64,000 bases of DNA from Minutocellus sp. GHC0000111 (lineage: Eukaryota): the NCBI GenBank assembly GCA_977018835.1, contig OZ361256.1:620001-684000 (forward strand), in the 5' to 3' direction. Position numbers and translations under genes: made by a program. Positions within the stretch are counted from its first letter, which is position 1. Every line of letters begins with the position of its first letter. Shown here in pieces: positions 1-64,000 of this stretch. The notes beneath the pieces are model-generated. The model was not told the DNA's origin. It worked only from the letters and a program-made list of their open reading frames with translations, and did no database searches.

Positions 1-143
1 CATGTGCCATGGACTGTAGCTCAACACACATGAACGTGTGGAGCTCACAGGCCCACTCGACAATGTTGCCTATCGGCTGCGCTGCTGCTCGAAGTGGAGC
101 TACGTAGCTGCGCCTTGTTATTATTTGTGAGAAATTTGCCTGG

Positions 144-2183
144 CTAGATGCCAGTGACCCAAGGGTCCTGCACAATCTCGGCGGCATTTGGGCGGTGGTG
201 GGGATTCTCATGCATCATAGAAGGCACGATGGTGCCAGCGGGGTGGCGGTCGGTAAAGGATTCAAGTCGGAAAGAATGGTCCATCCCATTCACGCCTCGA
301 AGTGCGGCTGGCACTCCAGCCTCTACCGCGCATACTCCCAGAGCATAAACATCGTTCTTGTTGAAGTGTTCGATTTCTCTGTCTGCCTCGAGTAGAGGCC
401 AAACCAACTTTTGCTGGAGCATTTCGGGTGCCATGTATGCGAGCGACCCTGGTGAGAAAAACAATCGATCACAGAGGCAGATGGAATAAGGCATGTGTGT
501 GTAAGTAATCGGGTGTGTCCGTTCCCCACATCTGAGACTCAAACGAAACTCACCAACCATGGTCACGTCGGAGACATTGACGTCGCTGGGCCGAGAAGTT
601 CCGAAGTCCCCCAAAACGAAAAGCAAGGAAGGAAGACTTGCCCTGAGGAAGATGTTGCCCGGCTTGATATCACGGTGGACCTGTTGCGATAAAATGAAAC
701 AAGAAATACAAAAACAAAAACGTTAAACTAATGAATGAAGAGAGACAGCATGGCACAACAAAAACAAAAGAAACAAAAATGCGGAAAAGAAGCGGCTCAC
801 ATATCCCCTCTCGTGCATGTGCGCAACCGCGCTCCCGATTTGCGCGAGCAAGTGCTGCAGTTGCCTCCTTGTCATGGCGCCCTCCCCAGGGAGGCGATCG
901 AGGTACTTCTTTAAACAGCCCTTTGGGCAAAGCTCCATGACGATGTGGACTTGTTTCAATTCGTTAAGGTAGGCGTCGTAGAAGACGACCACGTGGTCAT
1001 GCTGGAGGTCTCGAAGGTTCGATATCTCCTTGGCCACTGCACAAATATTTTTTTTGGTCGCCTTCCTCTTCAACGTCTTGACGGCCACAGGCTCGTCCGT
1101 CGCTTTGGCCCTCACGATGGAAACATTTCCGAACATTCCCGACCCAATGGATAGGCCCGCCATGTGTGGCCTCTCAGTAAGCTTAACTGTTGAGCTGTCC
1201 TCGATGGCAACTGATATCCCTTCGTACTTGTCCCCAATTCCTCCCTCCGTAAAGACGCCTTGCCCAACGAGGGCAAGCAGCTGGTGTCGTACCCGGTCCT
1301 GGCCCGCGGCAGCTCCACCAGCGCCGCCCGTAGCCATGGTCGACACCTGTTGGGGCTGGATTGGGTTGGAATTTTGTCCGCCGTCTTCAAACCTGACGGA
1401 CCTGAAATTACAGAACGTGGGAAAGGATGGTGTAGAGGAGTGCAAGAGAGGTGAGATGCCAACATCATTAACATCAAATTCAATATTAAAAATGGCAAAG
1501 TCAAAGTGAGGGGCTGATCTGCCGACCCGACACCCAACTTACATGTGCCCGATCCCAACGCCGATGTTGTCGACCGCATCGCCCACGGGCAGCTGCCCTT
1601 CCACCGCGGGAGGCTGCTGCCCGATGCCATCGAGGCTGCCGTTGGCGAGGACGCCGGCGCCGTCCTGGCCGTCCAGGGCGGGTACGTCTTCCTCCATGGG
1701 AAGCTGACCATCGGCCGGGACGAGAGGGGGCTGCTGGCCGACACCGATACCGTGACCAATGCCGATGCCGACACCTGCGTCCCCGGCACCGACCGCTCCG
1801 ACTCCTCCGACGCCGACGGTGGCAGCAGCGGGGGGTTGCTGCTCCTGGACGCCCTGCTGGGCCAACCCAACCCAACCCTGACTCTGACCTTGGTCTTGGC
1901 CTTTACCGCCCGGCGGGGGCTGACCCTGCTTGGCCGCCCGATACCTTTGGCCTTCCTCTGCCCAGCGCTTGAGCTTGGCCGGATCCGACTTGTGGTTGTT
2001 CCAAAACTTTCTCAGGTCGTGCCCTTCGCGTTGGAGTGCATCCATGACCTCAGCACCGAGCCGCTGCCTCCATGTCTTGATCGTTGTCCTGCGGCCCTCA
2101 AACTCTGAGGGATCCATTCGCAGCAGCCAGGCGCAAAGCTCAGGACTGAACCGGGTCATCTCAGAGAACTCAGCGCCGGTCAT
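144..2183 (-). CDS. Ser/Thr protein kinase, 4 exons: complement(join(144..448,554..680,801..1401,1543..2183)), with an N-terminal helical domain and a low-complexity linker
   Basis: GT-AG introns join in frame and give all core motifs: IGSGMFGNV, VAVK, helix-C Glu, VHRDIKPGN, DFG, GSLAYMAPE, DVYALG, HRP. Confidence 0.85.
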
Positions 2184-2476
2184 CGTTTGAGTGTCTGTAG
2201 TGCGGTGCTCTGCAGCTGCTGCTAGTTGAGTGGGCTGCCTAGCAACGTAGAAATGAAGTAGGTAGAAATAAATGGCAAGGCGTAAACACTCAGACTGGGT
2301 CTTGGAGTCGAGTCGTCGTCGTCGAATGCTCGCCAATCCAGTCGTCGGACGTCGTCGAGTGCACCGGAGCAAAGCAGACTGACTACCTCTGCTACCGCAG
2401 CTACCACTATAAATAATGATCAGCGCGGCGCCGCGTGAAGCACGTACCTAGGCCTAGGTACCTAGGCCTAGGTACC

Positions 2477-2980
2477 AGTGAAAGTACGGCGACTTCCGCA
2501 CGAGATTAGGGTCCTTGGTAGGACGTCAAACTCGTGAGACAAAATCCACAAGGACGGCGAAAATCGATGTCGAAGACAAAGATGAAAGGATACACCTTCC
2601 CCGTAGAATGAACGTTGATATGTCGCAGACGATAAACCGTAAAGAGAATAAAGTAAACGAAGAGAGATGATCTGACTATTACTAGTCGATCCGTAGATTC
2701 CTGCTTGTCTAGTACAAAGTTGGCTTTGCAAAGTTGACAAACTAAAATTTATGCGAGAAAGACGAGACGATTGTGCTGATCCAAGACCGACTCCGCCTTG
2801 GATCGGCGATCTTGTAGCGATCTTGGATTGTTTCATCTACGATACTACTGAGCCAAGCATGCTGTACTTTGTACAGTATCAACGCTCAACGCGCTACTTG
2901 TCTCGGGCAGCTGAACTAAGATACCGTCGTTTCTGTTTGTGCCAAAATGACAACAGAAAGAAACATCGGCTTCTCCAACT
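2477..2980 (-). repeat. 3' LTR (504 bp)
   Basis: Matches 6157-6660 except one substitution seen (actaaaattt vs actaaaaatt); preceded on the minus strand by polypurine tract GAGAGGGAG (2981-2989). Confidence 0.95.
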
Positions 2981-3107
2981 CTCCCTCTCGTAGAGTCTCT
3001 TCTCAAATTGTAGTAAGGACCAAAGCAATTAAATTCCATGATCGAGGGGAAGGTCTTAAATCCGAATAAACCCCTGAACTGGAACACAAATATAAACATA
3101 AATAGAT

Positions 3108-5169
3108 CTACCATCCTTGATTCATCTTCCGAATCCGTTCAAACACGAAGCAAGGGTTCATCTTGGTCATGTAATCCGCACGCTGCAGATTTGTAGAGAT
3201 GTACTCGACGGTAACATCTCCACGTGATACATATTCCCAAAAGAAATGCCATTTGACGTGAAAGTAGCGAGTACGACTCGTGATGCGATGATTGTTGGCA
3301 AGCAAAACAGCAGCACTGTTGTCCTCAAAAACTGCAGAACGGACGGTAGTATTGATAGAATCAGGAACCTCTAAGGCATTGGCCAGCTCCAGTACCAACG
3401 ATCGAATAGGAATCAAAGTTCGAATCGAATGGCTCAGGCTCGTATACTCAGACTCGAGCGTCGACAAGGCAATGTCTGATTGCAAGAACGATCGCCAGAC
3501 GAGAGGAATGTTACCAAAGAAAATGATATATCCAGTACGAGAGCGAGCACTTGAGGACGAACGATCAGGGTCACGACGATAGAGGCCAGCAAAATCGGCA
3601 TCGACGTACAACTCGAGGTTCATGTTGGAAGAAGGAGCGACAATAGTACCAAAATCACGAGTACGACGAAGGTATCGGACAATCATCTTGACGGCAAAAG
3701 GCGTGAGACTTCTTCGGCGAATGGATGAATCGACAGACCTGGCTGACGGCGAAGGTAATGTCAGGCCTAGTATTGGTCGATAGGTACAACAACATACCGA
3801 CGACAGAACGATAGGACCAGCGGAACCCAACCTCAGTAGAATCCATCGGCTCTCCATCAGGATCAACGCCGAGAGCAGCCTGAGCAGCAGGCGTCCAATT
3901 CAAATTCGACTGCTCGAGACCGGTAGTAGAGACAATCTTGTCGATGAGGCCTCGTTGCGTCATGTGAACGCTCTTGCCATCTTCAGACGACGTGATCTTA
4001 ATACCAAGAAACTCGGAGAAACTACCCTCTTGAGTCAACTCAAATCCCTTCACACGCAAATCATTGACGAGCTTGTCAATGTCGGCGGGATCCTTAGCAG
4101 CAATCCCTGCATCGTCAACGTAGAGAACAAGCATCATGTTGGGCTTGTACATGAAGCAAGGATCGTGAGCCGACTTCTGGAAACCAAGGTCGAGCAAGGC
4201 AGAGGACAGACAGCGCCACCAAAGCAGCGGAGCGGCCCGAAGTCCATAAAGTGAGCGGCGAAGCTTCAAACAATAACGACCGGCCTTGCCAGCATGGAAT
4301 CCTCGAGGTAGATGGATCCAAATGGGCTTCTTGAGCTTGGCTTGGACGAAGGCGTTGCTGAAATCAATCGATATTGTCTTCCAACTCAACTTGAGCGCCA
4401 TGACAAGAAAGATACGGACCGACGACCAGGCACAGACCGGAGAGTGAGTTTCCTCTTCACCGTCCTGCAAGTCACCGCGAACGCAATATCTCGCCTTGAA
4501 CTTGGTCGGATTGCCATCTGGATCGCGCTTCAACTTGAAAACCCAAGTACCAGGCAGCACTTTGCCCTTGGCATTCTCAAGCAGATCCAGCTCCCAAGTA
4601 CCATGAGACTCAAGCTGCGCGATCTCCTTGCGAGCAGCCTCCCTCCATTGAGCACTATTATCAGGATCGTTCATGGCAGTAACGAAATCAATAGTATCGG
4701 GATCCCCAACATCACTGGCAGCAGTCGACGACGCGGCCTGAAATGCATACTGAGTAGACATGCTGCTCGGTTCGGCACGGTTATGACCACGAAGATGCTC
4801 CAGTTCGGCAGCCGTAAGCAATGCAAGAGGATCAGTGGGCGTGGTATACGAGATATACTCGGTTGCTGGACCGATCGGCGCAGAAACATAGGCATCGGAG
4901 GCATCGCAAAAGTAGCCATGAGATTGATCTCCCTCGTATCCGTAGCGAGTCGACTGGCGCTGACCGGCAGTACTACGTCGAGAGGAACGAGTCGGTGCTG
5001 CTGCACTCGATTTCTCCCTCTGCGCACGCGTCTGTACCGGCGAATACGGCCTCGGCTCATCAACGGCATCAATAGTAGGGGTCGGCACATCCACATCCGT
5101 CTCGATCGCATCCGTCGGGCGGGGTGGGAAGGTTCGCACCATCAGGGTTCGGACGCTGAATGACGTCAC
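3108..5169 (-). pseudogene. Copia reverse transcriptase + RNase H, frameshifted near 3695
   Basis: RT motifs KFKARYCVRGD, IDFSNAFVQA, LRRSLYGL, LYVDD, RPDITFAV; RNase H motifs YVDADFAG, RSRTGY, FEDNSAA, QRADYMTK lie in a second frame. Confidence 0.93.
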
Positions 5170-6156
5170 TTTGAGACACCATAGGCGCAGAAAGCCTCCC
5201 GCCAGAATTCGAGGAAACAGAAGGGACGGAATTGGAATTGGTCAAAGTAGAGGTCGAAACGGACTGCGAATTGTCCACTGACGACGAAGACTCCTCCCTC
5301 GTTGACGACTCCCTCATATGAGACGAGGAATCGATGCGAGGTGAGACTGCGGGCGCATCCACAGGCAGCGGCACCACAGGCTGCTCCCGCGACATGGCCT
5401 GCTCGACGCGCTCACGACGACGGGACGGATCGACATCAGGGGCGGTGCCGTCATGAATGTCACCGTCATCATCGGCGTGATCGTCATCAAAAGTATACTG
5501 AAACATGGAATCACCGAAAAGCTTCTGCCACTCCGGCGACTCAAAATCAGGAATAGAGTCGACGCTACTCTGCACCGTCGAAAACCAATCATCAAAGACG
5601 CAATTGTAAACATAGTAAGCCTTGACCTTGAGACGACGAAGCTTTCCAGCAGTATCGACAACAACCCACGTCACATATCCTCGTCCCTTGATACTGAGGC
5701 CTTTGGCGAGGCCCTTGACCTTGGTGATGGCTCCTGGCGGCTGCATTCCGTCAACGAAATCCTTGGGATCATTGGTAATGCAGACGGTGGCGCCCGAATC
5801 CCAGATAACAGCAAAGGACGAAGACGAGTCGATAGCATGACGAAGACGAGACGGAGCAAGAAAGGCCAGTCCAGCATCGATATCGGCAGTGGAAGCCATC
5901 ATGATCTGAGCCTCGTAGAGGGTTCGATTCATCGCACGACGACGACGACGAGAGACACCATTATGACCATGATGAGGATCGACTTGCCCTGATGCAGGCA
6001 CTGGACGATAGGTTGTATTGACTGGGCGACGATTGGGACGACCAAGAGGACGATTGTTGGGTCGACGGTGAATGGAGCGAACTTCATGGCCTTCTCCCTC
6101 TCGATCCATTCGACGACGATGACGACGATGACCACGACAACGGTGGGCTCGTAACC
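5069..6156 (-). pseudogene. Copia aspartic protease fused directly to the integrase C-terminal tail
   Basis: VIWDSGATVC and IKGRGYVTW are followed directly by YNCVFDDWF; no HHCC zinc finger or DDE core seen. Confidence 0.8.
6144..6156 (-). other. Primer binding site GGTTACGAGCCCA (half-tRNA-iMet type)
   Basis: Abuts the 5' LTR; resembles the GGTTATG(G/A)GCCC PBS of copia/Ty5-type elements. Confidence 0.7.
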
Positions 6157-6660
6157 AGTGAAAGTACGGCGACTTCCGCACGAGATTAGGGTCCTTGGTA
6201 GGACGTCAAACTCGTGAGACAAAATCCACAAGGACGGCGAAAATCGATGTCGAAGACAAAGATGAAAGGATACACCTTCCCCGTAGAATGAACGTTGATA
6301 TGTCGCAGACGATAAACCGTAAAGAGAATAAAGTAAACGAAGAGAGATGATCTGACTATTACTAGTCGATCCGTAGATTCCTGCTTGTCTAGTACAAAGT
6401 TGGCTTTGCAAAGTTGACAAACTAAAAATTATGCGAGAAAGACGAGACGATTGTGCTGATCCAAGACCGACTCCGCCTTGGATCGGCGATCTTGTAGCGA
6501 TCTTGGATTGTTTCATCTACGATACTACTGAGCCAAGCATGCTGTACTTTGTACAGTATCAACGCTCAACGCGCTACTTGTCTCGGGCAGCTGAACTAAG
6601 ATACCGTCGTTTCTGTTTGTGCCAAAATGACAACAGAAAGAAACATCGGCTTCTCCAACT
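6157..6660 (-). repeat. 5' LTR (504 bp)
   Basis: Direct repeat of 2477-2980; flanked by TSD GTACC and the PBS. Confidence 0.95.
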
Positions 6661-9600
6661 GTACCCGCCCGGCCGGAAACATGAAAAGAACCCGGAATTG
6701 CCACACATCTCTGACTGTGCCATTATGCAATTATTCCTACAAAACGAACAACCCCATCCCATGCCCCAAGACGACCACCAAGAAGTTGTTCAACAACCAT
6801 GCCCACCTCAGTATGTCTTCTCTATATATGTATCTTGGCCTGTGAATCTTTATTCCGAGCTTCGATTTCCTGAAACTCGCGAAAATCGACTTTCGGCGTT
6901 TGTCACCGTCCGACCTCGACCTCCACGACGGCTACAATCGGAGAGAAAAGCAACGAAGCAGTCGAGTACCTAGGTAAATGAGAGATTGCCCACCTTTGAC
7001 GGGCTGACAGACAGGTTTGGTGATAGCATGGGATGGCAGAATGACGGCGTTGTTCAGTTCGAACACATGAGAGTCGCAAAACGCCGCCATCCTCCCAAAA
7101 ATCAAGAATCTGATTTCTCTGCTAAAACGGTCCTCAATATCGATGTTGCCTCATTGCTCGGAAAAATCCGCTGAGAGTATCTATGCAACTTTTGATATTT
7201 CGCTTCCATGACAATACTGGAGCGATCGATGTGCTTCTTCTGCGGGTTGGGTGTCAGTAAGCAAATCATTTTGTTGGGGCTTTGTGGCTTTGCAGAAAAT
7301 TTTCCGGTGTTGGGACAGGCGCCAAAATCAGATGAGGAACAATAGTTCTTGAAATTGAGCCCTGGGGTGCTGATTCTCGTTCAATCCTGCCGAGGTATGT
7401 TCTAACGAGTGGAGGTGCATGTATTGATTGTTGAGTTTGTGTTGGCAAACCATTTCATTCTCACACGATGATAAGTAAAACCAGAACTTCCAGATTCTCC
7501 TCAACTTCTCCACCGCGATATCACTTTCTCAATAGGCACGCCTATCTACGCCAAATTGACGATAGCGGGGCTTCCACTCGGACGGTATGTATCCACGCTG
7601 AGGTCCGATAGCATTTTTCTGGCAATTGGGTCAATTGTCCGGCCAAACTATCTCATGTTGATATTTTTGGGAGGAAAGTTTCCGTAGTTTCGTGCACCTT
7701 AACATCATTTTGACAATAGTTTGGGTTCATGCACGTCCATTCACTACACCAGTACATTATTCCCACCTACATATGATATGAGGTGGCTCATTGATGGAAA
7801 GTTTCGCGGGCTTGCTGCAAAGATCGATGATTTTATAAGAATCTGAATGTTTCGATGAGGTCGACGCCAGAATTCCTTGGGTGCTGATTCGAAATACCAA
7901 TATTGATACTGAACAACAATCAACTACAACTACTCGATGGGAAGGGCGTTAAACAACGGCCTTTGATATACCCGATCGGCCTCTATGCTAATGAAAGGTC
8001 CTCTGTACCGTCATGGAAAGTAATGGAGGAAAATTGATGTGAAATTTCGACGAAAATGTCGAAAAACTCGGTGGTTGTCGACCTCCACGAAGGGTCAGGG
8101 CTTGTAGATCAACAAATAATCACGAACTCAATAACACTCGCTTAGAGCTTCACCAGGATATATATCTAGTACGACTCAATGGTAGTAGCTTTAGTGGAAT
8201 GGCTTACTTGGCTATTTATAGACGTTACTACTATCTAAGAGTAAGGCTGGGGCCGGCGGTAGCCCCGTTCGATCCACTAAATAAATATGAGTACGGCTAC
8301 TATGCTTCGTAGAACGGACAAGTACACATCATCTATGTAAAAGTAACTTCCTATATGTATACATAATGGATCGAAAGCAAATAGAATACTCTTGGTTGTG
8401 TCGGTATGCCGATCTATCACCATCCTCTCTCAGCAAGGTTGACCTCCGGTAATTTTGATGAAGGCCCCATAAAAAAGAATGCAATCAATAAATTTACGCC
8501 CATCATTCGTAGCAACCCGATGAAACTCATCAAAAGTCGAAAGTTACATATAGCAGGGGAGGCAATTGCATGGAAGTGTTTAGGAGTTTGCGTACACGAG
8601 ACGATTAGCATCAATTTCATGTCTGCGGTTCGAGGTCCCTCCGCTTCCAGCCAGATTCACCAAGATATTCCATGTGTGCCAAGAAGACATGATACCTGCC
8701 CCCGTTCTTCACCACCAGGCAATTTCCAACGTCCTCGCATGTGTAGGTATTTGATACAACCAATGCATTCATGAAAGGTGTCTCCAGATCCAAACCATCG
8801 GCACCGATAAGTCCACTTGAGGGACAAAATTCAACCTCCACCAGCACAAAAATTTACTGCATCGACCCCCCATCAACGAAATTCATGCCCCACTCAACGA
8901 TGGATTGCTTTGATACCATCTAATATATCCCTAGGATGGTTCCAAAACATAAAATCGCCGGTTGGGCTGATTTCCACGCCAACGGTCCGCCTCCAGCCCC
9001 CCGCTAGTGCCAAGCTCTAGGAATCTGCCGATCTTGTCGCTGCTAATCATGGCATTCATTTGCAAGAAAAATATGTCCGAGACTTTCTGAGGTCACAGCA
9101 GTACCATAAAATACATACAGGTCAGATTCAAAGGCGCAGTGGGTCTTCATGGTCCCACAACTTTATGCAACGCAATCGCTTTTGTGGTGCAGGTGTCCCG
9201 AGCATTGATTTTTCTGGCACATCAACGAAAGAAAAGCGTCGCTATTATGTGTTTTTCAAGTCCTATCACGTGCCGAACGGCAACGATGCGCACTGATATG
9301 TATCAGATCGGAGTTATGAGCGGCAGAATTTACAGGCCATGCTCAATTCCTGCAAGAAAAGCACAATTGGGATAGGGGAGGGTGGTGCTGGAGTGACGGT
9401 CGAAATCTGTGCCAATTTGATTCGATTCAAGTCGCCGTTATTTTTTTTTCTCACGGCAAAATAGTGCACCAGCTGAATCACAGCTTCAACGGTATGTCAA
9501 AAACACCAGATTCAGCGCAACTATTCCCTCCACACCAGCGCGAGTATTCGTTCTGCACGCAGCGGGGACGAAATGGATTTATGTTGCCATAGTTGCACAC

Positions 9601-9906
9601 GAGGACATTCGGCGACGGACAGACCGTTTTGCTAACTTCGCAGGGGCTACATGCCCCTAAAAAAGGTCATTCTTGCACCCATTTCTCATTTCCCACCACG
9701 TGTTTTGTTAGTCGATATTCTCTTCGGGAGGAACGCAAATACTCCTCAACTCGTGGATATCTACTGGACCTGCTCATTCAGTAGGTTGCCACCGACCAGT
9801 AGTATCCACTGAATTCGCAGGTCCAGTAGATTCTGGCAGGAACACATATATTATTTGGTCCCCCGCACACACCCTCACCACACCGCAACCCGCAAATTTT
9901 GTGACG

Positions 9907-12778
9907 ATGACGACGACCAACCAGACCACGCCCAAAAAATACAAACGCAGCAGAACTTCGTTCTCAGGGAGCAAGAGAGGCAGCACCAAGGCATCCAGGA
10001 AGGCGGCAAAGGCGGCACTGAGCCGAAAACACCATCGCCGAGCGCAAACACGTCGGTCGAAGAAGCGGCCACGGACGGTCAAATTCGCCCGCCAAACCGT
10101 CACCGTCGTCGGCGAAGAAGAGGACGGCCCCTCCTCCTATCCCCATGGCCTTTCTCCTTGCAGCAGATGTCATTCGAAGGGCTGGTAAGGATCTGTGGTG
10201 GAGAGTAACCCCCGATTCCTGCGGCAAAGATGACGTTTGTGTTGGTTCTCGGCAGAAATGGGAAGACGTCCTCCCTGCTTTCATCGAGGCCGACTTGTTG
10301 CGTTCCAAGTCCGTCGGTGGAGGAAAGTATGAGCTACAGTACAACGAGGAAAAATGGAAGGATATGCAGCAACATCTCAAGGAGCATTGTAGTTTGAAGT
10401 TGCACTTGTCGACGTATCGGCCGAGAGGGAAGACAAGACGCAGGGCGCTTTACTTTATGTTTGTGCTCACAGGTTGCGTAAAAAGAAGGAGGACAACCAC
10501 CCGAAATTCTCTGGACCGGAGGGACAGAAGGTGCACGAGAAAAGAAATCCCGATGAAGTTCTGTTCTCTGGGCGCTCGACTGTCTTAGCTACTAAGCTAG
10601 GTGAGAGGTTGTCAGCTCACAGAAAGGAGGTACAGTCAGCGCATTGCGAAGCAAGAGTAAAATCACTAGTCGACGAGGCCAAGAAACTGGGTTGGATGCC
10701 AGCAAGTCTCCTCAGCATACTGAAGGGAACTGGTGATACTTCCGCCACTGAAGCAGCTGCAGCCTCCCCCAATGATGAAGGTTTAGGAGGAGCCGATACT
10801 TCCGTTGTCTGTGCCACCTCCAGTGACATTGATGAACAGGTAAAGGTCGCTCTCGGCCTCGACTTTGTTGTTCGGATGGCCAACGATGACATGCTCCGTC
10901 CTCCTCGTCCCAATGCAACCGTCACCGAACCAATACCAATCAGAAAAGAAAAGCAGGCGAATGAAAGAATGCGGTTCAGCGCCGTGGCTCTCGCGGATTG
11001 GTGGGGACACGGCGACCCAACTCGCACGCATGAAGACCGGCGGCAACAAATTGCAACTGCCGCGTGTCGGCAAGTTGCGCACGACGATCACGGTTATGCC
11101 AAGTCAACCGGTGGTTCTCAGCTTTACAAGTGGAGAGACCAGCTCTACAAAAGCCTTACTGATGGCATCAGCAATCCCATCGGCAGAAAGGAGGTTCGTG
11201 GAAGGAAGGCATGCACGGACATGATCGAGGAGAAGGAGCCAGGATGTCTCCGCGAGCTGTGTCGGCATGCTGCTCGGATGAAGGGTGCGATGGCAACCTT
11301 TAAGGAGCTAGCTGACTGCATGAGCGCAAAATCAGCTACTCCAGATGAAGACAGGCTGACAATTAGTCTCCATCGTCTTCAGCTTTTTCGCTGGTGGAAA
11401 AAGCAAGGCGGCAAGGAGAAGTCGTCGATCGAGAAGCCGAGGCTCACCCCCGAATGTTGTAGGAAGCGACTTGATTGGATCGAAAAGTGGGAGGACATTA
11501 CGACCGATCCCAACATTCCTGTAGCGTGTCTTGATGAAAAGTGTTTTTTTTTCACTGCTGCTCGGCGACGAAAGATCAAGATGTTGCCACTTTCTGACGA
11601 AGAACTAAGCAGTCCGAACCTCGCGTCTATCCATGCTTCCGAGGCAAGCCCGAAAATTCGATCCAGAAGACACCCTGTCAAAGTTATGCATCTTGGAGTT
11701 GTTGGCCGACCAATGAAGGATGAAACCAAAGACGTTGATTTCAATGGGCGCATCATGATCAAGAGAGTCGCCAGGGAGCAGAAGGTGGAAAAGCTTACGC
11801 GTAATCAGAATTTCTCTCCAGATGCTAAGGTCAACGATGCGCTAAAAAATGACAAAGATTGGCGCGACATTTACGACGACGACGAGAATGCTGACATGAC
11901 CGCCGGCCATCTTTGCGACCACATTGCCGAAATCTACGGCCTTTCTGAGTTTGTTACAGAGCGATTGGAACTTCAATACGAGGACTATAAATCCGACGGT
12001 CAGGCAAAAAGTCGCAAGCATGCCGCTGTTGGCTGTGCAATCAAAAGATCTCGAGTCTCAAGCGACACACTCCTGATAGCACAGCAATGGAGAGAAGGTG
12101 AAGGTTGAGATCGACGACCTTGAGCTCGGGGTGCGGCATCAACGGGGCGATAAGGTTACCAAGGACTGTAGCTGCGACTCCAAATGGATGTTGGAGACTA
12201 TGAATGAGGTCGGGAAGGCGATTCGAGACGCACATCATTGGGTGAAGTGGGATCCACAAAACATTCAGGAGTCTGATGTTGCATGTCTCATGATGGACAA
12301 TGCCGGCGGTCATGGGTCCAATGAAGCAGTTGAGAAGTACACCGAGGACCTCAAAAACAAATATAAGATTGAGATAATCCAGCAGGTTCCTCGGTCGCCC
12401 GAGACAAATGTTCTTGATCTCGGCATCTGGATGTCTTTGCAGTCGGCCGTCGAAAAGGAGCATCGCGGTCAGAAGAATGATGCGAATGCTCTTGACAAGA
12501 CTGTGATGAAAGCATGGGCCAATGTCGCATCAAAAGAGGCCTTTCTCAATGTGAATGGAAAACTTCCAGTGACATATAACAACATCAAGAGAAGTCGTGG
12601 CGGTAACAATCTTGTGGAGACCAGACGGGGAAAGGCTGGTCTCGCAAAAATTGCCGAGGAAGAAGCTGAAGAGGATGGTGAACCACTCTGGCCAATTGAT
12701 GCTCCCGGCGAAGATGATGACATTGAGGACGACATAGATGAAAATGATGAAGACGATGGAGTCATTGATTTGCTATAA
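9907..12778 (+). pseudogene. Frameshifted Tc1/mariner-superfamily transposase, DD39D type, with long N-terminal extension (ORFs 9901-10188, 10145-10588, 10474-12108, 12098-12778)
   Basis: Motifs LDEK, KVMxLGVVGRP, MDNAGGHG and SPETNVLDLGIW; 39 residues between the 2nd and 3rd Asp; TIRs not identified; inclusion of the two upstream ORFs is inferred. Confidence 0.85.
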
Positions 12779-13376
12779 CTTATCATAGCATGTCCATTTC
12801 TATTCATTACATTTTGATTTGGTGCTTCCAAAAATGTTTTTTTTCCCGGGGTGAGGAATGCAAATGTCGAAAAAAAATCATCACATAATGTACATTTATT
12901 GGTTCTGGTGCACAATATCTCTCGACTATATGTAGAAGTTGGTGACCATAACTTGGTTCTTGCCCCGACTTCCATCTTGGCCGTCATTTATTCCTCGGAG
13001 TTAGAAAAAGTGAGCTTGGATTTTTGGTCTGGTGTGGTCGTGTTTGTTTCTAATACGTCATCATCACGTCACTTTCAAATCCTCTGAACTCGAAAGGTAG
13101 CTAGTAACCCGCTCTGTCTTTGTGCTTGTACTGCCTCCCTTTGTTGGTCTATCTAGAGCCCAACACCGTTGTAAACATTAACATTTGCACATAACCTCCG
13201 TAATTTAGATCTATTTGGCCACCATGGCAGCCCCAATGCCGATCCTCCAAGAGGCATGCGCGGTGGCTGGCATTCATTCGTTTAGGGCCTTAGACACTTA
13301 GACACGTGTGTGGAGTGCCACAAAGCTGAGCTGACAACAGCTAGCTTCGTCCCAAAAATGCATGTTGAAGCGTGAA

Positions 13377-13745
13377 ACAAAGCACAAAAGCACAAAAGTG
13401 CAAAGTGCAAAGTGCAAAGCACAAAGCACAAAGCACCACCAAAGCACAACAAAGCACAAAGAGCACAAAAGTGCAAAAGTGGTAAGTGCAAGGCAGATTC
13501 AAAGTAAAGCACAAAAGTGCAAGAGTAGACTGGTGGGGATGTTAGCAGCTGTGGTGAATGGGATGAGCACTGGGTGGTTTGGGCGGGGCTTGGAGGGTTA
13601 GCAGTTGTAGACCTGCCAAAGCACAAAAGCACAAAAGTGCAGAAAGCAGCAGCACAAAAGCACAAAGCACGAAAGCACAAAAGTGCAAAGTGCAAAAGCA
13701 CAAAGTCCAAAGTGCAAAAGTGCAAAAGTGCAAAAGTAAAAAAGT
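13377..13745 (+). repeat. Satellite of (GCACAAAA/GTGCAAAA)n with an embedded ~100-bp complex unit (13522-13620)
   Basis: Visible 7-8-bp periodicity; same family occurs in reverse at 37560-38637. Confidence 0.9.
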
Positions 13746-14224
13746 GCCGATGCCCGGCACCAGCAGCAGACATGGCTCTCCGCACGACCACACTCAACAG
13801 TGCATTGTTAGCAGTTAAAGCTATCAAAAGGACAGGATCAAAGAAGAAAGACATGAAGAACAGTTGTCCTTGAACATAGAAGACGTGGCAATAATTGCAA
13901 CGCACGGGAACCCGGAACTTAAGTCCGGCGAGGAAACATCTGGTAGAAGCGCAAACGCTTGCACCCAACACCCGAGGATGGGGCCGCAGCAGGCGACTGA
14001 ATGTCACAGCATGGAACGAGGAGGAGACTGGGACCGGTCCTGGTCTTGCCGGCATGTTCTTTGACACAAACACACGGATGCGAGGACTCCTCCTCGACCA
14101 GACTTTGCGAGGACTCCTCGGCACGGAGGAGTTCATGTCAAGCAAAACACGGCGGCTGCTGCTGCTGCTTCAAAAAGCTAAAGGCGCTTTGTCAGTTCTG
14201 CAATGTTTCCATTACATCTTTATG

Positions 14225-14289
14225 ACGCACGTGAAGAAGCAATGTGCATTGACTCACTCGACTAAGATGACCCATGAATTCCTCTCTCA
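14225..14289 (+). repeat. 65-bp module duplicated at 38704-38768; contains CACGTG and TGACTCA
   Basis: Direct alignment shows 3 mismatches; lies ~50 bp upstream of the ATG at 14341. Confidence 0.85.
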
Positions 14290-14340
14290 TCAACCTCAAC
14301 CCGCCAAGGCGCAGGCATAAGGCAGTCACAAAAAGAAGCC

Positions 14341-17088
14341 ATGATGAACGAAGATACCGGTACTACTACCGACGCACCGCCCATCGCTCTGGACGGTGAG
14401 GTCACTACCTCCACCGTGTCCGCCATCCCCGCCGTCGGCCCCTCTGACGTCGTGGTATCGGCTAGCGAACATGCGAACGGCACCAATAATTGCGACATTA
14501 GCGGCACTACGTGTAGCAATTCTGCCGTAACTGCGGCGGCAGCAACTGCAGGCAGTAGCAGCCGTCGCCGAAGGACCAAGAAGGTTGCCAAGCGGAAGCG
14601 TCGGCCCGACGGCGAGGACGACGACGAAAGCGTGGAAGCACCCGCAGCTGTTGCGGCTGCACCACCGCCGGCAATAACAGACATACCGCAGTCCAACATG
14701 ACCAAGATCGAGTGGATGCGGTACCGCCAGCGTCAGCGAGATGAGCGCAGGAGGCAGATCGTGGCCGACATTGTCGAGCGGAGGAGGCAGAACAATTTGA
14801 GCGGCCGGTCCAATTCGACGACGCCGAGCGATGGTCCTATCGACGATGGCGCACCAAGCATGTCGGGTAAGCAGCGACAGGAGCATAAGCAACGGATTAT
14901 TAGTAAGAAAACGTCCAGCAGCGTCGGATGGAGTGCCGATAGCAAGGGCAGTGCCACTGACGACGACGACGACGAGAATTCTGTATCCGAAGGATCTTTC
15001 AGCGGCAGCCCCACCTCCTTTGTCCGTCGTCGTCGGCAGAAGCAGATGCAGATGCAGAGGAGGAGGTCCAGCAGTGACTTTATCATGCTGGACACCACCA
15101 CTACCAGTGAGGACGATGACGACGACGACGACGACGATGGCGGTGAGAAGGGAGCTGGCGACAGCAGCAGTGAGTACCACGACTCTGAGGACGGAGATCT
15201 TAGTTCGTCGGACGACAATTCGGATCAACATGCCGACGGTGCCATCGTTACATCCACCCGTCGCTCGACACGCAACGAGGGTAGCACCGCCATCGCCAGA
15301 ATCACCAAGGATGTCCGGGCAGCATCTGCGAGGGCTAGATCGATCGGAAGCAGGGCAGATTCTGCTGGTACTTTGCGTGCTAGCATGACCAGACCGTCCA
15401 ACGGCGACGCGGCCACAACCCCATTCAACGCATCCTTCACTGCCGATGACCCAGGAGTGCATGTAGGAGGTGGCCGACGGACCAAGAAGGTGCGGAGTGC
15501 CAAGCGACTGGTCACTGTATCGATGCCCCGAGCGGGCCAGGCTCTCAAAGGCCAGGCCATCATGCTGGCAGGTAGCGTCGCCAGCGGTGAGAAGAGCGGA
15601 GAAAGCGGAAGTGACAGTGGTGGCAGTGCACTTTCGGGCGGCGAGGCTGTCGATCATGCAGTTGCCGGCGCAAAGCCAGCGGCGGGCAACAAGATCTCGA
15701 CTCAGCGCGCTCAAGTCCGGCAGCAGCCTCAGCCTACAACTTCATTTCAAGGTCAACACGCCGGCGGTCAGAGGGCGACCCTGAATGCCACCGGCGGGGC
15801 AAATGTTGCCATGCCTCCTTCTATGTCGCAGTCCCAACCGCATCATCAGCAACTACGTCAACAAGCACAAGCCCAGCAGTATCTTCCTCAGCAATCATCG
15901 CCGCAGATATCTCCCGGACCTCCGGGGCATGAACGGTCCAATGTGAGCGACAATGTCGCCATGGCATTCAATAGTGCCAACGCTGATACTACTTCAGGGA
16001 ACGGGGCTCCGACGCGAAAGAGAGGGCGGCCTAAGAAGAATTTTGACTCCTCCGGTATGAACATCAACAGTTCCAACATACCAAAGAGGAACCAACCCGC
16101 TTCGCTCCCACTTTCGGATCCACCCAAACTGGAGGGAATTGTTGGCCAAGTCCAGCAGCCCGTATCTGTACCTACTAGCCTAGTCTTTCCCACTGGCATA
16201 GAGGAGACCGTATCTAAGGCAGCGTCCCTGGTCGCCGCCGAGATCAAGTCTGGCTGCTGGGTACGCCAATGGGCTGATGGCCTCAATATTGTCGATACCG
16301 CCGACAACATCGATATGACTCGAGTCGAGAAATTGCGAGGTGTTGCATTGCACACCGCCGCGGCGGCGCTGGAGCAGTTTGCTATGCAAATGATCCTTCC
16401 GTCCTTCATTTCGGCTGGTGTCAGAGAAGGTCCTGGGTGCGGCACTGATTCAGATTCCTCATCTGGAGGTAGTCATCGCACACTATCTGGTACATTTTTG
16501 GCGCTGCGAGAAATTTTAATGATTAACTCTGATTCTTATTTCTTTCATGTGGGTCGCTCCGATAAAGACAGGCCCGTTCCAACACCTGAGAACGGTCGTA
16601 ACTCGACTTATGGGTCGGAAGAGAAAGTTCTCACGTCTAGGCTTATTGCAACAGGTGTCCTCTTTGCCTCCGTGAATAGACTCGACGAAGAGAAGGAGAG
16701 TGTGCTTGCGGATCTTGTTGCTGCAATCGGTGAGTACGACACCGCGGAGGACACCTTCGTCCTTTGCTTGGAGCGAGCTGATGGGCAGTCTTTGGGCATG
16801 CTGCCCAATGGCCATGCTCTTGGCCAGGAAGAAAATATCGCTTGGGTGGTGAGTTTCAATGCTGCAAGAGAGAAACACCCATTGATCACTACGAAGAAAC
16901 GAAGGGATTTGGCTCGGCGACTTGCTTCCTATTCAAGCTCTATCTCTGATGAGCACAAGACTAAGCTTGCCAACAGCGTCTTGAATGACACGATGCATAC
17001 TTTGGATATGCCCAAACCGAACGCTTGTGCATTATATTTTGTCGGAGAAGATGGCATGATGATGCCAGGCTCAAGAAGCCCGAGGTGA
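14341..17088 (+). CDS. Hypothetical 915-aa low-complexity, probably nuclear protein with an AT-hook-like motif
   Basis: Long uninterrupted ORF; basic NLS-like runs, acidic tracts, RKRGRPKK. Confidence 0.75.
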   Translation: MMNEDTGTTTDAPPIALDGEVTTSTVSAIPAVGPSDVVVSASEHANGTNNCDISGTTCSNSAVTAAAATAGSSSRRRRTKKVAKRKRRPDGEDDDESVEAPAAVAAAPPPAITDIPQSNMTKIEWMRYRQRQRDERRRQIVADIVERRRQNNLSGRSNSTTPSDGPIDDGAPSMSGKQRQEHKQRIISKKTSSSVGWSADSKGSATDDDDDENSVSEGSFSGSPTSFVRRRRQKQMQMQRRRSSSDFIMLDTTTTSEDDDDDDDDDGGEKGAGDSSSEYHDSEDGDLSSSDDNSDQHADGAIVTSTRRSTRNEGSTAIARITKDVRAASARARSIGSRADSAGTLRASMTRPSNGDAATTPFNASFTADDPGVHVGGGRRTKKVRSAKRLVTVSMPRAGQALKGQAIMLAGSVASGEKSGESGSDSGGSALSGGEAVDHAVAGAKPAAGNKISTQRAQVRQQPQPTTSFQGQHAGGQRATLNATGGANVAMPPSMSQSQPHHQQLRQQAQAQQYLPQQSSPQISPGPPGHERSNVSDNVAMAFNSANADTTSGNGAPTRKRGRPKKNFDSSGMNINSSNIPKRNQPASLPLSDPPKLEGIVGQVQQPVSVPTSLVFPTGIEETVSKAASLVAAEIKSGCWVRQWADGLNIVDTADNIDMTRVEKLRGVALHTAAAALEQFAMQMILPSFISAGVREGPGCGTDSDSSSGGSHRTLSGTFLALREILMINSDSYFFHVGRSDKDRPVPTPENGRNSTYGSEEKVLTSRLIATGVLFASVNRLDEEKESVLADLVAAIGEYDTAEDTFVLCLERADGQSLGMLPNGHALGQEENIAWVVSFNAAREKHPLITTKKRRDLARRLASYSSSISDEHKTKLANSVLNDTMHTLDMPKPNACALYFVGEDGMMMPGSRSPR

Positions 17089-17428
17089 AATTTGACGTAC
17101 GTTCATAGAGTAATCAACGTACATGGAACGTGATAATAATCCAAAAGTTTCGTCGAGGTTACAACGATTGTAGGTGCGAACAGATCCACATGGTATGCTA
17201 CTTTTAGCTAGTAAATATGTGCATGTAGAGGTGAATACTTGGCTTGATGTCAGGTATTTGTAGTTTGTACTTACCATCGGCCACAATATCTTTACAAGCC
17301 TCCCATCCCTTGGCCTCGTCGCAGGCTAGCTGGGCAATGTTTGCATTCTCCCACGCTTTGTGACCAAGGGAAGTTTTCTTGTCGTCACCGACCTTGTTCT
17401 TGGGCGATAGAGCTGATAGAAGCTTCAT
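17071..17428 (-). CDS. Possible small spliced hypothetical gene or fragment
   Basis: ATG at 17428; GTAAGT donor near 17273 can join in frame to ORF 17071-17286; no recognised homology. Confidence 0.25.
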
Positions 17429-17982
17429 GATTGATTGTTGGGACGAAATGCGGAAGTGTGAAAGTAGGATTGCTTATTGCTTGACTAGCATGTACCGAGG
17501 CGGACTTTGAAGAAAAATGGTCATGGTTCTCTCCTGAATGTGCCGTGTAGTACTTTCACGGCGAACCTTTCTATTCCTTCTCACCTTTCAAGATGTTGGT
17601 GCCGCGGGCCTTTTATGCGGCTCGCGGCATCTCAGCTACGCAGTAGCCTAGAGCGAGGGAGGAGGTTGGATGCCTCGCGTTGTTGAGGGCTGGGGCACAC
17701 GTTTTGACCCGTGATGTCGCAGGCTATTGCGATAGGCATAAATGATTTTACCGTCTATGAACCCGGAAGTTGTCAAGCCGGAACGCAGAAGAAGCCAACG
17801 TCGCTTCTCTTTCATTGAGGCATCAGGCCAAATAACGCCTTCGCATCACGGCATCTCCCCATTCATATTACGATTGAACCGCAACTCAATAACAACCAGG
17901 CCCGAGAGCTAACATAGCACCAAATTAACCTTCAAATATCTTCATTGTAAGTAAGGTAGGCACCACGCAATACCAAGGCATC

Positions 17983-20007
17983 ATGCCCACCCTACATATC
18001 GTCCGGAAAGTCGAGGTTCAATTTCCGCTGGTTGACGAAGAAGGCCGTTTCATTCGGGGCGGCCATTCAAGCAAACAAAATGCGGGCGCAGCTGATTGCT
18101 CGGTCGAGAAAATGGCTGCCGCGATTATAGACGACGTCGACCGATCTCTGAGTCAGCATGTGCATGTGCACATCCCGTCTGGCAGCCATGACAGCCATGT
18201 GGGCGACGATGGTACAAAGACAACAACCGCCACAACAGCCATGCATCCAAACGATACTGGTACACAACGAAAGCCAAATACATGTAATCACGAACAAATC
18301 CCTTGGAAAGAGGCTGGCAAGTCAGTGCCACGCATAGAAGAGTCGAACCCTTCGCAACCAGAGTCTTCTCTACCTACTACTAGTTTGACAAGCCTGAGAA
18401 AATATCCATCGTTGTGTTCGAAGCAGCCAGCTGTTCAAACGAACACCGATGATACGGTGCCTATAGCTGCTGGAAGCATCCCCCCACCAACTCGTCTGGC
18501 AAAAAATGTCGTTACGCAAGACGGCATAGTTGGAAATGCTGGCGCAAAGATGGTCCTTCTGCCGGCGGCTGGTACATCCAACGCGAGCTGTGCCGCGAGG
18601 GCGAAGCGAGCGTCGTTTAGTGCGTTGAGTGGTAGAATCCACCCATGCGATGCTTCAAACTATTTGGGCAGTGATGATCGTGCCTCGCACCTTCCACCGC
18701 GGAAACGTCTGAAGTATAATAATTACATTGATGCCCTTGAACTTCTTATGAAGGAAAAGAAGGCTGTGCCGCAGAAGAAGAAAGATATTGGTCCAAGCCA
18801 TACCACTTTACCTCAATTTCCTGTAACAGCACCAATTCCGTTGAGCGAAAGTACTGAGACTCCCCGGAGGATTGCCGTGTGCACCGAAGAAGAGTGCGAC
18901 ATGGCCGCCGCACTGATGTCCCTGCCAAGTAGAACTCCGAGTAGCCCCAGCAATAGTTCGTCTCCAAAGTCCACGACGATTACCGATGGAGCTAGCCTCC
19001 TATCGTCCATCCATAACATGAGCGCTGGCCGCCCTACCGGCACCGACAACAACTCAGGCGCTGCCCCAATATCGCCTGCGTCTCCGACCCAGCCCCCTCT
19101 CATCTTTGACATTGGCGCTTGGTTTGACCAACATCAATCAGGAGGAAGAATTAAGGAAGAAAAACATAGACCACATGCAGAGCCCCGAGAGTCCAAAAGT
19201 AGCCGTAGTAGCAGCGAAGACGAATCGTCAAAGAAGAGAAACCAGCCAAGTCCAGGCCCAAATATAAAGATGAGGATAACGAAAAAAACAAATGCAAGGA
19301 CATATGCACGCCGGCAGAGAAGAGCTTGGCTGATGTCGACGATACGTGCAAACGCACACCCAATAGTAGCCCTCTCCTTGATTCGGGAAAGGCGAAGAAA
19401 CATAAAAGGGGATACAACCAACGTCATTTTGAAGGAGAACGCCTCATCCCTCAGCACCCCCATCTCTCATCTAAAGCGACAAAGGAGACACTCAAACACT
19501 CTAGTTCCGACCCGAGCTCGTTTTTTCCCTCAAGGCTTCGTACTCTTCTCGAGTGTACCGAAGATGATGGGTTGGCCAGCGTCTTTTCTTGGCAGGTGAG
19601 ACTGTATTGTGTGTATCGTACTCTAATCATGACTTGATGTTCGTTTCATAGGCGTATCTTGCTATTAGGATTCGTTCTATGCTGATCATACACCTTCTTC
19701 CCTCTTTCAGCCCCATGGTAAAGCAATAAAAAACCACAGCAAGCAACGCTTCGTCACCGGCATTCTTCAAAAGTATCTCGGAGGAATGAAGCACGAGAGC
19801 TTTACCCGACAGCTCAATCTCTGGAACTTCCAACGCATCTCTAGTGGCAAAGATAAGGGCGCATACTACCATCCGTATTTTGTGCGAGATCAGCCCGATC
19901 TCATGACCAAGATGAAGAGAAGTCGTGCGAGATCAGCCCGATCTCATGACCAAGATGAAGAGAAGTCTATAATGCGATACCATTCAATCATGAACCATGA
20001 TTCATGA
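17983..20007 (+). CDS. HSF-type DNA-binding transcription factor with C-terminal HSF domain; frameshift at ~19212-19326; intron 19596-19710
   Basis: FPSRLRTLLE...VFSWQ|PHGKA...ESFTRQLNLWNFQRISSGKDKGAYYHPYFVRD across a GT-AG intron. Confidence 0.85.
19882..19967 (+). repeat. Perfect 43-bp tandem duplication at the end of the HSF domain
   Basis: gtgcgagatcagcccgatctcatgaccaagatgaagagaagtc occurs twice in tandem. Confidence 0.95.
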
Positions 20008-20044
20008 TCCTCGAAACAACAACAACAACAACAATAAGAATGAC

Positions 20045-21943
20045 ATGAGCAACGCGGACAAGTTTTCTAATTCAGATGACCTGTTTGATGCAGTGTTACA
20101 CAGACAGTGGGATGTGGCAATGGAACGAGTTTTGAAGCATCCAGAAGAGGCATCCCAGTGGAAGATGATCACTTTGAGAGACTGTCCTGTTCAGCTGCTG
20201 CCACTCCATCTGGCGGTGCAGCTCCGGCCACCAGCACGGTTGATCAGGGCGCTGTTGCAAGCCGATGTCGATTCCGCTATGCGTCCGGATTTTCACAATA
20301 GACTTCCCATCCATTGGTCAGTCGATTCAGGGGCGTCTGATCCAGGAGTCGTCAACGTTCTCCTCGAGGCGTGGCCGGGTAGTGCTAAGCGCATCGAGTC
20401 GCAATTTGGATTCACACCGTTGCACATCCACTGCTATCATTGTAATGTAACAAGGGATGGGCCCAGCGAAAAGGATCAGCTCAGCATTGCTTCGATGCTA
20501 ATAAAAGCCAATCCCGAGGCATTATCGACACCCGACAAAGGAGGTTGGTTACCAATACATCTCTATGCCCGTACTGGACGAAGTCCAAAATTGCTCCATC
20601 TTTTGTTTCGGGCATATCCCAGAGGCATTCGCCAATGCGATCCAAAGGGCAGACAGCCCCTCCATTTAGCAATGATGAATAGAGAGAGTGGAGAGAATAC
20701 GGCACTGCCGATTATTAGGCGCCTTATTGACTTAAATCCAGCAGCGTTGATGATAAAAGAAAAGCGCCATGCGTTCCTACCCCTTCATGTGGCATGTTCG
20801 ATTCCGCAGCCCGATTCCACAATTGCTCTTCTTTTGGAGAGATACCCCAACGCGGCCAAGCAAGTAGATGCACGCTCATCTCTGCCACTGCATCTTGCGA
20901 TTCGAGCTAAGGCACCGAGCGGCACTATCAAGCGCATTTTGCAAGCTTATGCGTCTGGCGCGATGTCGTTGGATGCCGATGGTAGGATACCTCTTCATTT
21001 CGCATGTAAGACCGCCCATTCAAAAGCAACGATCAAAATGCTTATTGACGTCTATCCAGGCGGAGTCTTTGTAAAAGAGAACAAGTATGGTTACACGAGG
21101 TAAGCGATGCATGAATTTCTGCTCGGTAGTTATCATTTCATCTTTTCATGATAAAGAGACCAAGCGCCAATTTCTGAAAAAAATCAGCCGGATTGTTTCC
21201 TTCTCTCAATCCTTGACCAATAGCTTGGCAACTGCTTGCACAAGTGTGATCGACGACGTTTCCGTCTTCCATTTACTTCTTTCGAGGAGTAACGCTGTTG
21301 CAAGTATCGCTGACCAGAATGGCGCCCTCCCTCTTCACCTGGCTTGCCAAAACCAACTCTTACCCTCTGTAGTACGATTGATAGTGCAAGCGTATCCCCG
21401 GGCTATCGAAGTTAAGGATAGGCAGGGGAACACCCCAAAGGATATCACAATGCTTCTTGCTAATGGCCAAAGACGAGACGACATTTTACAAGTATTGAGG
21501 CTTGCATCAAGGTATGTCAAAAGATGGAAAAGAACAATTCGCCATTGAAATGCTACACACATTTTCACAAGTCCTCCATTGACTCTGATTTTAATTTTTT
21601 GCTTGTGCATGATTTATGCTACTATCCAATTCGTACAGCCCCCCTGAGATAAATCTCATCACGGAGCATGTTTCAACATTAGGTCTCAATGGCGTCAAGA
21701 GGCCGTCAATGCTAAGGAACATTGATGGAAATCGGGCGTCGTCAGCTGAGTCAAAGCAATCGCAGCCACAAGATGAAGAAGGAAAATGCGTCATTTGCAT
21801 CTTTTGCTCTTATTCCATGTGGTCACTTATCTCTATGCATCCAATGCAAGCAGACCCGCCTCCAAGATTTGCACCACACTTGTCCGGTATGCCGTTCCAC
21901 ATTTCACGATGCGATGCGGGTATTTGGAGTACCCTTTACGTAA
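20045..21943 (+). CDS. Ankyrin-like repeat protein with a frameshifted C-terminal RING finger
   Basis: Many LPLH/TPLH repeats; introns at ~21100-21222 and ~21512-21638; CVIC and ALIPCGHLSLCIQC...CPVCR are in different frames. Confidence 0.85.
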
Positions 21944-22006
21944 CAAAGTAATCTAATGACGAACATTGGATGCTGTAGCATGTTGTCACACCATATTCAT
22001 TTAGGC

Positions 22007-23242
22007 TTAATGCTCCAATTGGCTCAGAGCTAACGCGGCCTGTAAAGCAGCATCTTCATCATAGTCCTCAGTAACTAAACCCCGTTGAATTGCTTGTTGT
22101 GGCGAGCGTATTGGGCCGCAACCGCCAGGCCTTTTGCTCTTTCCGGATATCTCTGCAACCAGATCGGGATCAAGCCACGGTCGATGGAAGGAATGGCCAA
22201 AACGTCTCTTTTCATCGCCTTTGAAGAGCTCTGGTGCGGCTTGATCGCACTGTCTTAGGTGCGCTCGTAGCGAGGACAGTAATACCTCTTCTCCACATCT
22301 GCAGCTACACCTGCGCTTACGCATACGTTTCCTTACATTCGTTGCTGCTTCAACCAGCATTTTGTCCGATTTGGCATCATACAAGAGAGAGCGACAGAGA
22401 GGACAGCACAAACTCTTGGGATCGCCGCCAGACCGACTTGCTGCCGAGTCCAAAGCGTCCTCTAAGCATGCCCGACAAAATAAATGTCGGCACGGGGTGC
22501 ATGCCGTTGCCGCCTCAAGCGGACCAGCACAGAGGGGACAAGCGAATTCGTCCTGATCAGCTCCGGCGCGGAATCCCTCAACAGCAGTCCCATCCGATAG
22601 GTCGGCCCACTCGTTGATTCGTTGCTTGTGCGCTCGCATCTCCTGGGCTTTCCGCTGTTCCTCGATTTGTTGTTGCTCCTTTGCTTCTCTGTCCAATTCG
22701 TCTTGGATAGCGGTTGCTTCAGATATCAAGCTCGATAATCGCTCCAGCTTGGCCTTTTGACCAGCGTCTAGGTCAGATACGGGGATTGATCGGAGCGCCT
22801 CTGCAGCCGATATTTTCTTCTTGAGGTTCCGCAATCGTTTGTTTCGCACATTGTCGTCAGGATTGTGGCCGGCACCCTCGTTTGAGACGCTGTTCGCAGC
22901 AGTCTCGGCTAGTGATGCCTCAAGTGCTCGTCGAAGCAACGCCTCATCGTCGTCACACGGCAGTGATGTGGAATGTATGTTTGCAGTATGATCGATCAAA
23001 GATTGAGATCGCATTCTGCCTTCTAGTCCCTCCTCTCCATCAACAGCCCCACCACTTTCTTCCAACGCCGCGGCCTCCTCGGCAGAAACTCCCCACTTCT
23101 TCTGAAATTGCTTCCTCTCCTTCCTTCGAGCATTCTTTCGGGCCGACTTTGTCTTTGCTGTCTGCTGCTGCTGACCTGCTTCACTCAGTGACTTCGACCG
23201 ACCGCGATTGACGGCCTTCCACTGGCCATCGAGATTCGCCAT
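22007..23242 (-). CDS. RING (C3HC4) + C2HC zinc finger + UIM E3 ligase-like protein
   Basis: CPLC...CRHLFCRAC...CPLCR; CRCG...LRAHLRQC; UIM-like DEDAALQAALALS and DEALLRRALEAS. Confidence 0.85.
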   Translation of the reverse strand: MANLDGQWKAVNRGRSKSLSEAGQQQQTAKTKSARKNARRKERKQFQKKWGVSAEEAAALEESGGAVDGEEGLEGRMRSQSLIDHTANIHSTSLPCDDDEALLRRALEASLAETAANSVSNEGAGHNPDDNVRNKRLRNLKKKISAAEALRSIPVSDLDAGQKAKLERLSSLISEATAIQDELDREAKEQQQIEEQRKAQEMRAHKQRINEWADLSDGTAVEGFRAGADQDEFACPLCAGPLEAATACTPCRHLFCRACLEDALDSAASRSGGDPKSLCCPLCRSLLYDAKSDKMLVEAATNVRKRMRKRRCSCRCGEEVLLSSLRAHLRQCDQAAPELFKGDEKRRFGHSFHRPWLDPDLVAEISGKSKRPGGCGPIRSPQQAIQRGLVTEDYDEDAALQAALALSQLEH

Positions 23243-23519
23243 GGTGCTGGTCTGCCTGCGAAGTTCTGCTCTTTGCGGCGGACTTGGCCGACCTGGCAAC
23301 GCATTGGGATATGAGCCACATAATTTCGCCGACTTCGCCGGAGCTCCCGGTGTGGTATGTGGTATGGTCGGTCGATGCAGGATATCGCTCGTTCAATGTG
23401 ACTGTACATGTATCCCCCGGTGCTGCTTACGTATCTAGGAATTCCTACTCGTACAGCCCAACGCCAACATTGAGTGCAACTACGTAGCTAGACTAGCGAG
23501 CGAGCCATCAACACAAAAG

Positions 23520-24720
23520 ATGGACGCAACAGTCGGTACGATGGCACTTCTGCCCCTGGCTCTAACGGTCGGATATTATTTCACCTCGCACGAGCACGAG
23601 CACCATGCTCTCTCCTTGCCGCTCAGTTCGATCAGCGATTACATGGGAGATCGCTCAGTGAATACATTGGCTCTGATTGGAGGTGAGTGTTGTTCGTGCA
23701 GTTACTCATGGAACAGCGCTGCTTTTCATGCGTTGGGTATACATTGGGCGTGATCTTCAGTTTCAGCCAACCACTGATCATGTTTATTCTACGTACGTAC
23801 ATCAACTGAACTCTCATTGGCCCGAAATATTCGTAGCAATGTGCGTGCTTCAGTACGCTCGTGGACTTTACGTACGAACAAAAAAAATGGTCGATTTCAT
23901 ATCCGCACCACCGCGTGACATACGAGTCATGGGTCGATGGGTCTTATTATCGAATATTATTGGCAATCCTTCCGGTGAGGCATTTGCAAGACATGCTGCC
24001 GAGGCTGGTTGCGATCTCATTCTCTTGGGAGGAAGAAGCAAAAAATTGGACCAGTTCGCATTAGATTTGGATAAGCTCGGATATCTCGGCGGTGCCCGAA
24101 CAAGAATCAAGACCATTGCGTGGAATGAATATGAAAATGAAAACGACAGCAAAGAGAGCGGTGCCTTTTGGAATCGAGTTGAAGAAGTTGCAAGTGCGAC
24201 AACTGATGGCGGGCTGGCCCTCGTTGTTCATTGCTGCTCGTCCAGTAGCAAGTCATCAAGACCAATAATGCCGTCAGAGGGCTACTCAAGGCGATTGATC
24301 GGCACGGCTCTTCCGCAGATGGCATTTAGGAACCAAGGGGCGATTGTGTGCATATCTACTACCGAGGTTTACGCCGACGTTAGCGTTGACACATACCCTG
24401 ACCGCAATGATTTGTTGGACTGCAGTCCGGCTTGTGCGGCATACTTCCGTCAGCTAATCCATTCACTGCACGGAAAATACCGCCCACTTGGCATTGATTG
24501 CCTTGCTGTGTCGCTCTGTACATCGTGGAATGACCCGCTCTCCTGTCCGCCCAAGTCAACTTTCGCAAGAATGGTTTTGAGGTTTCTTGGCCCACCGAGC
24601 GCTCAAACCATCGTAGAGGCGTGTCTAAAGGCGCTCGGGAGGCAGCCAGAGCTCACTCCATCTGAATCACTATTTGCTCAAGCATGTCGCTACAGCTTGC
24701 AGTATGAAGAAAAAATATGA
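23520..24720 (+). CDS. Divergent short-chain dehydrogenase/reductase-like membrane protein; intron from 23683
   Basis: N-terminal hydrophobic segments; GRWVLL...GEAFARHAAEAGCDLILLG; LPQMAFRNQGAIVCIS; catalytic YxxxK degenerate. Confidence 0.6.
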
Positions 24721-24925
24721 CGGATGACCAGGAGGATCGACGTTGCACACATGTAAGGCTCGGTACTATGTATGACAAAAATCAGCAAAGAAAGCCCGGC
24801 ACTGCCTGTAAACTAGCAGGCAGTGGCCACTATGCATTCTATTGAGTTCCTGGTTCTATTATTACTAACGCGACACCTTATATATATACATGTATTATCT
24901 GTTGTACCGGTACTTATTTTATATA

Positions 24926-25219
24926 GAGCGTTTCCACGAGACCGCCGACAAAATCACTGAAAATAGTAGCCACTAGAAAATATTTTTGTGCGAAAAATTT
25001 CACGTCAATAAAAATGAAGCCACTAGATCGAGCTCAAAATCTCGGACCCAAACCCAGCGACTTGTTAGTAAAGTACCCCAAGATCATTGTACCAAAGTAA
25101 CTTTATTGTTGATTATGGTCTAAAACATCCTTCTAAGCAGTAATCAGCAATAAAATTACTTTGGTACAATGTTTACGAAACATCGCGGAGGGGGTGTCGG
25201 CTCTCTCGTGGAAACGCTC
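24926..25219. mobile_element. MITE (294 bp) with TIRs and TA flanks, Tc1/mariner-type non-autonomous element
   Basis: Perfect 16-bp TIR GAGCGTTTCCACGAGA / TCTCGTGGAAACGCTC, extending to 25 bp with 2 mismatches; TA on both sides; internal 31-bp inverted repeat at 25085-25115 / 25141-25171. Confidence 0.88.
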
Positions 25220-25243
25220 TATATAATTAATTCTTCCTATGCA

Positions 25244-26227
25244 TCATGCCTGTTTAGCAGCAGTTTTCTTGATACTTGCAAGGGATAGCTTGCGTTTTCG
25301 GAAAGGTAGGGACGAATTCTTTGCGCCAGCGTTGTTGGCATCGGATGAGTGGGAGGAGTTCGCCTTGCTGGTAGTTTGAGCAACTGCTGCCAGCATGCTC
25401 AACATGTCCATATCATGACATAGTGACGACGCACTGTTGGTCTCAGGTGCTGGTTCATATCTCTTCTTCTTGGATGACAGACCCTCCTCGTCGACAATAC
25501 CTGTCTCCTTCTTTGTGATGGCCTCCTCTTGCTTTGCTTTCAGTACATCTTGGTGAAAGCATATTCCTTTGTCCTCGCCACCACAGTCAACGAGGCCGAG
25601 TTCCCTGGCAGACTGAAGCCAGTAAGTCTCGCTGCCTTTCCGGCTCTGATGTGCCTTGGGCTTCTCGTCAAATTTGCGCATTTTTCCAGTGATATCGTTG
25701 GGCATGCAGGTGCAGCCATTGAAGTGATAACGCTTAAAATTTCGGATGGTTTGGTGCAATACTGAAATGGACTCTGGAAAGGAGATGGCACCGCGTGCAC
25801 GAGATTTCATGGGGAGGTGAGCGCACCAGCCACAACGTACCCCGACGACGTGTCCATGCCTGGCGAGGATTCGATCCAGCCGACCTCCCCGACTGAATGA
25901 TGGCTTGTCAAGGGCTTGGATGGCCTCCTTGGTGAACGCAACGACTTCGATCTGCGACCTTACGAGGCAGACCGGCGGTGCCAGCCATAAAGAGTCATCG
26001 GGACGGGCGAGGGGGACGAACATTTTGGTTCGTTGAAGTGATGTGCTGTTTTCTGCTGGAGATGCTGCCCGTGCAACTACAGCTAATGACGATGGTATCG
26101 ACGAGGATGAGGACAACGACGAGGAAACGGATGATTGTGAAGACGACGAAGATGTGACATCTTGAGTGGACAAAGTCCGTCGAGACTTGCTGTGACGCCC
26201 TTCATCGGGGCTGTTGATGCTTGACAT
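25244..26227 (-). CDS. Hypothetical protein with a Cys/His-containing domain of a type common in diatom nuclear proteins
   Basis: VGVRCGWCAHLP..RARGAISFP...NFKRYHFNGCTCMP..YW..SA.ELGL; Ser-rich N-terminus. Confidence 0.7.
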   Translation of the reverse strand: MSSINSPDEGRHSKSRRTLSTQDVTSSSSSQSSVSSSLSSSSSIPSSLAVVARAASPAENSTSLQRTKMFVPLARPDDSLWLAPPVCLVRSQIEVVAFTKEAIQALDKPSFSRGGRLDRILARHGHVVGVRCGWCAHLPMKSRARGAISFPESISVLHQTIRNFKRYHFNGCTCMPNDITGKMRKFDEKPKAHQSRKGSETYWLQSARELGLVDCGGEDKGICFHQDVLKAKQEEAITKKETGIVDEEGLSSKKKRYEPAPETNSASSLCHDMDMLSMLAAVAQTTSKANSSHSSDANNAGAKNSSLPFRKRKLSLASIKKTAAKQA

Positions 26228-26816
26228 GATTGAAGTTGGAGAAAAGCGACTGCTGGCCAAAGGTAGTATCAGGTGATTGGTGGGCGAGAGGAGAAGGCCA
26301 GCCTGCTGATTGACGCCGATGCCGATATTCATCACGCCAATGCAACCAACTTCGGTCGGCAAGCAAAGAAGATCTTTGCTACTTCAAGCTTTATCCGAGT
26401 TGAAAGTAGGATTCTGATCTAAAAGTGCATGCATGCATTGACGCCTTGTTGTGTGCGAATGCGCAACTTCCGGTAGAATACCGGCATCATCGGCCCCCGC
26501 AACTCATCAAGGCCACACAAGGCCACACACAAGCAGGACGATCCAATGGCTTCTGGTTTGGCAATATTACATCGGCCGGCAATAATACACACAGAGAATA
26601 TTGACGACATATCTTGTGCTTCGCTCTTTTAATGTCCTCTTGATGTCGCAAGGCCACAGTGACGGTGACGGCTTCTGCCGTACCTCCACGTGGAAGATGA
26701 GCAGTCAACAGCAGCAATTGACAGCAGAGCAAGTCAGGTCATGATTGTCATGATGCACCCACCGGACCCACACTACGGAATTTGGGTTGGATTCTTGAAT
26801 CCTCTGTTGGTATACA

Positions 26817-27923
26817 ATGTCTGGCCAGCTCACCCGCTCCGATGAGCTTTGTGCAATTGTGGACTCGTTCCAACCAGGCATCGTCCACGCCATCGGGTAC
26901 GGCTCGGGTGTCTTTGTCCAGCAGTCATCGACACCAACACAACCTGACGGTGACGCTGTTGATGACAAAGCCACCTCTCCGCCCGATGACCAGCCAATGA
27001 TCGATTTGATCCTCACGGTTTCGGACAGTAACGCCTTCCACAGACGCATGCTCGAACGGTACCCAGATCATTACTCGGCGCTGGCACGCCTGTGTGGACC
27101 GACCTTTTGTACCAAACTACAACGCTCGGAACGATACGGAGCCGGGGTGTACTTCAATCCTCTCGTCGAATCACCGGTAACCACGTCGAATGCAAGTGCT
27201 GCCAGTGGATGCAAACGAAAGATCAAGTATGGCATCGTCCAAACGGAGGATTTGGTCGATGATTTGATGAATTGGAGGTGGTTGTATCTGGCCGGACGGA
27301 TGCAAATGCCTACGGTCAACGTGGATGGGTTGGAGGAGTGCGATCGGATTGCCTTGGCACAGAAGCAAAACCTTGATATGGCCCTCGCGGCATCTCCCTT
27401 GTTGCTTGGTGGGAGTTTTATTTCCGAAAGGAGTGCCGCACAAACACTGCAAACATATCCCTTGACAAGCCTGTTTGAACAAATTGCGGGTCTAAGCTAT
27501 GTCGGTGATCCACGGATGGACGTCGGTGGAGAAGATCCTGACAAAGTAAGCAAGTTGGTTCGATCCGATGGGCAAGAGGGGCGATTTTATGATTTGTACA
27601 ACCAAAGTATGGCAAATTTGCAAAAGGTGGGGGTGCTGGATGTCGTTGGTAGTACCGGAGTTGCAATTGATTTGAATGACGACGCTACAAGACGTCATTT
27701 GTGGAGATCTTTGCCCAAAAGGGTGAATCGATTAGGGACGTGCTACGGGGTGGGAATCGAAACTCGACAAAAGTCGGCCCAGTATCTATCCAAATGTCTG
27801 GTAGACATTGTTCGGCCAGCGGCGAGAAGGCAAAGTCTGAAGGGAGTTCTGACTGCTGGAATTGTCAAAAGCGTCCAATATGCCGCCGCAAAATTTGCCA
27901 AGGGTGCCTTCAGGTCATCGTGA
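26817..27923 (+). CDS. TAM41: Mitochondrial phosphatidate cytidylyltransferase
   Basis: AIGYGSGVF, MIDLI, GAGVYFNP, IKYGIV, LYLAGRMQ, LSYVGDPRM, GEDPDKV, QSLKGVLTAG. Confidence 0.92.
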   Translation: MSGQLTRSDELCAIVDSFQPGIVHAIGYGSGVFVQQSSTPTQPDGDAVDDKATSPPDDQPMIDLILTVSDSNAFHRRMLERYPDHYSALARLCGPTFCTKLQRSERYGAGVYFNPLVESPVTTSNASAASGCKRKIKYGIVQTEDLVDDLMNWRWLYLAGRMQMPTVNVDGLEECDRIALAQKQNLDMALAASPLLLGGSFISERSAAQTLQTYPLTSLFEQIAGLSYVGDPRMDVGGEDPDKVSKLVRSDGQEGRFYDLYNQSMANLQKVGVLDVVGSTGVAIDLNDDATRRHLWRSLPKRVNRLGTCYGVGIETRQKSAQYLSKCLVDIVRPAARRQSLKGVLTAGIVKSVQYAAAKFAKGAFRSS

Positions 27924-28250
27924 GATGTGGATTACCGGTAGGGTACATGTAGGAATCCCTATTTGTTAATGGCAATGAGATCAACATGTAAATCTAACGG
28001 CCGTACATTTACATGTACTACTTAGTACCTCAGGGGGGCTCTATCAGTACCAACCGGTACCGGTGCCATTGCCGAAGAAGAAGGCAGGCATGCTACGTAA
28101 CTACGTACGTACGTAGCTTGTATTGCTTGAGTTAGTCGAACAAGTCTCAATTGATGACTCAGTGGACTTTTTTTGACGGGGCAGAGTTTGTACTAGTACC
28201 ATATCCGTCATAAAACCTCTCCTGGTGCCGACGAAAAGCTGCAGAGGAAC

Positions 28251-29136
28251 ATGATGCGCTGCTCGTCGATTTTTGCTTTGCTCGCGGCTGTTGCCTTCTC
28301 TGGCGCCGATGCTTTTGTTGCTCCCTCGCGCTCGGCGTTTGTCGGTGGCACAAGGTCAATTGCAAGTGTTGCGGGATCTTCGTCGCTGAGTAAGTTGTGT
28401 TTGTGGTCCGTATATTTGATCGATCGCTTCTGTGAACCAAGGAGAAGGTCTTCAATATGTGAATCATTGATACATTTCATCGAGAGAAATCATTTCACTG
28501 TCATGCTTACCCTTCAATGTTCCTCTCACTACTATCTCGCACACAGACATGTCCGTTGAGGCCTTTGAAGGGATCCGAGAGCCGGTCCAGAGCTACGTCG
28601 ACATCTGGACACCCATGTTTAAGCAGGCATCCGAGTCTGGACTTGTGCCCGATTTCCTGCTCCACTGGGGCCATGGTGCCGCCATGGGCTCCGTCCTATT
28701 GTCCATGGGCGTGATCGGTGCGTACATGGGGTGGCAAATCAGGCTTGGTAATGGAGAAGACGTGACCCCCCTGACGCTTGGCGAGACTATCCGTGAGGCT
28801 CACCCCAAGATCATCGGTGGAGCTTTCTTCTTCTTTTTGCTTGGAGGCCAGGGCGGGCTTGTTCTCTTGGACACGCAGGGCAAGACTATATTGGAAAGTC
28901 CTCATGCTTTGACTGCTGCACTTTCTGTAGCTGCACTTGCCACCCAGGCGGTTCTGCCCAAGCTTTTCGCCACTGAGAACGGTGCCCTTGCGCGAGATGT
29001 CCACGCCTACCTCGGAACTGCTACCATGGCATTGCTTTTCGCTCACCTTGCGACCGGTGTGAATCTTGGCCTCTCTGCTTTAGATCTGAAGTTTTGTATT
29101 AATATTTGCAAGCATGTGGCTCGAGAAAAGTGGTAA
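28251..29136 (+). CDS. Plastid-targeted membrane protein (DUF4079/cytochrome b561-like); intron ~28389-28546
   Basis: Signal peptide ending ADA-FVAP; HWGHGAAM, YMGWQIR, EAHPK, ESPHA, VHAYLG helices carrying His residues. Confidence 0.8.
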
Positions 29137-29436
29137 ATCACATCTTTTGCGAATTTGATTTCATTATATTTCATTCTCGAAGGTTGCAGTAGCAAGCGAT
29201 CTCGATTTGATTCGTCTTCCAGGACTTTTCATTTGCTGCATACAACAATGAAGGCCACCAAGGCACTACATGTTTACCGGTATATACCGGTACATACAGG
29301 CCGTCTCGAAAAAATACGAGGAACTGCATGCCAAATCTAACTGCCATAACAATACTGTACGTAGGACATACACATAGGAAGTTCCTTCATTGGATTCCTG
29401 CCGGATACTGTCACATACCGGGTCATATACCAATTT

Positions 29437-29631
29437 TTATTTCATCCCCCGACTCTCTTTGTATGCCGCCACTTCCGCCTGACAGTCCACCATCAAACCC
29501 CACATCACATCGGCAAGAGAACCAGCCACACCGGCCGCCATTACCGGCACGAGCCCTCTCTTATTTGGGATGGAATACGCCGATCCAGCCACCAATCCGG
29601 CAACACTGCCGCGGCGCAATGGAATGAGCAC
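29437..29631 (-). CDS. Possible last exon of a small membrane protein
   Basis: Gly/Ala-rich hydrophobic ORF; upstream exons not resolved. Confidence 0.3.
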   Translation of the reverse strand: MLIPLRRGSVAGLVAGSAYSIPNKRGLVPVMAAGVAGSLADVMWGLMVDCQAEVAAYKESRGMK

Positions 29632-29981
29632 GATGGAACAGTGATATCTCGAATCAAGGTGAGCTGATTGTAGGCCATCATAATAATATCAATACTAGTA
29701 GGTGCGACGAGCGGTTTGTCGGAAGTCGAATTCATTCTGATGGACTCAATCCACCTGCATGAATCAGAAATTTACATGCATGCAATCGATATGCCAACCT
29801 AACCAACTCACCAACATTTGTACTGCGATAATATGCACTGCGACAGCGCCTCGGAAGGGTCGCTTCCTGACGGCGTCTGCTTCTCGCCAATTGGCGGCAT
29901 CGGCAGAGATAGCAGACCAGAGAAAGTGACGGTGTACGAGGTGCCTTGCTCTCGAAAAAGTCGCACGTGATGGCAGTGCTT

Positions 29982-30006
29982 GGGTTAGGGTTAGGGTTAG
30001 GGTTAG
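29982..30006 (+). repeat. Interstitial telomere-like repeat, about 4 x TTAGGG
   Basis: gggttagggttagggttagggttag. Confidence 0.85.
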
Positions 30007-30705
30007 TCGTCATCGGACCGGTCGGCCAGCGCCAAGCTGGTACGGGAAAGTGCTGCCATCCGTCAGCAGCTCAAGGAGGAGGTCGACGTCCTCCGGGATA
30101 TGGTGGAGAAGCTCGAGGCAGCCCGGTCCGAGCTGGAGGAGATGCTGACCAAGGAAACAGAAAGGGCCGACGCGGCCGAGGCCAGGGCGGCCGAGGTGGA
30201 ATCCAGGGCCAAGGTGGAGATGGAGCAGCTTCGAACAACTCTGCTGGACAAGAGTCGGAAGGAATTGGAGGCCGCCGAAGAGGCTGCCGAGAAGCGATTG
30301 GAGATGGAGGTGAAGAAATTGGAGGAGGATGCCGACAAGCGTGTCGAGGAAGAAAAGCGAAAGGGCATGAAGGCCTTGGAAGATGAGCGGGAGAGGTCCA
30401 AAAAGGCCATCGAGGGCGAAGTAGCAAGGTCCAAGGCTGCAGTCGATTCAGAGAAATCAAAAATGAAGAAGGTGCTCGAAGCAATAGCGGCCGAGGAACA
30501 GAGCGAAACAGTACCAGTAGATGCCGACACCGACGCTGTCAAGTCCAGCAAGAAGAGTAAGAAGAAGAACAGCAGCGCTGGTGGCAGCAGCGGCAGTAGG
30601 GGCAAGAAGAAAAAGAAGGCAACGACCATCACCGGAACCAGTGCGAGTGGAGCTGCTGCTGGGGGAAAGAAGTCGGTGAGCTCTGTAAGAGGGACGACAT
30701 ACTAA
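30007..30705 (+). CDS. Coiled-coil protein C-terminal part (5'-truncated or last exon)
   Basis: E/K/A-rich helical ORF, open from 30007, immediately after the TTAGGG tract. Confidence 0.6.
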   Translation, partial: SSSDRSASAKLVRESAAIRQQLKEEVDVLRDMVEKLEAARSELEEMLTKETERADAAEARAAEVESRAKVEMEQLRTTLLDKSRKELEAAEEAAEKRLEMEVKKLEEDADKRVEEEKRKGMKALEDERERSKKAIEGEVARSKAAVDSEKSKMKKVLEAIAAEEQSETVPVDADTDAVKSSKKSKKKNSSAGGSSGSRGKKKKKATTITGTSASGAAAGGKKSVSSVRGTTY

Positions 30706-31124
30706 AAAATTCCCATTTCATAAGATAAAAAGGAAACCACCTCATACTACGTAGGAAATATCCTCACTACGATAGTACCGGTATAGATAGACCAAGAGAG
30801 GCATTGTAGTAAATGTTAGGGATGTGTGGAGTATATGGCGTGTAAACAAGACAGTGAATTCGTCGCCATTTAGCTGGTAATATATATGCAAGTAAAGGAC
30901 AGGTAATGTGCTGACTCTTCAATCACATGCTTGAGTTGGAGCGGCGGAGGCCTTCGCCGTGGCGATGTCTCGAACGCCAGGTCTGGCGTCAGTTACGTTC
31001 CTTTTTAAGGCAGCCTTTGCAAGGATATTCTTGACGTATAAAATTTCCTAGTTATCAATTATCATAAAAACAATGTATCGGTTGGACAACCAAATTCATT
31101 TCCATTTTGATTGCCGCTCTAATT

Positions 31125-34100
31125 TCAACCTCTCCGACGACTTTTCTTGCCGCTGCTTTGAGGCTTTCGGGACGTGGACTTCTCAACAATCCCTTTGAAC
31201 TCCCCACACCAGTTGAAGTGATCGACTGCGAACTTTCTGGCAGCCATCTCATCTTGGAGGAAGTCGATGCCCAGCTTGCCACCCTCCTTCGGCTTCTTAC
31301 CTGTCGGCAGTAGCCAAACAAAATCGTCGCCGCCGATAGGAATTCCGTTGATTAGGGGAGCGCGAACATACCAGTTCCATCCACTCACCCTCATCTTTTC
31401 CTTGACGTTGAGCCAGTCATCTTCGTACTGAACAGGAGTGCCATTGATTTCGGCCATCTTCTTTTTCGCATCCCAAATAAGCATTTGCTGGCGATCGGGG
31501 GCGGGGGTAGCAGCGGCCATAATAATATCCTCACCAACATCATCGTCAACTTCCATGCCATCGTCGTGGCCCTCCCAGCCAAGATGATCGATGGCAAATT
31601 GCTTGACTTCGTCTTCTGATGTGAAATAATCGATGCCTTTCTCGCCACCATTCTTGATCTGCTTTCCGGTCGGAGGGATGTACACTTCCTTCAAGCGACT
31701 GTCTTCGGAGCTGAGCTTCCATCCAGCTTGCTGCATCTTGCCCCAGAAGACCGCCCAGGAATCACCTGGCTGCGCAGGACTATTGGAGAGGGCATGGAGC
31801 TTCCTCTGCGAGTCTACAACGATCAAGTCCTGCCGCAACTTCTCGTCTGGCGTTGCAGGTTGTTTCTCATCGACCATGTCCTGATATGGGCTCCTCCTCT
31901 GCTTCGTTGGGGTCGAGTTGGGAGTCGACCTACTCGGTGATGACGCGTGCCCGAAAGCATGAGATACGGCAGATCCGAAAGCGCCGGCAGCTGCATTGAA
32001 TCTGCTCAGGAGGCCGCCGGGCCTTTCCACCTCGGTACCATTGCTGTCGTGACCGCCCTGGTACGCCCCGAAAGGACTATCGGGTGATGTTACAGGAGAC
32101 GTTGGTGAAGAATTTGGGGTACGCTCAGTTCCCTCGGTGGTCGGTTCCTGCTCTTCCTCGACCATATCACTTGGGTGCTGAGGTAGTGGAGCCCTTGCAG
32201 CCCAGAAGGTGAGCGCGAGGTATTCTTGAGGACCAACGTCGCAGGGGATTTCCCTATCCCTGCCCTTGTTGGGAGTTTTGAGATGAGTCCACTTGTAGTT
32301 GTACCGTGCCTCGAATGGACCATTTGCACGAAGATAGTCTTGAACTTCGGAGATTGATGAGAAGTAATCCTGGCCATGTGAGGCTTCTTTGTCGGCTTTC
32401 TGCTGATCCTTGGGCTTGTAGTACCGACATTCTCCGGTGACAGCATCATCGACCAGCTCCCAGCCGATCTTACCAGTCAGAAGAGCCCAAGCTTGGTTAT
32501 CGGTGAAGACGGTGACGTCGCGAAGTACCTCGACGCTTTCTTCGGGGTTGGAATCGAGCCCCTTGGGAGTGTACGCCGTGGCGACCCAGCGCTTGACGAG
32601 GGTACGCTCTTCATCGGTGAGATCGGAGGACTCGAAATTAGGAATGCCGGTCTTGCATAAGTACTCACGTAGGTTTTGAGCGTCGGGGAAAACGTCGATA
32701 TTCATCTGGGGACTGCGCTTGGGAGCATCGGGATGGCGGTACAGTCCACCACCGTGCTTGAAGCCAAGCTTATTCTTGAGAATTGTCCAAACCTGCCTCG
32801 AAGCTGGAATGGGGTGCGTCCTCCACCACATGGGTTCGGCCTTACGCTTCTTCGTTGTGCGTTTAGGAGAGGAGGATGCCTCGACATCGAAGTCACCGGT
32901 GATTGCGCTGGGACGATCAGCCTTGGCAGGGCTGGACTTGCGCTTCGTACCGCCCTTCGTTCCCTTGGCTCTCCTTACTTCACCTTCCTGAATATCAGCT
33001 TGGCGACAGTATTGGATGACATCGACCTCGGACTGGAAATAGTCAGTTCCAAGCTTCGTGTCGTCGCTGGCAGGGTTCCGATCGGGACGAACATACAACC
33101 AGCTCACAAGGCCATTGCCTCTCTGGTAGGTCCAACCAGCCTGTTTCAGTCGAGGCCAGAGGTTCCTCCATTCGTAAAAGTCCTTGTCGTCGGGAGTCAA
33201 CGACCGGCCGGTATCGGGAGAGTCCGTAAGGCGGGGCTTGGCAGGATCACGAGGTTTGGTACGGTGAGTCGGAGTCGCTGGCGATTCCTCGACGTGAGCT
33301 TCCTTGCCCCATACACGATCGGGCGATGCCGCCGCCTTCTTCTTTGCGGCCGCCTCCTCTTTGGCGAGACGTCTTTCCTCTGCTGTCTTGCGCTTTGCTT
33401 CAGCTGCAGCCTCCTTCTCCAATTTCTTCTTTTCGGCAGCAACACGCTTGGCCTCAGCGGCGGCGGCAGCGGCAGCCTTCTTCTCCGCAGCAGCGGCAGC
33501 GGCAGCAGCACGCTTGGCCTCAAGCTCAGCCGCCTTCTCCAATCTCTTCTTTTCAGCAGCTGCTTCCTTTTCCTTGCGCGCCTTTTCGGCTATTTTCTCT
33601 GCCTCGAGCTTGGCTTGCTGCTCCTCTTGGGCCTGCTTCAGAAGTCGTACCTTCTTGGCACCTTTCGGGTCCCAGCCGTAGGCAGTCTTGCAGAATGCGC
33701 GGACAGCCTCCTCGCCCTTGAAGTAGTCCTCGCCCTCGACGGGATTCTTGACTTTGCTCTTGCCTGGAGCGAAGTACTTCCAGTCGGTGTCAAGACCACT
33801 TGGTTTCTTGTAGCGCCAGCCACTTCGCTTGAGCTTGTCCCAGACAATGAGCCACTCATCGGTAGCCTCAATGGGAGTATCGAGGATCTCGGGGGCATTT
33901 GGATCGATCCTAGCGCTCGGAGTAATGGTTACATGCTTCGGTAGCTTGTTCTTCTTCGACTTGGGAGTCTTGGCGGACTTCTTGGAGGTACTCTTGGAAG
34001 CAGCAGACGGGCCCTTCTTCGTCTTCTTGGCCGGCGGCTTCTGCGTCGTGTAGGGAGTACCGAGATCCCTTTGGCCTCGGCCCTTGCGCCCTGCCCTACC

Positions 34101-36180
34101 AACCGCTTCAGCGGCGTCGACCCCGTCGAGGTCACCTACGGCGCCGCTCCAGCCATACTTGTCTCGAATGTACACCTTCATCTTATTCTCGCCCCTGAAG
34201 AAATCCACGCCTTCGATCCCGTTCTCAAAGGTCTTGCCGGGGCGAATGTAGGTCCAATCGAGCTCCAACCCAGAGGGTGGCTTGTAGGACCAACCGGACA
34301 CCTTGAGCTTGGGCCAAACGCTCTGCCAGGGATCCTTCTGCTGGATGGGCGACCTACTGTTGTCGGGGAGCTCGTTGATGTCCTTGTCGGTGGACTTGGC
34401 AGGAGTACGAGTGGAAGAATCGGCAGCATCTTCATCCTCGCTCTTGTCATCTTCGGAGCTTTCGTCGTCCGATGATTCTACCTCCTCCATATCTTCTTGC
34501 TCTCCCTGGTCCTGCTCCTTGAGATACTCCGGAGGAGAGATCGAAACGCGACGGCCATCGGCGGTATCGACCACACGCTCCTCGTGCTCTACCTTGGACC
34601 CAGCACGAGTCTCGGCCGCAGCCTCCTTGGCGGAGTGATAATCTTCCTCCTCATCGTCGTCATCCTCGTCGTCACTGCCATTTCGCAGGAACTCGGCCAG
34701 CTCCTTGTCCTGCTGGATTTCCTTGGCCGATGGCGAGGGGGCATCACCACGATCTCCGGTGCCGACAAGGGGTGCAGCCATGGGGATGGGGGTGACGTGG
34801 GAGTCAGGGTGCCGATGATGGTACTGACCGTACTGGTGGTGGTAATGATGAGGTCCCGTCGAAACGGCAGGGACTTGGTTGGGCAGATTGATATGGCTCC
34901 CGCCAGCACCGGCACCGGCACTGGGCATGTTGGAACTATAGTTGCTATTGGCAGTGGTGGAAGGAGGAAGGGCATAGATCGGCGGACCTCCCGCACCAGC
35001 AGTACCAGCACCAGATACCCCAAAGCCGATTCCGGGGGTCGCGTGATTGTGGCCAGGACCCTCCTGATCATCATCTTGCATGGCATGGTCGGCAATCTGA
35101 AAGGCCAGCTCGCACGCCGCGTTGAACTTGGCCTGAGCCGCGCCGGTGACATCGTACCTGCGATGGGCATACCACTCACGGTCGGCATCGGTGTCGAATC
35201 CCCGAAGGCCGTCGACCCCGAAGGCCTCCTCCTCGACGTACCAGTCCTTCGCCATGTGTCCACCCGAAGGCTCATCGGCCATGATGAGGTCGTTCGCGAT
35301 GCGCATATCCGGAGGACAATCGATCCGCTGGACGATGTCAAGGCCGAGAGGCAGGAGGAAGGGCAGGGGAGGGAGGCCGCCGTTCCGCTTGGCCTCCTCG
35401 CGTTCCTGACGTCGGACTTTGCTGACGTAACTCTTGAGCTTGAGGGAAGCTGATATATATATCAAATAAATGGTGCAAGCAAAGAGCGGGGATCGATTTG
35501 GCAACGCGTTGAGGTGAGTGTGGCAAATGCATTAGGAAAGGATAAAAACATGACAGAGAGCGTGGTTAGACTTGGTATATGTATGCATGGTGGGGTTTCG
35601 CACAAAAGTCCGAACAATAAAAAAATTCGATCGGTTTTCAAGGTTTGTGCGCATTGCGAAAGATACGAAGCAACACTGCGCATATCTGAGCATGCAAAGG
35701 ACAGCACCGATCACATCTATCCATGATTGATGGATAAATGGATAAGCCACAAGAAAGAGCCACCAAATTCCGTGGAAGATTCGGGAAGTTTGGTCCGGGA
35801 AAGCAAAAAAAACCTGCAAGCACAAAACCATCGCATCATGTGCCGTTTTTTACGTTTCTTTGACCACTTACCCAATTTGGGATCCAGCTCCTTCAATACT
35901 TCGACGCAACCGCCGTAGTAAACGAGGCACGGCCAAAGCCGTCCGGGAAGACGAGGGCGGTCCTCTTCAGGGTTGTTGTGGCCATCCTCGACCTCCTCGT
36001 TGGCAAGTCCAGCCTGCGACGGCGAAGGAGGAATGACGCCCGGTACCGGCATCGTGATGCGCGCCCAGAGCAGACGCTCACCCGGCTTGGCCGTTCCCGT
36101 GGCCTTGGCGGAGGGCAGGCGGAGGAATCCCGCCAGAGTGTCCGACGGCGCCGTGGTGGAGGGGGGCAGGGCGAGGTAGG

Positions 36181-36217
<37 letters not shown>

Positions 36218-36307
36218 ACGTTGAGGTTGGGGCTGGCCCGCCGAAGCACCGGCCGCCGCCATTTTCCAGGCCATGGCGGCCGCGCCGCCGGTCGCTGGAA
36301 GGGCCAT
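31125..36307 (-). CDS. Large putative chromatin protein: PWWP-like N-terminus, polyQ, and 7 copies of a W..L...GW...Y..P...G.DYF domain; complement(join(31125..35449,35872..36307))
   Basis: GT-AG intron 35450-35871 joins in frame; LLWARI...LWPCLVY; repeats visible in the 1459-aa ORF. Confidence 0.8.
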
Positions 36308-36709
36308 GGCACGGTGTCTATGCTGCTTGGTATGAGTCAATAACGATAAACAATACGATAGTGTAACTTTATTTGGTCTGTTCAACGAATGAGGTTGGTG
36401 GACGAAGAAATGATTTTCCCGCCAAAACCGCCACGAAAAAAGGCGCCAAAGCTGTGGCGCAATTTTTTGAATCGAACGGGAGGTGTGATGAATCCAATAA
36501 CTTGAAAACATGTTCCAACTAATGAGACAACAACAGAAGTAAATAAAAAGGGATGACAGTTTTCGTTTGAGTATACCTCAAAAGAAATAGCAAAAGCGAG
36601 CCTGGCGGCACGTGGCGCCCTGCCGACTCTCGACTCAATTTTTTTGGCGACGGCCAGACTCTTTTTTCTGAGATTTCGAGAGAAACAAAAGCAAGAGGCC
36701 GCCCAGGCA

Positions 36710-36951
36710 GTCACAGTGGCCAGTGGCGAGTGGCGGCGAGTGGCAGCAAGTGGCAGCGAGTGGCCAGTGGACAGTGGCGAGTGGCAAGTGGCGCCAAGTG
36801 GCGAGTGGCAAGTGGCGAGTGGTGAGTGGTGAGTGTGGAGAGTGGTGAGTGGCCAGTGGCGAGAGAGTGTGTGTGGTGGTGTGAGTGGCGCATGACCAGT
36901 GGCACATGGCAAGTGGCAAGTGGCGAGTGGCCAGTGGCACATGGCAAGTGG
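36710..36951 (+). repeat. Degenerate 7-bp tandem repeat (NAGTGGC)n
   Basis: cagtggc/gagtggc/aagtggc/gagtggt units; no TA dinucleotide seen. Confidence 0.9.
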
Positions 36952-37559
36952 CTTGTTCCGACTTCAGGTGGTGGTCCCGGCTACATTTTTGGACATTTTC
37001 CTTTGCGTCGTCCTTCCGTCGTCCGTGTTTCAACACGCGGCGAAGCATGGGAGAGAGCGCGAAATTCGCCGTCCGGCCGACCTTTGCCCCCAAGAATCTC
37101 TGGAATCAACAGGAGATTCGAGTCAGCCACGCTCTTGTCACCCATCTAGACACCCTGTAGATTGGTGACATCGAAGGCGCAGCTCAAAAATTCCAAGCAC
37201 AACATGTGTTTGGTGGGGGCAAAGTTTCGCGAGAAAAACGATGACGCCGGACGAAGTTTTGCTGCTGCTCTCATTGGCGGCCGATGCGGGGGGGCGGACA
37301 CAAATCAAAAACACAACAATCAACCAAACAAACCTTTTCATGCATGTCTCGGGCGCGCGTGTCTCTGCAATTCTGGGTCGATCGGGCGACTGTGGCTCTC
37401 ACAGCATCTCTTCTCATCCGCGGTGCTTTTTTTCGCGCACTCGAACACAGGTTGATTGTTTTGAAATGTGTTTTCTCACACACAACAACAGTCCAATCAA
37501 GCTGAAACTTTCGCATGCGTAGCGCAATGGCGTCGGCCATCCTCTCTCTTCTTTTGAAA

Positions 37560-38637
37560 CTTTTGCACTTTTGTGCTTTGAATCTGCCTTTGTGCTTTTT
37601 TTGCACTTTGCACTTTGTGCTTTGGACTTTGTGCTTTTGTGCTGCTGCTTTCTGCACTTTTGTGCTTTTGTGCTTTGGCAGGTCTACAACCGCTAACCCT
37701 CCAAGCCCCGCCCAAGTCATCCAGTGCTCATCCCATGCACCACAGCTGCTAACATCCCCACCAGTCTGCTCTTGCACTTTTGTGCTTTGAGTCTGCCTTT
37801 GTGCTTTTGGACTTTGGACTTTGTGCTTTGCACCACAGCTGCTATAACACATCCCTGTCAGTCTGCTCTCTTGCACTTTTATGCTTTGAGTCTGCCTTGC
37901 ACTTTTTTGCTTTTGTGCTTTTGTGCTTTTTTGCACTTTTGCACTTTTGTGCTTTGTGCTCTTTGTGCTTTTGTGCTGCTGCTTTCTGCAGAAGAAAGCA
38001 GCAGTTGTGCTTTGTGGCAGGTCTACAACTGCTAACCCTCCAAGCCCCGCCCAAACCACCCAGTGCTCACCCCATGCACCACAGCTGCTAACATCCCCAC
38101 CAGTCTGCTCTTGCACTTTTGTGCTTTGAGTCTGCCTTTGTGCTTTTGGACTTTGGACTTTGTGCTTTTGTGTTTTTTTGTGCTTTCGTGCTTCTTTGTG
38201 CTTTTGTGCTTTGTGCTGCTGCTTTCTGCACTTTTGTGCTTTGGCAGGTCTACAACCGCTAACCCTCCAAGCCCCGCCCAAGCCACTTTGGACTTTTGTG
38301 CTTTTGTGCTTTCGTGCTTCTTTGTGCTTTTGTGCTTTGTGCTTTGTGTGCTTTTGTGCTGCTGCTTTCTGCACTTTTGTGTGCTTTTGTGCTTTGTGGC
38401 AGGTCTACAACCGCTAACCCTCCAAGCCCCGCCCAACCAAGCCATCCAGTGCTCATGTCCCATGCACCACAGCTGCTAACATCCCTGTCAGTCTGTCTGC
38501 TCTTTTGCACTTTTGTGCTTTGACATGCTTTGAATCTGCCTTGCACTTACTTTTGTGCTTTTGTGCTTTGTGCTTTGCACTTTGCACTTTTGTGCTTTTG
38601 TGCTTTTGTGCTTTTGTGCTTTTGTGCTTTTGTGCTT
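37560..38637 (-). repeat. Satellite (TTTTGTGC/TTTTGCAC)n with 3 full and 2 partial copies of the ~100-bp complex unit
   Basis: Units at ~37676-37770, 38016-38110 and 38398-38495, partial at 37829-37868 and 38243-38283; reverse complement of 13522-13620. Confidence 0.9.
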
Positions 38638-38703
38638 GGGTCTTGGTGATGGACGTCGCGCCTGTCCTCCGTTCACGTTTACGTATGGCGTAGAGGTGTA
38701 CGT

Positions 38704-38768
38704 ACGCACGTGAAAGAGCAATGTGCATTGACTCACTCGACTAAAATGACCCATGAATTCCTCTCTCA
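38704..38768 (+). repeat. Second copy of the 65-bp module (14225-14289)
   Basis: Direct alignment; ~170 bp upstream of the ATG at 38936. Confidence 0.85.
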
Positions 38769-38935
38769 ACCCCTCAACTCAACTCTTGCATCGAGACCGC
38801 TGGAAGATACCGGCCGATACTGGCACCACGGCAAGTCACACACCTCAGCTACGACCTGCTAGTGCGCCGCACCGAAGCTGGAAGGCATTGCTCTACAATT
38901 GATACCACAGCAATCGCCGCCGGCGCCGACACAAG

Positions 38936-41900
38936 ATGCCCCGAAAGAGGAGAGCGGCTGCCGCTGCTGCCGGTCGAGGTCCGTCGTCGTCGGGCTCGGT
39001 GGCTGCCGCTGCCGATGAGGATACTACCGCGGACACCACCAATACTAATGCAAGCGGTGGCAATGGCGTGGCGGGTGCCGGCCGGTCCAAATCGAAATCG
39101 AAATCCAAGGCCGCTTCGAAGCCGACACCACGACGATCTCCCGCCCGCCGAGGCCGCGGAGACAGCAAGCGAGCAGACCGCGGCGGCCGCAAGTCGTACT
39201 CGGAGAAGGACGACGACGCCGAGTTCGAGCAGATGCTGGCGGGAGGAGACGGTTCGTCCGACGATGAAGGTGATGACGAAAGCACCAGTCAAGATACCAA
39301 CAGCCAAGTGGATGAGAAGGAGGAGGCCAAGAAGAAACCTGCCGCCAAGTCTGCGTCTGCGTCCTCATTCATATGTGGCCTGTGCAACAAGTCCTTCAAG
39401 GCCAAGCCAGGTTTGGACTACCATGTGAAGAACCAGGTATGTCAGCGGAAGAAGGATAGGGCCGATGCCGACAACGGTGGCGACAATGGCGGCGCATCCC
39501 TCCAAAAGAAGAAGAAAGCACCAAAGCCAAAGCCAAGGAGCCGGAGCGTCGGCATGGCCAAGAGTGGTAATGGCGGTGACGATGGTGATACCAATGCACC
39601 CCCCTACCGCTGCCCCAAGTGCGACCGATCCTTCAAGCAGCAGCACGGGCTGGATTATCACGTCAAGCGCAACGTCTGCCAAGATGGCACAATCAAGACC
39701 CCGCCCAACCAAAGCCGGGGGGGAAGGGGGGGAAGTTTGGACCCATCGACAGTGAGTATCGAGGTGTTGTTCGTTGGACGAAACCTTCCCGAGGTGACAG
39801 CATGCGATCCATGTTGAGATGTATGTATTCGGGCACGTCGTCATATCAAATCTGTTCTCACTCATGCTTTGCCACATTTCCCCCCATGTTTAATTCCTCA
39901 AAGTGCGGACCTGCCCGTACTGCCAGAGGGTGTTCAGCATCGTCAGTGGATTGGCGTACCATCTCCAGCACAAGGTGTGCCAGAAGGCTGCGGGTGGTGA
40001 CGGTGGTGGCGGCAGCGGCGGCAGAAAGTCGAGCGGGCAAAAGAAGAAGGGTGGTGTGCGGGCCAAGGTAACCAGAGAGGAGCGAAGCCTCGCCGGTACG
40101 GCTCCCTTCCCGCCGCTTCAGCCGGGACAATGGTTTGTGACGCAGTACGGTGTCGTCGAGGTGGTGGCCGACGATCGGATCCCCGATGACTATGGCACCA
40201 CCAAGATCGCTGGGTATAACGCCACCAAGGTTCGGGGTGGAGTTGACGAGGCCAAGCTCGTTCAGCTCGGCAGGGACTGCCAGCGGTACAAACGCTCCAA
40301 GGAACGGGAGAAGGACCGCGAGGAACGGCTTTGGGCGCAGAGGGTCCGGTCGAACCTGCGGAAGAGGAGGAGGCTGGGCAGGCACTATGCCCAGGAGGCT
40401 GGTTTGCAGCCCGTCGGTGGTGTAGCTTCCTCCGCGGCCCCCGCCGACGGAGGGAGGCCTCTCACGATGCAGATGGTGGTCTGGCAGGAGAGTGTGTCGA
40501 CCAAAACGCTCACTCCCGATACCATTCTGAACTACGGTGCAACGTACAAGCCACCTCGCGACGCGGGAGATGTCATGGGCATCACGTTCAGTGCCAAGGG
40601 TGGCATCAAGGAGGAGGAGGGCGCGGCCCATCCGGCTCCGGCCAAGGTACCGCAGGCCAAGATCGACGATCCGCTCGTCCCGGCCAACTCGTATCCGGAT
40701 AATATGGTGACGTGCCGACTGGTCCCAGATAGGCGCAAGCGCATCTACGACCACTCCGCCCGTCTTTCCTCGGCTGTGGCCTCTGCACCTGGTAATAATA
40801 ATGATAGCGGTAGTGCGAAGGGTAGCGCCCCCAAGTCGATGGAGACGGCGTGGGATATCGTCCTCAAGGCAAAGGAGGATGCTAAGCGTTTCCAACAGGA
40901 AGAAGCCGGGGTCGAGACTACGAACAAAGGCGAAGGCGAGGCAAGCGCAAAGGCTTACGAGAGCAATGGTGACGGAGGTTCAAACGGAGAAGGCAGAGAA
41001 GAAAAGAAGGAAGATGAAGAACACAAACAGGAAGGAGAAGGAGAGGGAAATGGATCGGGCGATCCAGCTGCCTCTCCAATTATTGCTAAACTTTGCCTTC
41101 GCCGATGCCTCCTAACAGAGCCATACAATGCATCTAGGCCGGTCTTTATCTGCCGAGATTGTGGAAAGACTCTAAAGACGCGGGAGGGTCTGAGAGAGCA
41201 TGTACTCACAAGCGTTTGCCAGCCACCGGAACCAGAAACTGACGAATCGTCTGAAGAAGAGGAGGAGGCAGCGGCGGAAGGCATTGAAGAACCTGTTGCG
41301 TCCAATACGACCAGTGGTGGTATCACACTCCGTGCTCAACGTAAGAGAAAGCGAAGGACTTACGTAGAAATCAGTAGCGATGACGAGGAAGGAGGCGGCG
41401 GCGGCGGTGGTGGTAAAAGGAATAAAAAGAAGAAGGGCAAGCGCAAGAAGGCTGGTGACGATGACGACGAGTGGGATGCCACCGCTGCTGATGCCAATGC
41501 GCAGGATGACGACGATGACGATGATATTACCGCGGTATCCGAGAAGGAAGATGACGGGCCTGTCGAGGTGGAAGTCCCCGATGATGATGCCGAGATGCTC
41601 GTTGTGGATGCAGTTCCGCCAAGTTCTTCCAAGAAGGGGAAGAAACGAAGTAGATCATCCCTTGCGTCGCTTACATCTGGCAAGAGTCGCAGCCGTGGCC
41701 ACCGCGGTGGTAATAATCGCTCGGCCGCTCTCGCAGACTTTGACCCCGACGATGACTCGTCAGTAGAGATGATATCTGTTGTTTCTCGGTCTCACAAGAC
41801 CCCGATAAAGGACAAATTTGGTGTAGACCCCGATAGGCGTTTATCTCGGAAGGAGTGGAAACGTTTGAAGCGACCGGGATGGATGCAATTCAAGCCCGAG

Positions 41901-43526
41901 GCCTCGAGCTGGTACCCCGAAATAATGAAATGTCTCAGTATCAAGCGCGGCAGCAATAATCAAAATTGGAAGCGGTTGAAGACCGAAAGGAAGCGTTTCG
42001 AGCCCGTGAAGAATGTGAGGAGAGAAAGGAAGGCAAAACAACGACTTGGTGATGAGCCGATATATCCGTCTGTAATGGCCAAGCTCAATATGTGGGAAGG
42101 CATCCAGAACAAGACTATTTACCCAAACGTGAGTTGAAAGGGAGAGTTGCCTTGCTCTTTTTCTTGATTGCGCGCGCGGGGGGTGGGGGGGCTCTTGGTG
42201 CAACATTGGTATCAGATTTATTTATTGCAACTCACACTTCTCCGTCATGTTTTCCTCCTTGGCTCCCATTTCCCTCTTTCCAAATACAAATGGAACTCAT
42301 ACTCCCAGGTCTTCGAGTATCTTGGATTCGACAAGTCACGAAATGCCCCCAGAACCCGGAGTATGCGCCCGCGTTCGACCCCTACTCTTGAGCTCTTTGG
42401 TGGTGAAGACAAGAATTACGAACGACGAGACCAACAAGCCAAGCGTCTTGAGAGGGAGAGAGAACGGGCCCAGGACGAAGGTAATGTCGAAGAAGAACCC
42501 AAACCAAGCAAGCGGAGGAGGAGAGCCACAAAGACGGCAGCAACAACATCGACAGTCGTTGCCTTCTCTTCTAGTAGTCGTACCGCCAAGGTCTCAAGTA
42601 CCTGCAGTGGTAATAGTACCGGTAGAGCCGTCAGCAGTAGGAAGAGAAAGAAGAAACCAAACCCTCCTCCAACAACCCTCCCAGATGGTGGAAACGATGT
42701 AACATCCACGAACTTTACCATCAATTCATTCAAGATGGCCGGTGGCCCCATGATTGACTTGAATGTCTTGGTCGAGGAGGTGGACGCAGGACGCTTTCCT
42801 TCGATGAAACGCTACGAGGAAGACGATCATATTGATGTGTGCGAGATATGCCACGAGACTTCTGACGACGGCGAAAGAGGGCCGGTTTACTGTTGTGCCT
42901 TCTGCCCGAATGCCGAGCACTTTTCTTGCCTAAAGAGTCGATACAATGTGCATGAGTGGGACGAAGATGATGACTTCATGTGTCATTCATGCCTCGCAAC
43001 TTGTCTCCATAGGCGCCATAGGGCAGAACGGAGACGATTGGGTCAAATTGATGATAGGAAGAGCAAGAAGAAGAAGACTTCGACGGCACGGGACGATTAC
43101 GTCGCCCAAGACGATGATGGTTTGGCTCCGATGTATGTTGATGATGGCAATAACATGCACGTTGGCGACGACGACGAGGGCCATCAGAATCGTCAATCCA
43201 CCGAATCGTTGGAAATGCCCCCTCTTCCACCGGCAGCATCTGAAGCACAGCGAAAGTCGGATATTGATCTTGGCAATATTTCTCACCAAATGCCGGCCCC
43301 AGCTTGTCCCAGTGGGGGCCCAGGTGGCCTCATTTGCTGCTCACATTGCGCTACCTCTTATTCACAGATCTTGGCCAATACGACCAAGGAAATGGAGGCC
43401 CAGACAGTTGAGAAGGTCGGCCAAGAGGTCGGGGAGCTGATTGAGATGCTTCGGGATGCGCAAACTCGGTTGCGACTGGCTGTGGATGTATCGAAAGAGA
43501 ACGACGTTCGGCGCAGGGCAATTTAA
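38936..43526 (+). CDS. C2HC/C2H2-type zinc finger + PHD finger chromatin protein; introns ~39752-39903 (donor uncertain) and 42129-42308
   Basis: Four CxxC..F....GL.YH....VC-type fingers; PHD CEIC...CCAFCPNAEHFSC...MCHSC. Confidence 0.85.
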
Positions 43527-43908
43527 AAGGCTTGTGTAGATACAATGATAATAATTCTTGATTTGAAGACTTAATTGACTTAATTCGATACTGTTTACGT
43601 TACCGGTACCTGCGGTGATCTGAAAACCTGGGGTCGTGGCCGCTTCTTCTTTGCCGGCCGGCTTGCTTTCGTACGTACGTCACCCGTTTTATGTACGTAC
43701 TCCAAAAATTACGTACGGCGATGGCTCTGGCAACAACATGCATGGGCGGGTGTCGCAGTGCGATACCGCCGGTGAGAAGACAGTCAGGTGTAATTCAAAA
43801 TGGCAACGATAGTAAAACTCTTGATAGCGTATTTATGATGATTTAAAAAGATACGGCACCGGTACCCTGGTGAGCTGCTATGTTCTAATGTGTGCCGGCA
43901 AACTGCTT

Positions 43909-46017
43909 TCACCTCTGCAGCTTGATGACTCCTCTAAGAAGGCTTGAAACCGCGGGAGTGAGTCTTTGCTTGTTGTAGATGTCACCGGCAAGGCGGATGG
44001 CTTCTGCTGTAGTTGGGTAAGGGTGTATAACATAGGCAAGCTTGTCCAGCGCAGTGCCTTGCTGCATTGCCAAGGTCACTTCGCTGATCATGTTGCCAGC
44101 TGACTCGCCAACAATTGAAGCACCGAGGATGGCTCCGTTCTGAGCATCTACACGAAACCTAACCATTCCCTGGGTGGCAGCATCGCACAAGGCTCTATCG
44201 ATGTCGGCAAAGTGCTTTTCGATGATTTTGTACTTGATACCACGCTCTTTCAGATCCTGTTCAAATAGACCCACAGAGGCAATCTCTGGCGAGGTGAACG
44301 TGGCATACGGTATGAGGAGCGATGAGCTCTTGCCTTTGCCAAAGAAAAGGGCATTGCGTATGGCGGTTCGGGCGTAAAAATCTGCCGCATGAGTGAATTT
44401 GAACTCTGAGGCACAGTCGCCCACACCAAAGACGCGCGAGTTTGTTGTCTGGAGGCGATTATTGACCTTCAAACCATATTTCGTGTCAAACTCGATGCCG
44501 GCCTTTTCTAGATCCATTCCGGATACGTTAGGACGTCTGCCGGCGGCTATCAGAACGGCATCGCAGGTAATCTCAGCATCAATCTCACTGCCGTCAGACG
44601 ATTCACCAAACTTCATGATCATCCGAGGTAGCCTATTATCTGACACTTGGCCAGTGAGCTCGATACTCTTGTATTGGGAAACATTGAGCTTGAACTCGAC
44701 CCCGTCCTCTTCCATTTGGGCCTTGACAATGGCTGCGAGATCTTCGTCCTCCTTTGGCAGTACCTTCCCAGAACGACCAAACATGGTAACGGCCGTGCCG
44801 AGGCGTTGGAATGCCTGCGCTAGTTCCATCCCAATAACCCCGGTACCTATCACAACCAAACGAGTTGGCTGCCGTGTCAGATTAAAGACAGATTCATTGG
44901 TCATAACAGCAGGTGGAGGCGTTGCATTGTCCGCGAGGTTCTCGGCAGTGGCCAAGTCGTGTAGCTCCTTGAGGCCTGGAATTGGAATGAGAGAAGGGTA
45001 TCCTCCAGTTGCCACAATCGCTTTCCGAAATTTCAACGTCTCCCCATTGACCTCGACGCTCCGATCCGATGTGAACTTGCCCCGCCCAAAGTAGAGCTCG
45101 ACACCAAGCTCCTTGGTGAATCTTTGGGCTGAATCGTGGTGAGAGATCTCGGCTCGTATCCTGCGTACGCGCTCCATGACCTTGCCAAAGTCAACATTGA
45201 CCGCCTCGGCGCCACCATCGATGGATATACCTGCGTCAGCGAGATGGTCCATGTCACCACGGATCTTGTGGGCGAGATTGGCGCTGTGGATGAGCGCCTT
45301 GCTCGGGACACATCCCACGTTGAGACAGTCCCCGCCCATGAGATTCTCTTCGATTAGAGCCACCTTGGCCCCCACGCCGGCCGATCCCGCCGCACTCACA
45401 AGTCCACCAGTACCAGCACCGATCACCACGAGATCGTACGTAGGCGTTCCGTCATCACTACTAGCAGGATTCTCCCAGTTCAGAGGATGCACGTTGTCCA
45501 AAAGCTCGGTATTAAACCCATCCAAAGGCCACACGTGCTTGGCGACGTGAACATCGGAGGCAGATATGGCATCAAAGTCTGGTCTGGGAAAGTTGGGATG
45601 AAGATTAATGTTGCCGGAATTTTCTTGCTCCTGGTCTGGGGATGAGAGGAAATCGGACCACTGAAAGCTCTTGCCCGTCGTCTCGTTGTGCGCGACCTTC
45701 CCGCGCCGTTTCTCGTCGACGAAATGAAAGAAAAGATTTTCGTCCTTGAACGCATGGTCGCGCGTCACGTGCTCGAACAAATGCGCCTGAGACTCCAGGG
45801 CCCGTCCAAGGGCGACGGCGTCTTCTCTCGTTTCGGCATGTCCGCTCGATACGAGGAAGGTAACGGCCTCCCGTCCAACGAAGCAACTTTTGTAAGTTTT
45901 GAGAAGGTACTTGCGATCTCGCAAGTCGACGCCATCCCTGAAGGAGCTCGCGATGACCTCCAGGGAGCTGGCTAGCTCTTCGCCTGCCTCTGTAGCAAAG
46001 CTCTGTTCGGAAGACAT
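43909..46017 (-). CDS. DEP domain fused to a class I pyridine nucleotide-disulfide oxidoreductase (MerA/LpdA-like)
   Basis: DEP: LRDRKYLLKTYKSCFVGREAV...ALGRAL..FEHVTRDHAFKDENLFF; reductase: VIGAGTGG, GGDCLNVGCVPSKAL, VIGTGVIG, IHPYPT. Confidence 0.9.
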   Translation of the reverse strand: MSSEQSFATEAGEELASSLEVIASSFRDGVDLRDRKYLLKTYKSCFVGREAVTFLVSSGHAETREDAVALGRALESQAHLFEHVTRDHAFKDENLFFHFVDEKRRGKVAHNETTGKSFQWSDFLSSPDQEQENSGNINLHPNFPRPDFDAISASDVHVAKHVWPLDGFNTELLDNVHPLNWENPASSDDGTPTYDLVVIGAGTGGLVSAAGSAGVGAKVALIEENLMGGDCLNVGCVPSKALIHSANLAHKIRGDMDHLADAGISIDGGAEAVNVDFGKVMERVRRIRAEISHHDSAQRFTKELGVELYFGRGKFTSDRSVEVNGETLKFRKAIVATGGYPSLIPIPGLKELHDLATAENLADNATPPPAVMTNESVFNLTRQPTRLVVIGTGVIGMELAQAFQRLGTAVTMFGRSGKVLPKEDEDLAAIVKAQMEEDGVEFKLNVSQYKSIELTGQVSDNRLPRMIMKFGESSDGSEIDAEITCDAVLIAAGRRPNVSGMDLEKAGIEFDTKYGLKVNNRLQTTNSRVFGVGDCASEFKFTHAADFYARTAIRNALFFGKGKSSSLLIPYATFTSPEIASVGLFEQDLKERGIKYKIIEKHFADIDRALCDAATQGMVRFRVDAQNGAILGASIVGESAGNMISEVTLAMQQGTALDKLAYVIHPYPTTAEAIRLAGDIYNKQRLTPAVSSLLRGVIKLQR

Positions 46018-46297
46018 GTTATTATGTTGAAGTGACCAGGAGTTATTATGAAGTACCGGCCGATAAGCAACTGAGAGCAGTTGAGAGGTATTGGCTCTTT
46101 TGCCAGCACCAAAGATATTGCAATATGCTCGCACGCTTTTCTCTCCTCGCTCCGGCTGACATCAGTTCAACTGTACGTACGTTACCCGTATTATGTACGT
46201 ACTAAAGACGTATGTAAATGCACTACATCGGCATTTTCATCGGCATCGGCCTCACTCGTCACTGTTCCTCGCCTCTCGATCTCGCCCGAGATAAGAG

Positions 46298-47551
46298 ATG
46301 ATCGCCACTGCCATTAGCATTGCAACCATCTTGGCAGTACAACTACTGGGGTTGCCAGATGCACACGCGTTCGTAAATGTAGCTGGTCCACAAGCATTGG
46401 CAAGGCCCGCCCTCGACGCGCAAGCAACACATGCATTCGTACAAGTAGCCGCCGCATCCATTTCCGCTGACGTTGCAACAGCTCCGTCTCGTGCAGAGGA
46501 GAGCACATATCTCTTTCGCGATCAATTCAAGATACACGCAGAGGCATCTGTCCCAAAGGATGGTCAGCCCGTCGTGCTCATTCATGGCTTTGGGTGCTCT
46601 TCGACGTATTGGCGAGCTACCCGGTCGACGCTGGTCGATGCCGGATATCGAGTTCACGCCATCGACTTGTTGGGACAGGGCAAAAGTGCCAAGCCTGGAC
46701 GAAGCAAGGGGGTGGAGTATTCCATCAACTTGTGGGCTGAGCAGGTCGATGCATATGCGAGGGATGTGGTTGAAAAGGAGCGCGCTGGCGGCGGAGTCGG
46801 TGGTTTGTTCGATGGACTGTTTGGCAATAATTCCAACAAGAGTGACGGCATTGTCTTGATGGGTAACTCTCTTGGATCGTTGGTGGCTCTTTCGGCAGCT
46901 TTTGGGGATCATACTGACAGCCAAGATAGCGAAGCAACAGACCTGTCAGCGTCAGCATCAGCCTATTTACCAGGCCAAGTCAAGGGCCTTTGTTTCTTCA
47001 ACTGTGGAGTGGGTTTAAATAGCCGAGGGATAGTGGATGAACCGCAATGGTCGCCATTTCAGAGATTCCTCTTCACCACGGTACTCAATACTCTCGATGT
47101 GCTCCTGTTCAAGAATCCACCGGTACTGACCTATTTGTTGAGCGAGGTGGTAACGAAGGATTTGCTGCGAGGCGCACTTGAGGGCTTATATCGGTATGAT
47201 CCCACTCGTGTCGACGATGAATTGGTCGATAGTTTCTACTATCCGGCCAAGGACGAAGGTGCGCCCGAGGCTTTGGGGCAGATCTATACCAATAATCCAG
47301 GGCTCAGCCCGATGGATTTACATGAAAAGTATTCGGACATGGTCGCGTCGTTGCCGATTCATTTGGTCTGGGGAGACGATGATGCCGTCACTCCACTGTC
47401 AGGAGGCGTTGGTACCTTCTATTCAGGTTTGGCGAATGATGAAACAACTTCAGTAACGATAGACGTGGTCGAAAGCGTTGGTCATATACCATTCGATGAC
47501 AATCCAATCGAATGCAATGGAAGCATGCTGCGATGGATTGAAGCGCTTTAA
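46298..47551 (+). CDS. Alpha/beta hydrolase, probably plastid-targeted (pheophytinase-like motif)
   Basis: Signal ending AHA-F; LIHGFG, DLLGQG, GNSLG nucleophile elbow, WGDDD, GHIPFD. Confidence 0.88.
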   Translation: MIATAISIATILAVQLLGLPDAHAFVNVAGPQALARPALDAQATHAFVQVAAASISADVATAPSRAEESTYLFRDQFKIHAEASVPKDGQPVVLIHGFGCSSTYWRATRSTLVDAGYRVHAIDLLGQGKSAKPGRSKGVEYSINLWAEQVDAYARDVVEKERAGGGVGGLFDGLFGNNSNKSDGIVLMGNSLGSLVALSAAFGDHTDSQDSEATDLSASASAYLPGQVKGLCFFNCGVGLNSRGIVDEPQWSPFQRFLFTTVLNTLDVLLFKNPPVLTYLLSEVVTKDLLRGALEGLYRYDPTRVDDELVDSFYYPAKDEGAPEALGQIYTNNPGLSPMDLHEKYSDMVASLPIHLVWGDDDAVTPLSGGVGTFYSGLANDETTSVTIDVVESVGHIPFDDNPIECNGSMLRWIEAL

Positions 47552-48270
47552 AGAGTGTTATCGGTTGCCGCGCATCACATAAGATGTAGCTTCAATTGAG
47601 GGCCTTGGAAGAGAGAGTATTGGAATCCGCGGAGAGCTCGGTCACCTTCAGAACAAGGCTGCAGAAGTCGCGAAGGAAGAGGAGGCCTACTGGAGAGACA
47701 TGTCGATTGTCGGAGGAGCCCATCGTGCCGATACTGCCTCTCGACTTACATTCTCGCCGAAGCATCGGGCAACTGACCCTCCTGCTCCTCGCCTAAGTGC
47801 AAGTACAAAGTCTTTCAAAGACACCATCGCGCAAGCCGAAAGCAACAATACCGTCCTCAAGCCATCGACCAATGTCAAGGACCACGGACAACAAGATACC
47901 ATGCTGTTGGAATCATAGAGCAGTGGCGTGCCGCCGCCTACCGCTTCCAGAAGGGGTTGAATGTATTTGACCAATAGACTAGACCTAAGCAAACCCCAGT
48001 CCGTACATACATGTACATGTACGAGGTATAAACGTCTACGTGCTAGAAAATTGTCATACGGTACATGTACGAGGTCGTACCTCTAGGCCTACGTAGCTAG
48101 GTACGGCTCGAACTAGAGAAAGACACCCGGAAGAAAGAAACCGTTAGTTACCGGCTCGCCGCAAGCTGTCTCATTCTCACAACCAAAGTAGAGCACCAAT
48201 AGACCCAACGACTTCTATCAAGACCGCCAACAAGATACGGCCGTAAGATACCTGCAGGCTTGCTGGCAGG

Positions 48271-51149
48271 ATGTCTTCGGATGGTGCCAGATGTCGCAGC
48301 GGCGGTGGCCATTCATCATTCGACGAGGAGCAGCAACGCAAAGCCGGGACATCATCATCATCATATCTTTTTCAAGGTGGCCGTACTGGAGGACGAAGAT
48401 CATCGTTTCCAGAAGAAGATACCGTTGAAGGCCGCGGCCGACGACGACAAAGCAGATCCAATTCTCCAGGAAAATTCCATCGCCCTCACCATTCCGGCAG
48501 CTGTGATGAGCAATCTTCGAGGCCGAACCGCAGCCGCAGCCGGAGCTATGACCAAAACGCCTCCTCGTCCCGCAATCCGCACAACTATTACTCGAACCGC
48601 CGCCATGACGAGCAATTGTCGGGCAGCAGCCGCAGCAGCAGCAACCACCGCAGCTACGACCGACACGCCAACCGATACGTCGATCCGAAGCACGACCGTG
48701 GTGAGCGATCCTCGAGGCAGGGCCGCAGGAGAAGCCGCAGCCGCAGCCGCGATCGGTGCTCCTCGGAGCGGAATCGCAGCGACCATCAACTCTCCCGAGG
48801 GGGGCAAAGATACCAGTCCCAAGGGATAGTATCTCCGTATGCCCCGCCTGCATCGCACGGTAGAAGCGGTCCTGCGCACCATTTCATGTCATACGCGTCG
48901 GCCGAAACATCCTCCGCCTCGATCGTATCTTCGTCCCAATTCACCGCTTCGGCCTCCTCGGTGCCTTTCGCATCAGCTCCCACGCGCCGCAATGTTCACG
49001 ATCATCTGGTATCACTGCAACATAATGGCGTCAGGACTGAACTGATTGCCTCCTTGCGCGTCGGCGATGAACGTCGCCTACTGCGGTTGATGATGAACGT
49101 GATAGATAAGGTGAGTTTCTATTAATTTGTTTGTTGACTTCCTACTACGTAGCAAGCAACATGGCACACTCGTGTTGTGCATTGCTTTATTGCTTTCAAC
49201 TAATATCCGTATTGCCCTTCTTCTCGTTCCCCACAGACTGGTAATCCCACGATGATCAATGCGGTTTTGAATTGGGTTTCTCAGGATATCTCGGCGGGGG
49301 CTCTACGTGAAAATAGCAACATCCCTGGACTCATTAACGCTCAGCTCAAAGCTGTTGAAAAACACGGGTTGCCGCAAATCCCTTCCGGAGTCGATGAGAA
49401 TCTGATGGCTTCCTTGGGCGTTGACGATAATTACAGCCTACTGGAGTTTATGACGAGGGTGAGTTAGTTTCATTTGTTTGCTGAGTACTTGCACTATTGC
49501 ATTACTGTTTCTTATGACCCAAAATACAAATATCTGGATTATTTCCTTTTCGCTCCCCACAGACTGGTAATCCCTCAATGATCAACACTGTTTTGCATTG
49601 GATTTCTCAGGATGTCTCGGCGGGGCTTATACGAGGAGGCAACTTTGCTGGCATCATTATCGCTCAGCTCAAAGCTGTTGAAAGACATGGGTTGCCGCAA
49701 ATCCCTTCCGGAGTCGATGAGAATCTGATGGCTTCCTTGGGCGTTGACGATAATTACAGCTTACTGGAGTTTATGACGAGGGTGAGTTAGTTTCATTTGT
49801 TTGCTGACTGACTGCTCACACAAGTAAGTGTACGTACAAAGTATTGAATTTATCTCAAATTTCTCCGCTTGGGCGCATTTACTCGTTCCTTTCAGATTGG
49901 TGATGGCTCCATTGTCAATAGAGCCCTGCATAATGTGGACCAGCAAATGAAAAGAGGAAAGTGCATCAGGAGTGTTGGTGGTCTTCTCTTCAGTAAGCTT
50001 CTGCATTTCGAGAGGCTGGCAAAAGCTGACCCTAGTCTGAATGCAGAACCTAGTGCCTCTCCTTCGGCGTCGCCGAGCGAGATGCCGTCTGATGTGCCCA
50101 GCTCTGGCCCATCTGCCAATGCGTGTAGTAGTGTCAATGCCGAGGCGAATTCTGCCCCACTTATCAATGCCGCCCGTGGAAATGCCCCGTCCGCTGAATC
50201 TCTCGAAGGAACCCATAACGGCAATCCGCCGATGGGTAATGAAAGATTGGAAGGTGATCAGCGCAAAATTGGAGATGGTTCGTCGTTCGAACGGGAAGGG
50301 ATGGGTTCTGCTTCAAGCAGTGCCGAGCATACCGTGCTTATGCCAGTGAATGATGGCAGCACTACCTCCAAGACTGCATCTTTCGACATGCACAAGCATC
50401 TGCCCACGCAATCCAAAGTGTCTCCTGTTACAGTTACTGCCAAAGACGTAGCTAAGGCCGAAAAGATCCTGGAATATCTTGCTAGGGATGGGCGTGATAT
50501 AGCCAATGATGGCAAGTACATTGGTGTGCTCTTCGCCTCGGATGCCGATGCAGTCATGACGGCTTTGTCAATTTTGCTAAAAGCCAGCGGTGGTGACGAG
50601 AACAAAATCAATGCCTTGCTCTCCGCGGTGCGCCTCTTCCTCCGTACGGCTGTGAAGAAATCAGATGAGAGAGCAAAGCTCCACATCGATGCATTCGAGG
50701 CGAGCGAGGATATGCGAAATTGCATGGAGAGCATCTGCCGTGATAGTCCAAGCCTCGCCCCGTCATTCCAATCCTTTGGAGATAAACTGAAGGGCGTAAA
50801 AGGCGTCTCAGCTGTCTTCATCGATGCTACGTTCAAGCCTATATTTACCAAGGTGCTTCAGAAGGAGGAGGAACGCCGTACCATCGAGCTTTGCCGCGCT
50901 GAGGAGGTCGAACGTCTTCGCCTCGAAGCTGAACGTCGGGCTGCCGAGACGGAACGCCAGCGCCTCGAAGCTCAACGTCGCGAGCAAGAGGCCAATGAGA
51001 GTCGGCAGGTGGAAGCTAAGAAACGAAAGGAGCTCGAGGAGAATGATCGGCCCCTCATGGAGACGGCTGGTGCTGAAAATGGGAAGGGAGCCCCCAATGT
51101 CAATTCTGGACTCGGTGCGAATCTACGATGGATGTTCAAGAGAAGCTGA
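48271..51149 (+). CDS. Hypothetical protein with RS-rich N-terminus, duplicated exon and coiled coil: join(48271..49110,49237..49458,49563..49781,49896..51149)
   Basis: Phase-0 GT-AG introns join in frame; RSRSRS tracts. Confidence 0.65.
49230..49807 (+). repeat. Tandem duplication of an exon with its splice sites
   Basis: Exons of 222 nt and 219 nt with nearly identical 3' halves and shared donor gtgagttagtttcatttgtttgctga. Confidence 0.9.
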
Positions 51150-52362
51150 ACGAGGCGATGAAGAGTTGCGAGTTCTATTATGATACCAAGACCCAGAATT
51201 TCTACAATTCCTCTGGAGAGGTCATTTGCACCATGGACGAGGAAAACGATGACAACAACGAGGAGATCTTAGATATCCTCTCACGAGCCGGCGCCTACTA
51301 CGTATTTGCCTTCAATAAGAATGGCGAGCTCTATGCGCACAGCGGTGGAAAGTACATGAGCTTGGCAAGGTTCTTCGACTACGCTTACATCAATGCCTCC
51401 CAAATCAATCGCCTACTGGACGAGAATGGTAAACCCCTGCTAGGATTGTATTTTGCTCCATGGTCCAACTGCCCTTTGCGGGAGATTTGGATTTGAACGA
51501 TGAAGTACCAAATACCCGAAACCGCATCGTCGAGGTAGTGGAGTCCGTCCTGCTCAAGATTCTCAAGCCGACCATCCCCGGCCGTCAAATCTACGGTGAC
51601 GGTCGTACCATGTCGGCCAAAGAGTTTACGGTATTTTCGAGGCAGCGCCGCAAGGAGTTTGTAGCGCAAATGAGGCGTCATGGCAAGGGCCAAGGCCTTG
51701 GGTTCTTCCACGGCATCGAGAAGAAGAAATCCAAGTCGAAGATCAATTCAGCTGGAGGAATCGGTATTGGCGCTCCGGGCATGGCCCGTGCTTCACAGAA
51801 AACTGGAGCCACTGCCTGCTTTCGCGATCTGGTGGATCCAAAGAAGCTCGCAAGATTCGAGTTCTGCTACGTCAAGGGGAAGGGAAGTACGAAAGAGATT
51901 ATTGGGCCCGTTTAAGGACCGTTGTGGTGGGGCCTGGGCTATTTGAAGACGCTGTTGAATGGGGACGATGCAATCAAGTTCAATGGCAAGGGCAACGACT
52001 CGAAGGGCAATCAAGCCCAGCCCCATGTGGCAACCCACCTACCCATCAAATATCTCCCTTCCAAGCTCGGTACAGTCATGTTTGGGATGTTGGAGGATCT
52101 TTTCCCCAAGCCCACTACGTGGGTTCGTATTTCTGAAATCTCTATCAAGATCGACAGGTCAGACGTGAGAGATATGCTAAAGGAAGCCTTGCAGGATGAT
52201 GAAGACGAGTCGATACTTCGCGTTGAGAGCAGTGCAAGTGATGGTACCTTTGATGTCCAATTTGCCAAGGTATGGGAGGCTCGTGGGTGCGCAACTCTTC
52301 TCAATGAGAACGAAAAGCTATTTTGTAGCAAGATTACTGTTGAGCTTCTGTATGAAAGGTGA
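51128..52362 (+). pseudogene. Disrupted coding region, probably continuing the upstream gene; C-terminus weakly RRM-like
   Basis: Overlapping ORFs in shifted frames; in-frame TAA at 51913-51915 between ORFs 51460-51915 and 51922-52362. Confidence 0.5.
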
Positions 52363-52603
52363 AGCATGGGTTATTATTAGGCTACTAATGTTATTATTGG
52401 CCCATGAGGCGAAGTAGGTAGATAGCATTGTTGGGATGATGCGCATTGGATTTGATTTATTCACTTCTCAGTCCATTATTGAGTTGGCCATAAACTAATA
52501 ATCGAGAGCCGTTCATGAATGGTAAGCAATTGCCCCTTGGATGGTCCTTGGGTCTACGCGTTAGGGTGTTTCGACCTACAACATAAAATCGCTGGTAGAA
52601 CTG

Positions 52604-53365
52604 CTATTCATCCAAGCAAATATATCCAAGGCAGTAGTCTTTGAGCGGGGCCCTTCGCAGAGCTGCAGCGCTATCCTCTAGCCACCGAGTTCTAATGATT
52701 GGCAACTTCTTGAAACCTCCACGATCCTGGCTGCTGGCCGTTTGCGATTGCTGAGTACTGCACACTTCCCCAATGGCATCGCTACGAGGACAAAGTTCAA
52801 TCTTTGCCGTATCGGGGATGATTGATGGCTTCATCAGCATCCAAGGCATTAGAAATGACGATATGGCGTCATGGCTGCCGCCCTCAAGGAAATTCAAAAC
52901 GATGATGATCCCCTTGGTGCTGCTCAAGGGCTTCCTCCACAATTGTTCTTTGCCAGTTTCGATGGTCGTGCCGCCATGTGCCAAGGCAAGCTGTCGAAGC
53001 TGTTCCGTTGTCAACTCAAAATTGCCGACGCCATCGCATGAGCTGCTGCTTTGATCCTTGCTGTTGGTTGGAACAATAATTACAGCAAAGGAAGAAAGAA
53101 GTGGTGACATCGTGCCTCGTTCAATCAGGGCTCGAATCATTGGCGACCTGCTGCAGATACCGGCTCCCTTGAACGACGAAACCAGCCAGTCCGGTGGACA
53201 ATGCTGGGCCTCCAGACGAGCATAAGACTGACTATCTCCCCAAGCAGCAAACGGCTTGGGATCGAGCCATCGATTCCTCCTGTTACAATTCACCACCCAG
53301 TCGGCGCTGATAATTGATGAACCACAGACCAAGGCCATGAGGTACTCTAGCGACCGATGTCGCAT
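52604..53365 (-). CDS. Tandem BRCT-domain fragment, N-terminus missing or unresolved
   Basis: RSLEYLMALVCGSSIISADWVVNC..WLDPKPF; QLRQLALAHGG; LPIIRTRWLEDS. Confidence 0.7.
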   Translation of the reverse strand: MRHRSLEYLMALVCGSSIISADWVVNCNRRNRWLDPKPFAAWGDSQSYARLEAQHCPPDWLVSSFKGAGICSRSPMIRALIERGTMSPLLSSFAVIIVPTNSKDQSSSSCDGVGNFELTTEQLRQLALAHGGTTIETGKEQLWRKPLSSTKGIIIVLNFLEGGSHDAISSFLMPWMLMKPSIIPDTAKIELCPRSDAIGEVCSTQQSQTASSQDRGGFKKLPIIRTRWLEDSAAALRRAPLKDYCLGYICLDE

Positions 53366-53566
53366 TAATTTTACGTAGCTACATAGTACCGGTATCAATC
53401 TGCCTCGTCATACATTCGAATTTGCAACCAGCCGCATATTTGGCACATGCTGAAGTTTTGGCCATATGCATCACTATTCATCCTGCATCCATCGACCACA
53501 TCCTCCTGCTTGACCGATTCTGCGCTACATCGAGGGAACCTGCCAATACTTGACCTGAGAACTCCC

Positions 53567-55251
53567 CTAAGCCAGCTTGGCCTTCTTCTTGGCTGATTCC
53601 TGGGCCTCGCGAGCCTTGCGAGCCTCCAGCTGACTGGCAGCAAGAGCAGCAGCCTCGGCAAGGATGGGATTCTTCTCCTCCGCATCCGGCTTCTTCTTGG
53701 CGGGTGACTTGGTCTTGGAAGCACCGGTACCGGTAGCGGTCTTCTTCTTGGCGGCGGCCTTGCCGGGGATGGTGAAAATCAGTTTGAGAAAATACGCGGA
53801 GCCCTTCTTCTTGAACTTGTACTTCTTCTTCTCCTCGTCGGTGGCCTTGATACGCTTGGCTATGGAATAATATTGAAAAAGGAAAAGGTAATAAAGCGCA
53901 GTACATGTACACGCACATGATACATGATGGGAAATTGAACAAAAATATATATGTATCACCTGTCCAGCCCGGAAAGGTCTTGACGTAACGATTGAAGTCC
54001 ATGTAGCAAGGACCGGTCAAATGAGTGTCGGGGGCAAGGAAGGAGAAGGTCAGCTTGTGGCCAGGCTCATACAGAGCGTCGATGATCTCATCGATGGGAC
54101 GGAGCTCCTTCTCTTCCTCGTCATCTGACTCATAATCTGAATCATACTCTGCAACCGTCTTCTTCCCGGCGGCGATGCCCTCCACCGAGGCAAATCCCTT
54201 GAGGACCGGCGCAGGCCTCTGCTTCTCAAACGCCCGGAGCTGCTTCTCGAACTCCTTGTCGCCGGCGTTCTCGTTGTAGCTGATCTGGTCCCCCGAACGC
54301 TTCCGGCCGCTGGTACGGCTGCCCTTGGGCTTGTTGCTGGTCTCAAGAGCCGATGCGTCCGCGGCCACACCGGACGGCTTGGCACCGGCAGTACCACCCG
54401 ACGAGGCAGTAGTACCACCAGATACAGGGAGCCCTACGGCCGATCCTGCAGCGGCCGCCATCTCGTCCAAGTCGGCCGTTTCGATTTCCTTCTCCAGGCG
54501 CAGCTTCTTCTCCGCCTCCTCCCGCTCCTTCTTCTGGCGGTACCAGTAGCTGTTCTGGCGGTTGTCGTACTTGCGAGGCTTGCCGGCGGCGTCCTTGTCC
54601 TTGTCGGAGATCTTGTCGGCGACAAATCCTTCGGGCCTGGCGAACTGGAAAATGTGCACGAGCCTGGTGGGTATTGCCATCACCATGAACGTAAGTAGAA
54701 AAGAAAAGAGAAAGATGGGGTGAGATGACATTTCAATTTGAATTGAATTGTAGAACGAGGCAAACGACCGCACAGCAATACAACAACAAACAACGTACGT
54801 GATTTCCGGGAGGCCGCGGAAGACCGATTCTGAGTCGTCACGGCACGCATTCCGGATTATGGCCTCGTTGTTGGTCACGCGGGTCCTCTCGAGGCGGCGG
54901 CCTGTGGGTGTTTGGAGGAGGCAGGCAGATGAGCAGAGTAGAAGATCGTGAGAATGGCGTGAAATTGAAATCATTCAACGAAAGCAAATAACGATCATCA
55001 ATTGCCGGCAGCAAACAAACTCACGGATCTTGTCGAACTCGTCCTTGGCAAACTGCTCGATGCGCTCGGCCTGTTGGTGGATTGAATGGGTGGGAGGGGT
55101 AGAGTGTGAGGTTTGGGTGGTGACACAGGGATTTGGGTATTTTGGATACACCGAATAACGGAGCAGAACGGAACGGATATGATCGTACCTTGCTTGACTT
55201 CTCGGCGCGTCCGACCCAAGGGTTCCAGCCCCCGTAAAAATCCCAGTACAT
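53567..55251 (-). CDS. Multi-exon hypothetical lysine-rich protein
   Basis: Coding-like exons (53567-53859, ~53960-54644 and upstream pieces) separated by GT-AG introns; no family recognised. Confidence 0.5.
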
Positions 55252-55692
55252 TGTTGCTTGCGGTGGTGGTGAGTAGGCTAGAGTGCGTAGAGCAGTGTTG
55301 ATGGAGAGGCTCAGGCGTGGACTGTTGCGTTGTGGGTTGGGGGTTGGGTTGGCCTTCGTTGACTTCGTCGAGTGAGTCGATTCTGTCGAGTCGAGCGAGT
55401 CGATCGAATCTCGAAAGAGATGCTGCCGCCAGATCAAGGGACGATCCCTTGGCCAGATCGCCGAAGTGCAGAAAGAAGAACAACAGCAGGAGGGTACTAC
55501 CGCCATTGGTACCATTGGTAGAGTATCGCCATGCGCATGCCCGCTTGACCATTGCACCCTCGCTTCTATAAGCATATTTTGGCTCGCCTAGCTTGCGTAG
55601 CTAGTATATTTTGCCTTTGTGGGGTCGCCAGCACTTCAACACACGCTCACACGCTAAAATTACGAGTACGAGTACGACATCATTTTATAATC

Positions 55693-57330
55693 ATGATAAC
55701 TTTCGGACGACAGAAACAGAATGCCATCCTTCTATTCCTCTGTATTCTTGCCGCTGTCACCGATACCGCCCACGGATGCAGCATCCGTGGTCCGCTTGAG
55801 GGCGAGGAGCCGCCTGATGTATCTTCAGTGGCCTACCTGGAACAAAAGGCTGCCGGGGCAAGCAGTATTTTTCGCTGCAAACTCGTGAGCATTGTAGCTG
55901 AGCAACAGGCAACAGACCAGAAGCCGAACCAAGATCAGGACCAGAACCAGGACCAGAACCAGCGACCCGTCTTCCCTCCCAGGGACGACATCAACTCCAA
56001 TCAGCTGGTTACGTGCAACGTCGTTGAGAAGTGGAAGGGCAGGGGTGTGGCTGTGGGCAGGCCCTTCGTTATATCGACCACATATGGCCATCTTTGCGGA
56101 CTGGCCGAAACGTTCGTCGGTAATGAGGGACGGGAGTTTTTGATCTATTCGTCTGGGAGTGGAAAGTACGAGCGTGTGTCGCAGGGGAAGTTCTATGACC
56201 TCACGGGAGATGTAACCTCGTGGGAGGATGTTTCAGATGATGAGTTGGGTGTTCTGAATTCCCTAAGAGGCGATGGTGGAGATGAAGGTCCTGCTACCGG
56301 TGGTGGTGATGGTGGAGACGTCTTCTGTTCACAAGATGTTAGGGATTGTGGCGGTGATGTGTTCGTTTCTCGGGATCCTGCCAATGGCTGCCAGTTTCGA
56401 CCGTGCCCCGAGCCTGAAATTGCCTGCGCGGCCGACGTATTTGAGTGTCCAGGCGGCGACACATTTGTTTCACGTGATCCTGCCAATGGCTGCCAGTTTC
56501 GACCGTGCCCCGAGCCTGTTGCTTGTCCTGCTGATGCCTTTCAATGTCCGAATGGCACCTTTGTTTCTCGGGATCCTGCCAATGACTGTCAGTTTCGACC
56601 GTGTCCTGAACAAACCACTCCAACACAATCACCCACTTTCGCTGCGAGCAGCAGTCCATCTGCTTCGCCGACTTCCCCTCCTGGTCTCGAGGCCATAACA
56701 CTGTCGGCTGAAAAATTCAGTCGCGGAGCAGAATGTGGCGCATTCGATGCGATTCTGGATATACGATCTCTTGAGGAATGGGAGGCTGGACATGTCAAGG
56801 GCGCAACTCATTTGAAAGCAATGGATGCGAGAGAGATGATGGAATCGATGGAGGGCTGCATGCAATGCCGAGTTGCTATCGTTGGTTCCAACAATGGGAT
56901 GCTCGACGAAACTACGTCGACCATGCTTGATGCTGGGTTCGAGCGAATATACAACGGTGGCAATGTAACGCATATGAAGGAAATGGGAAGCTTATCATCG
57001 ACCTCGATGGAGTCGGTTATGCCCAAGTGCGTCGCGGCCGGTAGTGCTGTCTGCACTCCTCAAGTATCTCGGATATTTTGCCCGGTGAAGTTGAAGCAGT
57101 TGAGTAATCCCATCGAAATATTGGGAATTGACCATCTGGCGATTCTTATTCCTCAAGAAGATGCCGATGACGGCGAATACTGTACGATGTTGAGCAAGTT
57201 CCGGGTAGAGGCCGCAAGCCTTGCCGTGGATGGCGTACTCCCGAGTATGTCGTTGGCGAAGAAATTTCGTAAAATGGCAAAGAAATTGATGAAGCAGAGA
57301 GATCGCGATTCTCTTCTGGATGGAGAGTAG
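55693..57330 (+). CDS. Secreted protein: TIMP/NTR-like N-domain, three Cys-rich repeats, rhodanese-like domain
   Basis: Signal peptide ending AHG-C; 3 x C..D...C..G..FVSRDPAN.CQFRPCP; ILDIRSLEEWEAGHVKGATHL. Confidence 0.75.
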   Translation: MITFGRQKQNAILLFLCILAAVTDTAHGCSIRGPLEGEEPPDVSSVAYLEQKAAGASSIFRCKLVSIVAEQQATDQKPNQDQDQNQDQNQRPVFPPRDDINSNQLVTCNVVEKWKGRGVAVGRPFVISTTYGHLCGLAETFVGNEGREFLIYSSGSGKYERVSQGKFYDLTGDVTSWEDVSDDELGVLNSLRGDGGDEGPATGGGDGGDVFCSQDVRDCGGDVFVSRDPANGCQFRPCPEPEIACAADVFECPGGDTFVSRDPANGCQFRPCPEPVACPADAFQCPNGTFVSRDPANDCQFRPCPEQTTPTQSPTFAASSSPSASPTSPPGLEAITLSAEKFSRGAECGAFDAILDIRSLEEWEAGHVKGATHLKAMDAREMMESMEGCMQCRVAIVGSNNGMLDETTSTMLDAGFERIYNGGNVTHMKEMGSLSSTSMESVMPKCVAAGSAVCTPQVSRIFCPVKLKQLSNPIEILGIDHLAILIPQEDADDGEYCTMLSKFRVEAASLAVDGVLPSMSLAKKFRKMAKKLMKQRDRDSLLDGE

Positions 57331-57480
57331 ATGCTCTCTGGTTGTATGTGTGAATGTTATTTTTGTGTGGAACTAATTTTTTTTGAAAGATGCTATGTTG
57401 AGCTTGAATCTGATCTTTCTTTGAAATTATTGCACGGTGGGAGATTCTTCCGTTCGCCACTCCCGCTATGCGCTATTCTC

Positions 57481-58799
57481 TCACAAAGAGAGGATAGCCT
57501 CCAGCTTCTTGACCTCATTTCTTCTTACCGGGATGAAGATTCTCTCATCCAAATTGAATCCCCGCGAGCTGAGCCACTGATAAAAGTCCTTGTCTACTAA
57601 CGCTGGGCCTCTTGCAACTCCCAAGATGCTATTTCTTAGAATTTTTGCGGGGACTTTCTTTGGAGAGAATCCAATCGAGATAAGTCTGTCAATAGCCGCT
57701 GGGAAAATGGAGTCGGGACTGAAACAGTGAACATAGTGTAACATGACTTCTTCGAACTTTTCGCAGCGAGAATAGTATTTCTGCACAAGCATTTTCACAA
57801 TCGCATTTTCCTTGCTACTTGAGATGTTGAAGTAGTCCGTAAGAAATCTTTGCGACACTTCTTCTTCGTTCCATAGAGTAATTGCCTTTTCCAAGAGTGT
57901 TGTGGGGTGTTGCGACACATATTCATCCCACCCACGCCTTCGGCTCACAATTCGAAGGAAGTCGTCGTGGCGAATGCAATACACTTTGAACCGACTTTCG
58001 GGAACTACCACTCCATATTCCGATTCCAGTGCTTCGAACGGGAAGCTCTGGCAAACCGCCCGACACATCCCACAGCCACCATTGTCGGAGTACTCTACGA
58101 AGGAGGGGCAAAATAGCAAGAATCGTCCTCAACTAACCCGACGATGGCAAGATCAGAAGGGAGAGCACCAGCCCTGAAAGCTCCGCAAAAGCTGTGGAGC
58201 AGAATTTTCATCCTGGCATCGTTGTCTGCACGATTCTCCGGGGTTGAAACTATGTCATCCTCATCTGCATTATGGAGGTAAATCTCCCGTCTCTCTTTCC
58301 TTCGAGGAGTCGTTCCACCACTTCTACTGACGATGCCATAGAGAATCGCCTTCCGCAGCTTCGGAAATCCGCCAAGGAAGGGGGCGATCTGCGAGCAAGC
58401 TTTTTCGGACACAAACTGTCGAATTCGCCAGTCGACGTCCTTATTGATCCTGCCATTGAACAGGCATCCGATACTGACGACCTTGACGTTCTCTCGGTAC
58501 CGTTGGACCGCGCGAAGGTTGAGCTCCGACACTTCGGTGATGTTGAGCGTATCGAGCTTCTTGGCGGCGTCCAGCGCCGCGTGCTTGCCGGTCAGAACTG
58601 CCGATCGAAGGTCGGAGAATGGAAGGAAGGCGAAAGAGTGGGCCAGCGCATCGGAGGGGAGGCCAGTCCATCCCACGGGGCCGGGGGGCTGCTGCTGCTG
58701 CTGTTCGGGCGGAGATGCCAATGCCGAGGCCGAGGGGGCCGAAACCGAAGGGGCAGCTGCCAGAGCAGGCGTGGGATCACCGGCTGGTTCGGGAGACAT
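57481..58799 (-). CDS. F-box-like protein, frameshifted near 58110
   Basis: WTGLPSDALAHSFAFLPFSDLRS; ORFs 58095-58799 and 57481-58119 overlap in shifted frames. Confidence 0.65.
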
Positions 58800-59262
58800 C
58801 GTAACAATGCCGCCCGAATGGATTGTCTTTATGTTCCTGATTGCGAGTTGTACGAGTGCCCGCGCCCGTGGTGGTTTCAGCGCGTCGGTGGTACTGTACG
58901 ATGCCTCTCGGCTCTCTCAGCTCTCTCTTCTCTGCCTCGCTCTGGCTCGAGAGCCGAGCCCCCCTTTTTGACATTTTGGGGGGATTCCCCCTTTATTGAA
59001 AGAACCCGGAAAGCTGCCCTGTTGGCTGGATGGCGAGTGCGTGGCGCAAACCGCCAAAGCGCCCAGTACAGTCAGGCGAGAGCCAACCAACACAACACAC
59101 GACCACCTCAGACCTATCATCATTTCTGGAACCAAGGTCAGGAATACTGCATGCAACACGGTCATAAATTCAATGCTCTTCCCCAGCGACGTTGCTGGTC
59201 AAAAAAGAATTAACACGCACATACGATCTGGTCATACGCAGCAGCGCTTCGACGCAGTCAGC

Positions 59263-61256
59263 ATGTGCAAGCGAGCGGCCGCTACTTCCGGTAGCAGTAG
59301 TAGCGCCGTGGACATTCCCGCCAACAATGCCAAACTAACTGGACAAGCGAGCGTGGGGTGGGGGCGCATGGCGGTCTTGGTGCCTTCCTTCGTCCGCTCT
59401 CTGGCCCAGCCTCCATTTACCAAGCGCAAGATTGCCATCCTCGTCCTTGTTGCGTCCGTCTTCCTGTCGACCGCATTCTTCGCATCGCTCTACAGATTCC
59501 ACGGTGGCTTTCGTCGGACCGTGCAGTTCTGGAAAGGTATGGGACCCCTGGTGGTGAAGTACAAGCTGCTGAAATTCAAGGCCACGAAATGGGACCAATT
59601 GGGCGAAGATGACCAAGAATACAAGCGACGGATCACGGCGTATCGTGAAAAGAGTGCCCCTCAGTTGGTCGATCTCATCCTCTCGCTCGGGGGGATATAC
59701 ACCAAGATTGCGCAGGTGATGAGCACAATTGGCCAGGGACTGCTTCCTGACGAATACATTGAGGCGTTGAGACCTTTGCAGGATGGTGTGCCGGCGCGGA
59801 ATTTCGACGAAATATCAACAATTATTGAAAGAAGCACGAAACAAAAAATGGGCGAACTGTTTGTTGAGTTTGATGAGAAACCTATTGGCGCAGCATCGAT
59901 CGGGCAGGCGCACAAAGCACGGCTTCGATCGAATGGTGAGACGGTGGTTGTCAAGGTTCAGTACCCAGAAGTAGCAGAGCTCTTTGAGGCAGATTTATCG
60001 AATCTCGAGATGGCCACCCGGCTGTTTGCTCCTGAGAACATGGAGGTGGCCAAGGCTCTTAGGAAGCGGCATGAAAATGAATTAGATTTTGAAATCGAAG
60101 CAATGAATCTGCGCCAGTGCACAGAGGACATGCAGGAATATGGCCTCGAGCCAAACCTTGTCCGTATCCCCAGAGTGTATCATGTCTACGGTCGAAATAT
60201 ATTGATAATGGAGTACCTAGCGAGGAACAGAACAGGGTTGCCAAAGCCTTGGGTAAAAAGGACGCCAGAGAGCTCAAGTCTGAGCTATCCAAAAGAATGA
60301 GGGAGCACATGGAGAATGGAGGAGGTGCTGGGTCGGGTGGTATGAAAATGCTCGGTGGAAAGCAGGCGAAGATGCTCAACATATTTGGCCCCGCTGCAAG
60401 TATGGTGCTTCGGTCTTATGCAGGTGCTCGCGATCGAGTGGAAGGCATTGGCCTTTCCCTAGGCATTGCAGCAGGGAGACTTCGTTCAGCAATGGCCGGT
60501 AAGGGGGGGTCTGATGACCTTATTTTACAAAGCCGGAAGACGACAAAGGTCAAGACCAAGATCAATCTAAGCAAGGCGATCAAAACACTTGTTCATGTCA
60601 GTGGCATCCAGCTCATGCTTGGTCGCTCGTACAATGCAGATCCGGTAAGTTTTTGTGGTATTCGGTCAGTTACGGGATATTGCCCGGCAAATACCGGTAT
60701 TGGCGGCGGTACTACATTTAGAGTAGTGGACTCGCCTCGACTGACTCTATCGCTCTCACTGGTTCCTCTCCTTTTGGATTGTACCCTCCTCAAACAGCAT
60801 CCAGGGAATGTTCTTATCTTACCGGACGGCAAGCTTGGCCTCTTGGATTACGGTATGGTAGGGAAGCTCTCTAAAAGTGACAGGCATGCTGTCGCAAGGA
60901 CCATTCTCGCACTCAGCAAGCGTGATAAAGCTGAAACGGCCAGAATATACACTGAGAATGGCTACAGGGCAGAATTCAAAGAAGGGACCACAGCTGACAC
61001 TGCTGTCCTACACAGGTTCGCGTCGTTTCATTTGGATCGCATTGATCTGTCGCCACTAACTCTCGACAGTGGAGAAACAGTGGACACGTTGGAGCTGTTG
61101 AGATCCACTCGGGAGAAAGCAGTGCCAAAATTTGTGGAAGAAGGCCGGAGACTCGGCGGACTTCTGATGGGGGTATCCACCCAGGCGGCTCGGCCGATAA
61201 GTCTCAGCAAAGAGTGGAAACCAATTGCCGAGCGAGTGTTGAAAGAGAAGAAGTGA
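59263..61256 (+). CDS. ABC1/UbiB atypical kinase; frameshift near 60220; intron ~60645-60798
   Basis: LGGIYTKIAQ, PIGAASIGQAH, VVVKVQYP, ELDF, MEYL, YNADP|HPGNVL, LLDYG. Confidence 0.9.
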
Positions 61257-61338
61257 AATTAATGTACATACTAACATAGAAATTTACGTTGTTGGCAACA
61301 AATGTGGCGGATTGGATTGATTCGCCTCCTGAAGACAG

Positions 61339-63039
61339 TTAGCTTTCTTCTTCGATAAGTGCCAGAAGGAACGGTTCCTTTTCTAGTACCGCTTCAATAT
61401 CCTCTTTAAAGTCATACCCGGCTCCGGGACGAAGATGATCCATCGTTTCATGAAAAAATACGTCACGTTGAATCAATTCTTCCTTCACGGCATTGTATTT
61501 TTCACAGGTAGCACGCTTTTGTTGGGACTTCCCCCACAACTTGGATCGTTCCAGTATCTCGGCGGTTCGAGGCAGCCTCATCTTTTCATATATAGTCATG
61601 GCATTTCCAAAATTAGCTATATTGAAAGAACCGCCGTTGCCATCATCTTCAAATTAAAGCTTTTCGAGGAGAGTGATGATTACTCCGGCGTCTTCTATTC
61701 CCATTTGTGCTCCTTGCCCTAGAAAGGGCACGGGCGGATCTATGATGTACCAATTGGCATTACAAGAAAAGTGAGGTGGAAGTGCCCATTAGAAGTCTGA
61801 TAATATGATGAGAGCAGGGGGTCCAAAGGCGGCGTTTCCAAATATGCATGGCACTCACGGGCTGCATCTCCAAGCAAGACAATCCTGCCTCTGGGGCCAT
61901 AAACAATTTTCTTCAGCTGTTTGTCCAAAAGACAGAATCCTATTCTCACGGCGACGCTGACGTGCTCTAAGGGTTCCAGATATTTTTCGTGCCATCCTTC
62001 TTTCTTCAAGCGTTCTGCTAGCTTGCCACATTCCTCTCTTCCCACTTCTTGGCTGAGCGTTCCCCAATTGCCTTCATCTGCGTCCTGAGCGGCGACCGGG
62101 AAATGAAATTGAAAACAAAACTCATGGTCGCCGGTAGGGAAAAAGGCGCCGTGGCAGTGTGAGGTACTTGAAGACGGGAGAGAAATCCCTCGTGACTGTG
62201 ACTTGGTATCTGATCCTATTCCCATTAGGCATGTTGTGCCAGTGTACTGGAGTTTGGCACCGCAATCAGTGACGGAATTGCGAACGGCTGATTTGGATCC
62301 ATCTGCGCCAAATACAACATGAGCTGTGCGTTTGGTCCCGTCCTCAAAGATAATCTCAACAGTGCCATCCGGTTGGGACGATACAGATTTTGTTCTCTTT
62401 GCAAAATGGATTGGTATATCAGCTCTGCGGGCTGCATCGTGGAGGACTCTTTGTAGCCTCCATCGGCGAATGCCAATGGTTTGCAGACTGTCGTCTCGAT
62501 CGCTCAGTACATTCTCTTCGGCGACCGCCACCTCAGTTCCATCGTGGCGTTCCCATCGACGGTATTTGTAGGGATATCCAGCCTCTTGGACCTCGCGAAA
62601 GAGCTGGGGCGATATGTCACGGAGCACTCTCAAACCATTGGGATACATGCCCATTCCTTTAGTCGATAATGATCAGCCGATGAGTGTTGAGAGGTTTGTG
62701 GAAAAGGGAAGTCAATGCGTGATAGGATATTAGTAGAAAGAAGACGACATCACCATAGTGCAATCAGTCAATTAGTGTTGAAAGGTTTGAAAGAGGGCAT
62801 TAATAGTCAATGGGTGATAGGGTGGAAAGGAGACATCAAAGTAGATAGGAATCCTCATAAAAAAGATCCCGGCATGATGGCTTACCTGCTCCAACATCGA
62901 CAAATCCGTCGCATGCTTCGAACACGTCGGCTGTGAGGCCGAGGCGCTCCTTGAGCCCAATGGCCAGGATGAGCCCTACGATGCCGCCGCCGCATATTGC
63001 TAGCTGAAGCGTATCGGGTGGAGGATCTTGAGATACCAT
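61339..63039 (-). CDS. FAD-dependent monooxygenase (salicylate hydroxylase/zeaxanthin epoxidase-like), spliced
   Basis: ICGGGIVG, GADGSKSAVR, VLLGDAA, and after an intron GQGAQMGIEDAG. Confidence 0.9.
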
Positions 63040-63197
63040 GATTGTCTGGTTGTGAGAGAGGTGGAGTTGATGGCGGTTCTTTTTCTCTAAAAGGCACTCC
63101 ATCCCATTCTCCGTCTTTCCTTCGTTCATCCATTCATTGATGGACTTGTTCGAATGAATCGGAATCGCAATCGCCACCCATCACACTCCAAGCAAGC

Positions 63198-64000
63198 ATG
63201 GGCAAGAAGAAGTCCAAGACGGCCAAGAAGAAGCAGGCCAAGGCGGCATCACGTGCGAAGCAGGCCAAGGCCAAGACGACGGCGTTCGGCGTGTCCGTCG
63301 TCAAGGGGTCCAAAGGACGTGGTGGTGGTGCAGGAGGCGGTGGGCATGGGGGCAATGACCACGCTGCTTCGTCCGTGGGACACAATATGAATATGAAGGG
63401 CGGCGGCAGTGGTCGTAGCAACGCATCGTCATCTGCACATCATAACATGCAACATGATACGACGAGACGAGTCGTCTCCAGGGACGACGAGCGGAATGAC
63501 TTTGATCGGCAGCATGCCTCCCTCCAAGAACGTGCCGAGGCTCGGCAGCGGCAGCAAAAGGCGGGTGGGAAGAAACACGGAAATCGGAAGCACCAACAAC
63601 AGCAACAGCAACAGCCCCAATCGTCGTCTCTTTTCGCCAATCTGGCCCAGTCCTCCATCCAGCTCGGCCCGGCGACGGTCGGTGAGATGGTCGACGATGC
63701 AGCTGATCGGGTAGCGGCGGGTATGACCGCGATCGGTGCCGCCCTCAGTCCAGTCGGTGGCACGGCGGGACGGCCGGCCGCACCGCCCAACACTCCCAGT
63801 AGTACTGGTGGTGTTGGTGGTAGCGCCAACATGCTGCAAGTTTTGGCGGCGCAAAAGAGGCAGGAATGGTCGGCACAAAAATACATGTTACAGCCGGAGA
63901 GCAAAGCCAAGGACGATCAGATGGGAGACAATCGATTTGCCGGTTTGGACAATGGGGACAGTGATTCTGATGACAATGGATGGGGAGCTGATGGTGATCA
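63198..64000 (+). CDS. Hypothetical protein, runs off the window end
   Basis: Open frame from the ATG at 63198 (MGKKKSK...) to the window end. Confidence 0.55.
   Translation, partial: MGKKKSKTAKKKQAKAASRAKQAKAKTTAFGVSVVKGSKGRGGGAGGGGHGGNDHAASSVGHNMNMKGGGSGRSNASSSAHHNMQHDTTRRVVSRDDERNDFDRQHASLQERAEARQRQQKAGGKKHGNRKHQQQQQQQPQSSSLFANLAQSSIQLGPATVGEMVDDAADRVAAGMTAIGAALSPVGGTAGRPAAPPNTPSSTGGVGGSANMLQVLAAQKRQEWSAQKYMLQPESKAKDDQMGDNRFAGLDNGDSDSDDNGWGADGD

Follow-up and report, generated by a model that had tools for sequence, protein, structure and literature searches.

The closest described counterpart of the process reported here comes from Bigelowiella natans, in which TpA is mutated to TpG or CpA at about 1000 times the background rate in two viral inserts, according to passages of a preprint by Mettrop et al. 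(bioRxiv 10.64898/2026.01.13.699255). The same passages report that TpA-depleted coding sequences of B. natans are enriched in DDE endonuclease and reverse transcriptase domains, and propose an ADAT2-like deaminase, which is unproven (bioRxiv 10.64898/2026.01.13.699255). Two deaminases have preferred contexts described in passages of the literature, namely TadA with its substrate UACG (PMC10586758, PMC8052359) and ADAR with its preference for UAG (PMC10661471). Diatoms are described, in part of one report, as having DNMT4 enzymes related to RID (PMC9998398).

We analysed a window of 64,000 nucleotides from the diatom Minutocellus sp. GHC0000111, in which a first-pass annotation had proposed context-specific loss of TpA from repeats. 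TpA hypermutation of foreign DNA is already present in passages of the B. natans preprint (bioRxiv 10.64898/2026.01.13.699255). A diatom report of TpA hypermutation was not found in the open-licence PMC and bioRxiv literature.

The starting point is a non-coding block (36590..37550) with four TA dinucleotides against 47 expected, no RTAY against 11.8 expected, and normal CpG. The four TA lie where they had been placed by eye, at 36982 (CTAC), 37147 (CTAG), 37158 (GTAG) and 37520 (GTAG). The observed/expected ratio (O/E) of TA is 0.08 in the block (4 against 47.2 expected from base content) and 0.59 in the whole window. CpG is as plentiful as had been claimed (68 CG against 73.6 expected, O/E 0.92), and the O/E of TG plus CA is 1.41. 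The block is the lowest-TA stretch of 961 bp within the window. Sliding windows of that size outside 35.6-38.7 kb (n=1199) have a minimum TA O/E of 0.29 and a median of 0.60, and the block's TA count has a Poisson P of 2e-8 at the window-wide rate. All four survivors stand in CTA or TAG, as had been pointed out, although taken by itself this is weak evidence (P = 0.02 when every TA context in the window is the reference and 0.12 without RTAY). A short-read contig shows 0 differences from the window over 36457-36979, which excludes a base-calling artefact. An Rfam search of the block gave 0 matches at E<=0.1.

Could the block be explained without any new process, by methyl-CpG decay (CG to TG or CA) combined with expansion of TA-free satellite units? 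TG and CA are also products of such decay, and part of the block is indeed a TA-free array. However, CG stands near its expected number in the block, and with tandem arrays taken out 5 TA are left against 41 expected, a loss that CpG decay is unable to produce. Together with the evidence from transposon copies given below, this makes the explanation very improbable.

The block belongs to a larger TpA-erased domain (36576..38683) that sits between two divergent ORFs. It is the longest RTAY-free gap of the window, bounded sharply by RTAY sites at 36572/36574 and 38684, and it has 0 RTAY against 28 expected and 8 YTAR against 9.4 expected. The three longest RTAY-free gaps, 36576-38683 (2110 bp), 13128-14354 (1226 bp) and 10933-11976 (inside the transposase), all lie in repeats, and the mean RTAY gap of the window is 81 bp.

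The left part of the block includes a degenerate AGTGGC-type tandem array (36714..36952, forward strand) that is at single-copy read depth and has no TA, and contig depth over 36555-36923 is mostly single-copy. The segment 36925..37544 belongs to an unclassified dispersed repeat family, of which it is a diverged member, with a family boundary at 37544 and all four surviving TA inside. Its summed contig depth, taken from four public runs (at most 3 samples and 2 studies; the organism A runs among them may have supplied the assembly itself), exceeds that of single-copy DNA about 5- to 600-fold. The right two-thirds of the block is multi-copy repeat, and TG or CA sites of the window still read TA in other copies. 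The annotation's view that TA loss is restricted to repeats holds for this multi-copy part of the block, but the part at single-copy depth is likewise TA-depleted.

Variants between copies of this family were compared at the 40 listed of 89, of which 38 lie inside the block, with the direction of change set by the family majority rather than an outgroup. Among the listed variants in the block, 6 are sites at which TG or CA in the window corresponds to TA in other copies, five or six of them RTAY. The opposite case occurs once, at 36982, where the window has CTAC and most other copies have CTGC. Two listed variants are CA/TG swaps between copies, and there are also 5 of CpG type, 3 other transitions and 19 transversions, many of the latter from one diverged contig. 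A degenerate pattern made from the block's repeat gave 0 matches in metagenome contigs.

The right part of the domain is a TTTTGTGC/TTTTGCAC satellite in which a longer unit is embedded (37551..38640, forward strand). By 8-mer counts, its large array has 39 units of the CA form, 15 TG, 1 TA and 0 CG, and the small array has 14 CA, 12 TG, 2 TA and 0 CG. These forms are compatible with a TA ancestor, without being proof of one. A second TpA-erased domain (13131..14354) retains 31 TA, none of them RTAY (0 against 16 expected), and its YTAR number 14 against 5.5 expected. At 13372-13750 it contains the same satellite in inverted orientation, and at about 13773-14009 a different dispersed repeat. 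The two TpA-erased domains each have at their right-hand edge (14225-14300 and 38704-38778) a piece of 75 bp, in direct orientation and 92% identical between the two. It stands directly upstream of two different long ORFs, whereas the satellite common to both domains is inverted instead. Satellite and transposase survivors had been described as mostly TAG or CTA, which is borne out in the large satellite (12/15, in repeated units) but not in the transposase, where the 94 TA divide into 38 CTA/TAG, 32 TTA/TAA and 24 RTAY.

The transposase belongs to a high-copy, Tc1/mariner-like DNA transposon (9654..13099, forward strand), in which it is frameshifted into pieces at 10022-12778. The element's ends are sharp at 9654 and 13099, its depth is hundreds of times that of the flanks, one protein cluster alone has 275 members, and its CG O/E is 0.94. 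The family assignment is weak. A Pfam search with the window transposase ORFs and P0040 gave no hit, a PDB profile search with the transposase gave 0 hits, HTH_Tnp_Tc3_2 appeared below cut-off in 5/16 transposase relatives, and the ends of the window copy share only a few inverted bases. DEK and DNAGGH motifs are visible in the transposase, its Atlas neighbours are DDE_3/Tc1-like at 0.87-0.90, and the Atlas cluster closest to it consists mostly of Bacillariophyta, as judged on the 4 members that have a record.

Several smaller features were seen in and near the transposon. A 73-bp imperfect palindrome (9759-9831) lies near its left end, a low-copy repeat beside it (8800-9450) has a mixed spectrum of TA-type, CpG-type and other transitions with TA-type changes at 8 of the 35 listed variants, and further along is a 308-bp MITE-like element with 32-bp arms (24919-25226). 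Among 12 listed indels of the transposon (9654-13099), 11 are extra letters in the window copy, and 6 of the 7 that span at least 3 nt are perfect tandem duplications, with protein copies behaving alike. The repeat copy at 36925-37544 likewise has many small insertions relative to other copies. Such duplications may have been left by nick repair that goes along with the process and provides material for the satellites.

Copies of the transposase provided the mutation spectrum. The set consists of 112 family proteins on contigs >200 kb, a subset of several hundred, from which 8 identical ones were dropped to leave 104. These copies are probably from the window's own assembly, since a protein 99.8% identical to the window's Copia and one transposase copy share one contig. 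The spectrum was derived from predicted proteins and uses the flanking bases of the window copy, from which family flanks may differ. A to G changes after T occurred at 555/2775 positions (20%) across the 104 copies, and after other bases at 20/5864 (A, 0.34%), 33/4610 (C, 0.72%) and 9/7270 (G, 0.12%), so that the rate at TpA is about 60-fold higher than at ApA. C to T changes before G came to 23/4222 (0.54%) and before other bases to about 0.1%, with all four contexts within 0.09-0.5%. A stricter count, limited to sites with TA in the window copy and made before de-duplication, gave 180/1805 (10%).

Tyrosine codons showed the direction of change most clearly. At 25 non-fixed Tyr columns, with three further columns fixed as His in the family (inherited) left out, the 732 cells comprise 194 His, 179 Cys, 2 Arg and 357 Tyr, with 0 Phe, Ser, Asp or Asn. 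None of the 375 changes is a transversion, and the transversion rate in the rest of the transposase copies is 0.02-0.12%. Cys or His appears at random in copies at columns that have Tyr in close relatives and outgroups. The one-step ancestors common to TGY and CAY are TAY and CGY only, and because outgroups have Tyr the ancestral codon was Tyr and not Arg. An intact relative (L001, 70% identical) has Tyr at 19/19 scored sites, and of its 14 RTAY sites that align at the DNA level, 11 read TG or CA in the window. Tyr to His is fixed in nearly all copies at four columns (10534, 12019, 12233 and one unmapped) where close relatives keep Tyr, so that the founder of the burst was itself mutated and the family still spread.

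A spectrum dominated by CG to TG or CA, with no excess of change at TA, was looked for; what the copies show instead is A to G after T at 20% against C to T at CpG of 0.5%. For the transposon this refutes methyl-CpG decay. A background of such decay is visible, as C to T at CpG runs about 4-6 times above background in the transposon, the satellites have a CG O/E of 0.15, and several distant relatives in other hosts decay at CpG. Ancestral Tyr codons cannot yield Cys and His by this route.

The net AT to GC change that is seen would also arise if copies underwent GC-biased gene conversion, or if TA were selected against as an insertion target, and Tc1/mariner elements do insert at TA. However, A to G changes outside TpA are at 0.1-0.7% against 20%, the choice of Cys or His is independent in each copy, contrary to conversion, and selection is unable to drive loss to 80-100% across many sites of each copy that is already dead. 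We regard this pair of explanations as a shade more improbable again than CpG decay. Least probable of those considered is ADAR-like RNA editing followed by reverse transcription, or else a long-read base-calling artefact. A-to-I editors do prefer U at -1, as stated in a passage of the B. natans preprint (bioRxiv 10.64898/2026.01.13.699255), but the element is a DNA transposon, both strands are changed about equally and UAG is the spared context; as for an artefact, independent short-read contigs show both the window's letters and the variant states.

The copies differ independently in Cys/His outcome, and hence most changes postdate insertion. All four Cys/His combinations occur in 52/64 column pairs, with 6% of pairs at p<0.05, and 27 well-covered copies have 25 distinct Cys/His patterns (both before de-duplication). 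Strands are about equal (179 Cys against 194 His), and only 2/375 sites carry double changes. Same-strand pairs number 687/1315 (0.522 against 0.493, P=0.014), with P=0.19 within 60 bp. A processive pass along a single strand was considered and is unsupported, the same-strand excess being slight and not significant at short range. Mutation load varies among copies beyond chance (chi2 120, 47 copies, p=2e-8), which age alone could produce. Along the element, the load at Tyr sites falls from 67-100% at 11008-11689 to 16-31% at the last three sites. Across all copies, five of six RTAY Tyr sites at 11977-12778 have a load of 16-48%. Taken together, these results suggest that a domain was acted on repeatedly, in many separate rounds.

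Counted per edited strand, the context of change follows a simple order. RT[A]Y was changed in 453/1388 cases (33%, 47 sites), CT[A]Y in 67/339 (20%, 12 sites, median 13%), TT[A]Y in 60/423 (14%, 15 sites), RT[A]A in 20/383 (5%, 12 sites), RT[A]G in 5/190 (3%, 6 sites) and YT[A]R in 0/194 (9 sites). Across sites, a pyrimidine at +1 differs from a purine at p=1e-9, and a purine at -2 from a pyrimidine at p=2e-4. The +1 pyrimidine is thus the main need and the -2 purine helps; in duplex terms RTAY is changed first, YTAY and RTAR are slower and YTAR is safest. The two older domains described above fit this rule, being devoid of RTAY (0/28 and 0/16 expected) and having kept YTAR (8/9.4 and 14/5.5). 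The annotation had held that TAG and CTA are spared. TAG is, but any purine after TA protects, TAA like TAG, and CTAY is still changed at 20%; we therefore dropped that rule in favour of an RTAY target in which CTA is slow and not immune. There are exceptions, at column 298 (TTAT, changed in 18/27) and at three CTACT sites (19/31, 19/26 and 7/25, or 28-73%), which may reflect inheritance from a subfamily founder. No preference for G at +2 was seen in transposase copies, and TAT is changed like TAC.

Host DNA in the window provided the controls. Tyr after purines is retained at 22/40 sites in a DUF7650 gene and 10/14 in Tam41, against 1/8 in the first transposase ORF. In 16 hand-picked intergenic segments (6656 bp) the TA O/E is 0.86 (range 0.50-1.46) and the RTAY O/E is 1.21, so unique non-coding DNA is not equally depleted of TpA; 6 of these 16 single-copy segments have moderately low TA (O/E 0.50-0.62). 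The two intergenic examples that had been singled out as rich in TA words, 27940-28130 and 48000-48110, are so, with O/E of 1.56 and 2.17, and GTAC and other RTAY words reach 2.5-5 in them. RTAY-rich intergenic DNA set against RTAY-erased repeats is a contrast that would serve as a self/non-self signature. A duplicate at 49.2-49.8 kb had no clear TA signal. When a host gene was searched against the Atlas, the matches were mostly bacterial clusters and pointed to no taxon. Two window ORFs start with signal peptides ending in an AF motif, a combination typical of ochrophyte plastid targeting, and the ORF at 43909-46161 fuses a DEP domain to a mercuric-reductase-like pyridine nucleotide-disulphide oxidoreductase.

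A young, low-copy Copia retrotransposon (2474..6660, reverse strand) is not hypermutated and served as an internal negative control. Its LTRs are 99.8% identical, with 1 difference that is not at TA, and have an O/E of 0.74; the RTAY O/E is about 1.0, and Tyr is retained at 15/15 positions against the representative of its cluster. Among 120 listed relatives of the Copia RT, Fragilaria crotonensis is the only named eukaryote (2 entries), and there is one bacterial bin label. Its pol (3108-6205) is split over three frames, and the N-terminal part looks internally deleted. In this one 64-kb window, then, change is confined to mobile DNA, with the longest RTAY-free gaps in repeats and host genes, most intergenic DNA and the young Copia spared.

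Distant relatives of the transposase behave differently. Only 1 of 128 distant representatives with >=4 scored Tyr columns each has at least half of them as Cys or His, and of 34 metagenome loci 1 is TA-erased (L016) and about 8 have lost CpG; both are biased towards intact proteins, and a Tyr was required by one of the search patterns. Since distant relatives in other hosts mostly keep TA, its loss is a property of the host and not of the element. The one TA-erased locus (L016:314-832), a distant transposase fragment, has a TA O/E of 0.06 and Cys at two conserved Tyr sites, and TA returns in its flank. Eight loci (L020, L024, L026, L027, L029, L030, L032 and L033) have a CG O/E of 0.10-0.34, keep TA and carry 3-11 stops (2 in L030), which is CpG decay of the classical kind, affecting this transposon group in hosts other than the diatom.

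The pattern in this window is a polarised, repeat-associated TpA hypermutation that consists of transitions only, acts at TpA only and prefers RTAY, a reading to which we assign a probability of about 0.9. The core of the first-pass proposal, context-specific mutation of TA to TG or CA in repeats, thus survives, as the change is polarised by outgroups, is not CpG decay, and is absent from host genes, most unique intergenic DNA and the young Copia. One change per site is final, because the product is no longer TpA.

As to mechanism, the agent is on balance probably an enzyme that deaminates adenine in repeat DNA, a candidate of TadA/ADAT2-like or other deaminase fold. The TadA/ADAT2-like candidate is suggested by the T at -1 and pyrimidine at +1, which match the UACG of TadA and not the UAG of ADAR. 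A pure A:T to G:C transition is what adenine deamination to hypoxanthine is expected to give, according to a passage of the B. natans preprint (bioRxiv 10.64898/2026.01.13.699255). On this reading the block derives from repeats, and its TpA steps became TpG or CpA in the way seen in the neighbouring transposon family. A candidate host DNA adenine deaminase would turn adenine into hypoxanthine, which would be copied as G, and changes would build up over many rounds, on either strand and copy by copy. Because RTAY is symmetric, it may also be the duplex that is read. On the matter of a homology trigger, high-copy repeats are changed, the 4-member young Copia (99.8% LTRs) is unchanged, and a stretch at single-copy depth is changed. 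Given that the domains end sharply, that DNA at single-copy depth is included in them and that the young Copia is spared, we suggest that targeting would be by a silenced chromatin domain and not by strict base-for-base homology. The effect would be the disabling of transposons; that the transposon family reached hundreds of copies counts against a defence role.

Two other chemistries deserve consideration beside adenine deamination. Oxidised thymine on repeats (5-hydroxymethyl- or 5-formyluracil made by a TET/JBP-type enzyme) could pair with G and give T to C at TpA. In the duplex, T to C is indistinguishable from A to G, and with a symmetric RTAY site the sequence is blind to the difference. 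Oxidised T lesions are usually less clean than transition-only, and here there are 0 transversions in 375 changes. In dinoflagellates 5hmU marks transposons, as described in passages of one paper (PMC11572971), which contain no diatom case or mutagenic effect. We consider thymine chemistry unlikely, though it is the alternative that we take most seriously. Slightly less likely still is an error-prone polymerase or repair pathway (Pol eta-like, with a WA motif) in repeat chromatin, misinserting G opposite T at TpA. The slightly higher rate of A to G after A than after G would fit, as would the many short tandem duplications in copies, which suggest active nick repair. Pol eta makes many A to T and A to C changes and strongly affects AA, whereas TpA here is far above ApA and Tyr codons have no transversion.

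A broader possibility that we hold tentatively, at rather less than even odds, is that the candidate DNA adenine deaminase forms part of a dedicated diatom defence, steered to silenced repeat domains and editing RTAY on either strand to exhaustion. Such a system would be an A-to-G counterpart of RIP with an origin in common with the B. natans process across SAR, and if it is real it would be a source of native DNA adenine editors. Current adenine base editors had to be evolved from tRNA enzymes, and a natural deaminase of genomic DNA adenine at such a scale would, if confirmed, be new. The hunt for the enzyme is testable in diatoms, which are genetically tractable, and the RTAY rule, with TA before a purine spared, is a constraint that any candidate must reproduce. 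The process also distorts transposon dating, consensus building and annotation in diatom genomes, by turning Tyr into Cys or His and erasing stop codons.

Compared with known systems, the process resembles fungal RIP (RID/DIM-2) in being repeat-associated, dinucleotide-specific and transition-only and in ruining transposon genes. RIP creates TpA, and there is little strand coordination here. Its C to T change, as given in a passage of the B. natans preprint (bioRxiv 10.64898/2026.01.13.699255), is opposite to the A to G seen here, where C to T is at only 0.09-0.5%. Methyl-CpG decay of silenced transposons shares the TG and CA products and the kind of target, and is present at a low level that is about 40-fold weaker than the TpA process. 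ADAR editing fixed by retrotransposition would affect one strand and UAG, whereas both strands are changed here and TAG is spared. With TadA/ADAT2 and the evolved TadA base editors, as far as passages of the literature describe them, the process has in common A to I read as G, T or U at -1 and C at +1. Natural TadA, in those passages, edits tRNA and needs G at +2; here there is no +2 preference, TAT is changed like TAC and a -2 purine helps.

The B. natans process is the nearest. As its preprint describes in part, it is likewise confined to A to G and T to C at TpA, on both strands, in foreign or mobile DNA. B. natans is a rhizarian, and there the process concerns two integrated viral regions, the larger of them single-copy, in which TpA is partly depleted (Rho 0.45); mutation there is ongoing and is on in some lines and off in others. 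The consulted text of the preprint has no match for context, trinucleotide, TAG or diatom, and its mutation table could hold flanks. In the diatom, by contrast with those passages, hundreds of transposon copies are affected, near saturation, under an RTAY rule and with a bounded 2.1-kb domain. TpA-to-TpG/CpA hypermutation, described there for two viral inserts of a single rhizarian alga, is thereby extended to high-copy diatom transposons, and the process described here is best seen as B. natans-like, to which it adds a host group, a read-out from many transposon copies and the RTAY rule.
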